A stretch of DNA of 64,000 nucleotides. It comes from Monocercomonoides exilis PA203. Taxonomy: Eukaryota; Protista; Preaxostyla. Positions 1 to 64,000 of this stretch are shown piece after piece. A model generated the notes under the pieces. That model was not told the origin of the DNA. It made no database searches and was given only the letters and a program-made list of their open reading frames with translations. Location: the NCBI GenBank assembly GCA_001643675.2, contig LSRY02000013.1:868001-932000 (forward strand). Direction: 5' to 3'. Made by a program: the position numbers and the translations under genes. Each line of letters begins with the position of its first letter. Within the stretch, counting starts at the first letter, position 1.

Positions 1-33
1 AAATAGAAAACTTTTAAGTTGTTTTGAATTATT

Positions 34-2486
34 TTATTCTTTCTCGCTCACTTCATCAAAAGAAGAAAGCAAAAGTGCCCACTCTCCATCAATCCCCATC
101 ATTCTACGAGCAGCAGAGCTGCAACTTTTCCTCTCAAGTAGTCTGTTCAGCTTCTTTGCACTTTCTATTTTATCGACTCCCTGAGGCGGCTGTGTGATGT
201 CATACGCCAGCTGAACAAAAGAATCTGCAGGCTCTTCAAATATCAGGCCATCAATTTCTGTGAAAAGAATAGAAGAAAAAGGGGTGGCATCAGAGTGAAA
301 TGGAAATGTGGATAAATCTGACTGTTTGCTGCATTTGCCAGTCAGAAACAGCTCATTCGCCTCTTTCATAGCAAACGTGCCTGTTTTGATGTCGTACAGC
401 TGCTGGTGGAGATCGCTCATTCCATTCAGAAGAGACTCATCTGGATGCACTTTGCCTGTTTCAGAGGGGAATGAATGAGAAGAAGGAGAGAGGGAAGATG
501 AGGTGGTAGAGGAAGAAGAAGAGGAGGAGGAAGAAGATGATGGTGGAGGGGGTGGAGGTGGAGGTGGTGGAGGAGGTGGCGGTGGTGCTAATGATATTTC
601 TGAAGAAGAAGAAGAAGATGATGATGATGATGATGTTTGAGTATGATTAAGATTTATTGTTTCTTTACTGACCAGATTAGAAGCGCTGTCTGGATTGAGT
701 GCAGAGAAGGAGAAAAGCGACGAAAGTGCCTGCTCATCTGAGCCCGAAAGAGGGAACGTGAGTGTCAGAGGATTAATGCTGAAGTGGTTGAGCTCCGACA
801 CCTTCGATCCTCCATCAAACGGCGGAGGAAGCGGAATCTTCTCTTTCTTCTCATTTTCTGTGCTTTCACTCACTCCCAGCGCATTCTCCTTTCCCAGCAG
901 CGCCGCCGGCCCCGCAGCCAGCGCGCTCTGCCCGTACCACATCTGCCCCAGCATCGTCATGTGCTGCTGTAGCAGATAGCTCTGCACCGTCTGCATCGGA
1001 TCAGAAAACGTGTCTTCAGTCGCCGATGCCAATCCCATGTGCACTTTCTTCTGCTGCTCCAGCTGCTTCCGGATCTCTTCCTCCATCAGAAGCGCATTCA
1101 GCGGCATTTCCGTGGGCGGACGCTGCGGGTTCTGGCCCCATGCGATACGGACACGCTTAGAGCCTTTTCATATATAAACAAGGTTGTGAATTGTAAAATA
1201 ACATGGGGAGTAATTAAAAAATATTTTTTTATTTTTTGTTATTGGAGATATAAAATATCCATATTATTATAATAAAATTGATTAATTCATAAAGCAATCA
1301 AACCAAGCACCATCCCCACTGAGCTCTGGAGAGCCCTCTCTGCCTCGCTCCTCTGCATAAACATGACAAACGCGCAGTTCTTCGTCGGCGGCATCTTCAC
1401 ATGTGCAATGTGTCCATATTCAATAAACACCCTCCATATGTCTGTCTCTGTGATGGCTGGGTCGAGATTCCCCACAAACAGTGTCGTGTTGTCCGGGTCG
1501 TTCTGGTCGATCACTGCACCCGTACCCATCCCACCCCCGACACCTGGATCAGACACCGTGGGGCCGTATCCTCCTCCTGCCCCCACCATTCCCCCCATCG
1601 CTGTGCCATCAGGCGCTTTCTTCGAAGAGGCAGCTGTCCGCACTTTCATCGCCTGCCCAAAGCAGTACTGCCCGTTCATGTGTTCCAAAGCATGCTTGAA
1701 GTCCTCCTCGCTGGAAAAACGAACAAAACCATATTGCTTGCTTTTCCTTGATCCGGTTTCAACAATCACTTTTGCGCTTTTTACAGATGAGTAGTATTGC
1801 ATAAAAGTTTGCTTAAATTTTAAAATAAAAAATAAATGTTATAAAAATATAAGGAATTTCATACAAGAAGAATTGTATCTGTAACTTGAGGTGATAATTC
1901 CCCAACATACAGCGCAAAATCAATCTCTGATTTCGCTCTGAAGAAAGAATAAGATGAATAAACAATCTTTCTAAAAACAAAAATAAACGAAACCCAATGT
2001 TGTGGCTTGCCCAGTTGATATGAAAAACTTTCCCCGTTTGTCCAATTGGCTGCCCGTTGTATTTGTTTAAAATCTTTCTGGCTGCAAAGTTACTTGTACA
2101 ATCCTAAATTCCAACAAATAACAAATTAAAAATACGAGATTCATTTGAGAAAAATAATTGTCATCATACGAGAAAACCATAGCCTATTATTTGTTATGAA
2201 TTACAGTGAATATAAAGTATCAAATTTGAAAGAATAAAAAATTCACGAAAATGAGATCCAAACAGTTACTGTTTCCTGTGGCTTTATCTCGAATAACTTT
2301 TGTTGTTAATATTTCAGATTCTGGAAATAAAGCTCTCAAATAAGACTCATCCCACGCTGGATCAAGATCTCCAATGTATAACGTGGTTCCTTCGTCAGTT
2401 TTCTTGTTGAAGATAAAATAAATTAAAACGTTCAACGTAAATATGTAAATGGAAAATTTGACGCAAACTTCTGCCGGTGCATACAT
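34..2486 (-). CDS. Three-RRM RNA-binding protein (Nam8/Ngr1/RBP45-47-like) with long Pro/Ser-rich C-terminus; multi-exon
   Basis: Manual splice: ATG 2486 MYAPAE | KTDEGTTLYIGDLD (RNP2) ... YGFL | DCTSNF...FHINWAS; RRM2 KQYGFVRF; RRM3 NTTLFVGNLD...KNCAFVMF. After an intron, GSKRVRIAWGQNP runs in frame into ORF 34..1107. Junctions checked are GT-AG. Confidence 0.85.
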
Positions 2487-2596
2487 GACAGCCAACGAAA
2501 GAAAAAAAGAGAATAAATCAAAATGCTGCTATGGTTATGATCAGAAAAACTATTTGATTGCAGCTTATAGCTCATTTGAAATAGCATTATTTTCAT

Positions 2597-5133
2597 ATGA
2601 GCTGGCACTTGAAAATGCAGAAAAACGAGGAAGAGGAGGAAGCCGCCCTCGAAATGCAATACGGTTAGAAATTTTCTTTTTTGTGTTTTTATGGAATATT
2701 TCCTTTAGAACAAGATTACATGATTGCACATACTGCTGAAAAAGGTTCCAGAGTACTTCCTAAAGCTATTATAAAAGGATTTCAGGAAGAGGACGATAAA
2801 TATTTGTCATCAAAGTTTGAGAAAAAAATTGTTGATTTTTCATTGTATTGAAATATATATTAAATAGAATTCGAAATAAAGATAGATCCGATCGTGCTAC
2901 TCATCAACAGGTTCTTGATCGTAGAACATATCTTGTTCTTATGAAATTTTTCAAAGCAGGAATACTTGCTGAGGTGAATGGCTGTGTTAGTACAGGAAAA
3001 GAAGTTTGAATTTTAACTTCAATATTTTTTTTCCCCGCATGAATTTTTTTTATTTTTTTATGTGAAGGCAAATGTGTATCACGGAATGTCCCCAGAAAAG
3101 AACGAAGTTGCCATCAAAATTTACAAAACTTCGATTTTGATCTTTAAGTATGAATAAGTGTTGCATTAATTACATATATTTTCAATGTCTATTTTTCGCC
3201 CATCTCGTTACTCAGGGATCGTGATCGTTATGTCACTGGAGAGTTCAGATTCAGAAATGGATATGCAAAGTCTAATCCCAGGCAGATGGTTCGAGTATGG
3301 GCAGAAAAAGAATATAGAAATCTTCTTCGTTTGAAACAAGCAGATATTTTGTGTCCTCGTCCTATTGTTCAGCGCCAGCATCTGCTTGTGATGGAGTTTA
3401 TTGGATCTGACGGGGTAGCCGCGCCTCGATTGAAAGACGCAGTGGTGAAGCTTGGGCTTTCAGAAGGCGATCTGAAAGAGCTGTACTGGGAAGGTGTGCA
3501 TCTGGTGCAGCGGCTGTATCAGGAGTGCCATCTTGTTCATGCCGACTTCAGCGAGTACAACATCCTCGTGCACCAGGGCCATCTGTGGGTGATTGATGTG
3601 TCGCAGTCTGTGGAGCATGAGCATCCGCATGCACTGGAATTTCTGAGGAGCGATATTGTCCATCTGAATGCGTTCTTCAGAGGGTTCGGGATAAGCGTGC
3701 TGACAACACGGGAGGTGTTTGAGTTTGTGGTGGATGTGGGGTTCAACACGAAGGAGAAAGTGACACAGCGATTGGAGGAGCTGAGGAAGATGGCTGATGA
3801 GAGAGGGCTAAGCGGGAAAGAACTGGAAGATGAGGATGAAGGGATCTTTCTCCAGTCGTATATTCCACGTACGCTGCATCACTTGGACATATTTGCGATG
3901 GAAAAAACGATGCAGACAGAGATGAAGCTGAAGAGAGAAAGAGAAATGAAGAGCAAAACAGGAGCATTGCAGTCAAGTGAGTCAAATGCCTCTTCCTCAA
4001 AAGGAGCTTCTTCAGTCCACAAATCATCTTTGCAACAAGACAAAGGCGAAGATGAGAAAGAGGCGAATGAGAAGGCAGCTGAAGAGCAGAAGGCGGAGAA
4101 AGAAGCAGCCGGGGCAGATGCAGCGTCGACAATAGAGGCAGTGCAGAGGCTGGTAATGGGGGTGGACACGAGGGCGGATGAGTACAGCAGAGGATTTGGG
4201 ATGAACAGGACGATTGTGGAGAAGGAGAAGAAGAGAGGGAGGAGAGGAAAAGGGAAAGGAAAAGAAGAAGAAGGCAATGAAGAAGCGGATAAAGGGATTA
4301 GTGGAAGACAAGAAGGGGAAGGGGAGGAAGACGAGGAGGAAGAGAAAGAGGAAGACAAAGAAGACGAAGATCAGAAAGTGAATGCAGAAAGTCCAGATTC
4401 ATTGATTGGTGTTCCATTGATGCCAGAAGTCAAGCTGCCGCCCTGTCTGTGCATCTACTCGGTGGAAGAGCAGCTGCGCCGTGTGAGCGAATGGGAAGTG
4501 CCTCTGCCTGTGACGAGTGCAACAGCAGCGATTTTGAAAGGGATGAAGGAGAAGACGACAAAAACAGGTAGAAAGAGCGGGAAAAGGGCTGAAGGCGAAG
4601 GGGAGAAGGAGAAAGAGGGGGAGGAGGAGGAGAAGAGCGAAAGTTCGGATTCAGACAGCGGTGATGATGATGATGATGATGATGACAGCAGCAGTGAAGA
4701 GAATGAAGAAGAAGAAGAGGGAGAGGAAGACGATGAATATGACGATGATGAAGACGATGATGATAGTGATTCGATGTATCTTGACGAGGACGAGAAGCAA
4801 GAGGAAGAAGAGCTGGCGATGCTGCTGTTGCATGCACAGCTGGCGCAAAATGAAGGCAAACCGAATGCTTCTGAAGAAGAAGAAGAAGAAGGCAACCGCA
4901 AAAAACTCAAAAGAAAGAACAAAGAGTTCAAAAGCGATATGCCACCAATTGCATTGGGACTTGGGCTTTCAGAAGGAATCCCGCTTCCTGCGAGAAAGAG
5001 AGGCGTGAAAGAGGAACCGGAGCTTAAAAAGCTTAGAAAGCAAGAAGTGAAAAGAGAGAAACAAGAAAAAAGAAAAACAAAAATACCAAAATCAGTGAAA
5101 CAAAAAGCAACAAAATCCGGAAGACGGAAATAG
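2597..5133 (+). CDS. RIO1: RIO1 atypical serine/threonine kinase (40S maturation) with acidic/basic low-complexity tail; 4 introns
   Basis: Spliced motifs [80 protein letters not shown], C-terminal KIPKSVK. The start codon at 2597 is inferred from the splice frame. Confidence 0.95.
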
Positions 5134-5346
5134 TTAGCTTTTTTCATTTCATATTTTCTCATTTCATTTTTTGATATTTTTGTTTTGACTTTGAAATTAA
5201 AAAAATTGTCCACAAAATCTTCTTTTTGAAGGAAAAAAGTATTTTTGTTTGAATTGAAATCATTATGGGAATGGATCTTTGCATTTCAAATTTGTTTCAA
5301 ATATTTTCTGTTAAAGTGAAAGAGTTTTACAGAGATCTCGGAAAAT

Positions 5347-8300
5347 ATGCTATATTCTCCAACAGAAGCTTATTCGCGTATAATGGAGGTTTGCTTTCCA
5401 GCTTTTGTTTTAAGTTCAAACATTTATAACATGCATAAATTTGATGATATTTCATTTAACTTAACGTTTTTCATAAATATTTCCGATCGACAAGAAATAT
5501 ACTCCAACGCAAGTTATCGGAGTTCCAACTGTTTCTACAACAGATACGTTTTCGAGACGAAGAGCAGAAGAGAAAATGCGAATTCTTGATTTTCTGAAGC
5601 AACAGCACGAAGCAGCTCTTGAAAAAGAAGTGAAACTCAATGCAGAACTTAAATCCATTTCAATCTCGCAAAGAAACATGGACTCATGTTTCCATGTTAA
5701 AACTCCTTCATATAATTTGAATTCATGTTATTCGTCCATTGATTCTCAACCAAGTTTAAACAGATTTACTGAGGAAAACCAAGATTTGCAATCTTACAAA
5801 ATAAATAAGGAAACAACGGAACGTTTTAATGAACACTATGAAGACAAATCCGCTGATGAAGATGAGCAACTCATAACTCCTCGTTCCGAAGAATCTGACG
5901 GAATGGATTCAGATCAAGAAGAAGACGGCTACCCGAGACGTAAAGTCAAATTATCGCAGGCTTCTCCTCAAATGCTTTGCACATCACCTCCATTGATCAC
6001 ACATACGCAGTCCTTTTTCCCTCCAAAGCACATCACGCAAGCAAATGAATCATCACGTCTTTCTGTCACTTCAACTCCTTCATCCACGTCTAGCTTCTCT
6101 ATTACCTCAAAATATGCTCCTCAATCAATTCACGATCTTCTTTACAAGCAACAAAATCCTCATTCTTTTATTCAAGATATTAACACTTCATATTATCCCA
6201 ACGCATACTCTGAGAGTGCATCTCCTTCTACAAATCGTCAACGCATGCAACGCTTATATCGCTCGCCTTCTTCACCACCAAAAGCAGCAGCAGAAATCGA
6301 CTGGTGGCTGAAAAGCAAGCAAAAGAAAGAAGAGCATTCTTCTGCCTACAGAAAGGCAATGATCGAAGCCGAAACATCCAACGACCCACTTAACATCGAA
6401 GGTGGTATCACAAAAGCTCCGCCAATAGCAAATGAGCTGTTCTGCGCAGACGGAAAGTGCTATGATTCTGAATATCACAATCACGACAGGCATAGAAGCA
6501 GGCCAGCTAGCCCATACAGGATTGTATTTGGAAAGACAGTCAAAGAAGAAGAATTGGTTAAAGCGAGGATGAAGCTGCATGAAGACGTTGATAAAATAAA
6601 GAAAAGAGCGCAGCAAAAAAGAAGAAGAGGGAGATCTCAATCGCCAGACATGCTGTACAGCGATGAAGAGAACAGCGAAAAAGAATCTGCCTTGGAACAT
6701 CCAAAAGCTGATGCTGAGATTTTGCGTTGGTTGGAATTGAAGAATAAGAAGGATATTCATTCAACAGCATATAGAAAGGCAAAGATGGACGCAGAACTGG
6801 CAGAAGATCCGCTGAACATCGAAGGAGGCATCACAAAAGCTCCACCCATTTCAGATGAAATATTTGACGCTGAAGAAACCGAAGGAGCAGACGAGCAGAG
6901 ACAAAAGAAAACAGTCAATACAGCTGATGATGATGCAGAGAGAGAATCTGCTGATGAAAAATCAGAGAAGAGAAGGAAATCCACATCACCTTTGAGAAGG
7001 CATAGTCCGTATAGAATTGTATTTGGTAAGACTGTGAAAGAAGAAGAGTTGCAAAAAGCAAAGCAAAGGTTGAAAGGAAAGTGGTTCAATGAGAATGAAA
7101 AAGAAAAAGAGGGGAAAAGGAAATATAAGCTATTTAAATCAAGACCTCTTCCGCCACATACAAAGGAGCAACTGTGGAGAAAGATGGAAGAGAAGGAAAA
7201 GAAAAGAAGAAACGAAGTGAGACAGCACAGTAAGGAAATGCTATTGAAAACAACGAAGCCTTTTTCTTTTTATGAAAAAGATCTTCAAAATAGAGAATTG
7301 CTGGTATGAAATAAAAAGTAATGAATTGAGTGATTGCGAATTTAAATTTTAATTTAAAAACTCAATGATTATTCTGTATACGTTAATATTTGTTGGAATT
7401 TTTTTCTCATTATCTATTTTCATTAGCGCCTCAAAGCACAAAAAATGCAAGAAGAAGAGATTCGAAGAGTTAAAAAATCAGAAAAGAGGAAAACGCAGGA
7501 AGAACGAAGCAAAGAGCGATTAGAACGCGATTTATCACACAGACCACTATCTGCAAATGATCCAAACGGGCCGTACCACATTGTATTCGGGAAGACTGTT
7601 AAAGAGAAGGCACTGATAGAAGCACAGAAAGAGCTTGAGCCTATTGACAGAGAAGAAGAGAAGCGAATATTGCAAGAAGCTTCAATGCCTCCACGGATGG
7701 AAGAGTGGGAAAAGGAGCACGGCGAGGCATGGCGTGAGCAGAAAAAGGAATATGAATTGCGAAGCGGGCTCACTCCAGAGCACACATTTACTCCAAAAAT
7801 CAATCGGACTGTTCCCGATTTTGCTTCTCTTTCGCAAAAGTTTATCGATCAGCTTAATGATGTGAAGCAGCAGCATAAAGAAGTGAAGCCTCAGCCGTTC
7901 AATTTCCACACAGCTGAAATCGAGGCTCGCTGGAAAGAAAAAGAAGAGATGGAACAACTTGAACAAGAAGAGCGAGAAAGAGAAGAAAGAGAAGAAAGAA
8001 AGGTGAAGCCGTATTACCCACCAGAAAACCCTGAATATCCAATAAAATCGACATTATCTCATGATCTAAGAGTGGAAATGACGCGGAAATTGCTTGAAAG
8101 ACGTCAAGATATTGAGGAAAAAAACAAAAAAGAAGAGAAAGAGCGACAAGAGAGAGTTAAAAGAGCTACAGAAGAAGTCAAAGAAAAAGTGGTTGATAGA
8201 ACAGAAGAGCTGAAAGAGGAGCGAGAAAGAAAGATTCAAGCCTCACGAGAGGAACGAGAGAGGCAAGAGGAAAAAACGCAAAATGAACTTATCAGAATTA

Positions 8301-8983
8301 AAGATAAAGTTAGCAACAGGCCGTTGCTAATGGAAAATGCAGAGATTGATTTGGAGAAGAGAAAACAAATTCTTTTGGAAAAAGTTTATGTGACAGAAGA
8401 GGAGCAGGAAAGATACAACCAACTCGCTTCGCAACAGAGAAGAAAGAAGCAAGAGGAGAAAAGAGAAGCAATGGAGAAGTCGAAAAAAGAAAGTGAGCGG
8501 CAAAAACGCGTGAGCATGCTCCATCAGCCTGAATTTGGTCCTTTGTGGGAAACAGAAACCGAAAAGAAAGCAAAGTTGGTTGGAAAGGGCTATGTTCGCT
8601 TCCGTGACGAAGCAGATGAAAAAAGAAAAGCAAAGCGAAATGCAAAGCACAAAAGAAAGCAGGGACAACAGAAGAGAAAGCAATTTGAAAAGATAGATTC
8701 AACATTTCCTGATCAATTATCTGACAATTCTTCTGCATATCAACAAGAAGATTTATGCGAGTCAGAAATTTCAAATCATTTTCAAGGGTTAAATGAAAAA
8801 GAATTTGAAGAAGAGAAGGAGCCTTATTCTCTTGAAGAGGGAAATAGAAGTGAAATTACACTTGAAGATCTGAAAGTTCAAGAGAGAGAAAATCAAGAAA
8901 CCGAGACAGATATAGTAGCGAATTCATTTACGGGCAATTCTCCAAAAAATGATGAAATGAATGTTTCAAATTTGGATAAGTGA
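5347..8983 (+). CDS. FAM161 (UPF0564)-like centriolar/ciliary coiled-coil protein; introns at ~5389-5494 and ~7304-7426
   Basis: FKSRPLP...EEKEKKRR...SKEMLLKTTKPFSF, FTPKINRTVPDF, KPQPFNFH and NRPLLME match FAM161 family motifs. ORFs 5576..7309 and 7445..8983 join across a GT-AG intron. Confidence 0.7.
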
Positions 8984-9846
8984 ATGTTTGAGTAATTATT
9001 AATATGAGATTAAGAGTGGGACAATGTTGAAAAAGTGCAGATGGAGATATACATTGTCAGCTTTAATGAAAATTAAACTCATATAAATTGCTTTTATGCT
9101 CTAAAATTATACATGTTATTATTTTTTAAATGCATAATCACAAGAAGAAATCAAACAAGCTGGAATACTGTAATCATATTTTTCGTAATAAAATGTGGCA
9201 TATCATAACTTCACGTTTCGTTTGAGTTCTCGTTTTTTTTTTTTTTTCGTTTTCTGAGATATTGCGAGTTCGTATGAGCAATATGATCATTCAGGGTTGC
9301 ATTTTAAGTTTTCGCAATATGTTCAATAATAATTTGAAAAAATCAAGATTTTTATTAATTGATGACTCGTCAATTTTTCTCGCAAAATTAATAAAAAATT
9401 ATCACAATGTTGTGAAAAGTTGCAATATCGTGAAATTTTAAACAACTGACATCTTTTTTGTTGAACATTCTTCCTTCTATGTGACTAATTAAAAGTAAGC
9501 ACAAATCAGAAGAGTATTTAAAGAAAAATATTTCCTTTTGAAAAAAAAGATTATAATTTAATTTCTGTTTTACTAAAATAATAATTTTTCATTTCACTTC
9601 TTTTTGCCACAATTTTCTTTGCTTTTTTTTTCATCAAAAGCAATAGTCTCTTTTCATCCATTCCTTGTTTTTCCGTTTCCAACTCACGATTCTAATCCTA
9701 GCTTCCTCATCTTTGTTCATTCATACATTTCCTAATTATTATTCAATTTCATCATTTTTCAAATACAAGGAGGAATAATTTCTCGAGCTTCAGCTGAGTT
9801 TCAATTTTTTCTATTTTTTAAAGATACTTTTCATGTGATAGTTCAT

Positions 9847-12800
9847 TCACATAGAGGTTCCTTCAGAGTTCTCATCTCCGCTTCCATGTTTGAAGGAATC
9901 ATCCTCAAAATCAATTGCATCTGAAACTGTGAGCTTCACGGTTCCCGATGGAAACCTCTGGATGAATTCTCTCTTCAAAACTACAAGCGAAGGCCTATTT
10001 TCACAAACTGGAGACCAACACGCAACAACAACACTAAAAAGTGTTGATGAGTTCATCTTACCCAGATATGGTCGCTCTTGTTGTTTAATCTTGTTTCCAG
10101 CAATCACAGCCTCGTACTCCCCGAACGGGATCTGGAGTGCCAGACACTCCCACAGCATCATCCCGATCGAGAACGCCACCGACTTCTTTGTTGCCCCCAT
10201 GTTCTTGTTGATCAGCAGCTCTGGCGCCTTCCACCTCAAACACTCTTTTTTGAAGCTATCTTCATCCTCAAATGCCGATGAGGGAAGGGAGTCACTTTCA
10301 TCATCATCATCATCACTGGCAGATGTGATAACAGTTGATGATGAGATCGATGATGAATCAGAGTCATCTGATAAAAGGTCTGAGTGCATCACAATGCAGA
10401 TGACCATATGTTCTGAGAACAGCACGATGTGAGGGCTCAGATTGGAAAGTGACTGAAGCTTGTTTTCCATTTCATCAAAAGAATGGAGGGCGAGATTGGC
10501 CACCCAGAACAGGATTTGGGCAGCTGTCATCTCCCTTTCTTTCACACTCCCAATCGCCATCTCTTTCTTCTCGTTCCTTCCATGCAACAACATGAACAAT
10601 GAATCCCTCAAATCCACAATCAGCTTCTCATGGGGTGATGAACAGGCCATTGCATCCACCAGATTCGACATCGACGAGGTGGTTGGACACAGACTCTCCG
10701 ATCGAACAAATGTTGAATCTGTGTCTGAAGTGTCTGTGGATGAAGTGGATGAAATGGATGGAGAAGGAGTTCTTTTTCGTGTCTCCTCCTCATCAACTTT
10801 TTCCAGTATCCATTCAGGGATCTTATCTGAATCCTTTCCCAAGATATATTCAGTCGATCCACATTCACTCAACAAATGCTCTGAAGACTCAGAATGCTGT
10901 AGGCTTTTCGCATATACCCTCTTCTTCATCCTCTCCTCATTCTTCTTCTCAGCCTCTCTTTCTTCTCTCCTCCACTGCTCTTCTGGTGACATCTCCATCG
11001 TCACCATCTCAAATGCCTTCGGATCCTTTCTGATGTTATCATTCACAATCTCTCTCAGATCTTCTGCTTCACTCTTCACCTTCTTCCACCGAGCAATGAA
11101 TATTATCGATACAATCAGAACAATCAACAAAATTACAACAAGCACAATCACAATGATCGGCCAAAATGATTTTCCTTCTTTTCCTCCTTCAACAATTCGT
11201 TCATCTCCATTCTCTATTTTTTCGCTTCTGTTCTTCAGAATGAATGCCTCAGTCGATGAAGGAGATTCTGTTTTGCCAAACAAAAGGCAGACAGAAACTT
11301 CAGTCTCTGCTCCCACTGCTGCCATCTGAGCAGATGAAATAACTGCAACAATTTCATTCTCCGACACACTCTCATTTTCGCGAATCTCATAGCTCTCAAC
11401 CACCTCTTCCCTCCCATTCCTGAAGCTCATCCGCAGCGAAACATTGCACGGAACAAGAAGTCGCCCAGCCACCATGATGCTTGTCCTCCCATCAGATGTT
11501 GTCTCATTCCTCGCCTCTTTCACCACTGGAATGAACAGTGATGATGCTCTCTCCTCAATTATCCCTCCCAGTTCGCATCCACAATCCACAATCCACATTG
11601 ATGAATTATCCTTCAATCCATCTCCTCCTTTCACACTCATCACATTCAACACCCCAGAATCAGAGCAGACAATGTTCCGTCTGGCTGATGGATATCTCTC
11701 AATCGATGGGTTGTTGTTCATGAACTCTCCTTTCTCAATCTCCACACTCCCTCCACAAACAGAAAGACCTCCATCCCAGCAGTTCACAAAACTCGTATCC
11801 CACATCTCCCCCGCGCTCTCCTTCACCTCAACAACTGACCCATTCCATTTGCACACATCAACCACTTCCTCATTCAAATCCTTTCCTTTTGCCTTCCCAT
11901 CAAACAAGCACTGCCCCATCTGAATCCTTTTGCACACCAATAGCGAAATCATCTTCCCCTTCTCTCTTCTCGATGAACACCCACAAAAAGAGCAGTTCGA
12001 AAACTCTATGTTTCCTTCCATCCTCTCAACATCAATTGCTCCTGCACTCTCATCCACACACGTGATGTTCTCAAATGAAGATGACAAAATCGAAAATGAA
12101 AACTCTCCTTCCTCTCTGCTGTGTCTCCCTTCTTCCTTTCCATTTGCTCTTATGACCCATCCGTCTTCCATCCTCACATTTCCTGCCTCAACTTTTTCCA
12201 TCTTCACACTCCCACCTCCACTCATCTTCAAACAGTCTTTGCTTCCCTCAACATTTCTCAGTGCCAGCCCACTCACTTCACAATCCTCTTCCATCACCAT
12301 CACTGCTTCACTCAAAAATGAAAGCCACCAAACACTCACATTCCCCATTGAGCATTTCCCTCTTTCCACAAATATCAGGCAGAATGGCACTTCTGCCATT
12401 TCCTCCCCGGCCGAGCTCACTCCCTCAAACGAACACATGCTGATCGATGTCTTTCCCGAACAAATCTTCATGAATGATGAATGAGTCGTTGGAAGTGGAG
12501 TCGGTGTTGTTTCCACTTCTTCAAATCCAAATCGAATCCATCGCATATACACCTGCCCATTTGTCCCCACAATCATTTCTTTTCTCCGGTTCATCCTCCC
12601 TTTCACAACCACTCGACTCTGTTCTTCATGCATCCCGCTCAGCGTGAGTGTGTCCAACACAATTTCCTCATCAATCACTGATTCCTCATCGACAAACACC
12701 TGGCTGAAGAAAACGTGTGTCAGATGTCTCAGCCCAAACCCAATCGTCGCACATGGCAGCAAAGGCTTCCCACACTGCTGCTCGTTCCTCCCTCCTTTCC

Positions 12801-15800
12801 CTTCTTTGCTCGACACAACAATCGTGTCTGACTGGTATTTCACAATCAGGCTCATCAGATCCATCGCCTCCTCTTTGTGCTCTCCCCCATCCATCCCATA
12901 GATCGCATTCTGCCTGATGAACTCTTCATCCCGGAAGTCGATGTTGAACTGTGTTTCGTTGATCTGCCTCTCAATGCAGTCACACACAATGAACACATCA
13001 TTCCCGATGCTTGCTGTGTTCCTTCGGAACATCACCCTGTCAAACACATAGTCCAGCTCTCCTTTCAATTCAGTCTTCAGATACACCCCACCTCCTTTCC
13101 CCTCGCTCACAGAGCATCCACACTGCTTCACACTCGTGTTCACAATGTGGAACCATCCTCCTTCATTCAACTCAAACAGCATCGCTCCTCCCTCTGTGCT
13201 TCTCTCGCTGCTGCACCCTTCTATCAGCGAATCTTCAACAATGAGCTTCACCTCACCCCCACCCCCACTCTTGCTCAAAACAACACAAGGATCAGCTCCT
13301 CCCCCTTCAACTGTTCCAAAACTGCAATTCTTCATCCTCACCTCACCTCCTCCATTTGCTCCCTCTCCTTCAATTTCAAACAAACTCCCCTTCTCCAATC
13401 TGGCTTCAATCACTGTCAATTCATTAATCACACTCGCCACTTCTCCACCCACCACAAACGCACTTCTCTTCCCAAAATATGAAAGCACTTTGAACCTCTT
13501 CATCTCCAGCTCCCCTTTCTTCACAACACAAAATGCAACATCCCCCATCCCTTCTCTCTTTCCCTTCCATGTGATCGAACAGTCTTCCCATCCAATTTTC
13601 TCTCCCTCACTCACGATCATCCCTGCTTCTCCACTTCCCAAAACATTCATCACACACATCTCCAGTGCTCTCAAAGTGACTGCTCCTCTGTTCCGAAGAC
13701 ACACTTTTGCTCCACTTTCTCCTTCACTCCCCATCACAACTCTTCCATATTCCATCTCATCATATCCTGCTCCCACTGATTCCACTTCAAACCCACTCAA
13801 ATCATATTCCCCTTCCACCCTTATCTTTTCCTTCACAACCACCACTTTTCTTTCCCCTTCTCTCTCAATGTGCTTCAATCCCATCTCCAGTGTCTCACAC
13901 GGATCCTCCTCGCTCCCACATCGAACAACATCATCTCCCTTTTCCCACACCACAATCCTCTCGCTCCTGTATTCAACAAGAAATCGCAACAGATCTGTGT
14001 TGATCCGCTTTTCATCGCTTCCAACAAACAGATTTGGATCGTCTTCCATCCCTTCAACATCAATCCCAAATGTCTCGCTCCTCACTGAAACATTCAGATC
14101 CGAATCCAAAATGAACATGTTCTTCCCCACAAATGCCTCATTCTCAGCAAATTTCACTCCCTCAAACTTGAATGGCATCCCTCCCTTCCTTTCACTGCAA
14201 TTCACATACAGCCATCCTCCTTTCCCACCACTCACCTTCTCTCCCAAACACCTCTCCATCCTCCCCTCTTTCACATGAATCATCCCTGAATCATGGATGT
14301 TCACTCTCACTGCCCCACCCCTCATGCTCTCTCCTCCTGTGATGTCACTCATGTTGCTCTGTTCTATCTTCATCATTCTCCTCACCTCTGCGCACATCAC
14401 AGCTGATTCATCTCCACCAACAACTGACAGGCTCCCAAACGAGCAGTTGCTGATGCTCACTGAATCTCCCTCTGCCCCATTCCGCTCAGCTCCAAAAACA
14501 GCAAGATCCATCAGACACTTTCTCGTCCTGATATTATTTATTGAGACCCACTTCATCTGCACAGCTTGTCCACTGCTCCTGATAATCCCATATTCCACTG
14601 CCTCTTCTTCCCCTTCCTGCATCCCAAACGAACACAATTCCATCTCCAAAACGCCACTTCCTCTTGATGAGCTTATCACTGCTTCTCTCCTCGGTTCAAA
14701 ATGACCAGGCAATTCAAACCCCACATTCACAAACACACTCACCCCATTCGAACCAAGAACACTTTCCCCTTCTCCTTCAATTCCTTTCTCCACAACCACC
14801 TTCATTCTCTTGTTGTCTTTCCCTTCAATCCGAACTCCACTCACATCTCCCGCCTTCTCAACACTCGTGCTCCCACTTATCACTATTTTCTTTTCTCCCT
14901 CTCCACCAAGCCTCCCAACCCCATAATCCACACTCCTGCACGGACAGTTCTCCATCCCACACCACATCCCATTGTCTCCATTCTCGCTCCCCACCTCAAT
15001 CACACACGAGCTGTATCCCTCAATGAATATGAACAAATCAACCTCACTCAAAAACTTCTCCCCATCCTTCCCCATCAGTGAGTTCTCTCTCTCGCTTATC
15101 TCTCTGCTGAACGAGAAACTGCTTCCATTCACAACCCTCCTCAAATCATCACACACAACAAACACATCCCTCCCACTCCTTGCTCTGTTCTCCTCAAACC
15201 TCACTCCTCTCACATCAAACCCACATCTCTCTCCTTCAATCAACACCCACAGCCCTCCTCCACACCCTCCTCCATTCATCATCCCTTCCTCTCCTGCTCC
15301 ACATTTCTTCATCAGCGTCACTTCTTCTTCGCTCCTGATCTTCAGCTGTGCATCCCCTTTCAGCTCCACCCTCATTCCTCCTCCATTCCCTTTCTCTGCC
15401 ACACACCCCAAAACACTCGTGTTCCACACATCCACCATCCCTCCTTCCCCAACCACTCCACACACCATCCCCCCATCTCCCTCATTCACTCGGACATTGC
15501 TCCCATTGCATCCCCAATTCGATATCTCCTTTGCTTTGTTACCTCTTATCACCCTTGAATCAACAAAATTACACGAACTCCATTTGCATTCACTCATCCG
15601 AACAATACAATTGCTCCCTGCCAAAATCAAACTGTTTCTTCCCTTTTCGCACCCACTGGCAATCACACTTTCTCCTGTGAGTGTGCTTCCTTCCTCACAA
15701 ACAACAAATCCTGTTTCTCCTTCAAAGATGAGATCATTCAGCTCCACATTCTTCAACGAGACAGATGATAATCCCCCATTCGCTCTTATCACAGGCTTAC

Positions 15801-18800
15801 CAAACCTCATTGATGCAAATCTCAGTGAAGTCACATTCGCCTCTCCCTTTTCCACAATCAGCAAGCTGTATCCAACATAACTCACTCCAACTCCAACTCC
15901 AAATGTGACAACACATTCATTCAAGTTCAGTGCTTCTCCTTTCAACTGGAATATCGCCTCGTGATGCTCAAGAATAGATGGCATCACCAGCTCGATCTTC
16001 CTCATCCTTGTTTCCTTCAGTACCACAAACACTCCAATGCATCCTTCCTCATCATCTTTGAATCTTGCCTCACCTTTAACAACAAGTGATCCATCATCCC
16101 CTGTTCCTTCTATCACCCTTACCATTTTTGAAAAGATCACTGTCGAACCAACCTCAACTCCATTTCCAACTTTGATTGTCACTTCTGTTCCATCGGCTGG
16201 TGTGCTCTCTTCCCTCTCAACAGGAAAGTTCAGTGTTCGGCACTCGAAGAATGTGTGCCCACACCGAGGATGATCAACCCCGGATGTGGAAACATACACC
16301 TCACTCCTCGGAACATCCAGAAGATAGCACACAATCGGAATCACGAGTGTTGCATTGTTCGTGTCTCCCACTCCCTCCACTTCATGCATATCTTCACTCA
16401 AATGTGAAACAAATTCATATCTCCCTTTTGGAATCAATTCCAGCTGAGGCGATGCAATAAACACATTCACCCCATGTTCTGCACGATTGTCTTCAAATCC
16501 CACATTCACAACCTCAAACACTGTTGTTGGTGATGAAAGCTCCAAATATACCCCTCCTCCTCTCCCCTTCTCCTCCCCACTTCCCTTCTCTGCCCCACAC
16601 TCTCCAATCACTGTTGTCACCTCTCCCCTTCCAATCTTGAATGTCCCGCTCTGACCAACACTCCACCCAATGCTCCCTCCATTCCCTTCCTTGCTCACAC
16701 AGTTCCTCAATGTGATGTTCTCCAGCTCCCATGAATCGCTTCTCTCACTTTCAGTGCTCAGTATCGCCCCATCTCCTCTCATCCGACTGATCCTTTGCAT
16801 CGTCACATTCCCCACCATCCCTCTCCCAGCAGCACTCTCCGACTCTTCCTCAAACAACGAGCAATCTCCCAGATCGATATCCTCAATCAAACAGTTTTCC
16901 ATCTTCAATTTCCCAAATATCATCTTGAATGGTGAGACATCAAATGAATGTGTCTGCCCATCTTCTGCCCCTGATATGACCACATTCTTCAGTGTCAGAT
17001 TCTGTGCTGCTGCTCGCATCACAAACAACGAAGAAGATGATTCTCCGCTGTTGTGGCGAATCGTCACCAAAGACAATCCCATCGATCCCGAATCCAGCGT
17101 GAACAAACACTCGTGTGAATTCAGCAATTCTGTGGAAATGATACACTCGCTCTCGCTTTCCCCTGTGAAGGAAATATCTCCTCCTCCAATGAACAGTGCC
17201 ATCGAAGAATATGTCGATGGAAGAATGTTCACTGTTCCCTTCGCTCCTTTCTCAATCATGTTGTATGCCTGTGTTATCGTGTTGCATGGATTGCTTTCCG
17301 TAAGTCCACACAATGGCCCTGTAATCCCATCAGCTTTGGTATACGTTGTTTTGATTGTTGGGAGCCATACATCGTAATCTGTCTGGCTGTTATTGAAAAA
17401 CACTCTCTTTGCTGATGTTGTTGAGAATGATGATTCAAATGGTGAACCTTTGAGAAAAAAATTTCTGATTTTCACATCGTGACCTTCTTCATTTTTAGCT
17501 TTGTTTCCACTGAAAAAGCAAAATGAAATTATTTTTGGAGATGGATCGGCTTCCATCCAACTCATTGAACTGATTAACATTCCTCCTCCACCACCTTCAA
17601 GAATGCCTGTTCCAGTTCCGTTTGCCTTGTTTCCATAAAATTCACATTCTGCGATCGTATAATGTCTCTGATGACTCTCGAGATGTAAGCCGCCTCCTTG
17701 ACTTCCTGCTTCATTGCGAATAAACTTGCATTTTTCAATTGTTTCATTCATGCTTCCTGAAGATTGAAGAATGCGCAATCCTCCTGCGTAATGCGAAGCA
17801 GCTTTACACTCACAAAAGACACATTCAAAAAAATAATAATCGCCATTTAATTGAAAAATTATCATTCCACCTGTATTAGCCATTGCAATGCAATTTGTGA
17901 AATTGCAATTCTTCATTTCGACACCTGCACCTGATTGAACATCAACAGCTCCGTCACCTTCATGGGTCATATTCTTGAATGAACATCTGACACATTCGAG
18001 TGTTGAATTTCCATTTAAATAAATCGCACTTCCAACTCTAACATAACTTGTTTTGAACCATTCACAATCTGTAAAAATGTGTGTTTCATTTGGCCCAAGT
18101 GGTTGTCTTGTCATGTTGCGTCCACCTGATTCGTTCACATTCATCGTTCGAAAGCAACATTTGAATGAGGAATTTGTGGCTCTCAGCGAGGCACAGGGGC
18201 TGTTCACTGACCTCACAATGCCTCCATCAATAGCATCCCAAACGCTGCAAAACGAGCAGCTCTCAATCGTTGTTTCTGTTCTCGCTCTCAAATCCATTTC
18301 TCTTTGTGCTCCTGAAGCAACAGAAATGTTTGCCATTGCAAGCCCACTGGCCTTCACAAAGCAGCTCGCATTCGGTGCAAGAAACGGTGCAGATGCTAAT
18401 TCAAATGATGAAAATGACGAATCACGAAGAGAAATAGAGCATGTTCCATCGATCTCAGAATTTTTCAAAGACGAGCAAAAAAGTCGCGGAATTTGTGCAA
18501 ACGGCTTCGAAGTCCCAATCGTCAGATTCACTGAACGGATGCTTCCTCCATCCACCACAAATGGATTCACTTGTGATGAAACTGAAATCACACATCCTTT
18601 TATATCAAGCCTTGACCCCTCGCAAACCAAGAAACAAGCTTTTCCTTCTGGCTGAATCTGCAACACACTCGCTGTTCTCACTGAGCAGTTCACAGCAACA
18701 AATGTTGATGCAATTACGCTGCACTGATTGTTTCCCTGCGTATAATAGTCATCCCTTTCTCTTGGCAACTTGAACACATCTTTTGCATCCAATCCATTTA

Positions 18801-18873
18801 ATTCGTTTCCTGTTGCTTCTTCTGTCTCGCAAATAGCACTGACGCACGCAAAAATAATAACCGCAAGATTCAT
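9847..18873 (-). CDS. Giant (~3,000 aa) single-pass receptor-like protein: signal peptide, repeated Cys-capped beta-helix/Pmp-like modules, TM helix, degenerate TKL-type kinase C-lobe; intronless
   Basis: Uninterrupted ORF; first ATG 18873 gives MNLAVIIFACVSAIC. Five CGx(4-5)[P/E]CxT/S motifs, recurrent GG and FxxNxA motifs, TM WPIIVIVLVVILLIVLIVSIIFIA, and LRWKAPELL...FSIGMMLWE...PF...RP. Confidence 0.9.
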   Translation of the reverse strand: MNLAVIIFACVSAICETEEATGNELNGLDAKDVFKLPRERDDYYTQGNNQCSVIASTFVAVNCSVRTASVLQIQPEGKACFLVCEGSRLDIKGCVISVSSQVNPFVVDGGSIRSVNLTIGTSKPFAQIPRLFCSSLKNSEIDGTCSISLRDSSFSSFELASAPFLAPNASCFVKASGLAMANISVASGAQREMDLRARTETTIESCSFCSVWDAIDGGIVRSVNSPCASLRATNSSFKCCFRTMNVNESGGRNMTRQPLGPNETHIFTDCEWFKTSYVRVGSAIYLNGNSTLECVRCSFKNMTHEGDGAVDVQSGAGVEMKNCNFTNCIAMANTGGMIIFQLNGDYYFFECVFCECKAASHYAGGLRILQSSGSMNETIEKCKFIRNEAGSQGGGLHLESHQRHYTIAECEFYGNKANGTGTGILEGGGGGMLISSMSWMEADPSPKIISFCFFSGNKAKNEEGHDVKIRNFFLKGSPFESSFSTTSAKRVFFNNSQTDYDVWLPTIKTTYTKADGITGPLCGLTESNPCNTITQAYNMIEKGAKGTVNILPSTYSSMALFIGGGDISFTGESESECIISTELLNSHECLFTLDSGSMGLSLVTIRHNSGESSSSLFVMRAAAQNLTLKNVVISGAEDGQTHSFDVSPFKMIFGKLKMENCLIEDIDLGDCSLFEEESESAAGRGMVGNVTMQRISRMRGDGAILSTESERSDSWELENITLRNCVSKEGNGGSIGWSVGQSGTFKIGRGEVTTVIGECGAEKGSGEEKGRGGGVYLELSSPTTVFEVVNVGFEDNRAEHGVNVFIASPQLELIPKGRYEFVSHLSEDMHEVEGVGDTNNATLVIPIVCYLLDVPRSEVYVSTSGVDHPRCGHTFFECRTLNFPVEREESTPADGTEVTIKVGNGVEVGSTVIFSKMVRVIEGTGDDGSLVVKGEARFKDDEEGCIGVFVVLKETRMRKIELVMPSILEHHEAIFQLKGEALNLNECVVTFGVGVGVSYVGYSLLIVEKGEANVTSLRFASMRFGKPVIRANGGLSSVSLKNVELNDLIFEGETGFVVCEEGSTLTGESVIASGCEKGRNSLILAGSNCIVRMSECKWSSCNFVDSRVIRGNKAKEISNWGCNGSNVRVNEGDGGMVCGVVGEGGMVDVWNTSVLGCVAEKGNGGGMRVELKGDAQLKIRSEEEVTLMKKCGAGEEGMMNGGGCGGGLWVLIEGERCGFDVRGVRFEENRARSGRDVFVVCDDLRRVVNGSSFSFSREISERENSLMGKDGEKFLSEVDLFIFIEGYSSCVIEVGSENGDNGMWCGMENCPCRSVDYGVGRLGGEGEKKIVISGSTSVEKAGDVSGVRIEGKDNKRMKVVVEKGIEGEGESVLGSNGVSVFVNVGFELPGHFEPRREAVISSSRGSGVLEMELCSFGMQEGEEEAVEYGIIRSSGQAVQMKWVSINNIRTRKCLMDLAVFGAERNGAEGDSVSISNCSFGSLSVVGGDESAVMCAEVRRMMKIEQSNMSDITGGESMRGGAVRVNIHDSGMIHVKEGRMERCLGEKVSGGKGGWLYVNCSERKGGMPFKFEGVKFAENEAFVGKNMFILDSDLNVSVRSETFGIDVEGMEDDPNLFVGSDEKRINTDLLRFLVEYRSERIVVWEKGDDVVRCGSEEDPCETLEMGLKHIEREGERKVVVVKEKIRVEGEYDLSGFEVESVGAGYDEMEYGRVVMGSEGESGAKVCLRNRGAVTLRALEMCVMNVLGSGEAGMIVSEGEKIGWEDCSITWKGKREGMGDVAFCVVKKGELEMKRFKVLSYFGKRSAFVVGGEVASVINELTVIEARLEKGSLFEIEGEGANGGGEVRMKNCSFGTVEGGGADPCVVLSKSGGGGEVKLIVEDSLIEGCSSERSTEGGAMLFELNEGGWFHIVNTSVKQCGCSVSEGKGGGVYLKTELKGELDYVFDRVMFRRNTASIGNDVFIVCDCIERQINETQFNIDFRDEEFIRQNAIYGMDGGEHKEEAMDLMSLIVKYQSDTIVVSSKEGKGGRNEQQCGKPLLPCATIGFGLRHLTHVFFSQVFVDEESVIDEEIVLDTLTLSGMHEEQSRVVVKGRMNRRKEMIVGTNGQVYMRWIRFGFEEVETTPTPLPTTHSSFMKICSGKTSISMCSFEGVSSAGEEMAEVPFCLIFVERGKCSMGNVSVWWLSFLSEAVMVMEEDCEVSGLALRNVEGSKDCLKMSGGGSVKMEKVEAGNVRMEDGWVIRANGKEEGRHSREEGEFSFSILSSSFENITCVDESAGAIDVERMEGNIEFSNCSFCGCSSRREKGKMISLLVCKRIQMGQCLFDGKAKGKDLNEEVVDVCKWNGSVVEVKESAGEMWDTSFVNCWDGGLSVCGGSVEIEKGEFMNNNPSIERYPSARRNIVCSDSGVLNVMSVKGGDGLKDNSSMWIVDCGCELGGIIEERASSLFIPVVKEARNETTSDGRTSIMVAGRLLVPCNVSLRMSFRNGREEVVESYEIRENESVSENEIVAVISSAQMAAVGAETEVSVCLLFGKTESPSSTEAFILKNRSEKIENGDERIVEGGKEGKSFWPIIVIVLVVILLIVLIVSIIFIARWKKVKSEAEDLREIVNDNIRKDPKAFEMVTMEMSPEEQWRREEREAEKKNEERMKKRVYAKSLQHSESSEHLLSECGSTEYILGKDSDKIPEWILEKVDEEETRKRTPSPSISSTSSTDTSDTDSTFVRSESLCPTTSSMSNLVDAMACSSPHEKLIVDLRDSLFMLLHGRNEKKEMAIGSVKEREMTAAQILFWVANLALHSFDEMENKLQSLSNLSPHIVLFSEHMVICIVMHSDLLSDDSDSSSISSSTVITSASDDDDDESDSLPSSAFEDEDSFKKECLRWKAPELLINKNMGATKKSVAFSIGMMLWECLALQIPFGEYEAVIAGNKIKQQERPYLGKMNSSTLFSVVVACWSPVCENRPSLVVLKREFIQRFPSGTVKLTVSDAIDFEDDSFKHGSGDENSEGTSM

Positions 18874-20198
18874 AATTCTTCTGCTGTGCAACTTGCTCTT
18901 CGCCAAACAAAAGCACAAATGAAAAAGTCAAATGATCAATATAGCCCATATTCCTCTGCATTTATTCATCAAAAATAATATTTTGGTTTCATTTCTCAAA
19001 TAATCGCATATAACCCCATGTGCAAAAGCATAAATTATCAATCATTTCAAATATAATTTTAAGCTCAAAAAAAATTCAAAAAAAATATAGAAAAAATAAA
19101 TTCTTTAAAATACAGTGATTTTTTGTTTGTTTCCGAAGAAATACTGTCATTTCCATCGAGCATCAACAACATTCCCTCAATTGCGAAATTTTCTTCTTTT
19201 TAACGTGGAATGATTTTGTGAATTGACATTTTCCATTTTTAGTAAATCTTCTTCCAACAAATGCTCTCTCGATCCTTGCTCTCTTGTTTAATTCCATCCA
19301 AGTCCATGTACCAATAGATCTGATGTCTGTCAAGCCCTGCGTTCTTTCTGATCCTCCCTTTCGCTGTGCTTGCATCAGCAATCCACAAATAATCCATTCG
19401 CTGCAGTTCATCCCTCTGCCCATCAGAAAAAAAATAGCAGAGAAATAACTTTTAGCAAATATGATTTTATGAATATTTCGCACCATCTCAGTTGCTGAAA
19501 GTCGCTGGGAACAGAGGAATCGACATATTAATGGAAAAGCAATTCTTCAGATTGCTCTGCTTTAACGGGTTGAAACGGCATTTCTGTCATCCTCCAGATA
19601 GAACTTGCAGAACGGATGTATATGGCGAAGGCATTAGTTATATCTTGTTTCCAAAATCTGTTGGAGTCCAAAAAATCGAAAAGTGCTCCAACAAAGCAGT
19701 CAGATCTTTAAACTTTCAGCAACCTGCAAATTGCGTAGCATTATTGTTCTTCTATCATTTGACTCTATTTTCTTTGTTGTCTTCCTGTTCTCTGTTGTTT
19801 AATTCGCGAAATGAAAAGATCATGACCCATCCTTGCGTTTTTTGAAGATAAATGATTCATTTTGGATTCTAACTTTGATGGAGATGGATTTATATAAAAT
19901 TAGAGAAAAAAAGATTTTGCATATTTTCCACATTTTTATTTTTTTCTTGAATTTGTAAAATGAAAGTCAATTGTTTTAAAAAAGGAAGAAGATGACTCTT
20001 TATTTTATCTGTACACTTTTGTTTTGTGATAAAATAAGATTATCACTGAAGCATTCCTCAAATTGAACCTCACATTTATGGAAGGATTCTTTGAAAAATA
20101 TTATTTTTGGTTGTTGTTTCTCCAACTTTTTTTCACAGCAAGCCACAAAAGAGACTGAGTTTTTAAAATTAACTCATGATTTTATCGAAAAATTCAAA
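10085..20198. repeat. Left arm of ~10-kb inverted segmental duplication (partner ~32045..42175)
   Basis: Coding sequence plus ~1.3 kb upstream match the reverse complement of 32045..42175, e.g. cacaaaagagactgagt...tcatgattttatcgaaaaattcaaa at the inner end. Boundaries are approximate. Confidence 0.9.
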
Positions 20199-20312
20199 TG
20201 ATTAACAACAACAATGATTGTGAATCTATATTTAATGCTGTCTGAGAAATTTTAATTTTTTATTAAGTAATTCTAATTTCAATTTATTTATTCTTTTTTT
20301 GACAGATGCGGA

Positions 20313-21598
20313 GATTTTTTTATCCGGACGTTATTTTATCAGAACATTTATTTTTTTAACAAGCGTATCTCACCAAATAAAAACTAAAAACAGAAAAAGC
20401 ATATTTTCCCATGTTTGAATACGTATTTAATATTCATAAAAAATTTTTCTATAATAGTTCCTGTTTTTGATGAAGATCTGAGGAATTTTTAATTTATTTT
20501 TTGATCATTTGTTTTGCTCGTTTTTAACCGACTTTCTTTTTCTGTCAGTTTTTAGCTACTGGATCATGAATCATTCATAATTATCTTTGATAATTTCAAA
20601 TCTTTTATGTTTTTTCTTATTTTTTCACGAGTTTTTCACATTTCCTTGTTTTTGAAGATAATTTCAAAAATCTGAAAATAATGAGCTACACAATATTTAT
20701 TTAATATTTTTGTAATGTGCATTAAAAGATAAATACTTGAAGAAAAGATATGTGAAGTGAAAATTTTGATAAAAGTTGTTGTTTTAACAGAACAAATCGA
20801 TTTGTCAGAATGACAGAATAGTTCATTTTGTCTTTGACTTAAATAACTATGTGGTCAAAAATATTTAACTTCAGGCATTTTCATTGAAAAATTATGCACT
20901 TATCTTTGACTTTTCGAGATCAAAAAACACAATAAAAATGAGTCCATTTTTTGACATTCGTGAAAAGTTGGAAAACTTTTTGTTTTGATTTCAACGATAC
21001 ATGTTTTCAGATAAGAAAATCAAATTTTTTTTGAAATCTGAGAAAGCCAAACAAAGTTATAAGTGAAGCAATTTTTCAATGACAAGTGCAAAAAAAGCTT
21101 GAAAGTCTGTATTTTCCACATTTTGGTTTTGATTTCATCAAATATGACAAAAATTCGAATTGAAATACATTTAAATCTAAGTTGCATAATATTTTGATTT
21201 TTTCATTGATATTTCATTCAAAAGTTGAGAAAAAATAATTCATTTATATTATACTTCAAAAACAAGGAAATGTGAAAAACTCGTGAAAAAATAAGAAAAA
21301 ACATAAAAGATTTGAAATTATCAAAGATAATTATGAATGATTCATGATCCAGTAGCTAAAAACTGACAGAAAAAGAAAGTCGGTTAAAAACGAGCAAAAC
21401 AAATGATCAAAAAATAAATTAAAAATTCCTCAGATCTTCATCAAAAACAGGAACTATTATAGAAAAATTTTTTATGAATATTAAATACGTATTCAAACAT
21501 GGGAAAATATGCTTTTTCTGTTTTTAGTTTTTATTTGGTGAGATACGCTTGTTAAAAAAATAAATGTTCTGATAAAATAACGTCCGGATAAAAAAATC
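20313..21598. repeat. Perfect 345-bp inverted repeat (20313..20657 / 21254..21598) with 596-bp spacer; foldback-like
   Basis: Block-by-block comparison found no mismatch over 345 bp. No TSD is evident in the flanks. Confidence 0.95.
20856..21117 (+). repeat. Dispersed ~260-bp non-coding repeat, copy 1
   Basis: Matches 21823..22082 (direct) and 44298..44522 (inverted); core ttttcattgaaaaattatgcac...gagatcaaaaaacacaataaaaat...aaaagcttgaaagtc. Confidence 0.85.
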
Positions 21599-21822
21599 AC
21601 ACTAAGTTGTTTTTCAGATGAAAATAATATCTGCGCTTCAGTTTTTTTTCTTTCTTAAAAATTACAAATGGTTTTTATGAACTTTTGATATAAAAGGAGT
21701 GAATTTATGTTTTCAGTTATGAGAGTTTTATTTGTTAAATTGTGAAATCAATACTGTGAAAAATGAGTTTATTTCAAAAAAAAAGAAAGTTGCGACATTT
21801 GTTTTGTGAAGTTGAAATGGGG

Positions 21823-22082
21823 CAAAATATTGAACTTCAGTCATTTTCATTGAAAAATTATGCACTTTTCATTGACTTTTTGAGATCAAAAAACACAATA
21901 AAAATATGTCCATATATTGACATTCGTGAAATGTTGGAAAACTTTCTGTTATAATTTCAACGATGCCTGTTTACAGATATGAAAATCAAATTTATTTCAA
22001 AATCTGAGAAAGTGAAATAAAGTTATGAGCGAAGTAATTTTTCATGCTTTGCGCAAAAAAAGCTTGAAAGTCCGTATTTTCC
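21823..22082 (+). repeat. Dispersed ~260-bp non-coding repeat, copy 2
   Basis: Diverged direct copy of 20856..21117. Confidence 0.85.
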
Positions 22083-23079
22083 CCCAAATCGTCAAAGTTT
22101 TCTCGAAAATTCAGACACCATATATTATTTTTTAAATATGAATAACCTCATTAAATAACGTTTTATTCCATTTTTTCCCACAAAAGCCAAATATTTTGGG
22201 CTTTTTTTTCAGAATGCATTCAAAATCAAATGAAATCGCATCTTGGAAGAAATTATTGGTTTTGAAGAGAAAAATAAAGATTTGCAATAATAATTTTCTG
22301 AAATAATACCACAACAAATCCAACAAAATAATTCAAATAATAATAGTATAAAATTTATTAATTGAGAAAAATGGAACACCATATTGAGTGGAACAAAATT
22401 AAAAAAGCAAAAAATCACATCCCATATGTTGCTCTGTGATTATCTGCGATGGAAAATAGATGAAAAAGAATCAAAAAAAAAAAAAAATGTGATAAGAACA
22501 TCTGTAGTAAATATTCTTTGCGATTGAATCCGGTTTTGACAATTATTATTCACAAATTCGTGAAATTTATTATCAACTCTGTATTTTATATTTTCACTAT
22601 TTTCTGGAAAATGAGAAATCTGATTATGAAAATGATTTTTGCTTTTCTTTTCTATTCTTTTTATTAAACATTGGTAAATACTTTAAAAATTGCGAAATAT
22701 TAAAAGAAAAATCAAAATATGATTTTAGTGAAGAAAATCTTGGTTAAAACAAAAAAGAGAAAATGAAAATGCTTAGATTCGTAAATTGCGAAGTGTGTGT
22801 TTGTGAAAACAGAATGAATAGATGAATGTTTTCAATGCTTTTGAGTTAAACAGATAAAAAGATTTCGTTGAGTCAAGTGCACAATAAAGTGTGGATTGAA
22901 GATGAAGAGGAGCAAAGTATCAGCAATTTAAATATCAAAACAATAACGAAAGAATTAATGTTTAAATGGAAGATAGGAAAATTTTCTTTGTGTGAAACAA
23001 CAGAAAAGAAGTATCTCTTTCAATACTGTTGTTTGCTGAAGATGCTTCACTCCAAACAAACAAAACAGTTAACATTTTA

Positions 23080-24948
23080 TCAGTTCTTAAAATCTCCTTT
23101 CCTTTTCATGTCCTCACTTTCTCGTTTGCTTTCATCCTCCCCTCCTGGACGCTCACTGTCTCTTTCCACATCTCTATCTCCTCCTTTCCCTTCCTTTTTC
23201 CTCTTCATGTCTTCGATAAGATTGCGATATGCCACGCGATCAAGATAGTCAAACGCAAACGGATTGGTTGATTGAAGCGATGATTGATCTACAGAAGAAG
23301 AAGAAGAAGAAGAAGAAGAAGAAGAAGAAGGTGAAGAAGATGATGATGATGAGTGTGCCATCGATGGCAGTTGAGAAGGAGGGGTCATTAAGTCTCGAAT
23401 CAGTGCATCTTCCAACCTCGTCTCTACTGCACTTGCTGCAGAGCCTGGAACAATTCCCATTTCCCTTTCACGTTCCTTCTCTCTTTCTCGCTCGTCCATC
23501 AGAAGCATCATCAGTTTCTCTGGAAACACTGCAATTTCTCTTCCGCAGGACAGATTCACATCATCAAATTGTCTCACCTCATCAAAAAAGGGATGATTCA
23601 TTGCTTCTTTTGCAGAGAGACGCTCTTGGTGGTCAAAGCTATATTAAAGGGAAATGAGTGAATGATATGAATTATGAAGAAACAGGAAGAAGGATTTAAA
23701 ATTGAAAGATAAAAATAAAATTGTCGAATAAGTTGGAAAAAAAGGAATAAATCATAAAAATAACATCTTTGTTTTTATTTTTAAAGAATTCTCATTCAAA
23801 TCACTTCTTATACAAACAAAAAAGAACAGAACTTTAACAAACCGAAGAAGATGATCAACAAGATCGATTCCATCAGCAGAGCAAAGATGTGCACATTCCG
23901 GAGTAATGAATGAAGTCCACTCTTTCTTCTCGCATCCTTTCAATTCGGGTGTCAGTTCAAATGGAAGCTCATATTTCCGAATATAATTTTCCAGTTCTTC
24001 AGTTCCCAGAACTTGAGTAATCTTCACAAGCTGATCGGGATCGTCACGCCCTCTGAAGAATGGCATTTTTTGGAAAAGTAATGAGGCAACAATACATCCG
24101 AGTGACCACATGTCCAGTGAATAGTCGTAATTCTTCATGTTTGTCAACAGTTCCGGTCCTTTGTAATGGCGTGATGCAACTCTCACATTGTACTCAGTTA
24201 AAGGACGATAGTATTCTGCCAATCCCCAATCAATCACGCGAAGTTGCTTCAAATTTTAGAAATCATGTAATTTAATTAATGTACAAAACAATAGAAAAAA
24301 TATTGAAGCATACGTGTTTTGAATGATCAATCATGATGTTATGTGGTTTGATATCTCGGTGCATAATTCCGCGAGAATGAGAAAAGTCAAGTGCTTTCAG
24401 AATTTGATAAAGATAAAAACGAATTTCTGGTGGTTGAAGTTTTGGATAAAGATCTTTGAAATCGTCGTTATCAACTTCTTCGTAAATAAAGCTATACATT
24501 CGTGAATCTGGATCTCTTACAATATCATAAAGCTGAACAATATTTGGCCCGCCATCAATGCTCGCAAGTACTTTCAATTCCCTTTGAAGCTTCTTCTTCT
24601 TAACCGGTCTTAAAACTTTCACAGCGCACATTCTGCCTGTGTGAATGTCGATTCCTTCAAACACTTCTCCAAACTTTCCATGCCCTATTTTTTTCATAAG
24701 CTCATATGGTTCGCATGAACTGTTATTAGTGTCCAAATGGATGTTGTAAAACAAAATTGATCATCATTATTCAACAAGTAAAAGCCAAAATAAATCGAAA
24801 ATTATTTAGATCAAAAATTTGCACACTGAGGCACTATCGCAACGGTATCAGGATCAGAAAATGATGAGGGGAAAGCATCTAACGCATTCGCATAATATCT
24901 TGCTTGGGACTGCCTCCACTTCGGTATTTTATCCCCAGCTTTCGACAT
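23080..24948 (-). CDS. CSNK2A: Casein kinase II catalytic subunit alpha with Ser-rich C-terminal extension; 3 introns
   Basis: [91 protein letters not shown] at 24948 (MSKAGDK...SQARYYAN). Confidence 0.97.
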
Positions 24949-25123
24949 GTGAACCGAAATAAAGGTAATGGCTTGATCAAGTTAGTTATTATTTTTTACA
25001 ATTTTTTTTGAAAGGAAGTGAATAAAATGATAACGTGATGACGTGCTAAAATTCGCAGGATGTGATGAGAATTTATTTTGAAACAAAGAAGATTTACAAA
25101 AAGGTTTAAATGATTTCCATTTT

Positions 25124-28100
25124 TCACTTTTTCGACATAACTTCAATCCAATCAGAAATGGATGCTACGCAACGCACTTCAGGATCAAAATATGCAGTGA
25201 GTCCAAGGAAAGTCTGGAAAAAAAAATTTTTTTTTTTAAACAGAAATGAATAAAAAAAAATAAAATTGTTAAATATGCAAACATTTTCATCTGGTTCAAT
25301 TCCCCATTCAATCAAGCAGCGTCTCAGCGCCTGAAGAGACATCGAGTCCGGATCTTCCTTCGACTCGCACATTCTAGCGACTTCTCTTGGATCGACTCCA
25401 GCTGCATCGAGTGTCTCCTTCACTTTTGCCAGAGCTGCATCCACATCCACACGAACAGGATACCCCTCCAACATCGGCAGCGGCACAAGTGTGTCACTCA
25501 CTTTGTTGCCCAGCTTGTAATGCAGTGTGAAGTCATCTGCATCATAAAGATAAATGTGCTTTCCTAACAAATTGTAGATGCTGCCTATGTGCAGATCTTG
25601 CGTGTGGAGGACGGTTGAGCCATCGCCGTCATCCAGTTTGTATTTCCCTCTTTCAAGGAATTTGCCTGTCTTTACACCAGAATTTCTGAGGGTGATATGG
25701 AAAATGCATAAAAATGTGTATAAAATAGAATTACACATAGAAAAGTGTACATTTTTTTTTAAAAAAAATATTGCAATAATCATTGCAAAAAGAAAGAGAA
25801 ATAATATTTTCAGTTGTTCAGTAAAATAAGCATGGATAAAAAATAAACAGTACAAACCTGTCATCTGGCTCATAAATAGCTATCGTGTCGTCAGAAGGAT
25901 AAGAGCTGAGAATAAAGCGTCGGGGTGCGTCTTGTGCTTTGCAGTCGAGCAGGCGCGCTTTGTATCTGAACACAACGCCTTCGAAGGAGATCATCTTGGA
26001 GAAGTCCTTCTTCGGCGGCTTCGGGAACAGATGCTTCACATTCTCCATTGTGTCATCCTCAGAGCCGATTCCGTCCCATGGCGGGATTTCCTGTGCAGTT
26101 TGATGAATGATGTGAAATGCAAAAGAGAAAGAGAGAAAGGAAAAAGAAGAAAAAAAAAAGGTTACAAAAATATAAAATAAAATATGAATGAACATCAAAT
26201 AAATAAAAATAAATCGTCATTATTTTTAATAAAACGAAAAGTTTTATTATTATCAGCATAACAATGCGTTTTGTCAACATCATCGCAAATTCTTCTATTT
26301 CTCTCCAATTCTCCTTTCTTCCTCTCCTCTCTTCTTCTCTCCTCCTCTTCTTCACATCAACAAACCGACTCTGGAGGTATCGTAACCACCTTCGGTAGTG
26401 TGATAGTCGGAAACTCAGTCACCCCAAACACTTCTGTGTAGTACTTCTTTGTGAATGCGTCGCAGGAATACAGCAAGAACGGCCGGCCAAACACAGAGAT
26501 CGTTCTGCCCACCATCAGATCAGCAGCAGTGAGGCAGCCGCCTTTCGTGACCTCCTCTGCCGTGGGCGACGTCGTCGGTCCGCGGAACTTCTTCGGAATG
26601 CGCGTCCGCCGCACAAACTGAGGGAAGTCCAGGTAGCCGGAATTGGAGCGCTTCATCTCTATCACCTGGATCGTGTCGTCGGAGAGATAGTATTGGAGGA
26701 CAAAGCTGTGCAGAGGAAGAGGAAGAGGAAGAGGAAGAGGAAGAGGAAGATGAAGAGAAGAGAGAAGAAGAAAGAAGAAATATCAATTGTTGAGATGATT
26801 CGATTAACAATTTTTGAATAAATTCAGCATTATACAAGGTCTGATTTCATGGGGAAAAAAAAAAAAATTGAATAAGCTTATTAATCGTCCTTATTTCTTT
26901 TTTTCTCCCTCTTTTTCTCTTCGCCCATATAAATATATAATTATCACATACGTTCTCAGATCTCCAAATGATTCAATGCGATCGTCCCAAACGCAGTAGA
27001 ACCGAAGCACTTTCCTGTCATTTTTCAAAAACTGCCTAAGCGCCAGCTTTTCTGGGTCTTGTGCTGCGGTGTGTCTTGGATGGGGCTTGCGGGCTTCCAT
27101 GTCTTCTTCCCAGGCATCGTGCGGCCATTCCTCAGGCTCAGGAACTTCAATGCCTACGCGGTTCAGGAAGTTCTGTTGTTGCACGTAAAAAAAAATATTT
27201 TTTGCGTTGAAGCATCAGAATAAACATTCCGTGGAAGAAGGGAAAAATATTGAATTTGAATGTTTGAACGAAGAATTAATGATTCATTGAAAAAGGCAAA
27301 TTTGTTTTAGTATATAATACATAAATTGTTCAGAGTGGAAAAAATCAAACTCTTGTAAATTTGTCGCAATCAACAATGTGATATACAACGCCATATATTT
27401 CAATGTCAAGACCGATATTAAGATCCTCCCATTTCAAATACTCGCCTGTGGTGCCAGCTTTTGGAAACTGATGCCTTCTCAATTTTGTTCCTTGGGGAAT
27501 GCCGCTGCAGTCTTGCCTAGTTTCATTTATTTGCATGCTATCATCTTCAAGATAACAATAAATTTTCACTTTGCTGAAGTGATAAAAATCAAATAGAAAA
27601 ATACAATCAAAAAAGTTTTTGTTCAATAGAATCGTTCATACTGATAACGAAATGTTTCAAGGCGTGACTCTGTAACACCTTCTTGGTAATATGCAAAAAA
27701 TCGAAGAACTTTACGATCAAATGCAATAAAAGCAGGAGTATGGTCAGCTTCATCGGATGGAATTGCGCTTGAACTTGAGCCATCAAGCGAACGGGCTCCA
27801 CTTTTCATAATAGAACGAGTCGTTCCTGAGACTTTTGGTTTTTGTCCAAGAAGAAGAGCTCCTCCAATTCCTGGGGCATCTTCATTCACAACAACACCTT
27901 GGTCAGGCCTATTCGTAAATGAGATTTGATTCAAATGAAATAAAAAAGAGAATTCTGTTTTGAATCATCTCAATCATATTTTAAGAAATCAAACTTTTTG
28001 TCAAAAACGTGACTTTTGTGGAATCTTTTCTCTCTAGGATCCATTGTCCTGTATCCAGGTAAAAATGGCAAATCTAAAGTTCAGGCATTCACAAACGGTG

Positions 28101-28168
28101 AAAAATTAAATAGCAATATGAAATATTAAAAAATTATAAATTAAACCATCGTATCTTCTTGTAGTCAT
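25124..28168 (-). CDS. EFHC1/RIB72-family axonemal protein with three DM10 domains; many introns
   Basis: N-terminal LPFLPG..FHKSH. DM10 motifs KVLRFFAYYQE...YLEDDSMQINE..SGIPQGT, KVLRFYCVWDD...NSGYLDFP, PPWDGIGSEDDT, RRFILSSYPSDDTIAIYEP...NSGVKTGKFLER. Confidence 0.92.
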
Positions 28169-28559
28169 GGAAAATTTGAAAACGGTTGTTTTGTTAACCC
28201 CTTTACTTAATTCGGAACTTCAAACGGCTATGGGAAATTTGATTTTTGAAATAATGAAACAATATCTCTTTTTGATAAGTGAATAATATTGCTCGAAATT
28301 ATCCCACTTATTAGTTTGAGCTTGTTCAATTTTCCATCATAAAATAACTTCGTTTGAAACTTTTTCAAATCATTTTCAAAATTGTGCATGACAAAGAATA
28401 ACACCAGCAGATTATTTTTACTCTTTTTCGAGTTAAAACTAAAATTAAAAAAAAAAATTAAAAAAAAATGATGAGCCGAGGATGAGAGAAAGGGGAAGAA
28501 AAAGATGATGATGAATAATAGACATTTCAAAGAGGATATTGCCATTATAATCACAAGAA

Positions 28560-29113
28560 TGAACGAACAAACGAAAAGCGAAAAAAGACTGTGTGATGGA
28601 AGTCAATGTGAAAGTTATCTAAGGAAAGGAAGAAAGAGGCATAGAGATCAGAATGAAGATCTCTTAGCAGAAGCACATTAAAGAAAGAGAGAAAGAGAGA
28701 GAGAAGATCAAATAGACAAAAGAGATGAAAGAGATTGAATCACAAAGCAGAAACAGAAGGAGAAGAAGGAAGAGCTGTGGAAGGTGAAGATGAACAGAAT
28801 GAAGAACAGAAAAATCGCAGTGGATGATGAAGAAAGAGGAGATATGAATAAGAGGTGCACATGAGGAGGAAATGATGATGAGAATACAGGAATATTGGCA
28901 ACTAAAATGGAAGCAAAATAAAAAGAGTTGCAGATGAAGAAAGAAGAGATGGGGCTGAAAAAGAAGCAGAAGATTGGAGAAGCGAATGAGATGACAAAGT
29001 TCAAAAGACAGAGGCAATTGATGCATGTCGATGAAGTCAGAGGGAAGCTGTCAGCAGCAGAAGGAAAGAAAGAAAAGCAAATAAAAAAGAAAAACTTTGA
29101 ACAAGAAAGATGA
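28560..29113 (+). pseudogene. Decayed Lys/Glu-rich coding-like fragment
   Basis: Purine-rich codon-like sequence with interspersed stops; only a 61-aa ORF remains and no homology is recognised. Confidence 0.3.
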
Positions 29114-29513
29114 GAAGATGATTTTATTGAATGTAATTTTTTTCCATTTCATAACGAAAACATTCAACATTATCTGCATTTAGAGAAGCATGAAAAATCA
29201 GATACAGATGCTGTTTTTTGAGCTTGTTGAATTTTCATTCAGTTGCCAAACAGTTTGAAGGCTAAAAGCACCAACAATCTCAAATTGCATATTCTTCTTG
29301 AAATATTCTGACGTATTTCGTTTCACTTCTAAAATTTTTTTATGAAATATCGAACGAACTATTCAAAAATCAACACATAACAAAAATTTGTTTCATTAAT
29401 TTTAGAGAAAAAGAGAGTTTGAATTGGGAATCATAAGAATTTCTTGAATTTACCAAAAATAAATGAAAAATCTTCACAACATTCTCACTTCAACAGTAAT
29501 CCATAAGCTTTCA

Positions 29514-29593
29514 ATAAAAATAAAAATAAAAAATAAAAAATAAAATAAATAAAATAAATAAAATAAATAAAATAAATAAAATAAAAAATAAAT
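29514..29593. repeat. A-rich (AAAAT/AAAT)n microsatellite
   Basis: aataaaaataaaaataaaaaataaaaaataaaataaataaaataaat... Confidence 0.85.
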
Positions 29594-29785
29594 ACACATC
29601 TATACATTTAAAAATATAAATAAAAGCTTCAAAATAACAAAATAAAGCTCTGTGTTTAATTGTGAAATAATATCTTCCAATAAGAATTTCTCAAAAGACT
29701 CACAAACAATTGAAATATATATATATATATACTCTTAATCTTCCTTTTTGTATCAAAAAAAGATTACTTATACTTATTATTGCCC

Positions 29786-31779
29786 CTATAATTGTTCTTC
29801 CTCTTCTTCATTTTCAGATTCCACATATCCATCAACAACATCTTCATCATTCACGTAATAATAATTCACCCAATCTTGATTATATTGAAGCTTTGAATGA
29901 TCATTTGAAGATATTCCTCCTGCATTCAAGCATTTTTTTAACAGTTCAAAATATTTTTCTTCTTTTTTGACTGTTGAATCCAAAAGACCATTAAATTGTT
30001 CCTCTGTATCTTTCACTTTCATTTCTTTCTCTCTGCCAGCTTCTCTTCCCATTTCATTATAATTAACATCTGCATCTGCATGCATGGCGCAAACCGGGCA
30101 AATGCTTGGGTCACATTTTGCCTTCAGCCTTCTTCTTATTCGTTCATCCTTCTTCGCTTTTACAGCGTCTTCTGATAAACTTGGAGTCAAATGGGCATTC
30201 AACATGTCAATAACTCCTTCTTCTTCGCACGCCTCTGCTAGCATTGCTTTTAGCTCTCCGCGCAAACTTCGAGGAAGGCATGTGTAATTTCTGACCTCCT
30301 CTTTACCAACATTCACCTGAAGTGGCCGAATACGTGCCATCGATGATACACAGACCCATCCATCCAAAAGTGCCTTTGCTGCCTCCAGTTTCAACTTATC
30401 GTTTGTCGTGTCACAAAACAATGAAGCTATTCTTCTCATAACATCTCTTTTCATGCACCGGGTGATTGACTCATAAGCCTGCTTCGCAAGCCAACATCTG
30501 ATGAACATAATTGCACACATCTGAAACTTTGAAATCATTTTTTGCACACTTTGCTCTTCGCAATACAGTCCATCGATCATGTGTTGGAAGTTGGCACCAC
30601 CTGAAGAATAAATATCAGGGCAACTTGCATCCAAAAATCTGCTTCCAGGGAAAATAGCCTTCCATTCTTCTTCAGTCCAGCTTCCAAACAAATAGCAAAA
30701 CACCTTTTCCACAATTCTGTTCTGACAAGTTAATATATGAGCAAATGCTAAAACATGATCAGCTGAAAGCCTGCACAAGCACTCGAATGCTTGAAGTGCC
30801 ATGCAGCATATTGCACCGCGTGAGCACACAGGCGGGATCCAGTCAGAAGAATTGCATTTGGGTAATCCAACAGAGGCTTGTCTGGAATTGAATGCATTTG
30901 GGTCAGGAATAAACGAATCAAGAGTTAAAATGGTATTCGTTTTAACGGTATTACCAAGTTTCAAATAAACTCTTAGTGATGACAATTTTTTTGTCATTTT
31001 CAATGCCTCTACAATCACAGAGTGAATACTGTTCGATAAAAGATAATATAGCCATTTCCCAACCAAAACGCATGTGCACTCTCCAATAAAAGGAGTAGCT
31101 CCTGAGAAAGACAAATAAATAAATAAATAAAACGTTTCTTGAAATGAATTTCTTCTCAAAAAAAAGTTTCACACCGTTATCAACAGAAAGATATCTATAA
31201 TAAGCAATTGTATTCAGGCAAATATCTTCATCATCGCATTCGCCTAAAGCAACAAGTTCTTCATCAATAGTTTCATATCTCTCCTCGCCAGAGAATAGAG
31301 AAATTGATTTTGCCAGTCTTTTCGCTGGCTCAGAAAGATTTCCCATATCCATTTCATATTCTTCTTCTTCAAGATCGCCGGAAAGGCATAAAATTTGGGA
31401 TATTTCCCCAAGAACGCGAGCTGTCAAAACTTCGCGAGGACTTTCAATAGCTCCGAAGCTGTCCTTCAATTTATTAATAATGTCTCTTTCATCCCAAGCA
31501 TAGAAGAATATATAAGATTGATGTTTAGCAATTTTGAGCAAATGATAAAATCTTATCAGCAGCGGCTCCAGTTCTCCAATTTCTTTATTCCTGATTTCTG
31601 TTGTAAAAAATGAAAAAAAAAAATATTTGATAGTTAACAGCATCAAATTTCAAAGAATATTCTTTTTAATAAAAACCGCTTTTTAAATAATCTATCTCTT
31701 CTTCCGCTGTCATCATATCCATTGCTTTGAAACTATTTTTTGATGTATTTTTTAAATCCGTTGCTTTTGACATGAGCAT
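29786..31779 (-). CDS. Hypothetical lineage-specific helical (possibly ARM-like) protein; 2 introns
   Basis: ATG 31779/31773 exon MSKATDLK...DYLKS, spliced to ORFs 30951..31646 and 29786..31159 across AT-rich GT-AG introns. No recognisable motif. Confidence 0.7.
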
Positions 31780-32044
31780 GAGAGATTTTTTAAATCAAAT
31801 AATTATTGTTATGATTATGGGAAAGCTCGCTCGTTTTATTCATTGTCTGTAATAATTGTTAAAGGTGAAAATTGACAATTTTATATAAAGATATTTTGTG
31901 TTTATTTGAATTAAACAAAGAATAGTCTATGTTAATACTTTATTATTTGAACAATAAAAAAGCAATCGCACAAAAATAACAATTTCGATTTAAAATGTTT
32001 TTTTGGATTAAATACAAATTAATTATTTAATTTTTTCTGAATTT

Positions 32045-35000
32045 TTTGAATTTTTCGATAAAAATCATGATTTTTTTAAAAAAACTCAGTCTCTTTTGTG
32101 GCTTGCTGAGAAAAAAGTTGGAGCAACAATAACCAAAAATAATATTTATTTCAGAATCCTTTCCATAAATGTGAGGTTCAATTTAAGGAATTCTTCACTG
32201 ACAATCCTTGGATTATCACCAAATGAAAGGAAGCAGATGAAATAAAGAGTTATCTTCTACGTTTTTAAAAACAATTGACTTTCATTTAACAAATTCAAGG
32301 AAAAAAAAAAATAAAAATGTGGAAAATATGCAAAATCTTTTTTTCTCTAATTTTATATAAATCCATCTCCATCAAAGTTAGAATCCAAAATGAATCATTT
32401 GTCTTCAAAAAACGCAAGGATGGGTCATGATCTTTTCATTTCGCGAATAAAACAACAGAGAACAGGAAGACAACAAAGAAAATAGTCTCAAATGATAGAA
32501 GAATAATGATACTACACAATTTGCAGGTTGCTGAAAGTTTGAAGATCTGACTGCTTTGTTGGAGCACTTTTCGATTTTTTGGACTCCAACAGATTTTGGA
32601 AACAAGATATAACTAATACCTTCGCCATATACATCCGTTCTGCTAGTTATATCTGGAGGATGATGGAAATGCCGTTTCAACCCGTTGAAGCAGAGCAGTC
32701 TGAAGAATTGCTTTTCCATTAACATGTCGATTCCTTCGTTCCCAGCGACTTTCAGCAACTGAGATGGTGCGAGACATTCATGAAATCATATTTGCTAAAA
32801 GTTATTTCTCTGCTATTTTTTTTTTCTGATGGGCAGAGGGATGAACAGCAGCGAATGAATTATTTGTGGATTGCTGATGCAAGCACAGCGAAAGGGAGGA
32901 TCAGAAAGAACACAGGGCTTGACAGACATCAGATCTATTGGTACATGGACTTGGATGGAATTAAACAAGAGAGCAAGGATCGAGAGAGCATTTGTTGGAA
33001 GAGGATTTGCTAAAAATGGAAAATATCAATTCACAAAATCATTCCACGGTAAAAAGAAGAACATTTCGCAATTGAGGGAATATTGTTGATGTTCGATGGA
33101 AATGATAGTATTTCTTCGGAAACAAACAAAAAATCACTGTATTTTAAAGAATTTATTTTTTCTATATTTTTTTTGAATTTTTTTTGAGCTTAAAATTATA
33201 TTTGAAATGATTGATGATTATTTTGTTGATTATGGAATTATTAGCGATTATTTGAGAAATGAAACCAAAATATTATTTTTGATGAAGAAATGCAGAGGAA
33301 TATGGGCTATATTGATCATTTGAGTTTTTCATTTGTGTTTTTGTTTGGCGAAGAGCAAGTTGCGCAGCAGAAGAATTATGAATCTTGCGCCTATTATTTT
33401 TGTGTGCGTCAGTGCTATTTGCGAGACAGAAGAAGCAACAGGAAACGAATTAAATGGATTGGACGTAAATTTTATGTTCCGATTGCCAAGAGAAAGAAAT
33501 GACTATTATACGCAGGGAAACAATCAGTACAGCATAATTGCATCAACATTTATTGTTGTGAACTGCTCATTGAGAACAGCGAATGTGTTGCAAATTCAGC
33601 CAGAAGGAAAAGCTTGTTTTTTGGTTTGCGAGGGGTCAAGGCTTGATGTGAGAGGATGTGTGATTTCAGTTTCATCACAAGTGAGCCCATTTGTGGTGGA
33701 TGGAGGAAGCATCCATTCAGTGAACCTGACGATTCGAACTTCGAAGCCGTTTGCACCAATTCCGCGACTTTTTTGCTCGTCTTTCAAAAATTCTGAGAGA
33801 GATGGAGCAAATTCGATAACTCTTCAAGACTCTTCATTTTCATCATTTGAATTGGATTCTGCTCCATTTCTTGCACCGAATGCGAGCTGCTTTGTGAGAG
33901 CCAGTGGGCTTGCCATGGCAAACATTTCAGTTGCTTCAGGAGCACAAAGGGAAATGGATTTGAGAGCGAGAACAGAAACAACGATTGAGAGCTGCTCTTT
34001 TTGCAGAGTTTGGGATGCTATTGATGGAGGCATTGCGAGGTCAGTGAACAGCCCCTGTGCCTCGCTGAGAGCCACAAATTCCTCATTTGAGTGCTGCTTT
34101 CGAACGATGAATGTGAACAAATCAGGTGGACGCAACATGACAAGGCAACCACTTGAGGCAAATGATACACACATTTTTACAGATTGTGAATGGTTTGATA
34201 CGGGATTTGCAAATATTGGAAGCGCTATTTATTTGGAAGGAAAATCGACACTCGAATGTTCAATGTGCTCATTCAAGAATATGAGTCACAACAATGATGG
34301 AGCTGTTTGTGTCCGTTCAGCAACAGGAGTGACAATGATAAATTGTAATTTCACAAATTGCGTGGCAAAAGATAATACTGGTGGAATGATCATTTATCTA
34401 TTGAATGGCGATTATTATTTTTCTGAATGTATCTTTTGCGAGTGTAAAGTGACTTCGCATTACGCAGGAGGATTGCGCATTCATCAATCTTCAGGAAGCA
34501 TGAATGAAACAATTGAAAAATGCAAGTTTATTCGCAATGAAGTAGGATCATTTGGAGGAGGATTATTTATGGAAGGTCAGCCGACACATTTTTTGATCAA
34601 AGAGTGTGAATTTTATGGAAACAAGGCAAATGGAACAGGAAAAGACTCCTTTGAAGGCGGTGGAGGAGGAATGGTAATAAATTCTATGAGTTGGATGGAA
34701 GCCGATCCATCTCCAAAAATAATTTCATTTTGCTTTTTCAGTGGAAACAAGGATATTATCGAAGAAGGTCACGATGTGAAAATCAGGAATTTTTTTCTCA
34801 AAGGTTCACCATTTGAATCGTCGTTTTCAACAACGTCAGAAAAGAGAGTGTTTTACAACAAAAGCAAAACGAATTATGATGAATGGCTTCCAACAATCAA
34901 AACAACATATGCAAGCGCAGGTGGTGTTGAAGGACCTGTTTGTGGGCTTTCGGAAAGCAATCCATGCAACACGATAACACAGGCATACAACATGATTGAG

Positions 35001-38000
35001 AAAGGAGAGAAGGGGACAGTGAACATTCTTCCATCGACATATTCTTCGATGGCGCTGCTCATTGGAGGAGGAGATATTTCCTTCGCAGGGGAAAGCAAGA
35101 GCGAGTGTATCATTACCACAGAATTGCTGAATTCACACGAGTGTTTGTTCACACTGGATTCGGGATCGATGGGATTGTCTTTGGTGAAGATTCTTCACAA
35201 CAGCGGAGAATCATCTTCTTCGTTGTTTGTGATGCGAACAGGAGCACAGAAACTGACACTGAAGAATGTGGTCATATCAGGGGCAGAAGATGGGCAGACA
35301 CATTCATTTGATGCCTCGCCATTCAAGATGGTATTTGAGAGAACAAAGATGGAAAACTGTTTGATTGAGGATATCGATCTGGGAGATTGCTCTTTGTTTG
35401 AGGAAGAGTCGGAGAGTGCTGCTGGGAGAGGGATACTGGGGAATGTGACGATGCAAAGGATCAGTCGGATGAGAGGAGATGGGGCGATATTCAGCACTCA
35501 AAGCGAGAGAAGCGATTCATGGGAGCTGGAGAACACCACATTGAGGAACTGTGTGAGCAAGGAAGGGAATGGAGGGAGCATTGGGTGGAGTGTTGGTCAA
35601 AGCGGGACATTCAAGATTGGCAGGGGAGAGGTGACAACAGTGATTGGAGAGTGTGGGGCAGAGAAGGGGAGAGGAGAGGAGAAGGGGAGAGGAGGAGGGG
35701 TGTATTTGGAGCTTTCATCACCAACAACAGTGTTTGAGATTGTGAATGTGGGATTTGAAGACAATCGTGCAGAACATGGGGTGAATGTGTTTATTGCATC
35801 GCCTCAGCTGGAATTGATTCCAAAAGGGAGATATGAATTTGTTTCACATTTGAGTGAAGATATGCATGAAGTGGAGGGAGTGGGAGACACGAACAATGCA
35901 ACACTTGTGATTCCGATTGTGTGCTATCTTCTGGATGTTCCGAGGAGTGAGGTGTATGTTTCCACATCCGGGGTTGATCATCCTCGGTGTGGGCACACAT
36001 TCTTCGAGTGCCGAACACTGAACTTTCCTGTTGAGAGGGAAGAGAGCACACCAGCAGATGGAACGACAACAGCGACAATCAAAGTTGGAAATGGAGTTGA
36101 GGTTGGTTCGACAGTGATCCTTTCGAAAACATCAAGGGTGATAGAAGGGGCAGATGTTGAAGGATCGCTTGTTGTTGGAGGCGAGGCAGCATGCAAAGGT
36201 GGAGAGGAAGGATGCGTTGGAGTGTTTGTGGTGCTGAAGGAAACGATAATGAGGAACATTGGATTTGCGATGCCATCTGCTCTTGAACATCACGAGGCGA
36301 TATTCCATCTGAAAGGAGAAACACTGAACTTGAGTGAATGTGTTGTCACATTTGGAGAAGAAGTGAATTTTGTAGAATACAGCTTGATCATTGTGGAATG
36401 TGGAGAAGCGAATGTGACTTCGCTGAGATTGGCATCAATGAGGTTTGGGAAGGCTGGGATAAGAGCGAATGGGGGATTGTCGTCTGTGGCTCTGAAGAAT
36501 GTGGAGCTGAATGATATGACCTTTGGAGGAGAAAAGGGGTTTATTGTTTGTGAGAGAGGAAGCACACTCAGAGGAGAAAATGTGAGAGCCAGTGAGAGCG
36601 AAATGGGGGGAAGCAGTATGATTTGGGCAGGGAGCAGTTGCACTGTTCGGATGAGGGAGTGTTCGTGGAGTTTGTGCAACTTTGTTGATTCGGGGATAAT
36701 AAAAGGTGTTGAAGCGAAAGAGATATCTATCTGGGGATGCAATGGGAGCAATGTCCGAGTGAATGAGGGAGATGGGGGGATGATGTGTGGAGTGGTTGGG
36801 GAAGGAGGGATGGTGGATGTGTGGAACACGAGTGTTTTGGGGTGTGTGGCAGAGAAAGGGAATGGAGGAGGGATGAGGGTGGAGCTGAAAGGGGATGCAC
36901 AACTGAAGATCAGGAGCGAAGAAGAAGTGACACTGATGAAGAAATGTTCAGCAGGAGAGGAAGGGATGATGAATGGAGGAGGGTGTGGAGGAGGGCTGTG
37001 GGTGTTGATTGAGGGAGAGAGATGTGGGTTTTCAGTGAGAGGAGTGAGGTTTGAAGAGAACAGAGCAAGGAGCGGGAGGGATGTGTTTGTTGTGTGTGAT
37101 GATTTGAGGAGGGTTGTGAATGGAAGCAGTTTCTCGTTCAGCAGAGAGATAAGCGAGAGAGAGAACTCACTGATGGGGAAGGATGGGGAGAAGTTTTTGA
37201 GTGAGGTTGATCTGTTCATATTCATTGAGGGATACAGCTCGTGTGTGATTGAGGTGGGGAGCGAGAATGGAGACAATGGGATGTGGTGCGGGATGGAGAA
37301 CTGTCCGTGCAGGAGTGTGGATTATGGGGTTGGGAGGCTTGGTGGAGAGGGAGAAAAGAAAATAGTGATAAGTGGGAGCACGAGTGTTGAGAAGGTGGGA
37401 GATGTGAGTGGAGTTCGGATTGAAGGGAAAGACAGCAAGAGAATGAAGGTGGTTGTGGAGAAAGGAATTGAAGGGGAAGGGGAAAGTGTTCTTGATTCGA
37501 AGGGAGTGAGTGTGTTTGTGAATGTGGGGTTTGAATTGCCTGGTCATTTTGAACCGAGGAGAGAAGCAGTGATAAGCTCATCAAGAGGAAGTGGTGTTTT
37601 GGAGATGGAATTGTGTTCGTTTTTGATGCAGGAAGGGGAAGAAGAGGCAGTGGAATATGGGATTATCAGGAGCAGTGGACAAGCTGTGCAGATGAGGTGG
37701 ATATCGATAAATAATATCAGGATGAGAAAGTGTCTGATGGATCTTGCTGTTTTTGGAGCTGAGCGGAATGGGGCAGAGAATGAAATTGTGAGCATCAGCA
37801 ACTGCTCGTTTGGGAGCCTGTCAGTTGTTGGTGGAGATGAGTCAGCTGTGATGTGTGCCGAGGTGAGGAGAGTGATGAAGATAGAACAGAGCAACATGAG
37901 TGATATAACAAGTGGAGAGAGCATGAGGGGTGGGGCAGTGAGGGTGAACATCCATGATTCAGGGATGATTCATGTGAAAGAGGGGAGGATGGAGAGGTGT

Positions 38001-41000
38001 TTGGGAGAGAAGGTGAGTGGTGGGAAAGGAGGATGGATGCACGTGGACTGCAGTGAAAGGAAGGGAGGGATGCCATTCAAGTTTGAGGGAGTGGAGTTTT
38101 TTGGGAACGAGGCATTTGTGGGGAAGAACATGTTTATTTTGGATTCGGATCTGAATGTGACAGTGAGGAGCGAGACATTTGGGATTGATGTTGAAGGGAT
38201 GGAAGACGATCCGAATGAGTTTGTTGGAAGTGATGAGAAGCGGATCAACACAGATCTGTTGCGATTTCTTGTTGAATACAGGAGCGAGAGGATTGTGGTG
38301 TGGGAAAAGGGAGATGATGTTGTTCGATGTGGGAGTGAGGAGGATCCATGTGAGACACTGGAGATGGGGATGAGACACATTGAGAGAGAAGGGGAAAGAA
38401 AAGTGGTGGTTGTGAAGGAAAAGATAAGGGTGGAAGGGGAACATGATTTGAGTGGGATTGAAGTGGAATCAGTGGGAGCAGGATATGATGAGATGGAATA
38501 CGGAGCAGTTGTGATGGGGAGTGAAGGAGAAAGTGGAGCAAAAGTGTGTCTTAGCAACAGTGGAGCAGTCACTTTGAGAGCACTGGAGATGTGTGTGATG
38601 AATGTTTTGGGAAGTGGGAAAGCAGGGATGACCGTGAGTGAGGGAGAGAAAATTGAATGGGATGATTGCTCAATCTCATGGAAAGGAAAGAGAGAAGGGA
38701 TGGGAGATGTGGCATTTTGTGTTGTGAAGAAAGGGGAGCTGGAGATGAAGAGGTTCAAAGTGCTTTCGTATTTTGGGAAGGGAAGTGTGTTTATGGTGGG
38801 TGGAGATGTGGCGAGTATGATTGATGAATTGACAGTGATTGAAGCCAGATTGGAGAAGGGGAGTTTGTTTGAAATTGAAGGAGAGGGAGCAAATGGAGGA
38901 GGTGAGGTGAGGATGAAGAATTGCAGTTTTGGAACAGTTGAAGGGGGAGGAGCTGATCCTTGTGTTGTTTTGAGCAAGAGTGGGGGCGAGGGTGAGGTGA
39001 AGCTCATTGTTGAAGACTCGCTGATAGAAGGGTGCAGTTGTGGGAGAAGCACAAAGGGAGGGGCAATGCTGTTTGAGTTGAATGAAGGAGGATGGTTCCA
39101 CATTGTGAACACGAGTGTGAAGCAGTGTGGATGTTCTGTGAGCGAAGGGAAAGGAGGTGGGGTGTATCTGAAGACTGAATTGAAGGGAGAGTTGGATTAT
39201 GTGTTTGACAGGGTGATATTCCGAAGGAACGCAGCAAGGATTGGGAATGATGTGTTCATTGTGTGTGATTGCATCGAGAGACAGATCAACGAAACACAGT
39301 TCAACATCGACTTCCGGGATGAAGAGTTCATCAGGCAGAACGCGATCTATGGGATGGATGCAGGAGAGCACAAAGAGGAGGCGATGGACTTGATGAGTCT
39401 GATTGTGAAATACCAGTCAGACACGATTGTGGTGTCGAGCAAAGAAGGGAAAGGAGGGAGGAATGAGCAGCAGTGTGGGAAGCCTTTGCTGCCATGTGCG
39501 ACGATTGGGTTTGGGCTGAGGCATCTAACACACGATTTTCTCAGTCAAGTGATTGTCGATGAGGAGTCAGTGATTGATGAGGAAATTGTGTTGGACACAC
39601 TCACGCTGAGCGGGATGCATGAAGAACAGAGTCGAGTGGTTGTGAAAGGGAGGATGAACCGGAGAAAAGAAATGATTGTGGGGACAAATGGGCAGGTGTA
39701 TATGCGATGGATTCGATTTGGATTTGAAGAAGTGGAATCAACACCAACTCCGCTTCCAACGACTCATTCATCATTCATGAAGATTTGCTCGGGAAAGACA
39801 TCGATCAGCACGTGTTCGTTTGAGGGAGTGAGCTCGGCCGGGGAGGAAATGGCAGAAGTGCCATTCTGCCTGATATTTGTGGAAAGAGGGAAATGCTCAA
39901 TGGGGAATGTGAGTGTTATGTGGCTTTCATTTTTGAGTGAAGCAGTGATGGTGATGGGGGAGGATTGTGAAGTGAGTGGGCTGAGACTGAGAAATGTTGA
40001 GGGAAGCAAAGACTGTTTGAAGATGAGTGGAGGTGGGAGTGTGAAGATGGAAAAAGTTGAGGCAGGAAATGTGAGGATGGAAGACGGATGGGTCATAAGA
40101 GCAAATGGAAAGGAAGAAGGGAGACACAACAGAGAGGAAGGAGAGTTTTCATTTTCGATTTTGTCATCTTCATTTGAGAACATCACGAGTGTGGATGAGA
40201 GTGCAGGAGCAATTGATGTTGAGGGGGGAAAAGGAAATGCAGAGTTTTCGAACTGCTCTTTTTGTGGGTGTTCATCAAGAAGAGAGAAGGGGAAGATGAT
40301 ATCACTTTTATTGTGCAAGAATATTCAGATGGGGCAGTGTTTGTTTGATGGGAAGGCAAAAGAAAAGGAATTGAACGAGGAAGTGGTTGATGTGTGCAAA
40401 TGGAATGGGTCAGTTGTTGAGGTGAAGGAGAGCGCGGGGGAGATGTGGGATACGAGTTTTGTGAACTGCTGGGATGGAGGACTTTCTGTTTGTGGAGGGA
40501 GTGTGGAGATTGAGAAAGGAGAGTTCATGAACAACAACCCATCGATTGAGAGATATCCATCAGCCAGACGGAACATTGTCTGCTCTGATTCGGGGGTGTT
40601 GAATGTGATGAGTGTGAAAGGAGGAGATGGATTGAAGGATAATTCATCAATGTGGATTGTGGATTGTGGATGCGAACTGGGAGGGATAATTGAGGAGAGA
40701 GCATCATCGCTGTTCATTCCAGTGGTGGAAGAGGCGAGGAATGAGACAACGTCTGATGGGAGGACAAGCATCATGGTGGCAGGGCGACTTCTTGTTCCGT
40801 GCAATGTTTCGCTGCGGATGAGCTTCAGGAATGGGAGGGAAGAGGTGGTTGAGAGCTATGAGATTCGCGAAAATGAGAGTGTGTCGGAGAATGAAATTGA
40901 TGCAGTTATTTCATCTGCTCAGATGGCAGCAGTGGGAGCAGAGACTGAAGTGTCTGTCTGCCTTTTGTTTGGCAAAACAGAATCTCCATCATCGACTGAG

Positions 41001-42175
41001 GCATTCATTTTGAAGAACAGAAGCGAAAAAATAGAGAATGGAGACGAAAGGATTGCTGAAAGAGGAAAAGAAGGAAAATCATTTTGGCCGATCATTGTGA
41101 TTGTGCTTGTTGTAATTTTGTTGATTGTTCTGATTGTGTCAATTGTTCTGGCTGTTCGATGGAGAAAGCAAAAGAGGAGAACGGAAGAATTGGAGATAAT
41201 TGTGGAAGATACAGTGAAGAAGGACCCGAAGGCGTTTGAGATGGTGACGATGGAGATGTCTCCAGAAGAGCAGTGGAGGAGAGCAGAGAGGGAGGCAGAA
41301 AAGAAGAATGAAGAGAAAATGAAGAAGAGGGCGTATGATACGAATATGGTGCATTCGGAGTCTGAAGAGTATTTGTTATCTGAAAGTGGATCGACTGAAT
41401 ATATTTTGGGAAAAGACTCAGACAAAATTCCAGAATGGGCATTAGAGAAGGCTGAGGAAGAAGATGGCATATCGAAAAAGAGATCTCCTTCTCCATCCAT
41501 TTCATCCACTTCATCCACAGAAACTTCAGACACAGAGTCCACTTTTGTTCGATCGGAGAGTCTGTGCCCGACCACCTCGTCGATGTCAAATCTGGTGGAT
41601 GCAATCGCATGCTCATCACCTCATGAGAAGCTGATTGTGGATCTGAGGGATTCAATGTTCATGTTGTTGCATGGAAAGAACAAGACAAAGGAAATGCCGA
41701 TTGGTACTCTTCAAGAAAGGGAAGTCTCGGCTGCCCAAATCCTGTTCTGGGTAGCTAATCTCGCACTCCACTCCTTTGATGAAATGGAAAACAAGCTTCA
41801 GTCACTTTCCAATCTGAGCCCTCACATTGTGCTGTTCTCAGAACATATGGTCATCTGCATTGTCATGCATTCTGATTTATTGTCAGATGACTCTGATTCA
41901 GACTCATCGTCCATCTCTTCATTAACTGTTTTCACGTCTGCAAGTGATGATGATGATGATGAAAGTGACTCCCTTCCCTCATCCGCCTTTGAGGATGAAG
42001 ATAGCTTCAAAAAAGAGTGTTTGAGGTGGAAGGCGCCAGAGCTGCTGATCAACAAGAATATGGGGGCAACAAAGAAGTCGGTGGTGTTCTCGATCGGGAT
42101 GATGCTGTGGGAGTGCCTGACACTCCAGATCCCGTTCGGGGAGTACGAGGCTGTGATTGCTGGAGACAAGATTGA
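32045..42175. repeat. Right arm of ~10-kb inverted segmental duplication
   Basis: Reverse-complement partner of 10085..20198, including the upstream non-coding region. Confidence 0.9.
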
Positions 42176-42440
42176 AAAAGGAGAAAGGCCAGATATGATT
42201 AAGATCGAAGGAAGTTCAATGAAAGAGATTGTAAAATCATGCGTTCAGCACTATTCTGAAGGAAGATTGAGCTTAAAGGATCTAAAGAGAGAATTCATTG
42301 CACATTTTCCAAAAGGGATGACAATTCTAACAGTGTCAGATGCAATAGATTTTGAGCCAGGAATTAGGAATGGAACAGGAGCAAGCGAAAACAGAAGGAA
42401 TCAAACGGAAATCAGTTGTAGCAGTTTGTGGACTGCTTGA
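33378..42440 (+). CDS. Giant (~3,020 aa) receptor-like pseudokinase, close paralog of 9847..18873; intronless
   Basis: Same architecture with long identical stretches. First ATG 33378 (MNLAPIIFVCVSAIC), TM at ~41085-41157, LRWKAPELL kinase C-lobe. Confidence 0.9.
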   Translation: MNLAPIIFVCVSAICETEEATGNELNGLDVNFMFRLPRERNDYYTQGNNQYSIIASTFIVVNCSLRTANVLQIQPEGKACFLVCEGSRLDVRGCVISVSSQVSPFVVDGGSIHSVNLTIRTSKPFAPIPRLFCSSFKNSERDGANSITLQDSSFSSFELDSAPFLAPNASCFVRASGLAMANISVASGAQREMDLRARTETTIESCSFCRVWDAIDGGIARSVNSPCASLRATNSSFECCFRTMNVNKSGGRNMTRQPLEANDTHIFTDCEWFDTGFANIGSAIYLEGKSTLECSMCSFKNMSHNNDGAVCVRSATGVTMINCNFTNCVAKDNTGGMIIYLLNGDYYFSECIFCECKVTSHYAGGLRIHQSSGSMNETIEKCKFIRNEVGSFGGGLFMEGQPTHFLIKECEFYGNKANGTGKDSFEGGGGGMVINSMSWMEADPSPKIISFCFFSGNKDIIEEGHDVKIRNFFLKGSPFESSFSTTSEKRVFYNKSKTNYDEWLPTIKTTYASAGGVEGPVCGLSESNPCNTITQAYNMIEKGEKGTVNILPSTYSSMALLIGGGDISFAGESKSECIITTELLNSHECLFTLDSGSMGLSLVKILHNSGESSSSLFVMRTGAQKLTLKNVVISGAEDGQTHSFDASPFKMVFERTKMENCLIEDIDLGDCSLFEEESESAAGRGILGNVTMQRISRMRGDGAIFSTQSERSDSWELENTTLRNCVSKEGNGGSIGWSVGQSGTFKIGRGEVTTVIGECGAEKGRGEEKGRGGGVYLELSSPTTVFEIVNVGFEDNRAEHGVNVFIASPQLELIPKGRYEFVSHLSEDMHEVEGVGDTNNATLVIPIVCYLLDVPRSEVYVSTSGVDHPRCGHTFFECRTLNFPVEREESTPADGTTTATIKVGNGVEVGSTVILSKTSRVIEGADVEGSLVVGGEAACKGGEEGCVGVFVVLKETIMRNIGFAMPSALEHHEAIFHLKGETLNLSECVVTFGEEVNFVEYSLIIVECGEANVTSLRLASMRFGKAGIRANGGLSSVALKNVELNDMTFGGEKGFIVCERGSTLRGENVRASESEMGGSSMIWAGSSCTVRMRECSWSLCNFVDSGIIKGVEAKEISIWGCNGSNVRVNEGDGGMMCGVVGEGGMVDVWNTSVLGCVAEKGNGGGMRVELKGDAQLKIRSEEEVTLMKKCSAGEEGMMNGGGCGGGLWVLIEGERCGFSVRGVRFEENRARSGRDVFVVCDDLRRVVNGSSFSFSREISERENSLMGKDGEKFLSEVDLFIFIEGYSSCVIEVGSENGDNGMWCGMENCPCRSVDYGVGRLGGEGEKKIVISGSTSVEKVGDVSGVRIEGKDSKRMKVVVEKGIEGEGESVLDSKGVSVFVNVGFELPGHFEPRREAVISSSRGSGVLEMELCSFLMQEGEEEAVEYGIIRSSGQAVQMRWISINNIRMRKCLMDLAVFGAERNGAENEIVSISNCSFGSLSVVGGDESAVMCAEVRRVMKIEQSNMSDITSGESMRGGAVRVNIHDSGMIHVKEGRMERCLGEKVSGGKGGWMHVDCSERKGGMPFKFEGVEFFGNEAFVGKNMFILDSDLNVTVRSETFGIDVEGMEDDPNEFVGSDEKRINTDLLRFLVEYRSERIVVWEKGDDVVRCGSEEDPCETLEMGMRHIEREGERKVVVVKEKIRVEGEHDLSGIEVESVGAGYDEMEYGAVVMGSEGESGAKVCLSNSGAVTLRALEMCVMNVLGSGKAGMTVSEGEKIEWDDCSISWKGKREGMGDVAFCVVKKGELEMKRFKVLSYFGKGSVFMVGGDVASMIDELTVIEARLEKGSLFEIEGEGANGGGEVRMKNCSFGTVEGGGADPCVVLSKSGGEGEVKLIVEDSLIEGCSCGRSTKGGAMLFELNEGGWFHIVNTSVKQCGCSVSEGKGGGVYLKTELKGELDYVFDRVIFRRNAARIGNDVFIVCDCIERQINETQFNIDFRDEEFIRQNAIYGMDAGEHKEEAMDLMSLIVKYQSDTIVVSSKEGKGGRNEQQCGKPLLPCATIGFGLRHLTHDFLSQVIVDEESVIDEEIVLDTLTLSGMHEEQSRVVVKGRMNRRKEMIVGTNGQVYMRWIRFGFEEVESTPTPLPTTHSSFMKICSGKTSISTCSFEGVSSAGEEMAEVPFCLIFVERGKCSMGNVSVMWLSFLSEAVMVMGEDCEVSGLRLRNVEGSKDCLKMSGGGSVKMEKVEAGNVRMEDGWVIRANGKEEGRHNREEGEFSFSILSSSFENITSVDESAGAIDVEGGKGNAEFSNCSFCGCSSRREKGKMISLLLCKNIQMGQCLFDGKAKEKELNEEVVDVCKWNGSVVEVKESAGEMWDTSFVNCWDGGLSVCGGSVEIEKGEFMNNNPSIERYPSARRNIVCSDSGVLNVMSVKGGDGLKDNSSMWIVDCGCELGGIIEERASSLFIPVVEEARNETTSDGRTSIMVAGRLLVPCNVSLRMSFRNGREEVVESYEIRENESVSENEIDAVISSAQMAAVGAETEVSVCLLFGKTESPSSTEAFILKNRSEKIENGDERIAERGKEGKSFWPIIVIVLVVILLIVLIVSIVLAVRWRKQKRRTEELEIIVEDTVKKDPKAFEMVTMEMSPEEQWRRAEREAEKKNEEKMKKRAYDTNMVHSESEEYLLSESGSTEYILGKDSDKIPEWALEKAEEEDGISKKRSPSPSISSTSSTETSDTESTFVRSESLCPTTSSMSNLVDAIACSSPHEKLIVDLRDSMFMLLHGKNKTKEMPIGTLQEREVSAAQILFWVANLALHSFDEMENKLQSLSNLSPHIVLFSEHMVICIVMHSDLLSDDSDSDSSSISSLTVFTSASDDDDDESDSLPSSAFEDEDSFKKECLRWKAPELLINKNMGATKKSVVFSIGMMLWECLTLQIPFGEYEAVIAGDKIEKGERPDMIKIEGSSMKEIVKSCVQHYSEGRLSLKDLKREFIAHFPKGMTILTVSDAIDFEPGIRNGTGASENRRNQTEISCSSLWTA

Positions 42441-42858
42441 GATGCAAATTCAACGTTGTTGCAAAAAAGAGAGTTTGGATATATTTGTTTTTCGAAGGTC
42501 TTATAAATAATTGAGTTGTGAAAATATAATGTGAATGTTAATTCACTAAAGAGTTTCAAACGTGTTCAAGCATTGAATCAGTTATATTTTTTTAGAGTTC
42601 ATTTACATTTTTTGTAAAAGATTATGTGAAAGAGAAAATATATGTACGCATTATCGGATGAAAAATTGAAAAAGCATTAAAAATCATTCAGATATTTTAA
42701 TTATACACTCCATTTTTTTATAAATTGATTAATTAAAATACTGCAATAAGGATGATTATCATTTTTTGTATTTTTTTCTGACATTTTCATTTTCATTTTA
42801 ATTTCTTAACAGGTGTGAAAAGCGAAAAAAATTTTTTGAAATGCATACACCATAAATG

Positions 42859-43562
42859 ATTCAATATCGAAAAACTTTAATTCAACATCGATAATTATTA
42901 TTCAAAATCGAAAAAGTTTAATTCAAGATTTAAAATATTTAATTCAACATCGAAAATGTTTAATTCAAAATTGAAAAGGAAGTTAATTTGTTTAGAATTT
43001 CAATTCAAGTCAAAGCCAAGGAAATTTTATTGGCACAAATGTTGATAACAACAAATGTTAATTTATTGGAAATGCTTTTCTTTCATTTTAAACAACTGTT
43101 TTCTTCGATATAAACTGATATCAATCGATTCTTTCCTCATTTTGAAGATTGAAAATGTTTTTTTTATCAGATTCAAATGCAAAAAATGAAATCGAAAACT
43201 TTTCGTTTCAAACAGAAAAGATTGATTTCTGTCTTTTTGAACACAAAACAAGATCATGAACTATCCTATCACTTTTGTTTTTTACAAAAATTCCTCATTG
43301 TCTCCTGAATACATGTGAAGAGTTTTATAATAATTCAGTCTTATCCTATTTTCACTATTTCACACAATCAAACACCAAATAAAACATCAAAAAAATTTTT
43401 CTGATTGAAATTGATAAATTTCTTTGATCAATAACTGAAAGAAAAGAAACTGACATGAGTATGAATTTTAAGGTTTTTTTTCAAATTTTTCGATGATAAA
43501 GAATTTTCGATGTCGAATTTAATATGATCAATTTCGAATTAAACTTTTTCGATGTTGAATTA
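42859..43562. repeat. ~21-bp tandem array (ATTCAACATCGAAAAAGTTTA-like, ~5.5 copies) with an inverted partial array at 43485..43562
   Basis: Units seen at 42859-42978; 43537-43562 is the reverse complement of the consensus unit. Confidence 0.7.
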
Positions 43563-44297
43563 TATTTGGTGTGTTATGTTATGTAAGATCAAAAAGAAAT
43601 AAATTTATAAAAAATTTCAATTATCTGTTCGTTAAAAATTTTAATATCATTTATCTTTCCACACAGAAATTCGGGAAGAAATATTTTGATTTATCATTTT
43701 TGTTCTGCGCGTTGCTTTCTATTATCTTTCTCCACACTTTTGTTCAATTCTATTTAATTTTTTTGGGTTATTATTGTTGAATCCATATTTTCTCGATCTC
43801 ATAATTTGGTTTGAGATTTCACTTTGAATGAAGATAAATGAACAATGAAAAGTTATTCCTCCTTTCAAAGTTTTGTTTCTTATGAATTGAATCTATAACA
43901 TCAGCTTTTTGAAACAATTATCATTTCTTTTTCTTTTTATTGAAAAATATCTTCCCAAAGAAATAAAACCATATGCATATCAATTAACCGAAAAAAAGTT
44001 ATGATTTAAAAAATAATCACCCATATAGCCTGAAAAAAATTAACACTCCAATAATCATTCAAACAAAAACTGATCATTATTACACTCTGTTTATTTCAAA
44101 CTTGTTTTCTTAATTGATTATTGATCGCATATCATTCATTTTTGGTACCATTTGATTATAAAAAATGGAGAGAAAATTGTGATTTTCCAATTTTTGTTCC
44201 AATGATTATTGGAGTGTTTATTTTTTGATGGTATTTTTAATTTTCAATTTTTCTTTTTTTTTCATAATAATATATCTTCCAAAAGAAAAAGTTTGAA

Positions 44298-44522
44298 CTT
44301 TCAAGCTTTTCATGCACAAAGCAAGGTAAAATTGTTTCTGTTTATACATTACAAAACTTTCTCAGATTTCAAAAAATTTTGATTTTCATATCCTGAAACA
44401 GGTATCATTGAAATCAAAACGTTAAGTTTTCCAACATTTAATGAATATCAAAAAATGGACCCATTTTTATTTTGTTTTTTGATCTCAAAAAGTCAATGAA
44501 AAGTTCATGTTTTTACAATGAA
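44298..44522 (-). repeat. Dispersed ~260-bp non-coding repeat, copy 3 (inverted, partial)
   Basis: Reverse complement matches 20856..21117 and 21823..22082. Confidence 0.8.
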
Positions 44523-44819
44523 TATGGGTGATTATTTTTGAAATCAAATTTTTTTATTCAAAAATTTCGATTCGAAATTATTTCTTGAATATTAACAAAA
44601 TAACACTGGAAAGAGAAAATACTAATTAAAAATATCTTCATCTTCACTTAAGCTTAAACATTTGTTTATGAAATGGTTTTGATGGAATTTTTTATAAAAA
44701 TACAAAAACTTTATTCAATGACAAACAACCTTTGATAAATCAACACCCCGAAAAAAGTTATGATTTCAAAAATAATCTCCCATATGCCTGAAGGATAATA
44801 TTTTGCCCCAAATATTTTC

Positions 44820-44941
44820 AGCACTATGATTATATGCGATGAAAAATGAATGAAAAACAAGCAAAAAATGTCGATGCATCGAAAAATGTGACAACATACG
44901 AATGAGATTATATCAGACGTGATTTTATCCGGTTTTAACTG
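44820..44941 (+). mobile_element. Truncated right end of the CAGT-TIR MITE family
   Basis: tatgcgatgaaaaatgaatgaaaaa...gtgattttatccggttttaactg|TA matches 45730..45850. No left TIR found. Confidence 0.7.
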
Positions 44942-45400
44942 TAATTTTTTAAAACAAAATTGAGTATTATCTTAAAAATTTTTCAAAAATTCGTAATTAT
45001 ACAAAAAAATTGCATTTTTTTGCAAAGTCGATTTAATGATAAAACAAGTGAAAAAGAAACTTGTGAAATGTGAAAAGTTATAATAACAATAAAAAGGATA
45101 TGCTGTGTCATGATGATGCAGCTTAAAACTACCAAAATGTTATATCCATGGAAAGACAATCAATTTAATGATCAAAAAATAAAATTGAAAAATACTGAGA
45201 TCTCTAAGTAAAAAAAAAAACCTTTTTAAAATTTTTTCTGTGTTAAAAAATATATTTAAAAAATGTTTCTTGTTTTATTTTTGTTGGACACGAGCTTGTA
45301 TTAAGCCGTAGCCAACTCCACAAAAAAAAGTGGGTGGGGGTGTGGGAGGGGGGGGGGGGGTAGGGGAAGGGGTAAAAAAGAGGTCAGAGGAAAAAGAGTA

Positions 45401-45850
45401 CAGTCTAAACCGGATATAATCACATCGGTTTTTGCACAACTTTTTGTGACTATATCCGATTGTGATAATATACGATGCTGCTTTACACAGAAAAAAATAA
45501 AAATTAATTTTTGAAATAATTAATTTTGGGTCGATTTTTTTATTTTTGGAAATTCTACACAAATACACTTTTTTCACTTGCTTGAACAATTTTGATCGTA
45601 AAAATACATTATTTTGACTTATTTGAGCACATTTTTGAAAAATCAAAAAATTGAAAATTTTGATCAAAAAATCGATTTTTCAATGAAAAAATCACCCATA
45701 ATAATAAAAAATGTGATTATATATTTTCAGCCATGTGATATTATGCGATGAAAAATGAATGAAAAATAGGCCAAAAATGTCGGTGCATCGAAAAATGTGA
45801 CTATAAAAGAATGTGATTATATTCGACGTGATTATATCCGGTTTTGACTG
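45401..45850. mobile_element. 450-bp MITE of Tc1/mariner-pogo type
   Basis: TA|CAGTCTAAACCGGATATAATCACATCG ... CGACGTGATTATATCCGGTTTTGACTG|TA. TIRs are 27 bp (25/27 identical) with TA on both sides and no coding capacity. Confidence 0.9.
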
Positions 45851-46303
45851 TATCAAAAAATTTCATGGAACAAATGAAAAATGTTATTAAAGAAATATTT
45901 CTCATACAAGATGAAAATTTCTTCAAAAATTTATCATTTTCCATCGGTGGAAAAAGCGGTCGTTGGTGGGAAAAGCGGTCATTCAAGTTGTTTGAAAAGT
46001 AGAGTCTTTTGGTTAAAAACATAAATATTAAAAAAAAAATAAGAACATTCACACCTGTGAAAGTTCAACGATATATATTTTTTATTTATCTACTGGTTAT
46101 AAGACAGAAAAGTTCACTTAACCTTCGTAATTTAAACAGCAGTTTGTTCAAACTGCTTTTATCAAAAATACTTCATCGTATTGAATAATCAGAAGAAATA
46201 ACTTGAATATAATGTGATTTATTCTGGAATAGCTGTTTGGAAACAAATTTTGATCTTTTTTAATGAAACTATATCAAAAAAGTTTTTGATCGAATGAATA
46301 ATA

Positions 46304-47995
46304 ATGGACGCTACAAAAAAAATCACTCCAAACCTTCTTCATCGTTTGATGGCTACTTCCGACTTCCGAAAATATTCATCTCCATCACAAAAGATCTTCG
46401 AAATTAAAAAGAAACATGTTGTAACGTGGAAAACTGCTGTGGGATCCAAAGCTATTTCAAACGGTTCATGGGAAAGAGGAATAGCGGAGATGAAAGCAAA
46501 TCTGGAAGTGGGGAAAATTGGACGCCCATCAATAATTACAAGTGAACAACTGGAAAGAGTTGAAAACCAAGTCATCGCACTGCTGTCCGAACAAAAAATT
46601 ATCAGAGTGAAGGACATTCAATCGATGGTTTTGCGAGTTGATCTTTTTATTTTTTTGATATCTTGGTTTTTTTGGATCCAGGAAGTTTTAAATACAAGTT
46701 GTGAAAGTGACGAAGAAAGGAAAAAAGTCAATTAGAAATATGCCTTTGATCTCATAAAAAGAAGCTCGATATTAAAGGCATGCATTTCCAGGCCTATGGA
46801 AATTGCAAAAATCCGTGCGCAATCACCAGAAACAATTCGTGAATGGTTCCAAAAGTTGTCTTCCATTATAACAACCAACAACATTGATTCGACAGACATA
46901 TGCAACTTTGATGAATCCTCTGTTCGTATTGGAGAAAGAACAGAAAAGCTTATTGTTTGCCTCAAAAACCAAACGCCGCCTTCTCCTCCTGCATATCCAA
47001 AAACCGAAAATGCGACTTTATGTGTTTGCATTTGTTCCGACGGGTATCATCTTCCACATATATCAATAAACCCACGAAAAAAGATACCACAAGAGTTTTC
47101 TTTTTTGTCATCTTTTAATATATAATGAATTGGTTCTTCATTATGTTAGATAAATTCGGAAACATTTCGATTTATCATGATTCAGAAATGGATTCCGCTG
47201 ATAGCGAATATACTGATAATGTCAAAATCAAAGAAAGCTCTGTTATTATTGGACAATCACCGTTCTCATTTTGATTCGGAGGTTATTTCGTTTGCTAATC
47301 ATAACAATATCATCATCGAAACCTTTCCTCCGAATATTACACACCTTTTACAGCCGTGTGATAATTGCGTGTTTTTAAGATTAAAACTTGTTCTTCAAAA
47401 TTCATTTGTTTAACCTACAAATTAAATGACTTCTTCTTTCCGAAAAGCTTTGGCAGATGTGTTGCCAAAAGCTTTATCTGCTGCAAGTTCTCCATCTGTA
47501 ATAAAATCTGCATTTTCAAACACTGAAGTTCATCCTGTTGCTGCTGCTCCAATGTTATCCAAAGTGTGCGGCACAGCTTTTTCGTCAAAATTATCATCTT
47601 CTTCAAATTTATCAACAACAGATCTGAAGAAAAGCGTTTTTGGAGATTTTTCTTTAAAAGAAAAACGACAATGAAAAGAAAAAAGTCCACGAATACCTTC
47701 GATTGAGGTTAAGGAAATGGAAATAACACACGAAAAAGCAATTGCAAACGAAGAAAAAGGAGTAGAAGAAGAAGCAGAGCAAAACGAAAGCGAAGGATCG
47801 GAGATAATGAAGAAAAGAAAAATAAGACATCGAAAAAAAAGAATTGATGATAATTATGTTTACGGAAATGAAATCAGTTCCATTCACGAAGAAAAGGGAA
47901 CATTAACTTTTGATCAGAAAACAAAGTTAAGAACAAGAGAAAGGAGAAAAATTGAAGATGAATGCGATTCAGTTATTGAAACCACAACAATTTGA
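46304..47995 (+). pseudogene. DDE_1 (pogo/Fot/TIGD-type, DD35D) transposase pseudogene
   Basis: GRP motif, WF..L, ICNFDESSV, LLLLDNHRSH, FPPNITHLLQPCD..F..LK; 35 residues between the 2nd and 3rd Asp. Probable 54-bp intron at 46628-46681; seven internal stops. Confidence 0.9.
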
Positions 47996-48280
47996 ATGGA
48001 TCAATTTTTATTTTGAAGTTGATGCAAATGAAGATATTTATTTTTCTGAACTGCGTTAGTCTTATTTTTCCAATTCACATTTCTTTTTTAAATGAAAACA
48101 GGCTGTTGATGATATAGTTTAAGACCTTTTTTAGAATTATTTATACATATTTCTGTTCGACAAACAATAATTATCTAAATAAAAAACGCTTCAGGCCATA
48201 TCAAAAGAACAACAGGGTGGAAAAATAACATTATTTTTGTTCCTCCAACTGCCGCTTTTCCCACCAACGACAGCTTTTTC

Positions 48281-51200
48281 GGCAAGTTCCAAGTATATGG
48301 ACCATCGATAAAAAATTCTTTTCATAAAGAATACGAAAGAAAACGTCATATTAATAAATTAAAAATTAGTTTTATTTGTCGAAAATGCAATGTTAATAAC
48401 TTTCGATTTTATCATTTGATCTATCCCATTTATATTTTCAAACTTTCCTGTTTTTATTTCGTTTTAATTGTGAAGGCTTGGAGCTTTATCACATCATAAC
48501 AAGGAATAAAATAGTTTTAAATTTTTATTGATTGCAAAAAACTTTTTGATAAATTTTCACATCATCATTTTTGACTGTTATTATTTAAAACAAATAAAAT
48601 CTTTGTGCTTTCATTCTATTGAGTAAAGTTCTTTGCCAAAATTTAGGATATGAATAACATAATTTGAAAGCTTTCTTCGACAAACTGTTATTGAATTCTA
48701 TCTGATCTGCTAACAGAATTTTTTGAACTGAATTCAATTAAATAAATTTTTGGAAGCAATCCAGAAAATTGAAGAGATCAAGTATTTGCTTCTGTGCGAT
48801 ATGAAAGAGGAATGACTTGCACTGACAATGAATTTGGAAATTGAGAGGAAACAGCAGACACAACAAATAAAGATCGCTCTTTGAAGATCACTCCAATCAA
48901 TGCTGCAGCGGAGTTTGAGAAAATCTCAATTAATGATTTAACTGATTCTTGTTTTTATAAAAATAACGAAGAATACAAAGATGAAGGAGATTCAGATGAA
49001 GTCAATGCAAAAGAAATCCAAACAAATTTCTTTTCACCAAATACTTCTGCTGATGGCTGTTTCCTTGATTCCTGCAGGCGGATGGCTGAGAACGAAACAT
49101 TGCTCAAACACAAACAATGACTCTCGACACAAATTACAGTATTTGCTAACTGCGCTGGCTCTTCTGACGTGATTATGCAGTCGCCCAGCGTCAGATTTCC
49201 AATCCTCACGCCAAAGACAGAGCGATGCGCTGAAGCGAAGCTGGGGCAGAAGACGATGTCCATTCCCAAAATGTTGCACTTCTCAAACGAAGATACAACA
49301 CAATCGGTACTTCCGTACGTCTAACCAATTTTTGAGTTGAACTCAAAAACAGCTGGGCTGCCTCTAACTGTCTGCACCTTTGCTGATGAAATGGCTGTCT
49401 CCGCTGAAACAGCTGCCTTCTTCTCCACCAGCACGTTCTGGTATGGCTCGTTGTTCAGATGCCGCACAGCCTCATTCAGCGTCTCACACTAGTCTTCTCT
49501 TCGCCCACAGTCCTTCCCGTTCTTCCCGTTCTCTCCAGACACAAAAATCTGCTCTGACTTGTAGAACACAATAAATTGCACCAAATCAATTGTCCACTCG
49601 TTTTCTTTGTCCATCCCGAAGATCGCATTATTTCTGTCAAATACCAACTCACTGAAGTCCATCACAAACAGCGCCTCGTTGATCTGCTCAGCAATCGATC
49701 GGCAGACAATGAAAAGATCCTTCGCCACACTCGCTCTGTTCAAAGAAAACCGAATCAGCCGAAATTTGATTGGCAGCGCCTTCGCTTTCTCCGAAAACTG
49801 TGCATCTGAATCTTCTGGATCGTCCGGGCAGTTCAATGCAATTGCACCTCCTCTGCCTTCACTCGTTGAGCACGCACATGTCACAAAAGACGACAGATTC
49901 GCCAGCACACTGCCTTCATTTGCCCAGCTGTCAGCCAGCCCGCCCGCCTTCTCCTTCATCCACACACAAAACGCCCCTCCCAGCTGAGACTCGCTGTTGC
50001 AGTCGCTGAATGTCGAGTTGTCCTTCGTCAGCTCCACAGTCAGCTCGCTCTCATAAGAAATGATCGATGCATTCGCATTTGTGCTGCGGATGAGATGCCA
50101 CTGAAGATTCTCCAGTTTGATTTCGCTTGCTATCATTTCTTTGCCATTCTTTGATAAGACTGATTCCTCATCCCCCTTCTCTTCCGCATCTCCCACAGAA
50201 ATAAACGATCCATCTGCATAATTCAGAACATCAATAGAAGACGCACTTGCCACAAAATGTGCAGCAGGTGCTGTAAGTCGGATGGCCGATGCCGCAAAGG
50301 AAAGCTCGTCCATTTTCATTTCTGCGATCGGAAGTGTCCCAGACGAAACATGAAAAAGCACAAAAGCAACATTTTCTTCTGCTGTCTGTATCGCAAAGGA
50401 GCATTTACAAAGCGTGGCTGTTCCTGTCTCAGTGAAAAGAAGTTCTTTTTGCTATGTTTCGAAAGACGAAGGCAGGCAGAAGTTGATTGAGGTGAAAGTG
50501 AGCATAAGCTTGTTTGTAAGCACAGCCTCAGAAGGCTCAGAAAGAGATTGAATAGCTTTTCCCACATTGATTGTGCATTCATCTGACGAAGGCTCATCAG
50601 AAGAGGAAGAAGAAGAATAACCTGGTGAAGAAGGAACAGCTGGGCTTATTGAGCTGTTTGAAAGGTCCCACTCGTCTGAAATAGTAGCACTTGTGTTGAT
50701 TTTGATTTCTCTGAACTGAATTCCTTCTCTGAAATGCCTCATCCCTTCCCAAAACGACAGACAAGGCTCCGTTTCTTATCCACACCAGCGAATGTCTCTT
50801 CCACTCAACAACACGACAACAGAATTGTTTGTGTGATCAAACAGCAGCTTGTCCAATGAAATGTCTTCTGCAAAGTTCACTCCATCTAACCCAAAGAAAA
50901 CTGTTGTATTCTTCCATTCAGTCCAATCAAACATCAACCTTTCTATGAAAACTGAAGAATTCAAATCGGAGCTCAATATGAACGCGTTTCTGCCAACAAA
51001 TGCTTCATTCTCAGAAAACACCAAATCAGGTGAAGAAAAACCATCGATCAAATAATAACATCTCAGATTCAAAATCCATCCTCTTTCTTTGAAAGTCGAA
51101 CTGACATAAACAACTCAAAAATAACTCACTTCCTCATTTCATTCGCCACAATAATCATGTCTCTTCCCTGTTGTGCCCTGTTTCCTCCAACGCTTATATC

Positions 51201-51980
51201 TTAAATGAATATGTGTCATTGTTGTCTGTTGCACATGTCATATAGATTCCTCCCCCACATCCTTCAGAACTACTGCAGATCCTATCCGTCACTCCCACAT
51301 TCCTCATCTTCAGATGTCATTCTGCCACCTTCAGCTCAAAAGACATCGCTCCTCCCTTTTTGAATCCTTCAGATCCGAGTGTCTGGAACGAGCATCCAAC
51401 AACTTCGATTTCGAAGCTGTTCAAAAGATTAAATATTAAAGAACACGGATTTGAAACTCCGTTGTTGACTCTGCTGAATGAAGAAGATTACAATAGAAGA
51501 ACAAATGTTGAAAAATCCTCTTTATCTTTGTATTTTCAGTTTTTAAGTTTTTCCTTTATAAAAATTAATGCAAATAAATATTTTTATTTATGAATGTTAT
51601 TTTGCTTAAGATTCTGATTGTTCAATAGAGTGTGAATCAATATCATCGATGAAATAAACGAAAAAAGTGAATTGGGCTCATTTGTCAGAAAAAACATTGA
51701 AAAGAGCAAACATATAACGTTTTTGTATTTCTTAAAAATGAACACAACAAAAACTCGAATGAAAAAATGTGTAACGCGTTCAATTGAGAAAAAATGACAG
51801 AATAAAAAACTATAATTGTTTGAAAATATAAATGGGATAGATCAAATGATAAAATCGAAAGTTATTAACATTGCATTTTCGACAAATAAAACTAATTTTT
51901 AATTTATTAATATGACGTTTTCTTTCGTATTCTTTATGAAAAGAATTTTTTATCGATGGTCCATATACTTGGAACTTGCC
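48281..51980. mobile_element. 3,700-bp non-autonomous long-TIR element (Pack-MULE-like) with captured gene fragment
   Basis: Perfect 163-bp TIRs (48281-48443 / 51818-51980, GGCAAGTTCC...). Direct repeat GCTTTTTC at 48273-48280 and 51981-51988. No transposase recognised inside. Confidence 0.9.
49030..51470 (-). pseudogene. Frameshifted internal fragment of the giant beta-helix receptor family (TE cargo)
   Basis: FSENEAFVGRNAFILSSDLN vs FAENEAFVGKNMFILDSDLN; CSTSEGRGGAI...FSLNRASVAKDLFIVC..I..QINE..F..DF vs CSVSEGKGGGV...FRRNTASIGNDVFIVC..I..QINETQFNIDF. CG...C motifs broken by stops; no signal peptide, TM or kinase. Confidence 0.85.
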
Positions 51981-52019
51981 GCTTTTTCCACCGATGGTAT
52001 TCATTAGTGAAAAAAGGGT

Positions 52020-52020
<1 letters not shown>

Positions 52021-52065
<45 letters not shown>
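52021..52065. repeat. A45 homopolymer
   Basis: 45 consecutive A, 23 bp after the pogo right end. Confidence 0.9.
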
Positions 52066-52067
<2 letters not shown>

Positions 52068-52246
52068 CTGAGATATTGACAAAGATTTGTCCAGTTTATT
52101 TCAAATATTATTTTGATTGCAAAAATTATTATTCTGAATAATTTTCAATGGATTATGAAAAAAATATAGAATCGTATTTCGCAAAAATAAATAAAGGGAT
52201 AAAAAATTTGATTTTCTGTATTCTTAAGAAAAAAGCGTATTATTTA

Positions 52247-53190
52247 ATGCAAGAACAAGATAAGCTCCTTTCATTTTTCCACACAATAGAAAAGCTTAAA
52301 GTTTAAAAATTGCCATTGGTTTCATAAATAATATCTGCTTTAGAAATTACCTCGTACTGGATGGATGACGAGGGTCAATAATCCAGAAACAGTTTCAAGT
52401 CACATTTTCAGAACAGCTCTTTTAGGATTTGTTATTCGAGAAAAAGATATTGATTACGGCAAGTTGGCAAATGTATTTTATAATTGTTTTCAGTATTCTT
52501 TTAATAAAAACAAAGATGCATCAAAATGGGCCTCATACATGATCTTGCTGAATCTGTAATAGGCGATCTTACTCCTGACCAAGCTTTGAAAGTTGACAAG
52601 CATCAACTGGAAGCGGTTTTTTTCATGATTTTTGATTTATTTAAAGAATCCATCATTTCAGGATGGTGTCAAAAAATTATGCGAGGATCTGCCTGTAGAT
52701 GTTGGTTTGCTTTTTATTGAATAAGGGTTGATATTGTGAATGCTTTTTCAGCTGATGAATTTACCACTCTTTGGAATGAATTCGAGGTACAAGAGACATT
52801 TTGATCCTTTTTTATTTTTGCAATGAAAGGAATAAATTAAATTTATAAACAAAATTCAGGATGGTAATACGAAAGAGGCAAAGCTTGTAAGAGAATTCGA
52901 TAAGCTGGAAATGATCATGCAAGCACGCGAATACGAAATAGGTTTGCAAATCCTTTTGTTACAAGAAAAACCTCTTGCACATTGACGCAAACAATCCTTT
53001 TGCTTTGATAGATCAACCTGGCGTGAATTTAGAGACCTTTTTTGCGTCCACAGCAGATATGTTTACATTTCCGTGCACAAAGGCCTTGGATGAACGCATA
53101 AGAGCAACTAGAAGTGAACACATTAATGATCATCTTTTGCAAACAGATCAGAAAGAATCTGGATGCAAGATAGAACAGAAGACCGAATGA
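52247..53190 (+). CDS. HDDC2: HD-domain 5'-deoxynucleotidase (HDDC2/YGK1 family); 6 introns
   Basis: Spliced KLK|KLPRTGW...PETVSSHIFR...KCIKMGLIHDLAESVIGDLTP...LWNEFE|DGNTKEAKLVREFDKLEMIMQAREYE. Confidence 0.92.
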
Positions 53191-53335
53191 ATGTTAATAC
53201 ATCTTTGCTTTTATTTAGAAATTGAATAAAAAGACAAAAAATTTCTTATTATTTCTTTGTTTTATTTGCTTGATGAATAAAACTTCAAACCAAGGCAATA
53301 AAAAACATCCAAAAAGTGAAGGAAAAAAACTTCCT

Positions 53336-54312
<977 letters not shown>

Positions 54313-54505
54313 GATGATTGAACAATAACTTAAAAATTGACAGATCTCTTACCCATATTAAACATAATCAGTTATTTCTTTCAAACTTTCTCATTTAATA
54401 AAACTTAAAATTACATGCTTTCCTCCCCCTAAAATCATATCTTTTCATTTGGCGAACGAAACGACATCACATATTTTTTGTATTAATTATTTCAAAAAAT
54501 CACAC

Positions 54506-57415
54506 TCACGGGCGCCAAGGAGGCCTTCCATCAATTGAAGAGCTTTTTGGCGACTGGCTTTTTCTTGAAGGAGAGCGAGAAGTCGATTTTGACTCATTTC
54601 TGGTTGCCGGCCTGCCTAATCGATGAACATCATTGAAAGGATCACGTTTTTGATGTGAAGAAGGTGAAGTCGGAGGAGATGGCGAAGTGTTGTCTCTATC
54701 AGGCGACTGCTGTCTGAATGCATCGAATGACTTTTCATTGAGAAAGCTGTCTGGCCTGCCTCTCTTGTTTTCTTCGCCTGCTCTGTTTATTCCGTCTATT
54801 TCGTCAGCTCCGTCTCTTCCATCTCTTCTGCCCGTGGCTTGCTGTGCGCTTTGCTGCGACTGCTGCAGAAGAAGCTGCTGCCTCAGCTGGTCTTCCTTGT
54901 CAAATGCTTTGTCCTCCAAAAACGCAAAGTCCAACTCGTCTTCGACAAACTCCTCAGACTGGCGCGATCTGCGGCTGCACGCAGGACACATGTCAAATAT
55001 GTTGGCGCGGCCTCTCCTCCTCCGCTGCTGGCGCAAAGCTTCCAGCTCTTCTTCTTCTTCTTCTTCTTCTCCGTCTTCTTCAAAGTCTGAACTGGACGAG
55101 CAGCTTTCCCCGCGTTCTTTCCTCTTCTTCCTCTTTTCCATCTTCTTCTTCCTCCTCTCTTCAATCTTCCTCCTCCATTTATCGTCTTGCTCTTTCTTCA
55201 TCTGCCAGCTCTTCGTCACAATCTTCCACTCCTTCTGCTTCATCGCTGCTCGAAGCGGCAAAAAGGTCTCAAACGACAGCTGCAGCGCCACGTCCGCTGA
55301 GTTCTGGCTCTGGCTGCTTTGAGTCTTCTTGTTCTCGTTCTGCGAGAACATTCCAAGTGTCCTCATCTGCTTCAGCTGCTTTTCACGCTCGATTTCTTCG
55401 ATCGATCGGATAATCACAGACGCCCTGTGTGTTCGGTAGCTCATCCGGTTCTCAAACTGCTTCTGGCTTATCAGCTTCTTTTGCTTCTTCTTTTCTTTCT
55501 TTTCTTTCTTTTCTCGTTTCTTTTTCTCCTTTCTCTCTTTTTTCTTTTTGGAATCGCTATCTTCTTTCTCGTCTTTGCCTTCTTCTTCTCCTTCTGAACT
55601 CTTTTCATCCTTCTCACTTTCTTTATCGCTTTTCTCATCATCAGACGAACTTGACTTATCTGATTCCTCGCTTTCTTCTTTCTCCTTCTCCTTCTCTTCT
55701 TCTTCATCAGAACTGCCAAACAGCAGGCTTCTCAATGATAACGATCCCTTCCCAATCAGCTGTGGCATCCCAACTTGCCCTCCCAGTTGAATAGGACCTG
55801 TCAGTTGGTCTGTGATTGCATACACTTCCACAATCACATTGTGTGAGGCAATGCAATGGATGAAGTACGGATCCACGACCTGACGGAACAAAAAGGTCTG
55901 GTCGAATGAAACGGCTGATAGTGTTGAATAAAAAGGCTGAGATGAAAATGATGAAATGGTTGAAAAAGAAGAGGAAGAGGAAGATGAAGATGAAGTGGCT
56001 GAAGATGATGAAGACGCTGAAGGAGCAGTGCGATGCATCTTCGCCTGCGCGTCCAGCGGTTGAGAGGGCAGATAGAACGGATGCTGCGGATAGTCTGAAT
56101 GAGCCACGCCGTCTGTGATTTGAAGTGCATTCAGCGGCGTCGCAGGTGAAGTGTGTGCAGAGTCGAAGTGAAAGAAGTCGATGAGCACAAAAATAGGCAC
56201 ATTTGAAGTGAACACCCACGCCAGCGGAGGCAGAGCTTCTGCTTCGATTTCACCAGTTTCTGAATCATTTTTGACAGACATGTCATTTTGTCCTTCTGGT
56301 TGTGCTGATTTCTTCCTCAAAACAAGTCTTTCGATCGTTATTTGTGTTATGTTCTCTCTCATTGCAAGCGGCAATGCTGCCACTCCGCTCTGCCAATACA
56401 CACCTGGAGTTCGCAGATGCCGTGCCATTTCCAGTATTTCTGTCTCAATCATATTCTGCCTCCGCTTCAGTTCTGATTTTTTCAGTTCCAGCTGATGATA
56501 CTTCGTTGGCGAGATTCCGATTGCCAGTTTCGCCTTTTCCAGCTCTTCTAACAGCTTCTTTTCTCTTTCCTTCATCGCTTTTTGTTCCTTTTGCATTGCA
56601 GCCAGCCTGCGAGTCAGTTGCGCCATTTTTCTCCTTTGCTCTTCTTGTGATTTCCATTCTTTAATAAAACTATGAAATTCTTCCAGCCGAGGATGGCCTT
56701 TTAAATCAACTGAAGAATCTTCCTCTTCGTTTTCTTCTTCGTTTCCTTCTCCTTCGATATCTTCTATTTTCTCATCGGAGCCTGTTAGTTCATCCCATAT
56801 CCTGCATAAAGCAGCAATGTCAGCTGGTGATAGTGCTCTTTTTAAAAAAGCTCCTTTCCATCTTTTCAATTCTTGCTGTAGATATTTTTCATGTTGCTTT
56901 TCAAGATCTGCTTTTGCTTGAAGATGCTCTTTTTCCGCTTCAATTGTTTCAATTCGATTTTTCAATGCTTCAATTTCTTCATTCTGTTCTTCAATTTTTT
57001 TGAATGATTCTTTTTCGCTTGCTTCTGCTTTTTCTTTTATTTGATTCTTTTCTTCATTTAACGTTGTGATGACATTTTCATCATATAGCTTATCGTGCTC
57101 TAACTGCTGCCTTTCATTGAGAATTCTTTCAATTTCATCTTTCAGCTCGGCATTTTCAGCTTTCAACTGTTCGATTTGTTTTTCAAGATCGCTCAATTGC
57201 CCAGATGAATTATTGAGCAATTCTTCTTTTTGCTCGAGTTCTTCTACAAGTCTCCGATGATTTTCCTCTAATTCTATAAATCTGTCCTGCAGTTCTTTCA
57301 TTTGAGTCATTTGTTGTGACAACGTGATATACATTCCTGCCATATCATCTTTTCTTTCCGCCTCATTTATTTTTTGCATGGCCTTTGTCGTCGAACCGAG
57401 AGGACGGGTATGATT
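54506..57415 (-). CDS. Coiled-coil plus C2-domain protein resembling RPGRIP1/RPGRIP1L (transition zone)
   Basis: N-terminal coiled coil, then ENITQITIERL...PIFVLIDFFHFDSAHTSP...FDQTFLFRQVVDPYFIHCI...IVEVYA...IGKGSLSLRSLL, resembling the RPGRIP1-type first C2 domain. First ATG at 57415. Confidence 0.6.
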   Translation of the reverse strand, partial: NHTRPLGSTTKAMQKINEAERKDDMAGMYITLSQQMTQMKELQDRFIELEENHRRLVEELEQKEELLNNSSGQLSDLEKQIEQLKAENAELKDEIERILNERQQLEHDKLYDENVITTLNEEKNQIKEKAEASEKESFKKIEEQNEEIEALKNRIETIEAEKEHLQAKADLEKQHEKYLQQELKRWKGAFLKRALSPADIAALCRIWDELTGSDEKIEDIEGEGNEEENEEEDSSVDLKGHPRLEEFHSFIKEWKSQEEQRRKMAQLTRRLAAMQKEQKAMKEREKKLLEELEKAKLAIGISPTKYHQLELKKSELKRRQNMIETEILEMARHLRTPGVYWQSGVAALPLAMRENITQITIERLVLRKKSAQPEGQNDMSVKNDSETGEIEAEALPPLAWVFTSNVPIFVLIDFFHFDSAHTSPATPLNALQITDGVAHSDYPQHPFYLPSQPLDAQAKMHRTAPSASSSSSATSSSSSSSSSFSTISSFSSQPFYSTLSAVSFDQTFLFRQVVDPYFIHCIASHNVIVEVYAITDQLTGPIQLGGQVGMPQLIGKGSLSLRSLLFGSSDEEEEKEKEKEESEESDKSSSSDDEKSDKESEKDEKSSEGEEEGKDEKEDSDSKKKKERKEKKKREKKEKKEKKKQKKLISQKQFENRMSYRTHRASVIIRSIEEIEREKQLKQMRTLGMFSQNENKKTQSSQSQNSADVALQLSFETFLPLRAAMKQKEWKIVTKSWQMKKEQDDKWRRKIEERRKKKMEKRKKRKERGESCSSSSDFEEDGEEEEEEEELEALRQQRRRRGRANIFDMCPACSRRSRQSEEFVEDELDFAFLEDKAFDKEDQLRQQLLLQQSQQSAQQATGRRDGRDGADEIDGINRAGEENKRGRPDSFLNEKSFDAFRQQSPDRDNTSPSPPTSPSSHQKRDPFNDVHRLGRPATRNESKSTSRSPSRKSQSPKSSSIDGRPPWRP

Positions 57416-57463
57416 CATTTCTTTTGAATTGAACAAAAATATATTTATGGTGTTGATCTTGAG

Positions 57464-59681
57464 ATGGCTCCTTTATTTGGCAGAAAAGAGTTATTTGAAT
57501 GGTCTGTAAATTCTTTAAAATGATTAGCAGAATTATAATAAACTTTGCTCAAAATTGTCACTTGTGTTTAGGGCTTCTGGGCAACTTAATATAACTTCAA
57601 TCAAAGATGGAGATTTTAAGGTAAAATATTCACTTAATTGATTATCAATCAAATTCATTTTGCAAACAATTATTAACAGGATGGAACAGCCTTTCTCCAA
57701 CTATTTCAAAATGTATTTCCAAAGTTAAGAATCAAAATAACTTTTCCACAAGTTTGAAATTATTTTTGCGAAAAATAAAATATGAATTCATTCAATTTTT
57801 TTGTTGCACTACAAATGTTAATTTGTTTATTTATTATCAGAAAGTGCCACCTCCAGAAATTGAAGTTCAAAGAAACTGGAAGGAAATTAATTATATTTGC
57901 CAAGAAATGAGGATTCCTGGAACAATTTTCGATCAAAAATCAGTTTCACTTGGCAAAATGAATGCAATTTGTTCTCCACTCGTTTTGTATGATATTTATC
58001 AGTTCGTTTATAAAAAGCAAATAATTTTAATTTTTTAATAGACTATATTTCTTGAGCGTTTTGAGAAGCCAAAAGGAATATTTGGTTGATTTCAATTTTA
58101 GTGTCAATCCAGATGTTACAAAGTTTTTGGAAAGCAAAGATTTGTATCGTGCTCTTGTGAAGGGAGGGTTTGGATTCATTGGTTAGAAATTACTTTTTCA
58201 TTAAATAGTTGTTTCTTTGCAGAGCAATAATAAAACAAAAAAAATCACTTGGAGATACAAGGGAAGTACCTCAGCCGCTGAATGAAGAGAGTAACGGTGC
58301 GATTAAAGGACAAACAGAAGATCCATCCTCCTCTCAATCAGACGCTGCTGAAGATGAAAGGACACCAGATGCAACAGAAAAAGATGAAGATAATGATTTG
58401 AATCAAAAGGAAGGCGAACAAGCAGATGAGCTGAAAAATGAAGAGAATGAAGAGAACAAAGAAAACGAAGAAAAAAGCAAAGAAGAAGAGAAAGAAGAAG
58501 AGGAAAAGGAGAGAGAGGATGAGAGCGAGAGTGAGAGCGAAGAAGAGGAAGAGGAGGAGGAACAGGAAGAAAAAGAAGAAAATGACATGAATGAAAATGG
58601 AGAGGAAGATAAAATGATTGACTCAGCAAAGTTATCATTCAGAAAGGACAAGGAAAATGAGGAACAAACTGGAAAAGGAGAAGAAGAAGAAGAGGAGGAG
58701 AAAGAAGAAGAGGAAGAAGAAGAAGAATTGGATGAAGAAGGAGATAATGCACTTTTATATGTTGAAAGGCAGAAAGAAGAAGGAATTGAAATGAAGCAGC
58801 AAGAAAACAATGAGATTTGTGCAGATTTGAATGAAGACACAGAAAAGAGAAGAGAAGAAGAAGAGGGCGAAGAAGAAGAAGGAGAAGATGAAGAAGAAAA
58901 TGGGCAAAGACAGTTCATTTCCTCTTTTCTTGCATCTTATCGAATGAAAGCTGAAGATAACAGCAACAATACAAATGAAATCGAACACAATGAAACAACC
59001 TTCGCATCACAGCAAAAGCTGAACAAACAACAACAGTGTCAATCAGAGCAAGAAATGAATTCTATTGCAAATTCTGACTCAAAAACGCTGCTTCGTCTTT
59101 TGTGTGCTTCGAATCGCTTCATCGCGTCTGAGATTTGGACACACGACGTTCTGGAGAGCAGAATCCAAGATGCGAAGAATGGGAAGAGAATGAAGAAAGG
59201 GAAGAGAAACAGGAATAAAAAAGACAGCCAGCATCGCCTGCTGAAAGCGACGCCTCCATTCTGCTTGAATGATGAAGCGCTTCACCCGGCTTTGCAGCCT
59301 TGTTTAAATGCTTCCACAGATAATCTTTCTTCTTCTTCTTCTATTTCTTCTTCCTCCTCCTCCTCTTCTTCTTCCTCTTCCTCTACCTCTTCTTCCTCTT
59401 CTCTCTCCCTTTCTGACTTAGTCGTCATTCTCAACCAGCAGCTCCGTGCAATGGAAGCCAAGAACAGCGCCCAGGTGCAGACGATGGCGGCCAATGTGAG
59501 TCAGCTTCTGCAGATGAAAGACGAAGAGAAGCAGAGACAGGCGCTGATGCAGCAGCAGCTCCACGAAATGGACAGGCAGAATTTGATTGAACAGTTTGAA
59601 GGGAAGGTTTGGGAAATGAATTGGTGTTTCTTTTTTTTCTTTTCTTTTCTTTTTTTTTTTTATTTTCTTTTCTTTTCTTTT

Positions 59682-59714
<33 letters not shown>

Positions 59715-62700
59715 CAAATTAATTTTATTGATACCATTTTTTATTGACGAAATGACACGAAACATTTTTTTTATTATGTTGTATTTTATTTTTATTTTTA
59801 TTTATTATTTTCCAATCAACATCCACAGCTTCGCTCACTGCTATCGACTTTTCCTTTGGCCACGTCAGACAACCAGACTCAACAAAAAGATGGAATAAGA
59901 CAGCTGCAGTCTCAAATAAATGCTGTTATGAGTTCTTTAGAGCAGTCAAAAGCAGAAAGAGAAAGAGAAAAAATGGAAAGAGAAAAAAAGACAGAAATAG
60001 CGCTGAATGAGATGGAGCAGAACGAAAAGGAGAGAATGGAAAGAATGAAAGCTCTGATTGACTCGCTTTCCAATTCATCATCCTTATCATCATCATCATC
60101 ATCAACTTCTTCTTCTTCTTCTTCTTCTGCTTCATCTTCATCCTCTTCAAATGCAGAAAAGTTATCTCCATTGTTATTGAAAGCGAACAATAACAACAAG
60201 AACTCTGCACTCACTTTGTCAGGTCTTTCTTCCAACATCACTCAATCTTCTTCTTCTTCTTCTTCTTCTTCTCCTCCTCCTTCCTCTTCAAAAGGCATCG
60301 AAGCCGAGCTGTTGGAGTCACTAGTGTGTCTACAAAAGGAGAACGAGCTGCTGCGTGCAGAGAATGAGAGACTTAAAAAGGAGAATGCGATTGTGAAGGA
60401 GGTGTGGCAGGAAGAGAGAGAAGACAAACTGACAGCGAGGGTTTTCTATCAACCAGGCGCTGAAAGAGAGAAGGAGGAGAAGAGGAAGAGGGAGAAGGAG
60501 ATTAGAAGGGGAATGGAAGAGAAGAAAGGTGAAAGAACCAATGAAGCAGTTCAGAATGAGAAGGAAGAAGAAAGAGACGAAGAAGAAGAAGAAGAAGAAG
60601 AAGAGATGCCTCCATGGATGGCAGATGGAGATGTGATGGCTGCAGTTGTTGCTCTGACAGAGAATGTGGAAGGGCAAATAACGCAAGTGACACAGATTGA
60701 CAGCTCTAACAAGGAAAAAGAAGAAAGAAAAGAAGGAAAAGAGGAAGGAAAAGAGGTAGCAATTCAATCAGGTGATTCAGAAGATCCTGAAAGAATAACA
60801 GGAAGCTCTTCATTAGCACAAGTGAATGATAATAATAACAATAACAATAATAATAACAATGAGATGAAATGGGCAGTCAAAGAGAAAGAGCTGAAGAGAG
60901 AGATCAACATGCTGTGTGATGCACTGAGCTTGGCACTGAAGAGAGGCTTTTATGAGACAAAGGTGCTTTCTGAAGAGGAGAAGAAGGAGAAGAAGAGAAG
61001 AAGACAAGCAAAGCAGATGAAGCAGAAGAGAATGGAAGAGAAAGAAGGAGGAGAAGGAGAAGGAGAAGAAATGAAAGAAGAACAAAACGCAACAAAAGAC
61101 AGAAGAGAAGAGAAGAAGGATGGAAACAGCAAAGGAAGTGTGTATGCTGAAAAGTACTTGAAGTTCTCTTCATTCAGAGGATGGCTGCCAACAACGCTTG
61201 TTGGGAAGAGGTCGAAGAAGATGCAGAGAAGCAAAGAAAGAAGAGACAGACAGGAAAAGAGAGCACAAAGAATGAACGAGAAGATGATGGCGAATGGAGA
61301 AGGAGACAACGAAAATGAAGATAACAGCAATTACAATGAAGAAGATGCTAAAGACATCAAAGAGGCTCAACTTCTGGGTGAAGAAGAGGAAATGATGGAC
61401 GAAGCGAAAATTGACAGAAACAGCAGATTCGACTTGATCATCACCCTTTTGGAGTTCCTGGCGAATTTTGTGGTGTCCAGCAAAGAGAAAAGATTTGGCA
61501 CACAAACAGCTTCAAAGTCAGCACAATCTGATTTATCTGCATCAGCCTCTGCCTCTGCCTCTGCCTCTTCCTCTGCTGCAGCAACAGCAACGCAATCAAG
61601 CTCGCTTGTGCCGTCTTCTTCTCCTGTTAGCTCATCAACTATTGAAGTGTTCCAGCAGATGTTTGATACGATTTCCTCATCAAATTCTTCATCCTCATCA
61701 TCATCTTCTTCTTCCTCTCATCCCACACTGGATGAACTAGATGCACTCCAGCACATTGTGGCTGTGCTAACAAAGGCTGTCTGGCGTGTGTTTGCTGAGA
61801 CTGAGCTGTTTGCCAACCGAATTGCACGTGCCAGAAGATGCATTCTGAGGCAGCATGCTGCGCTGGAGTCAGTCCAGACACAGCTGCAGATGAACAGAAC
61901 GGCACTGCGGACAGCAAACCATCGTCTGCTGATGCTGGTAGAGTCAGCTGGGAGGGATAAAAGAATGACGATTGAGAAAGAGGCAAAGTGGGAAGCTAAG
62001 CTGAAGCTGGAAGAAGAACAAAGAGAGCAGGCAGAGAATGAGGCACAGGAACTGTCCAATCAGCTGAGACAGACGCGCACAGCGCTAGTGGCTGCAGAAG
62101 CAGACATTGCAACATTACAAGCGATGACTTCACCACAAACAATGAAAGCGAATTCAGATGAAGAAGATAAAAGTGTGTTGGCAGCATCAATGACAGCATC
62201 GCCTTTAAGACCAAAGTATGGGCAGGGTGCTTCAGTTCTGTCATCAACTGTGCCATCATCACCAGTCTCAGCAGCATCTTCGTCTCTTGGCTCAACCTCC
62301 TCTTCCGTTCAGTCTTCTCTTCCGTTCTCCTCCTCTTCATTCCACTCCCACACATTCCCTTATCTTTCCTCCTCTCTCCGCCGCTTGAACGAGGCGTGCA
62401 CTTGCTTGTCTGCAAGAGACACGCTGTGGCTGAAGCTGTCGGATCTGCGGCTGGACCAGCTGTACATTGCACTGAAGAAGGACGATGCGAAAGACCAGGA
62501 AACACAGAGAAGTCTGATGATGCAGGCAGAAGAGACAGAGAAAGGCATAAGAGAGTGTGTGGGGAGGATAAGGGCGTGGGGGGAGAGGCTGAAGCAGATT
62601 GAGAGAGGGCAGGCTGTGGAAGAGAAGGAAGACGAGAAAAGAGGAAGAGCATTTGCGAAGGATTTGAAGGGAAACAAAGCAAAAGGTGCTGCAAAAGGCA

Positions 62701-63770
62701 AACTTGAGGGAAGAAGAGGAAAAGAAGCAGAGAAGGAGAAGAAAGAGGAGGAACAAGGAGATGTGATGACGTTGGATCCAGCAGCTGTTCCGATGGAAGT
62801 TGTGCTTCAACATCTGTACAACACTCGCATAGAAACAACTCAACAGAGGAAGAAGAAGGGGAAAGAGGAAGAAAATGTCGAAAGCGATGAGACGAAACAA
62901 AACGATTTATCAATCACAAGGGAAAAAGCAATCAAAGAAGACAATAACGAAGAAGACGAAGAAGAAGACATTCCTGTTTATCTTCCCCCAAGTGGCGGAA
63001 GCGACAAGAAGGCGTTTGGCTTTGCATTGCGCCTGGCAAGCGATGCGACAGTTGAACTTAGACGCATGTTGGAGTCAGTCATCAGTGGAATGGACGAACT
63101 GAATGGCAAAGTGGCAGAGGCAGAGAATTCAGCAGCAGATGCGAAGAGGAAAGCGGAGGACATGCAGAGGGAAAAGGAGGCGAAAGAGGAGCTGCTGAAA
63201 GAAGTGGCGCAGAAGATGAAAGACGAAGTGGATGCGAGAGAAAAAGCAGTGGAGCAGGCGTATCAGGAAGTGAATGCGCTGAAGAAGGAGGTGGAGAAGA
63301 GGGATGTGGAAGATGCATTGACGATGAGGGTGCGAAGGAGAAGCAAAGACAAAGCAGGCGAGGGAAAAGAAGTGAGGAGGCAGTTGCTGAAGGAAGAAGG
63401 CATCATTGGAGATGAAACAGAAGAAGGCACAGAAGAGGATAGCAGCGAAGAGGAAAAAGATGAAGATGAAATTGAGAAGATGGAGACAGTTGCTGTGATG
63501 CTGATGCCACTCAAACAAGAAACAGTGCAAATTGATTCATTCAAACAAAGCGAGGAAATAAAAGAAGAAGAGACAGAAAATCAGGTGATTGTGGAAGATT
63601 CGTCGAATAACTTGACTGAAAAGGAAAACGCTGAGGAAGAGCTTCCAACAACCAAAGAAGAAACTGAAGAAATTGTTCAACAAACAAATATTGTTGGTGA
63701 AGAAGAGGAAGATGATGCAAATAACCAGCCAGAGGAAATGAAAGAAGAGGAACAAACAGAAAATTTATAA
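57464..63770 (+). CDS. Large low-complexity coiled-coil protein with N-terminal calponin-homology-like domain; multi-exon
   Basis: MAPLFGRKELFEW|ASGQLNITSIKDGDFK|DGTAFLQLFQN|KVPPPEIEVQRNWKEI is CH-like. ORFs 58209..59747 and 59856..63770 join in phase 0 through intron 59607-59828. Confidence 0.7.
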
Positions 63771-64000
63771 AAGGCTAAATCTTTAACAAGAACAATAAAT
63801 GCTCATTGACAAACTCAGCAATAAAAAAAAGTATTTTTTATGTTATTCAGAGTAGTTTTGAAAAATGTGGAAAATTTAGTTTTGTTTTTTTTGATCTTTC
63901 ACTTTATCTCACTCTATCTCGTTTCACGAAATTTTATATCTCTTTTCATGACACCATTTTTTTTTATTTCTATAATCGTTTTTATTATTTCAAAACACAT

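Follow-up and report, generated by a model that had tools for sequence, protein, structure and literature searches.

In plants and animals, gene capture is well documented for transposons of the Mutator, CACTA, hAT and Tc/mariner types, and the Merlin superfamily of DNA transposons was reportedly described by Feschotte in 2004. Plant Pack-MULEs and animal Pack-TIRs (PMC8277862) are among the closest parallels to the transposon copy considered here, found in a 64,000-nt stretch of DNA ('the window', meaning the whole stretch analysed), with which they share a host fragment held between terminal inverted repeats (TIRs), a target site duplication (TSD), a parental copy elsewhere and multiple copies. 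The Pack-TIRs so far surveyed belong mostly to hAT and Tc/mariner, and the main text of that survey is without Merlin (PMC8277862). In contrast to both groups, the present element is a Merlin in a protist host, its cargo has taken part in exchange with the parent gene family, and that cargo, of unusual length at 3.7 kb, is a single fragment of the genome's largest gene family. Merlins with 8-bp TSDs and >100 copies have been published for Monocercomonoides sp. PA203 as families F1–F7 (PMC8101967), and the element resembles these in the IS1595-type transposase of its full-length relatives, its 5'-GG ends, its 8-bp TSD and its host species. However, most published families have TIRs of 23–29 bp as opposed to 163–190 bp here, and whereas only transposase-bearing copies were described, with no mention of non-autonomous or cargo-bearing Merlins (PMC8101967), the present subfamily is transposase-less and carries a 3.7-kb host fragment. 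No earlier report of gene capture by Merlin was found.

With a probability of roughly 0.86, the unit is best explained as belonging to a Merlin transposon family of Monocercomonoides exilis, in which it is a non-autonomous copy with an internal deletion, mobilised in trans, whose receptor cargo was captured once. One Merlin family has thereby carried 3.7 kb of a gene from the genome's largest family to ~30 loci, offering a countable system for the birth of Pack-type elements and for the extent of their exchange with parent genes.

Element boundaries and receptor-derived cargo

A repeat search of the window returned inverted arms of 164 nt with 100% complementarity (48280–48443 and 51818–51981), and within the boundaries adopted in Table 1 the terminal repeats are complementary at 163 of 163 positions. 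This arm alignment and the flanking GCTTTTTC bear out the ~3,700-bp unit with perfect 163-bp TIRs and an 8-bp TSD proposed in the initial annotation. Its alternative, a 6-bp TSD around 164-bp TIRs, is ruled out by the flanks of other copies (L033, L035), in which the bases directly outside GG...CC are non-complementary (e.g., TSDs AATTTTTG and GAAACTTG); the reconstituted pogo-like target alone does not discriminate between the two lengths.

Table 1. Features of the element and of its insertion host (window positions)
Feature	Position	Strand	Basis or remark
Decayed pogo-like DNA transposon, insertion host	45941..48280, last 9 bp at 51989-51997	+	7 paralogues at 87-92%
TIRs of pogo-like host	45941-45978 and 48252-48280 plus 51989-51997		mutual complementarity
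DDE_1 fragments of pogo-like host	46796-47413		within pogo-like element
TSD, left copy GCTTTTTC	48273..48280	.	target present once in complementary left TIR of pogo-like host
Left TIR, 163 bp, first bases GGCAAGTTCC	48281..48443	+	100% complementarity to right arm
Left subterminal backbone, particular to the non-autonomous subfamily	48444..48856	.	non-receptor; absent from transposase-encoding copies
Cargo, internal piece of a gene of the giant receptor family (ectodomain modules of beta-helix type)	48857..51517	- (coding sense)	homology and fold model
Junction of ~1.0-kb internal deletion (L038 element 2786-3803)	51100..51107	.	marks amplified deletion subfamily
Right subterminal backbone	51518..51817	.	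second small deletion (L038 4385-4522), also in L033
Right TIR, 163 bp	51818..51980	-	complementarity to left arm
TSD, right copy GCTTTTTC	51981..51988	.	sequence match to left copy

The element consists of family-specific backbone, ~0.3–0.4 kb on each side, around a cargo of ~3.7 kb (2.66 kb after the deletion) drawn from the ectodomain of one giant receptor/kinase-tail gene subfamily. The same ~3.7-kb fragment is carried by the whole subfamily, and the breakpoints of the internal deletion are identical in six copies on six contigs (the window copy, L031, L032, L033, L036 and L040). Similarity to host genes starts 577 positions into the element in the window copy and at 531/558 in L038. The interior had been annotated as a decayed receptor fragment of ~2.4 kb; its homology to both giant receptor genes of the window stands (E 3.5e-24 at 32–33% identity for a 290-aa ORF, 49489–50361 on the minus strand), while its extent is corrected to ~2.66 kb. 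Over the interior, protein identity to these giants is only ~25%. No Pfam family was matched in the cargo, for which AlphaFold predicts an all-beta fold (pLDDT 81, pTM 0.81) whose top Foldseek matches are parallel beta-helix enzymes, weak and in no case at E <= 0.001.

An exhaustive representative search and a word-based one brought up annotated transposon ORFs and remote giants, but not a parent in full length. Eight loci outside elements match the L038 element from 531/558 to 4226/4227 at 85–93% nucleotide identity; they match the window copy at 88–90%, with the exception of C15 at 78%. They lie at C80:1881887–1885562, C42:27432–31122, C42:380424–384114, C53:451823–455510, C14:294084–297765, C14:351102–354768, C14:544339–548021 and C15:1100842–1104501. 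Six of the eight fall in unbroken frames of 3,906–4,328 codons, and the other two have open frames of 1,091 and 1,540; the gene structure, capture junctions and tract-level identity of these parents are as read from BLAST tables. None of the eight is found among 100 listed of the 104 TIR termini in the genome. Judged from these matches, the cargo derives from another giant-gene subfamily, located elsewhere in the genome, and is no ancient remnant of the giants in the window. The description of the fragment as far more diverged from these giants (32–33% identity) than they are from each other (88%) was accurate, but not in the sense of a relic, since this other giant subfamily is 88–93% identical at the nucleotide level. 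Host-derived sequence between TIRs, parental copies outside transposons and transposition after capture are thus all present, as in Pack-type elements. Kinase-tailed giant receptors overlap 'unclassified repeats' in the genome paper (PMC8767320). A further question for which the Merlin family offers a countable system is what share of the unexplained repeats and annotated 'uncharacterized proteins', of which MONOS_15448 and MONOS_12864 are examples, is transposon cargo.

Selection, capture and sequence exchange

Segment 800–1700 occurs in two versions that are only 68–70% alike, each common to a host gene and to transposon copies with the identical deletion, whereas copies of both classes are 80–95% alike outside it. 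The presence of two deep versions in both host genes and transposon copies shows sequence exchange: on at least one occasion sequence has moved from host genes into transposon cargo or the other way. A similar transition is seen between L038 and L037, which differ at one position over 880 bp and then at 48 over 590 bp; for the one L038 conversion patch tested no near-identical donor was found, the best match reaching 93%. A site-shuffling test for conversion tracts returned many 'significant' runs and was not used as evidence because it was confounded by the highly divergent L032/L033 segment.

After capture, the cargo probably underwent ectopic gene conversion, with receptor genes or with further copies of the element as partners. 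The broader proposal, that Merlin-borne fragments and intact receptors exchange sequence both ways by this route, we regard as unlikely; the direction of exchange and the mechanism of capture are inferences. If true, the proposal would make the transposon family a mobile store of ectodomain modules, scattered over the genome and feeding variation back into the largest surface-receptor family. Pseudogene archives of VSG, var and vlsE serve as silent donor cassettes of antigenic variation, and the dispersed, broken surface-protein modules found here, mosaic with intact genes, may be likened to them. However, the present host is a commensal with no known antigenic variation and no expression site, so that the likeness is one of analogy only. 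From the earlier suggestion of receptor-module shuffling and donor cassettes, the passage of sequence between host genes and cargo on at least one occasion is therefore retained, and functional use stays at the level of analogy.

A separate matter is whether selection on the element maintains, or until recently maintained, the transposon ORF as a functional protein-coding gene, as in the coding Ssk-FB4 Pack elements of Drosophila, or whether the ORF is passive cargo that gene conversion refreshes. Older differences between copies show a third-position excess with dN/dS of 0.29–0.49, and in the window copy 692 codons run in one frame with no frameshift and only four stops (50776, 50452, 49489, 49321), after which come two pieces displaced by frameshifts. 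L038 retains a stretch of 730 open codons, annotated as gene MONOS_15448, and contigs from an RNA library are identical to the interior of the window copy. Against these signs, the full frame of ~1,200 codons is open in no copy examined, and it begins and ends within beta-helix modules and lacks a signal peptide, a membrane span and a kinase tail. In three of five copies private substitutions are without codon bias, including the window copy, where 73 such changes are spread evenly over the codon positions (18/27/28, p = 0.29). The interleaving of transposon copies with host genes in segment 800–1700 is moreover better explained by imported host-gene variation than by selection on the element. 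A functional ORF is hence unlikely, and the window copy's cargo would now be decaying as a pseudogene.

The two deep classes, each near a different host gene, could also be taken to mean that the same backbone captured fragments from different receptor genes in several independent events. Yet the cargo end points are the same in all copies (531/558 and 4226/4227 of L038), both classes carry one identical internal deletion together with shared flanking substitutions, and they remain similar outside the segment, so that a single capture with later recombination is by far the simpler account and repeated capture very unlikely. The common end points in particular argue for a single capture, which would have been followed by spread to ~30 loci.

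Superfamily, copy number and insertion site

The superfamily is identified by TIR-sharing copies that encode a transposase. One such copy, at C2:349296–355161, codes for an IS1595-type DDE transposase. In L047 (5,866 bp, 190-bp TIRs at 99.5%, TSD AAACATTT) an open 365-codon frame (L047:5241–6335, minus strand) matches PF12762, DDE_Tnp_IS1595, at E 1.4e-16 and 61.3 bits (cut-off 27) over profile positions 25–151 of 153, and VDE-, SDEW- and NAIE-type motifs, candidates for the D, D, E catalytic residues, are visible in its translation. L048, bounded by TIRs of the same family, has a DDE_Tnp_IS1595 match at E 8e-16. The terminal 20 nt of L047 equal those of the window copy, and the TIRs are ~80% identical across 158 nt; these ~158 bp of TIR are all that L047 and L048 have in common with the window copy, and neither contains a receptor-like fragment at E < 1e-4. 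A tblastn search of the 64-kb window with the L047 transposase gave no match, marking the window copy as a non-autonomous member. No transposase-encoding copy with a TIR more than ~80% identical to that of the window copy was found, and we therefore infer its mobilising partner. A Merlin (IS1595-like) DDE transposase supplied in trans by full-length relatives such as that at C2:349296–355161 would bind the long GG-starting TIRs and excise the element by cut-and-paste, with reinsertion generating the 8-bp target duplication, in this case within the final bases of a pogo-like transposon.

The initial annotation had called the unit Pack-MULE-like, that is, a non-autonomous element of Mutator type that holds captured host DNA and is moved by a MULE transposase. 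Its picture of a mobile, transposase-less TIR element with a host gene fragment holds, and long TIRs starting with G are indeed a further point of agreement. The assignment to Mutator does not, as a search for TIR-sharing transposase copies, which it had advised, yielded the Merlin type and no Mutator transposase: all transposases found within elements of the same TIR are IS1595-like. TSDs of MULEs are 9–11 bp long, compared with 8 bp in nine of nine clean cases here. GG termini with 8–9-bp TSDs are the published Merlin signature, for which TIRs of 24–462 bp starting 5'-GG are quoted (PMC8101967), and the family combines such ends and TSDs with the IS1595 transposase of its full-length members. 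The unit is accordingly classed as a transposase-less Merlin DNA transposon, a Mutator origin being highly improbable.

Copies are numerous. The terminal 16-mer of the TIR occurs 104 times genome-wide, as against once in the control, the left TIR of the window copy has 40 scored genome-wide matches, and ~30 loci bear cargo. TIRs measure 163–190 bp across copies and begin with GGCAAGTTCC in nearly all. Among the 19 paired copies, perfect 8-bp TSDs that differ from one another were seen at nine (the window copy, L032, L033, L035, L037, L042, L044, L046 and L047) and are missing in the other ten, one of which matches at 6/8; the recommended check for further TSD-flanked TIR copies was thus answered by a multi-copy family. 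The closest sister copy is only 88% identical to the window copy, which does not suggest a burst in the very recent past. The two TIR arms of an element agree at a median of 97.5%, compared with 81.5% for arms of different elements, and this arm-to-arm identity is unrelated to TSD survival. Perfect TIRs do not date insertions in this Merlin family, and the recent mobilisation formerly read from them falls away. Transitions about equal transversions between copies, so that there is no sign of RIP-like mutation bias. The sister copy L040 is located inside a 624-bp perfect palindrome.

That the unit is an assembly artefact or a local inverted duplication, as an assembly from Nanopore reads and the palindrome around L040 might suggest, is scarcely credible given dozens of dispersed copies with differing 8-bp TSDs, an exactly reconstituted TIR of the pogo-like host, and independent short-read contigs that match the interior and the left junction region without differences (48187–48306 in one contig, only 26 nt of which lie within the TIR).

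The insertion point lies 9 bp inside the right TIR of the pogo-like element. With the Merlin element and one GCTTTTTC deleted, 48252–48280 joined to 51989–51997 is the complement of 45941–45978 at 37 of 38 positions, and the intact left TIR of the pogo-like element serves as the uninterrupted-target (empty-site) reference. Among paralogues, the left flank has seven, whereas a right-flank search and a 21-nt pattern search for an empty site gave no adjacent match, because the pogo-like element extends only 9 bp past the insertion. An apparent joint between 48271 and 51984, found in a DNA run and considered as an excision footprint, was rejected, since it reads like a pogo-like TIR copy that has no insertion in it.

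Termini, insertion site and Merlin affiliation

A repeat search delineated two arms of 164 nt each (48280–48443 and 51818–51981) that are 100% complementary, and GCTTTTTC is present on each side of the unit, bearing out the perfect 163-bp terminal inverted repeats (TIRs) and 8-bp target site duplication (TSD) described in the initial annotation. When 18 other paired copies are compared, the true ends of the unit prove to be GGCAAG...CTTGCC, and since bases beyond these ends are non-complementary in other copies, the TSD is 8 bp and an alternative 6-bp reading falls away. The unit was inserted into a decayed pogo-like transposon, 9 bp within its right TIR; this transposon contains DDE_1 fragments at 46796–47413 (PF03184, E 4e-11) and has at least seven paralogues elsewhere (87–92% identity). 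When the element and one GCTTTTTC are removed, 48252–48280 joined to 51989–51997 is complementary at 37 of 38 positions to the pogo-like left TIR (45941–45978); as this left TIR is the uninterrupted target, and hence an internal control, the insertion is a clean transposition event. Short-read contigs from the source sample show no differences over the interior and left junction region, and end within the repeat. Short-read contigs also break at a run of about 45 A at 52020–52065, directly downstream of the pogo-like element's end.

The genome searched totals 82,301,135 bases over 101 contigs; for M. exilis PA203, the published Nanopore assembly likewise has 101 contigs, at about 82.3 Mb (PMC8767320). 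The 163-bp TIR gave 40 scored matches, and its terminal 16-mer, allowing at most one mismatch, occurs 104 times as against once for a reversed control. Perfect 8-bp TSDs, all different in sequence and AT-rich, flank nine of 19 paired elements. The TIR is not the single-copy sequence that would have refuted the initial annotation. A search for TIR-sharing copies with a transposase was likewise successful: elements L047 and L048 encode an ISXO2/IS1595-like DDE transposase (PF12762, E 1.4e-16 and 8e-16, respectively), which overturns the original Pack-MULE assignment. Their similarity to the window copy is confined to the TIR, where identity is about 80% over 158 nt and complete over the first 20 nt, and neither carries a receptor piece. 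L047 has TIRs at 99.5% identity, the TSD AAACATTT and an uninterrupted 365-codon frame; about ten more copies of this lineage, mostly broken, and at least 900 IS1595-like candidate matches occur in the genome.

Merlin elements are defined by GG termini, 8–9-bp TSDs and an IS1595-type transposase domain (PMC8101967). Because the window contains no such transposase anywhere, while the unit has GG termini and an 8-bp TSD and its TIR-sharing copies encode an IS1595-like enzyme, it is a non-autonomous Merlin, not a MULE. The Merlins reported from this species have 8-bp TSDs, more than 100 copies and mostly 23–29-bp TIRs, as against 190 bp in L047, and that report leaves non-autonomous copies unmentioned (PMC8101967). 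The unit thus behaves as a Pack-type element belonging to Merlin. Mutator, hAT and Tc/mariner all have known Pack elements, and the main text of a survey in animals does not mention Merlin (PMC8277862); the novelty lies in the superfamily, in a protist as host, in how large the cargo is and how many copies it has, and in its exchange with the parent gene family.

Features in the window (plain coordinates) and elsewhere in the genome (C, contig; L, compared locus)
Feature	Location	Strand	Size	Remarks
Window copy	48281-51980		3.7 kb	163-bp TIRs
Decayed pogo-like DNA transposon	45941-48280 + 51989-51997		~2.35 kb	host of Merlin insertion; 38-bp TIRs
Giant receptor gene 1	9847-18918	-	3,023 codons	
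Giant receptor gene 2	33333-42440	+	3,035 codons	
GT..AG intron	52301-52343		43 nt	downstream HD-domain-like gene; one spliced RNA contig
L047	C2:349296-355161		5,866 bp	transposase-encoding; termini of window copy
L048	C39:287511-293277			transposase-encoding; termini of window copy
L040	G000:C23:117737-123206, flanks 377-1000 and 4471-5094			sister copy at centre of larger palindrome
Truncated transposase beside L031	L031:4852-5824 (G000:C25:1882903-1883875)			codons 101-365, 96.6% to L047, no stops
L049, L050	G000:C1:230582-240581 and 258196-268195		roughly 12 kb	transposase-lineage copies; terminus variant GGCAAGTTAC
L043	G000:C25:676934-680762		3.8 kb	253-bp TIRs of L047 type, arms 100% identical, no TSD

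Content and origin of the cargo

The window copy aligns over its full length with most other copies at 73–88% identity, and the interior is a property of the family rather than a private capture. Longer copies (L038 and L039, 4.8 kb; L041, 5.3 kb) contain a further 1.0 kb, located between positions 2819 and 2828 of the window element. Deletion breakpoints and neighbouring substitutions are identical in the window copy, L031, L032, L033, L036 and L040, so the deletion arose once and the deleted form then reached at least six contigs. The long copies have a minus-strand frame of about 1,200 codons, with two to four breaks, that begins and terminates within repeat modules; the window copy keeps 692 codons in a single frame, interrupted by four stops but free of frameshifts, and two short frameshifted pieces follow. 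A Pfam search of the cargo matched no family. An AlphaFold model of 431 residues (pLDDT 81, pTM 0.81) is all-beta, and its best Foldseek matches, all parallel beta-helix enzymes, are weak (best E 2.7e-3). The public proteome lists cargo ORFs inside transposons (L038:2538-4730(-), L041) as ordinary genes, among them MONOS_15448, MONOS_12864 and MONOS_10886, each named 'uncharacterized protein' [Monocercomonoides exilis].

The two giant receptor genes of the window are arranged head to head at a distance of about 14 kb, share 88% identity and have a partial kinase tail; in the one scanned (9847–18918) the Pfam kinase match covers the C-lobe only (profile positions 163–256 of 258). That the cargo is far more diverged from these giants than they are from each other holds true (24–33% protein identity), but closer parents exist elsewhere. 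Eight loci outside elements match the L038 element from its position 531/558 to 4226/4227 at 85–93% nucleotide identity, and over a 730-codon stretch at 87–93% amino acid identity. Six lie within open frames of 3,906–4,328 codons, and those at C42:381416 and C53:452320 in frames of 1,540 and 1,091 codons; none coincides with any of 100 listed TIR termini of the 104. The window copy is 88–90% identical to these loci at the nucleotide level, C15 being an exception at 78%. The cargo is thus an internal ectodomain piece from one subfamily of giant genes, and its end points, identical in every copy, favour a single capture. Neither the parents nor L047 match the 0.3–0.4 kb that separates each TIR from the cargo.

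Sequence exchange and age of the insertion

Inter-copy differences at third codon positions are 1.5–2 times those at first and second positions, and dN/dS (Nei-Gojobori) is 0.29–0.49 in all 28 pairs. The 73 substitutions found only in the window copy (3.5% of 2,076 nt) are even over codon positions (18/27/28, p = 0.29), and a third-position excess (22/25/50, p = 7e-4) appears at sites common to at least two copies. Recent change thus looks neutral, but older variation was filtered by selection on the protein; the latter did not originate within a single transposon clade. Segment 800–1700 of the window element exists in two versions only 68–70% alike, one in L032, L036, part of L033 and an intact C15 gene, which is 87% identical to L032; the other in the window copy, L031, L038, L039, L041 and the C14, C42, C80 and C53 loci. 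Each version is represented among copies that carry one and the same derived deletion, so exchange after capture must have happened at least once, in either direction between host gene and transposon copy, or among the copies themselves. In a second case, L038 and L037 show a single difference over 880 positions, followed by 48 over the next 590; the assembly holds no near-identical donor for this patch (best match 93%).

Recent movement had been proposed from the perfect TIRs, an argument that does not hold in this family. Median arm identity is 97.5% within one element versus 81.5% between elements, and is unrelated to TSD preservation, L043 having identical arms without a TSD and L033 arms at 81% with a perfect one. 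Either arms are homogenised within elements or flanks are swapped by recombination; both ways, arm identity cannot serve as a clock in this Merlin family. An insertion of fairly recent date would agree with the intact 8/8 TSD and the 37/38 host TIR, but the nearest sister, at only 88% identity, gives no sign of a recent burst.

Unusual relatives and expression

In L040, 624 bp on either side are mutually 100% reverse-complementary and lack a TSD, which could reflect a foldback structure or an assembly effect. L031, the closest relative of the window copy, adjoins at its right end a 5'-truncated Merlin transposase gene without a TSD, another TIR terminus lying at C25:1888468-1888483, and the region may represent a cargo element joined to an autonomous one. 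The oppositely oriented L049 and L050, about 15 kb apart, contain long ORFs of 850–1,000 codons resembling an inserted retroelement. Inside L043 there is neither a receptor fragment nor a long ORF, and transposase sequence is limited to the TIR-encoded stretch; L043 appears to be a different non-autonomous derivative.

RNA contigs from two libraries match the window-copy interior exactly at 48785–49117, 49444–49625 and 50262–50438 (depth 4–5), and none covers its TIRs or flanks. These strandless contigs, for which DNA carry-over is possible, hint weakly at low-level transcription of the interior. The gene adjoining the window copy is RNA-covered and spliced.
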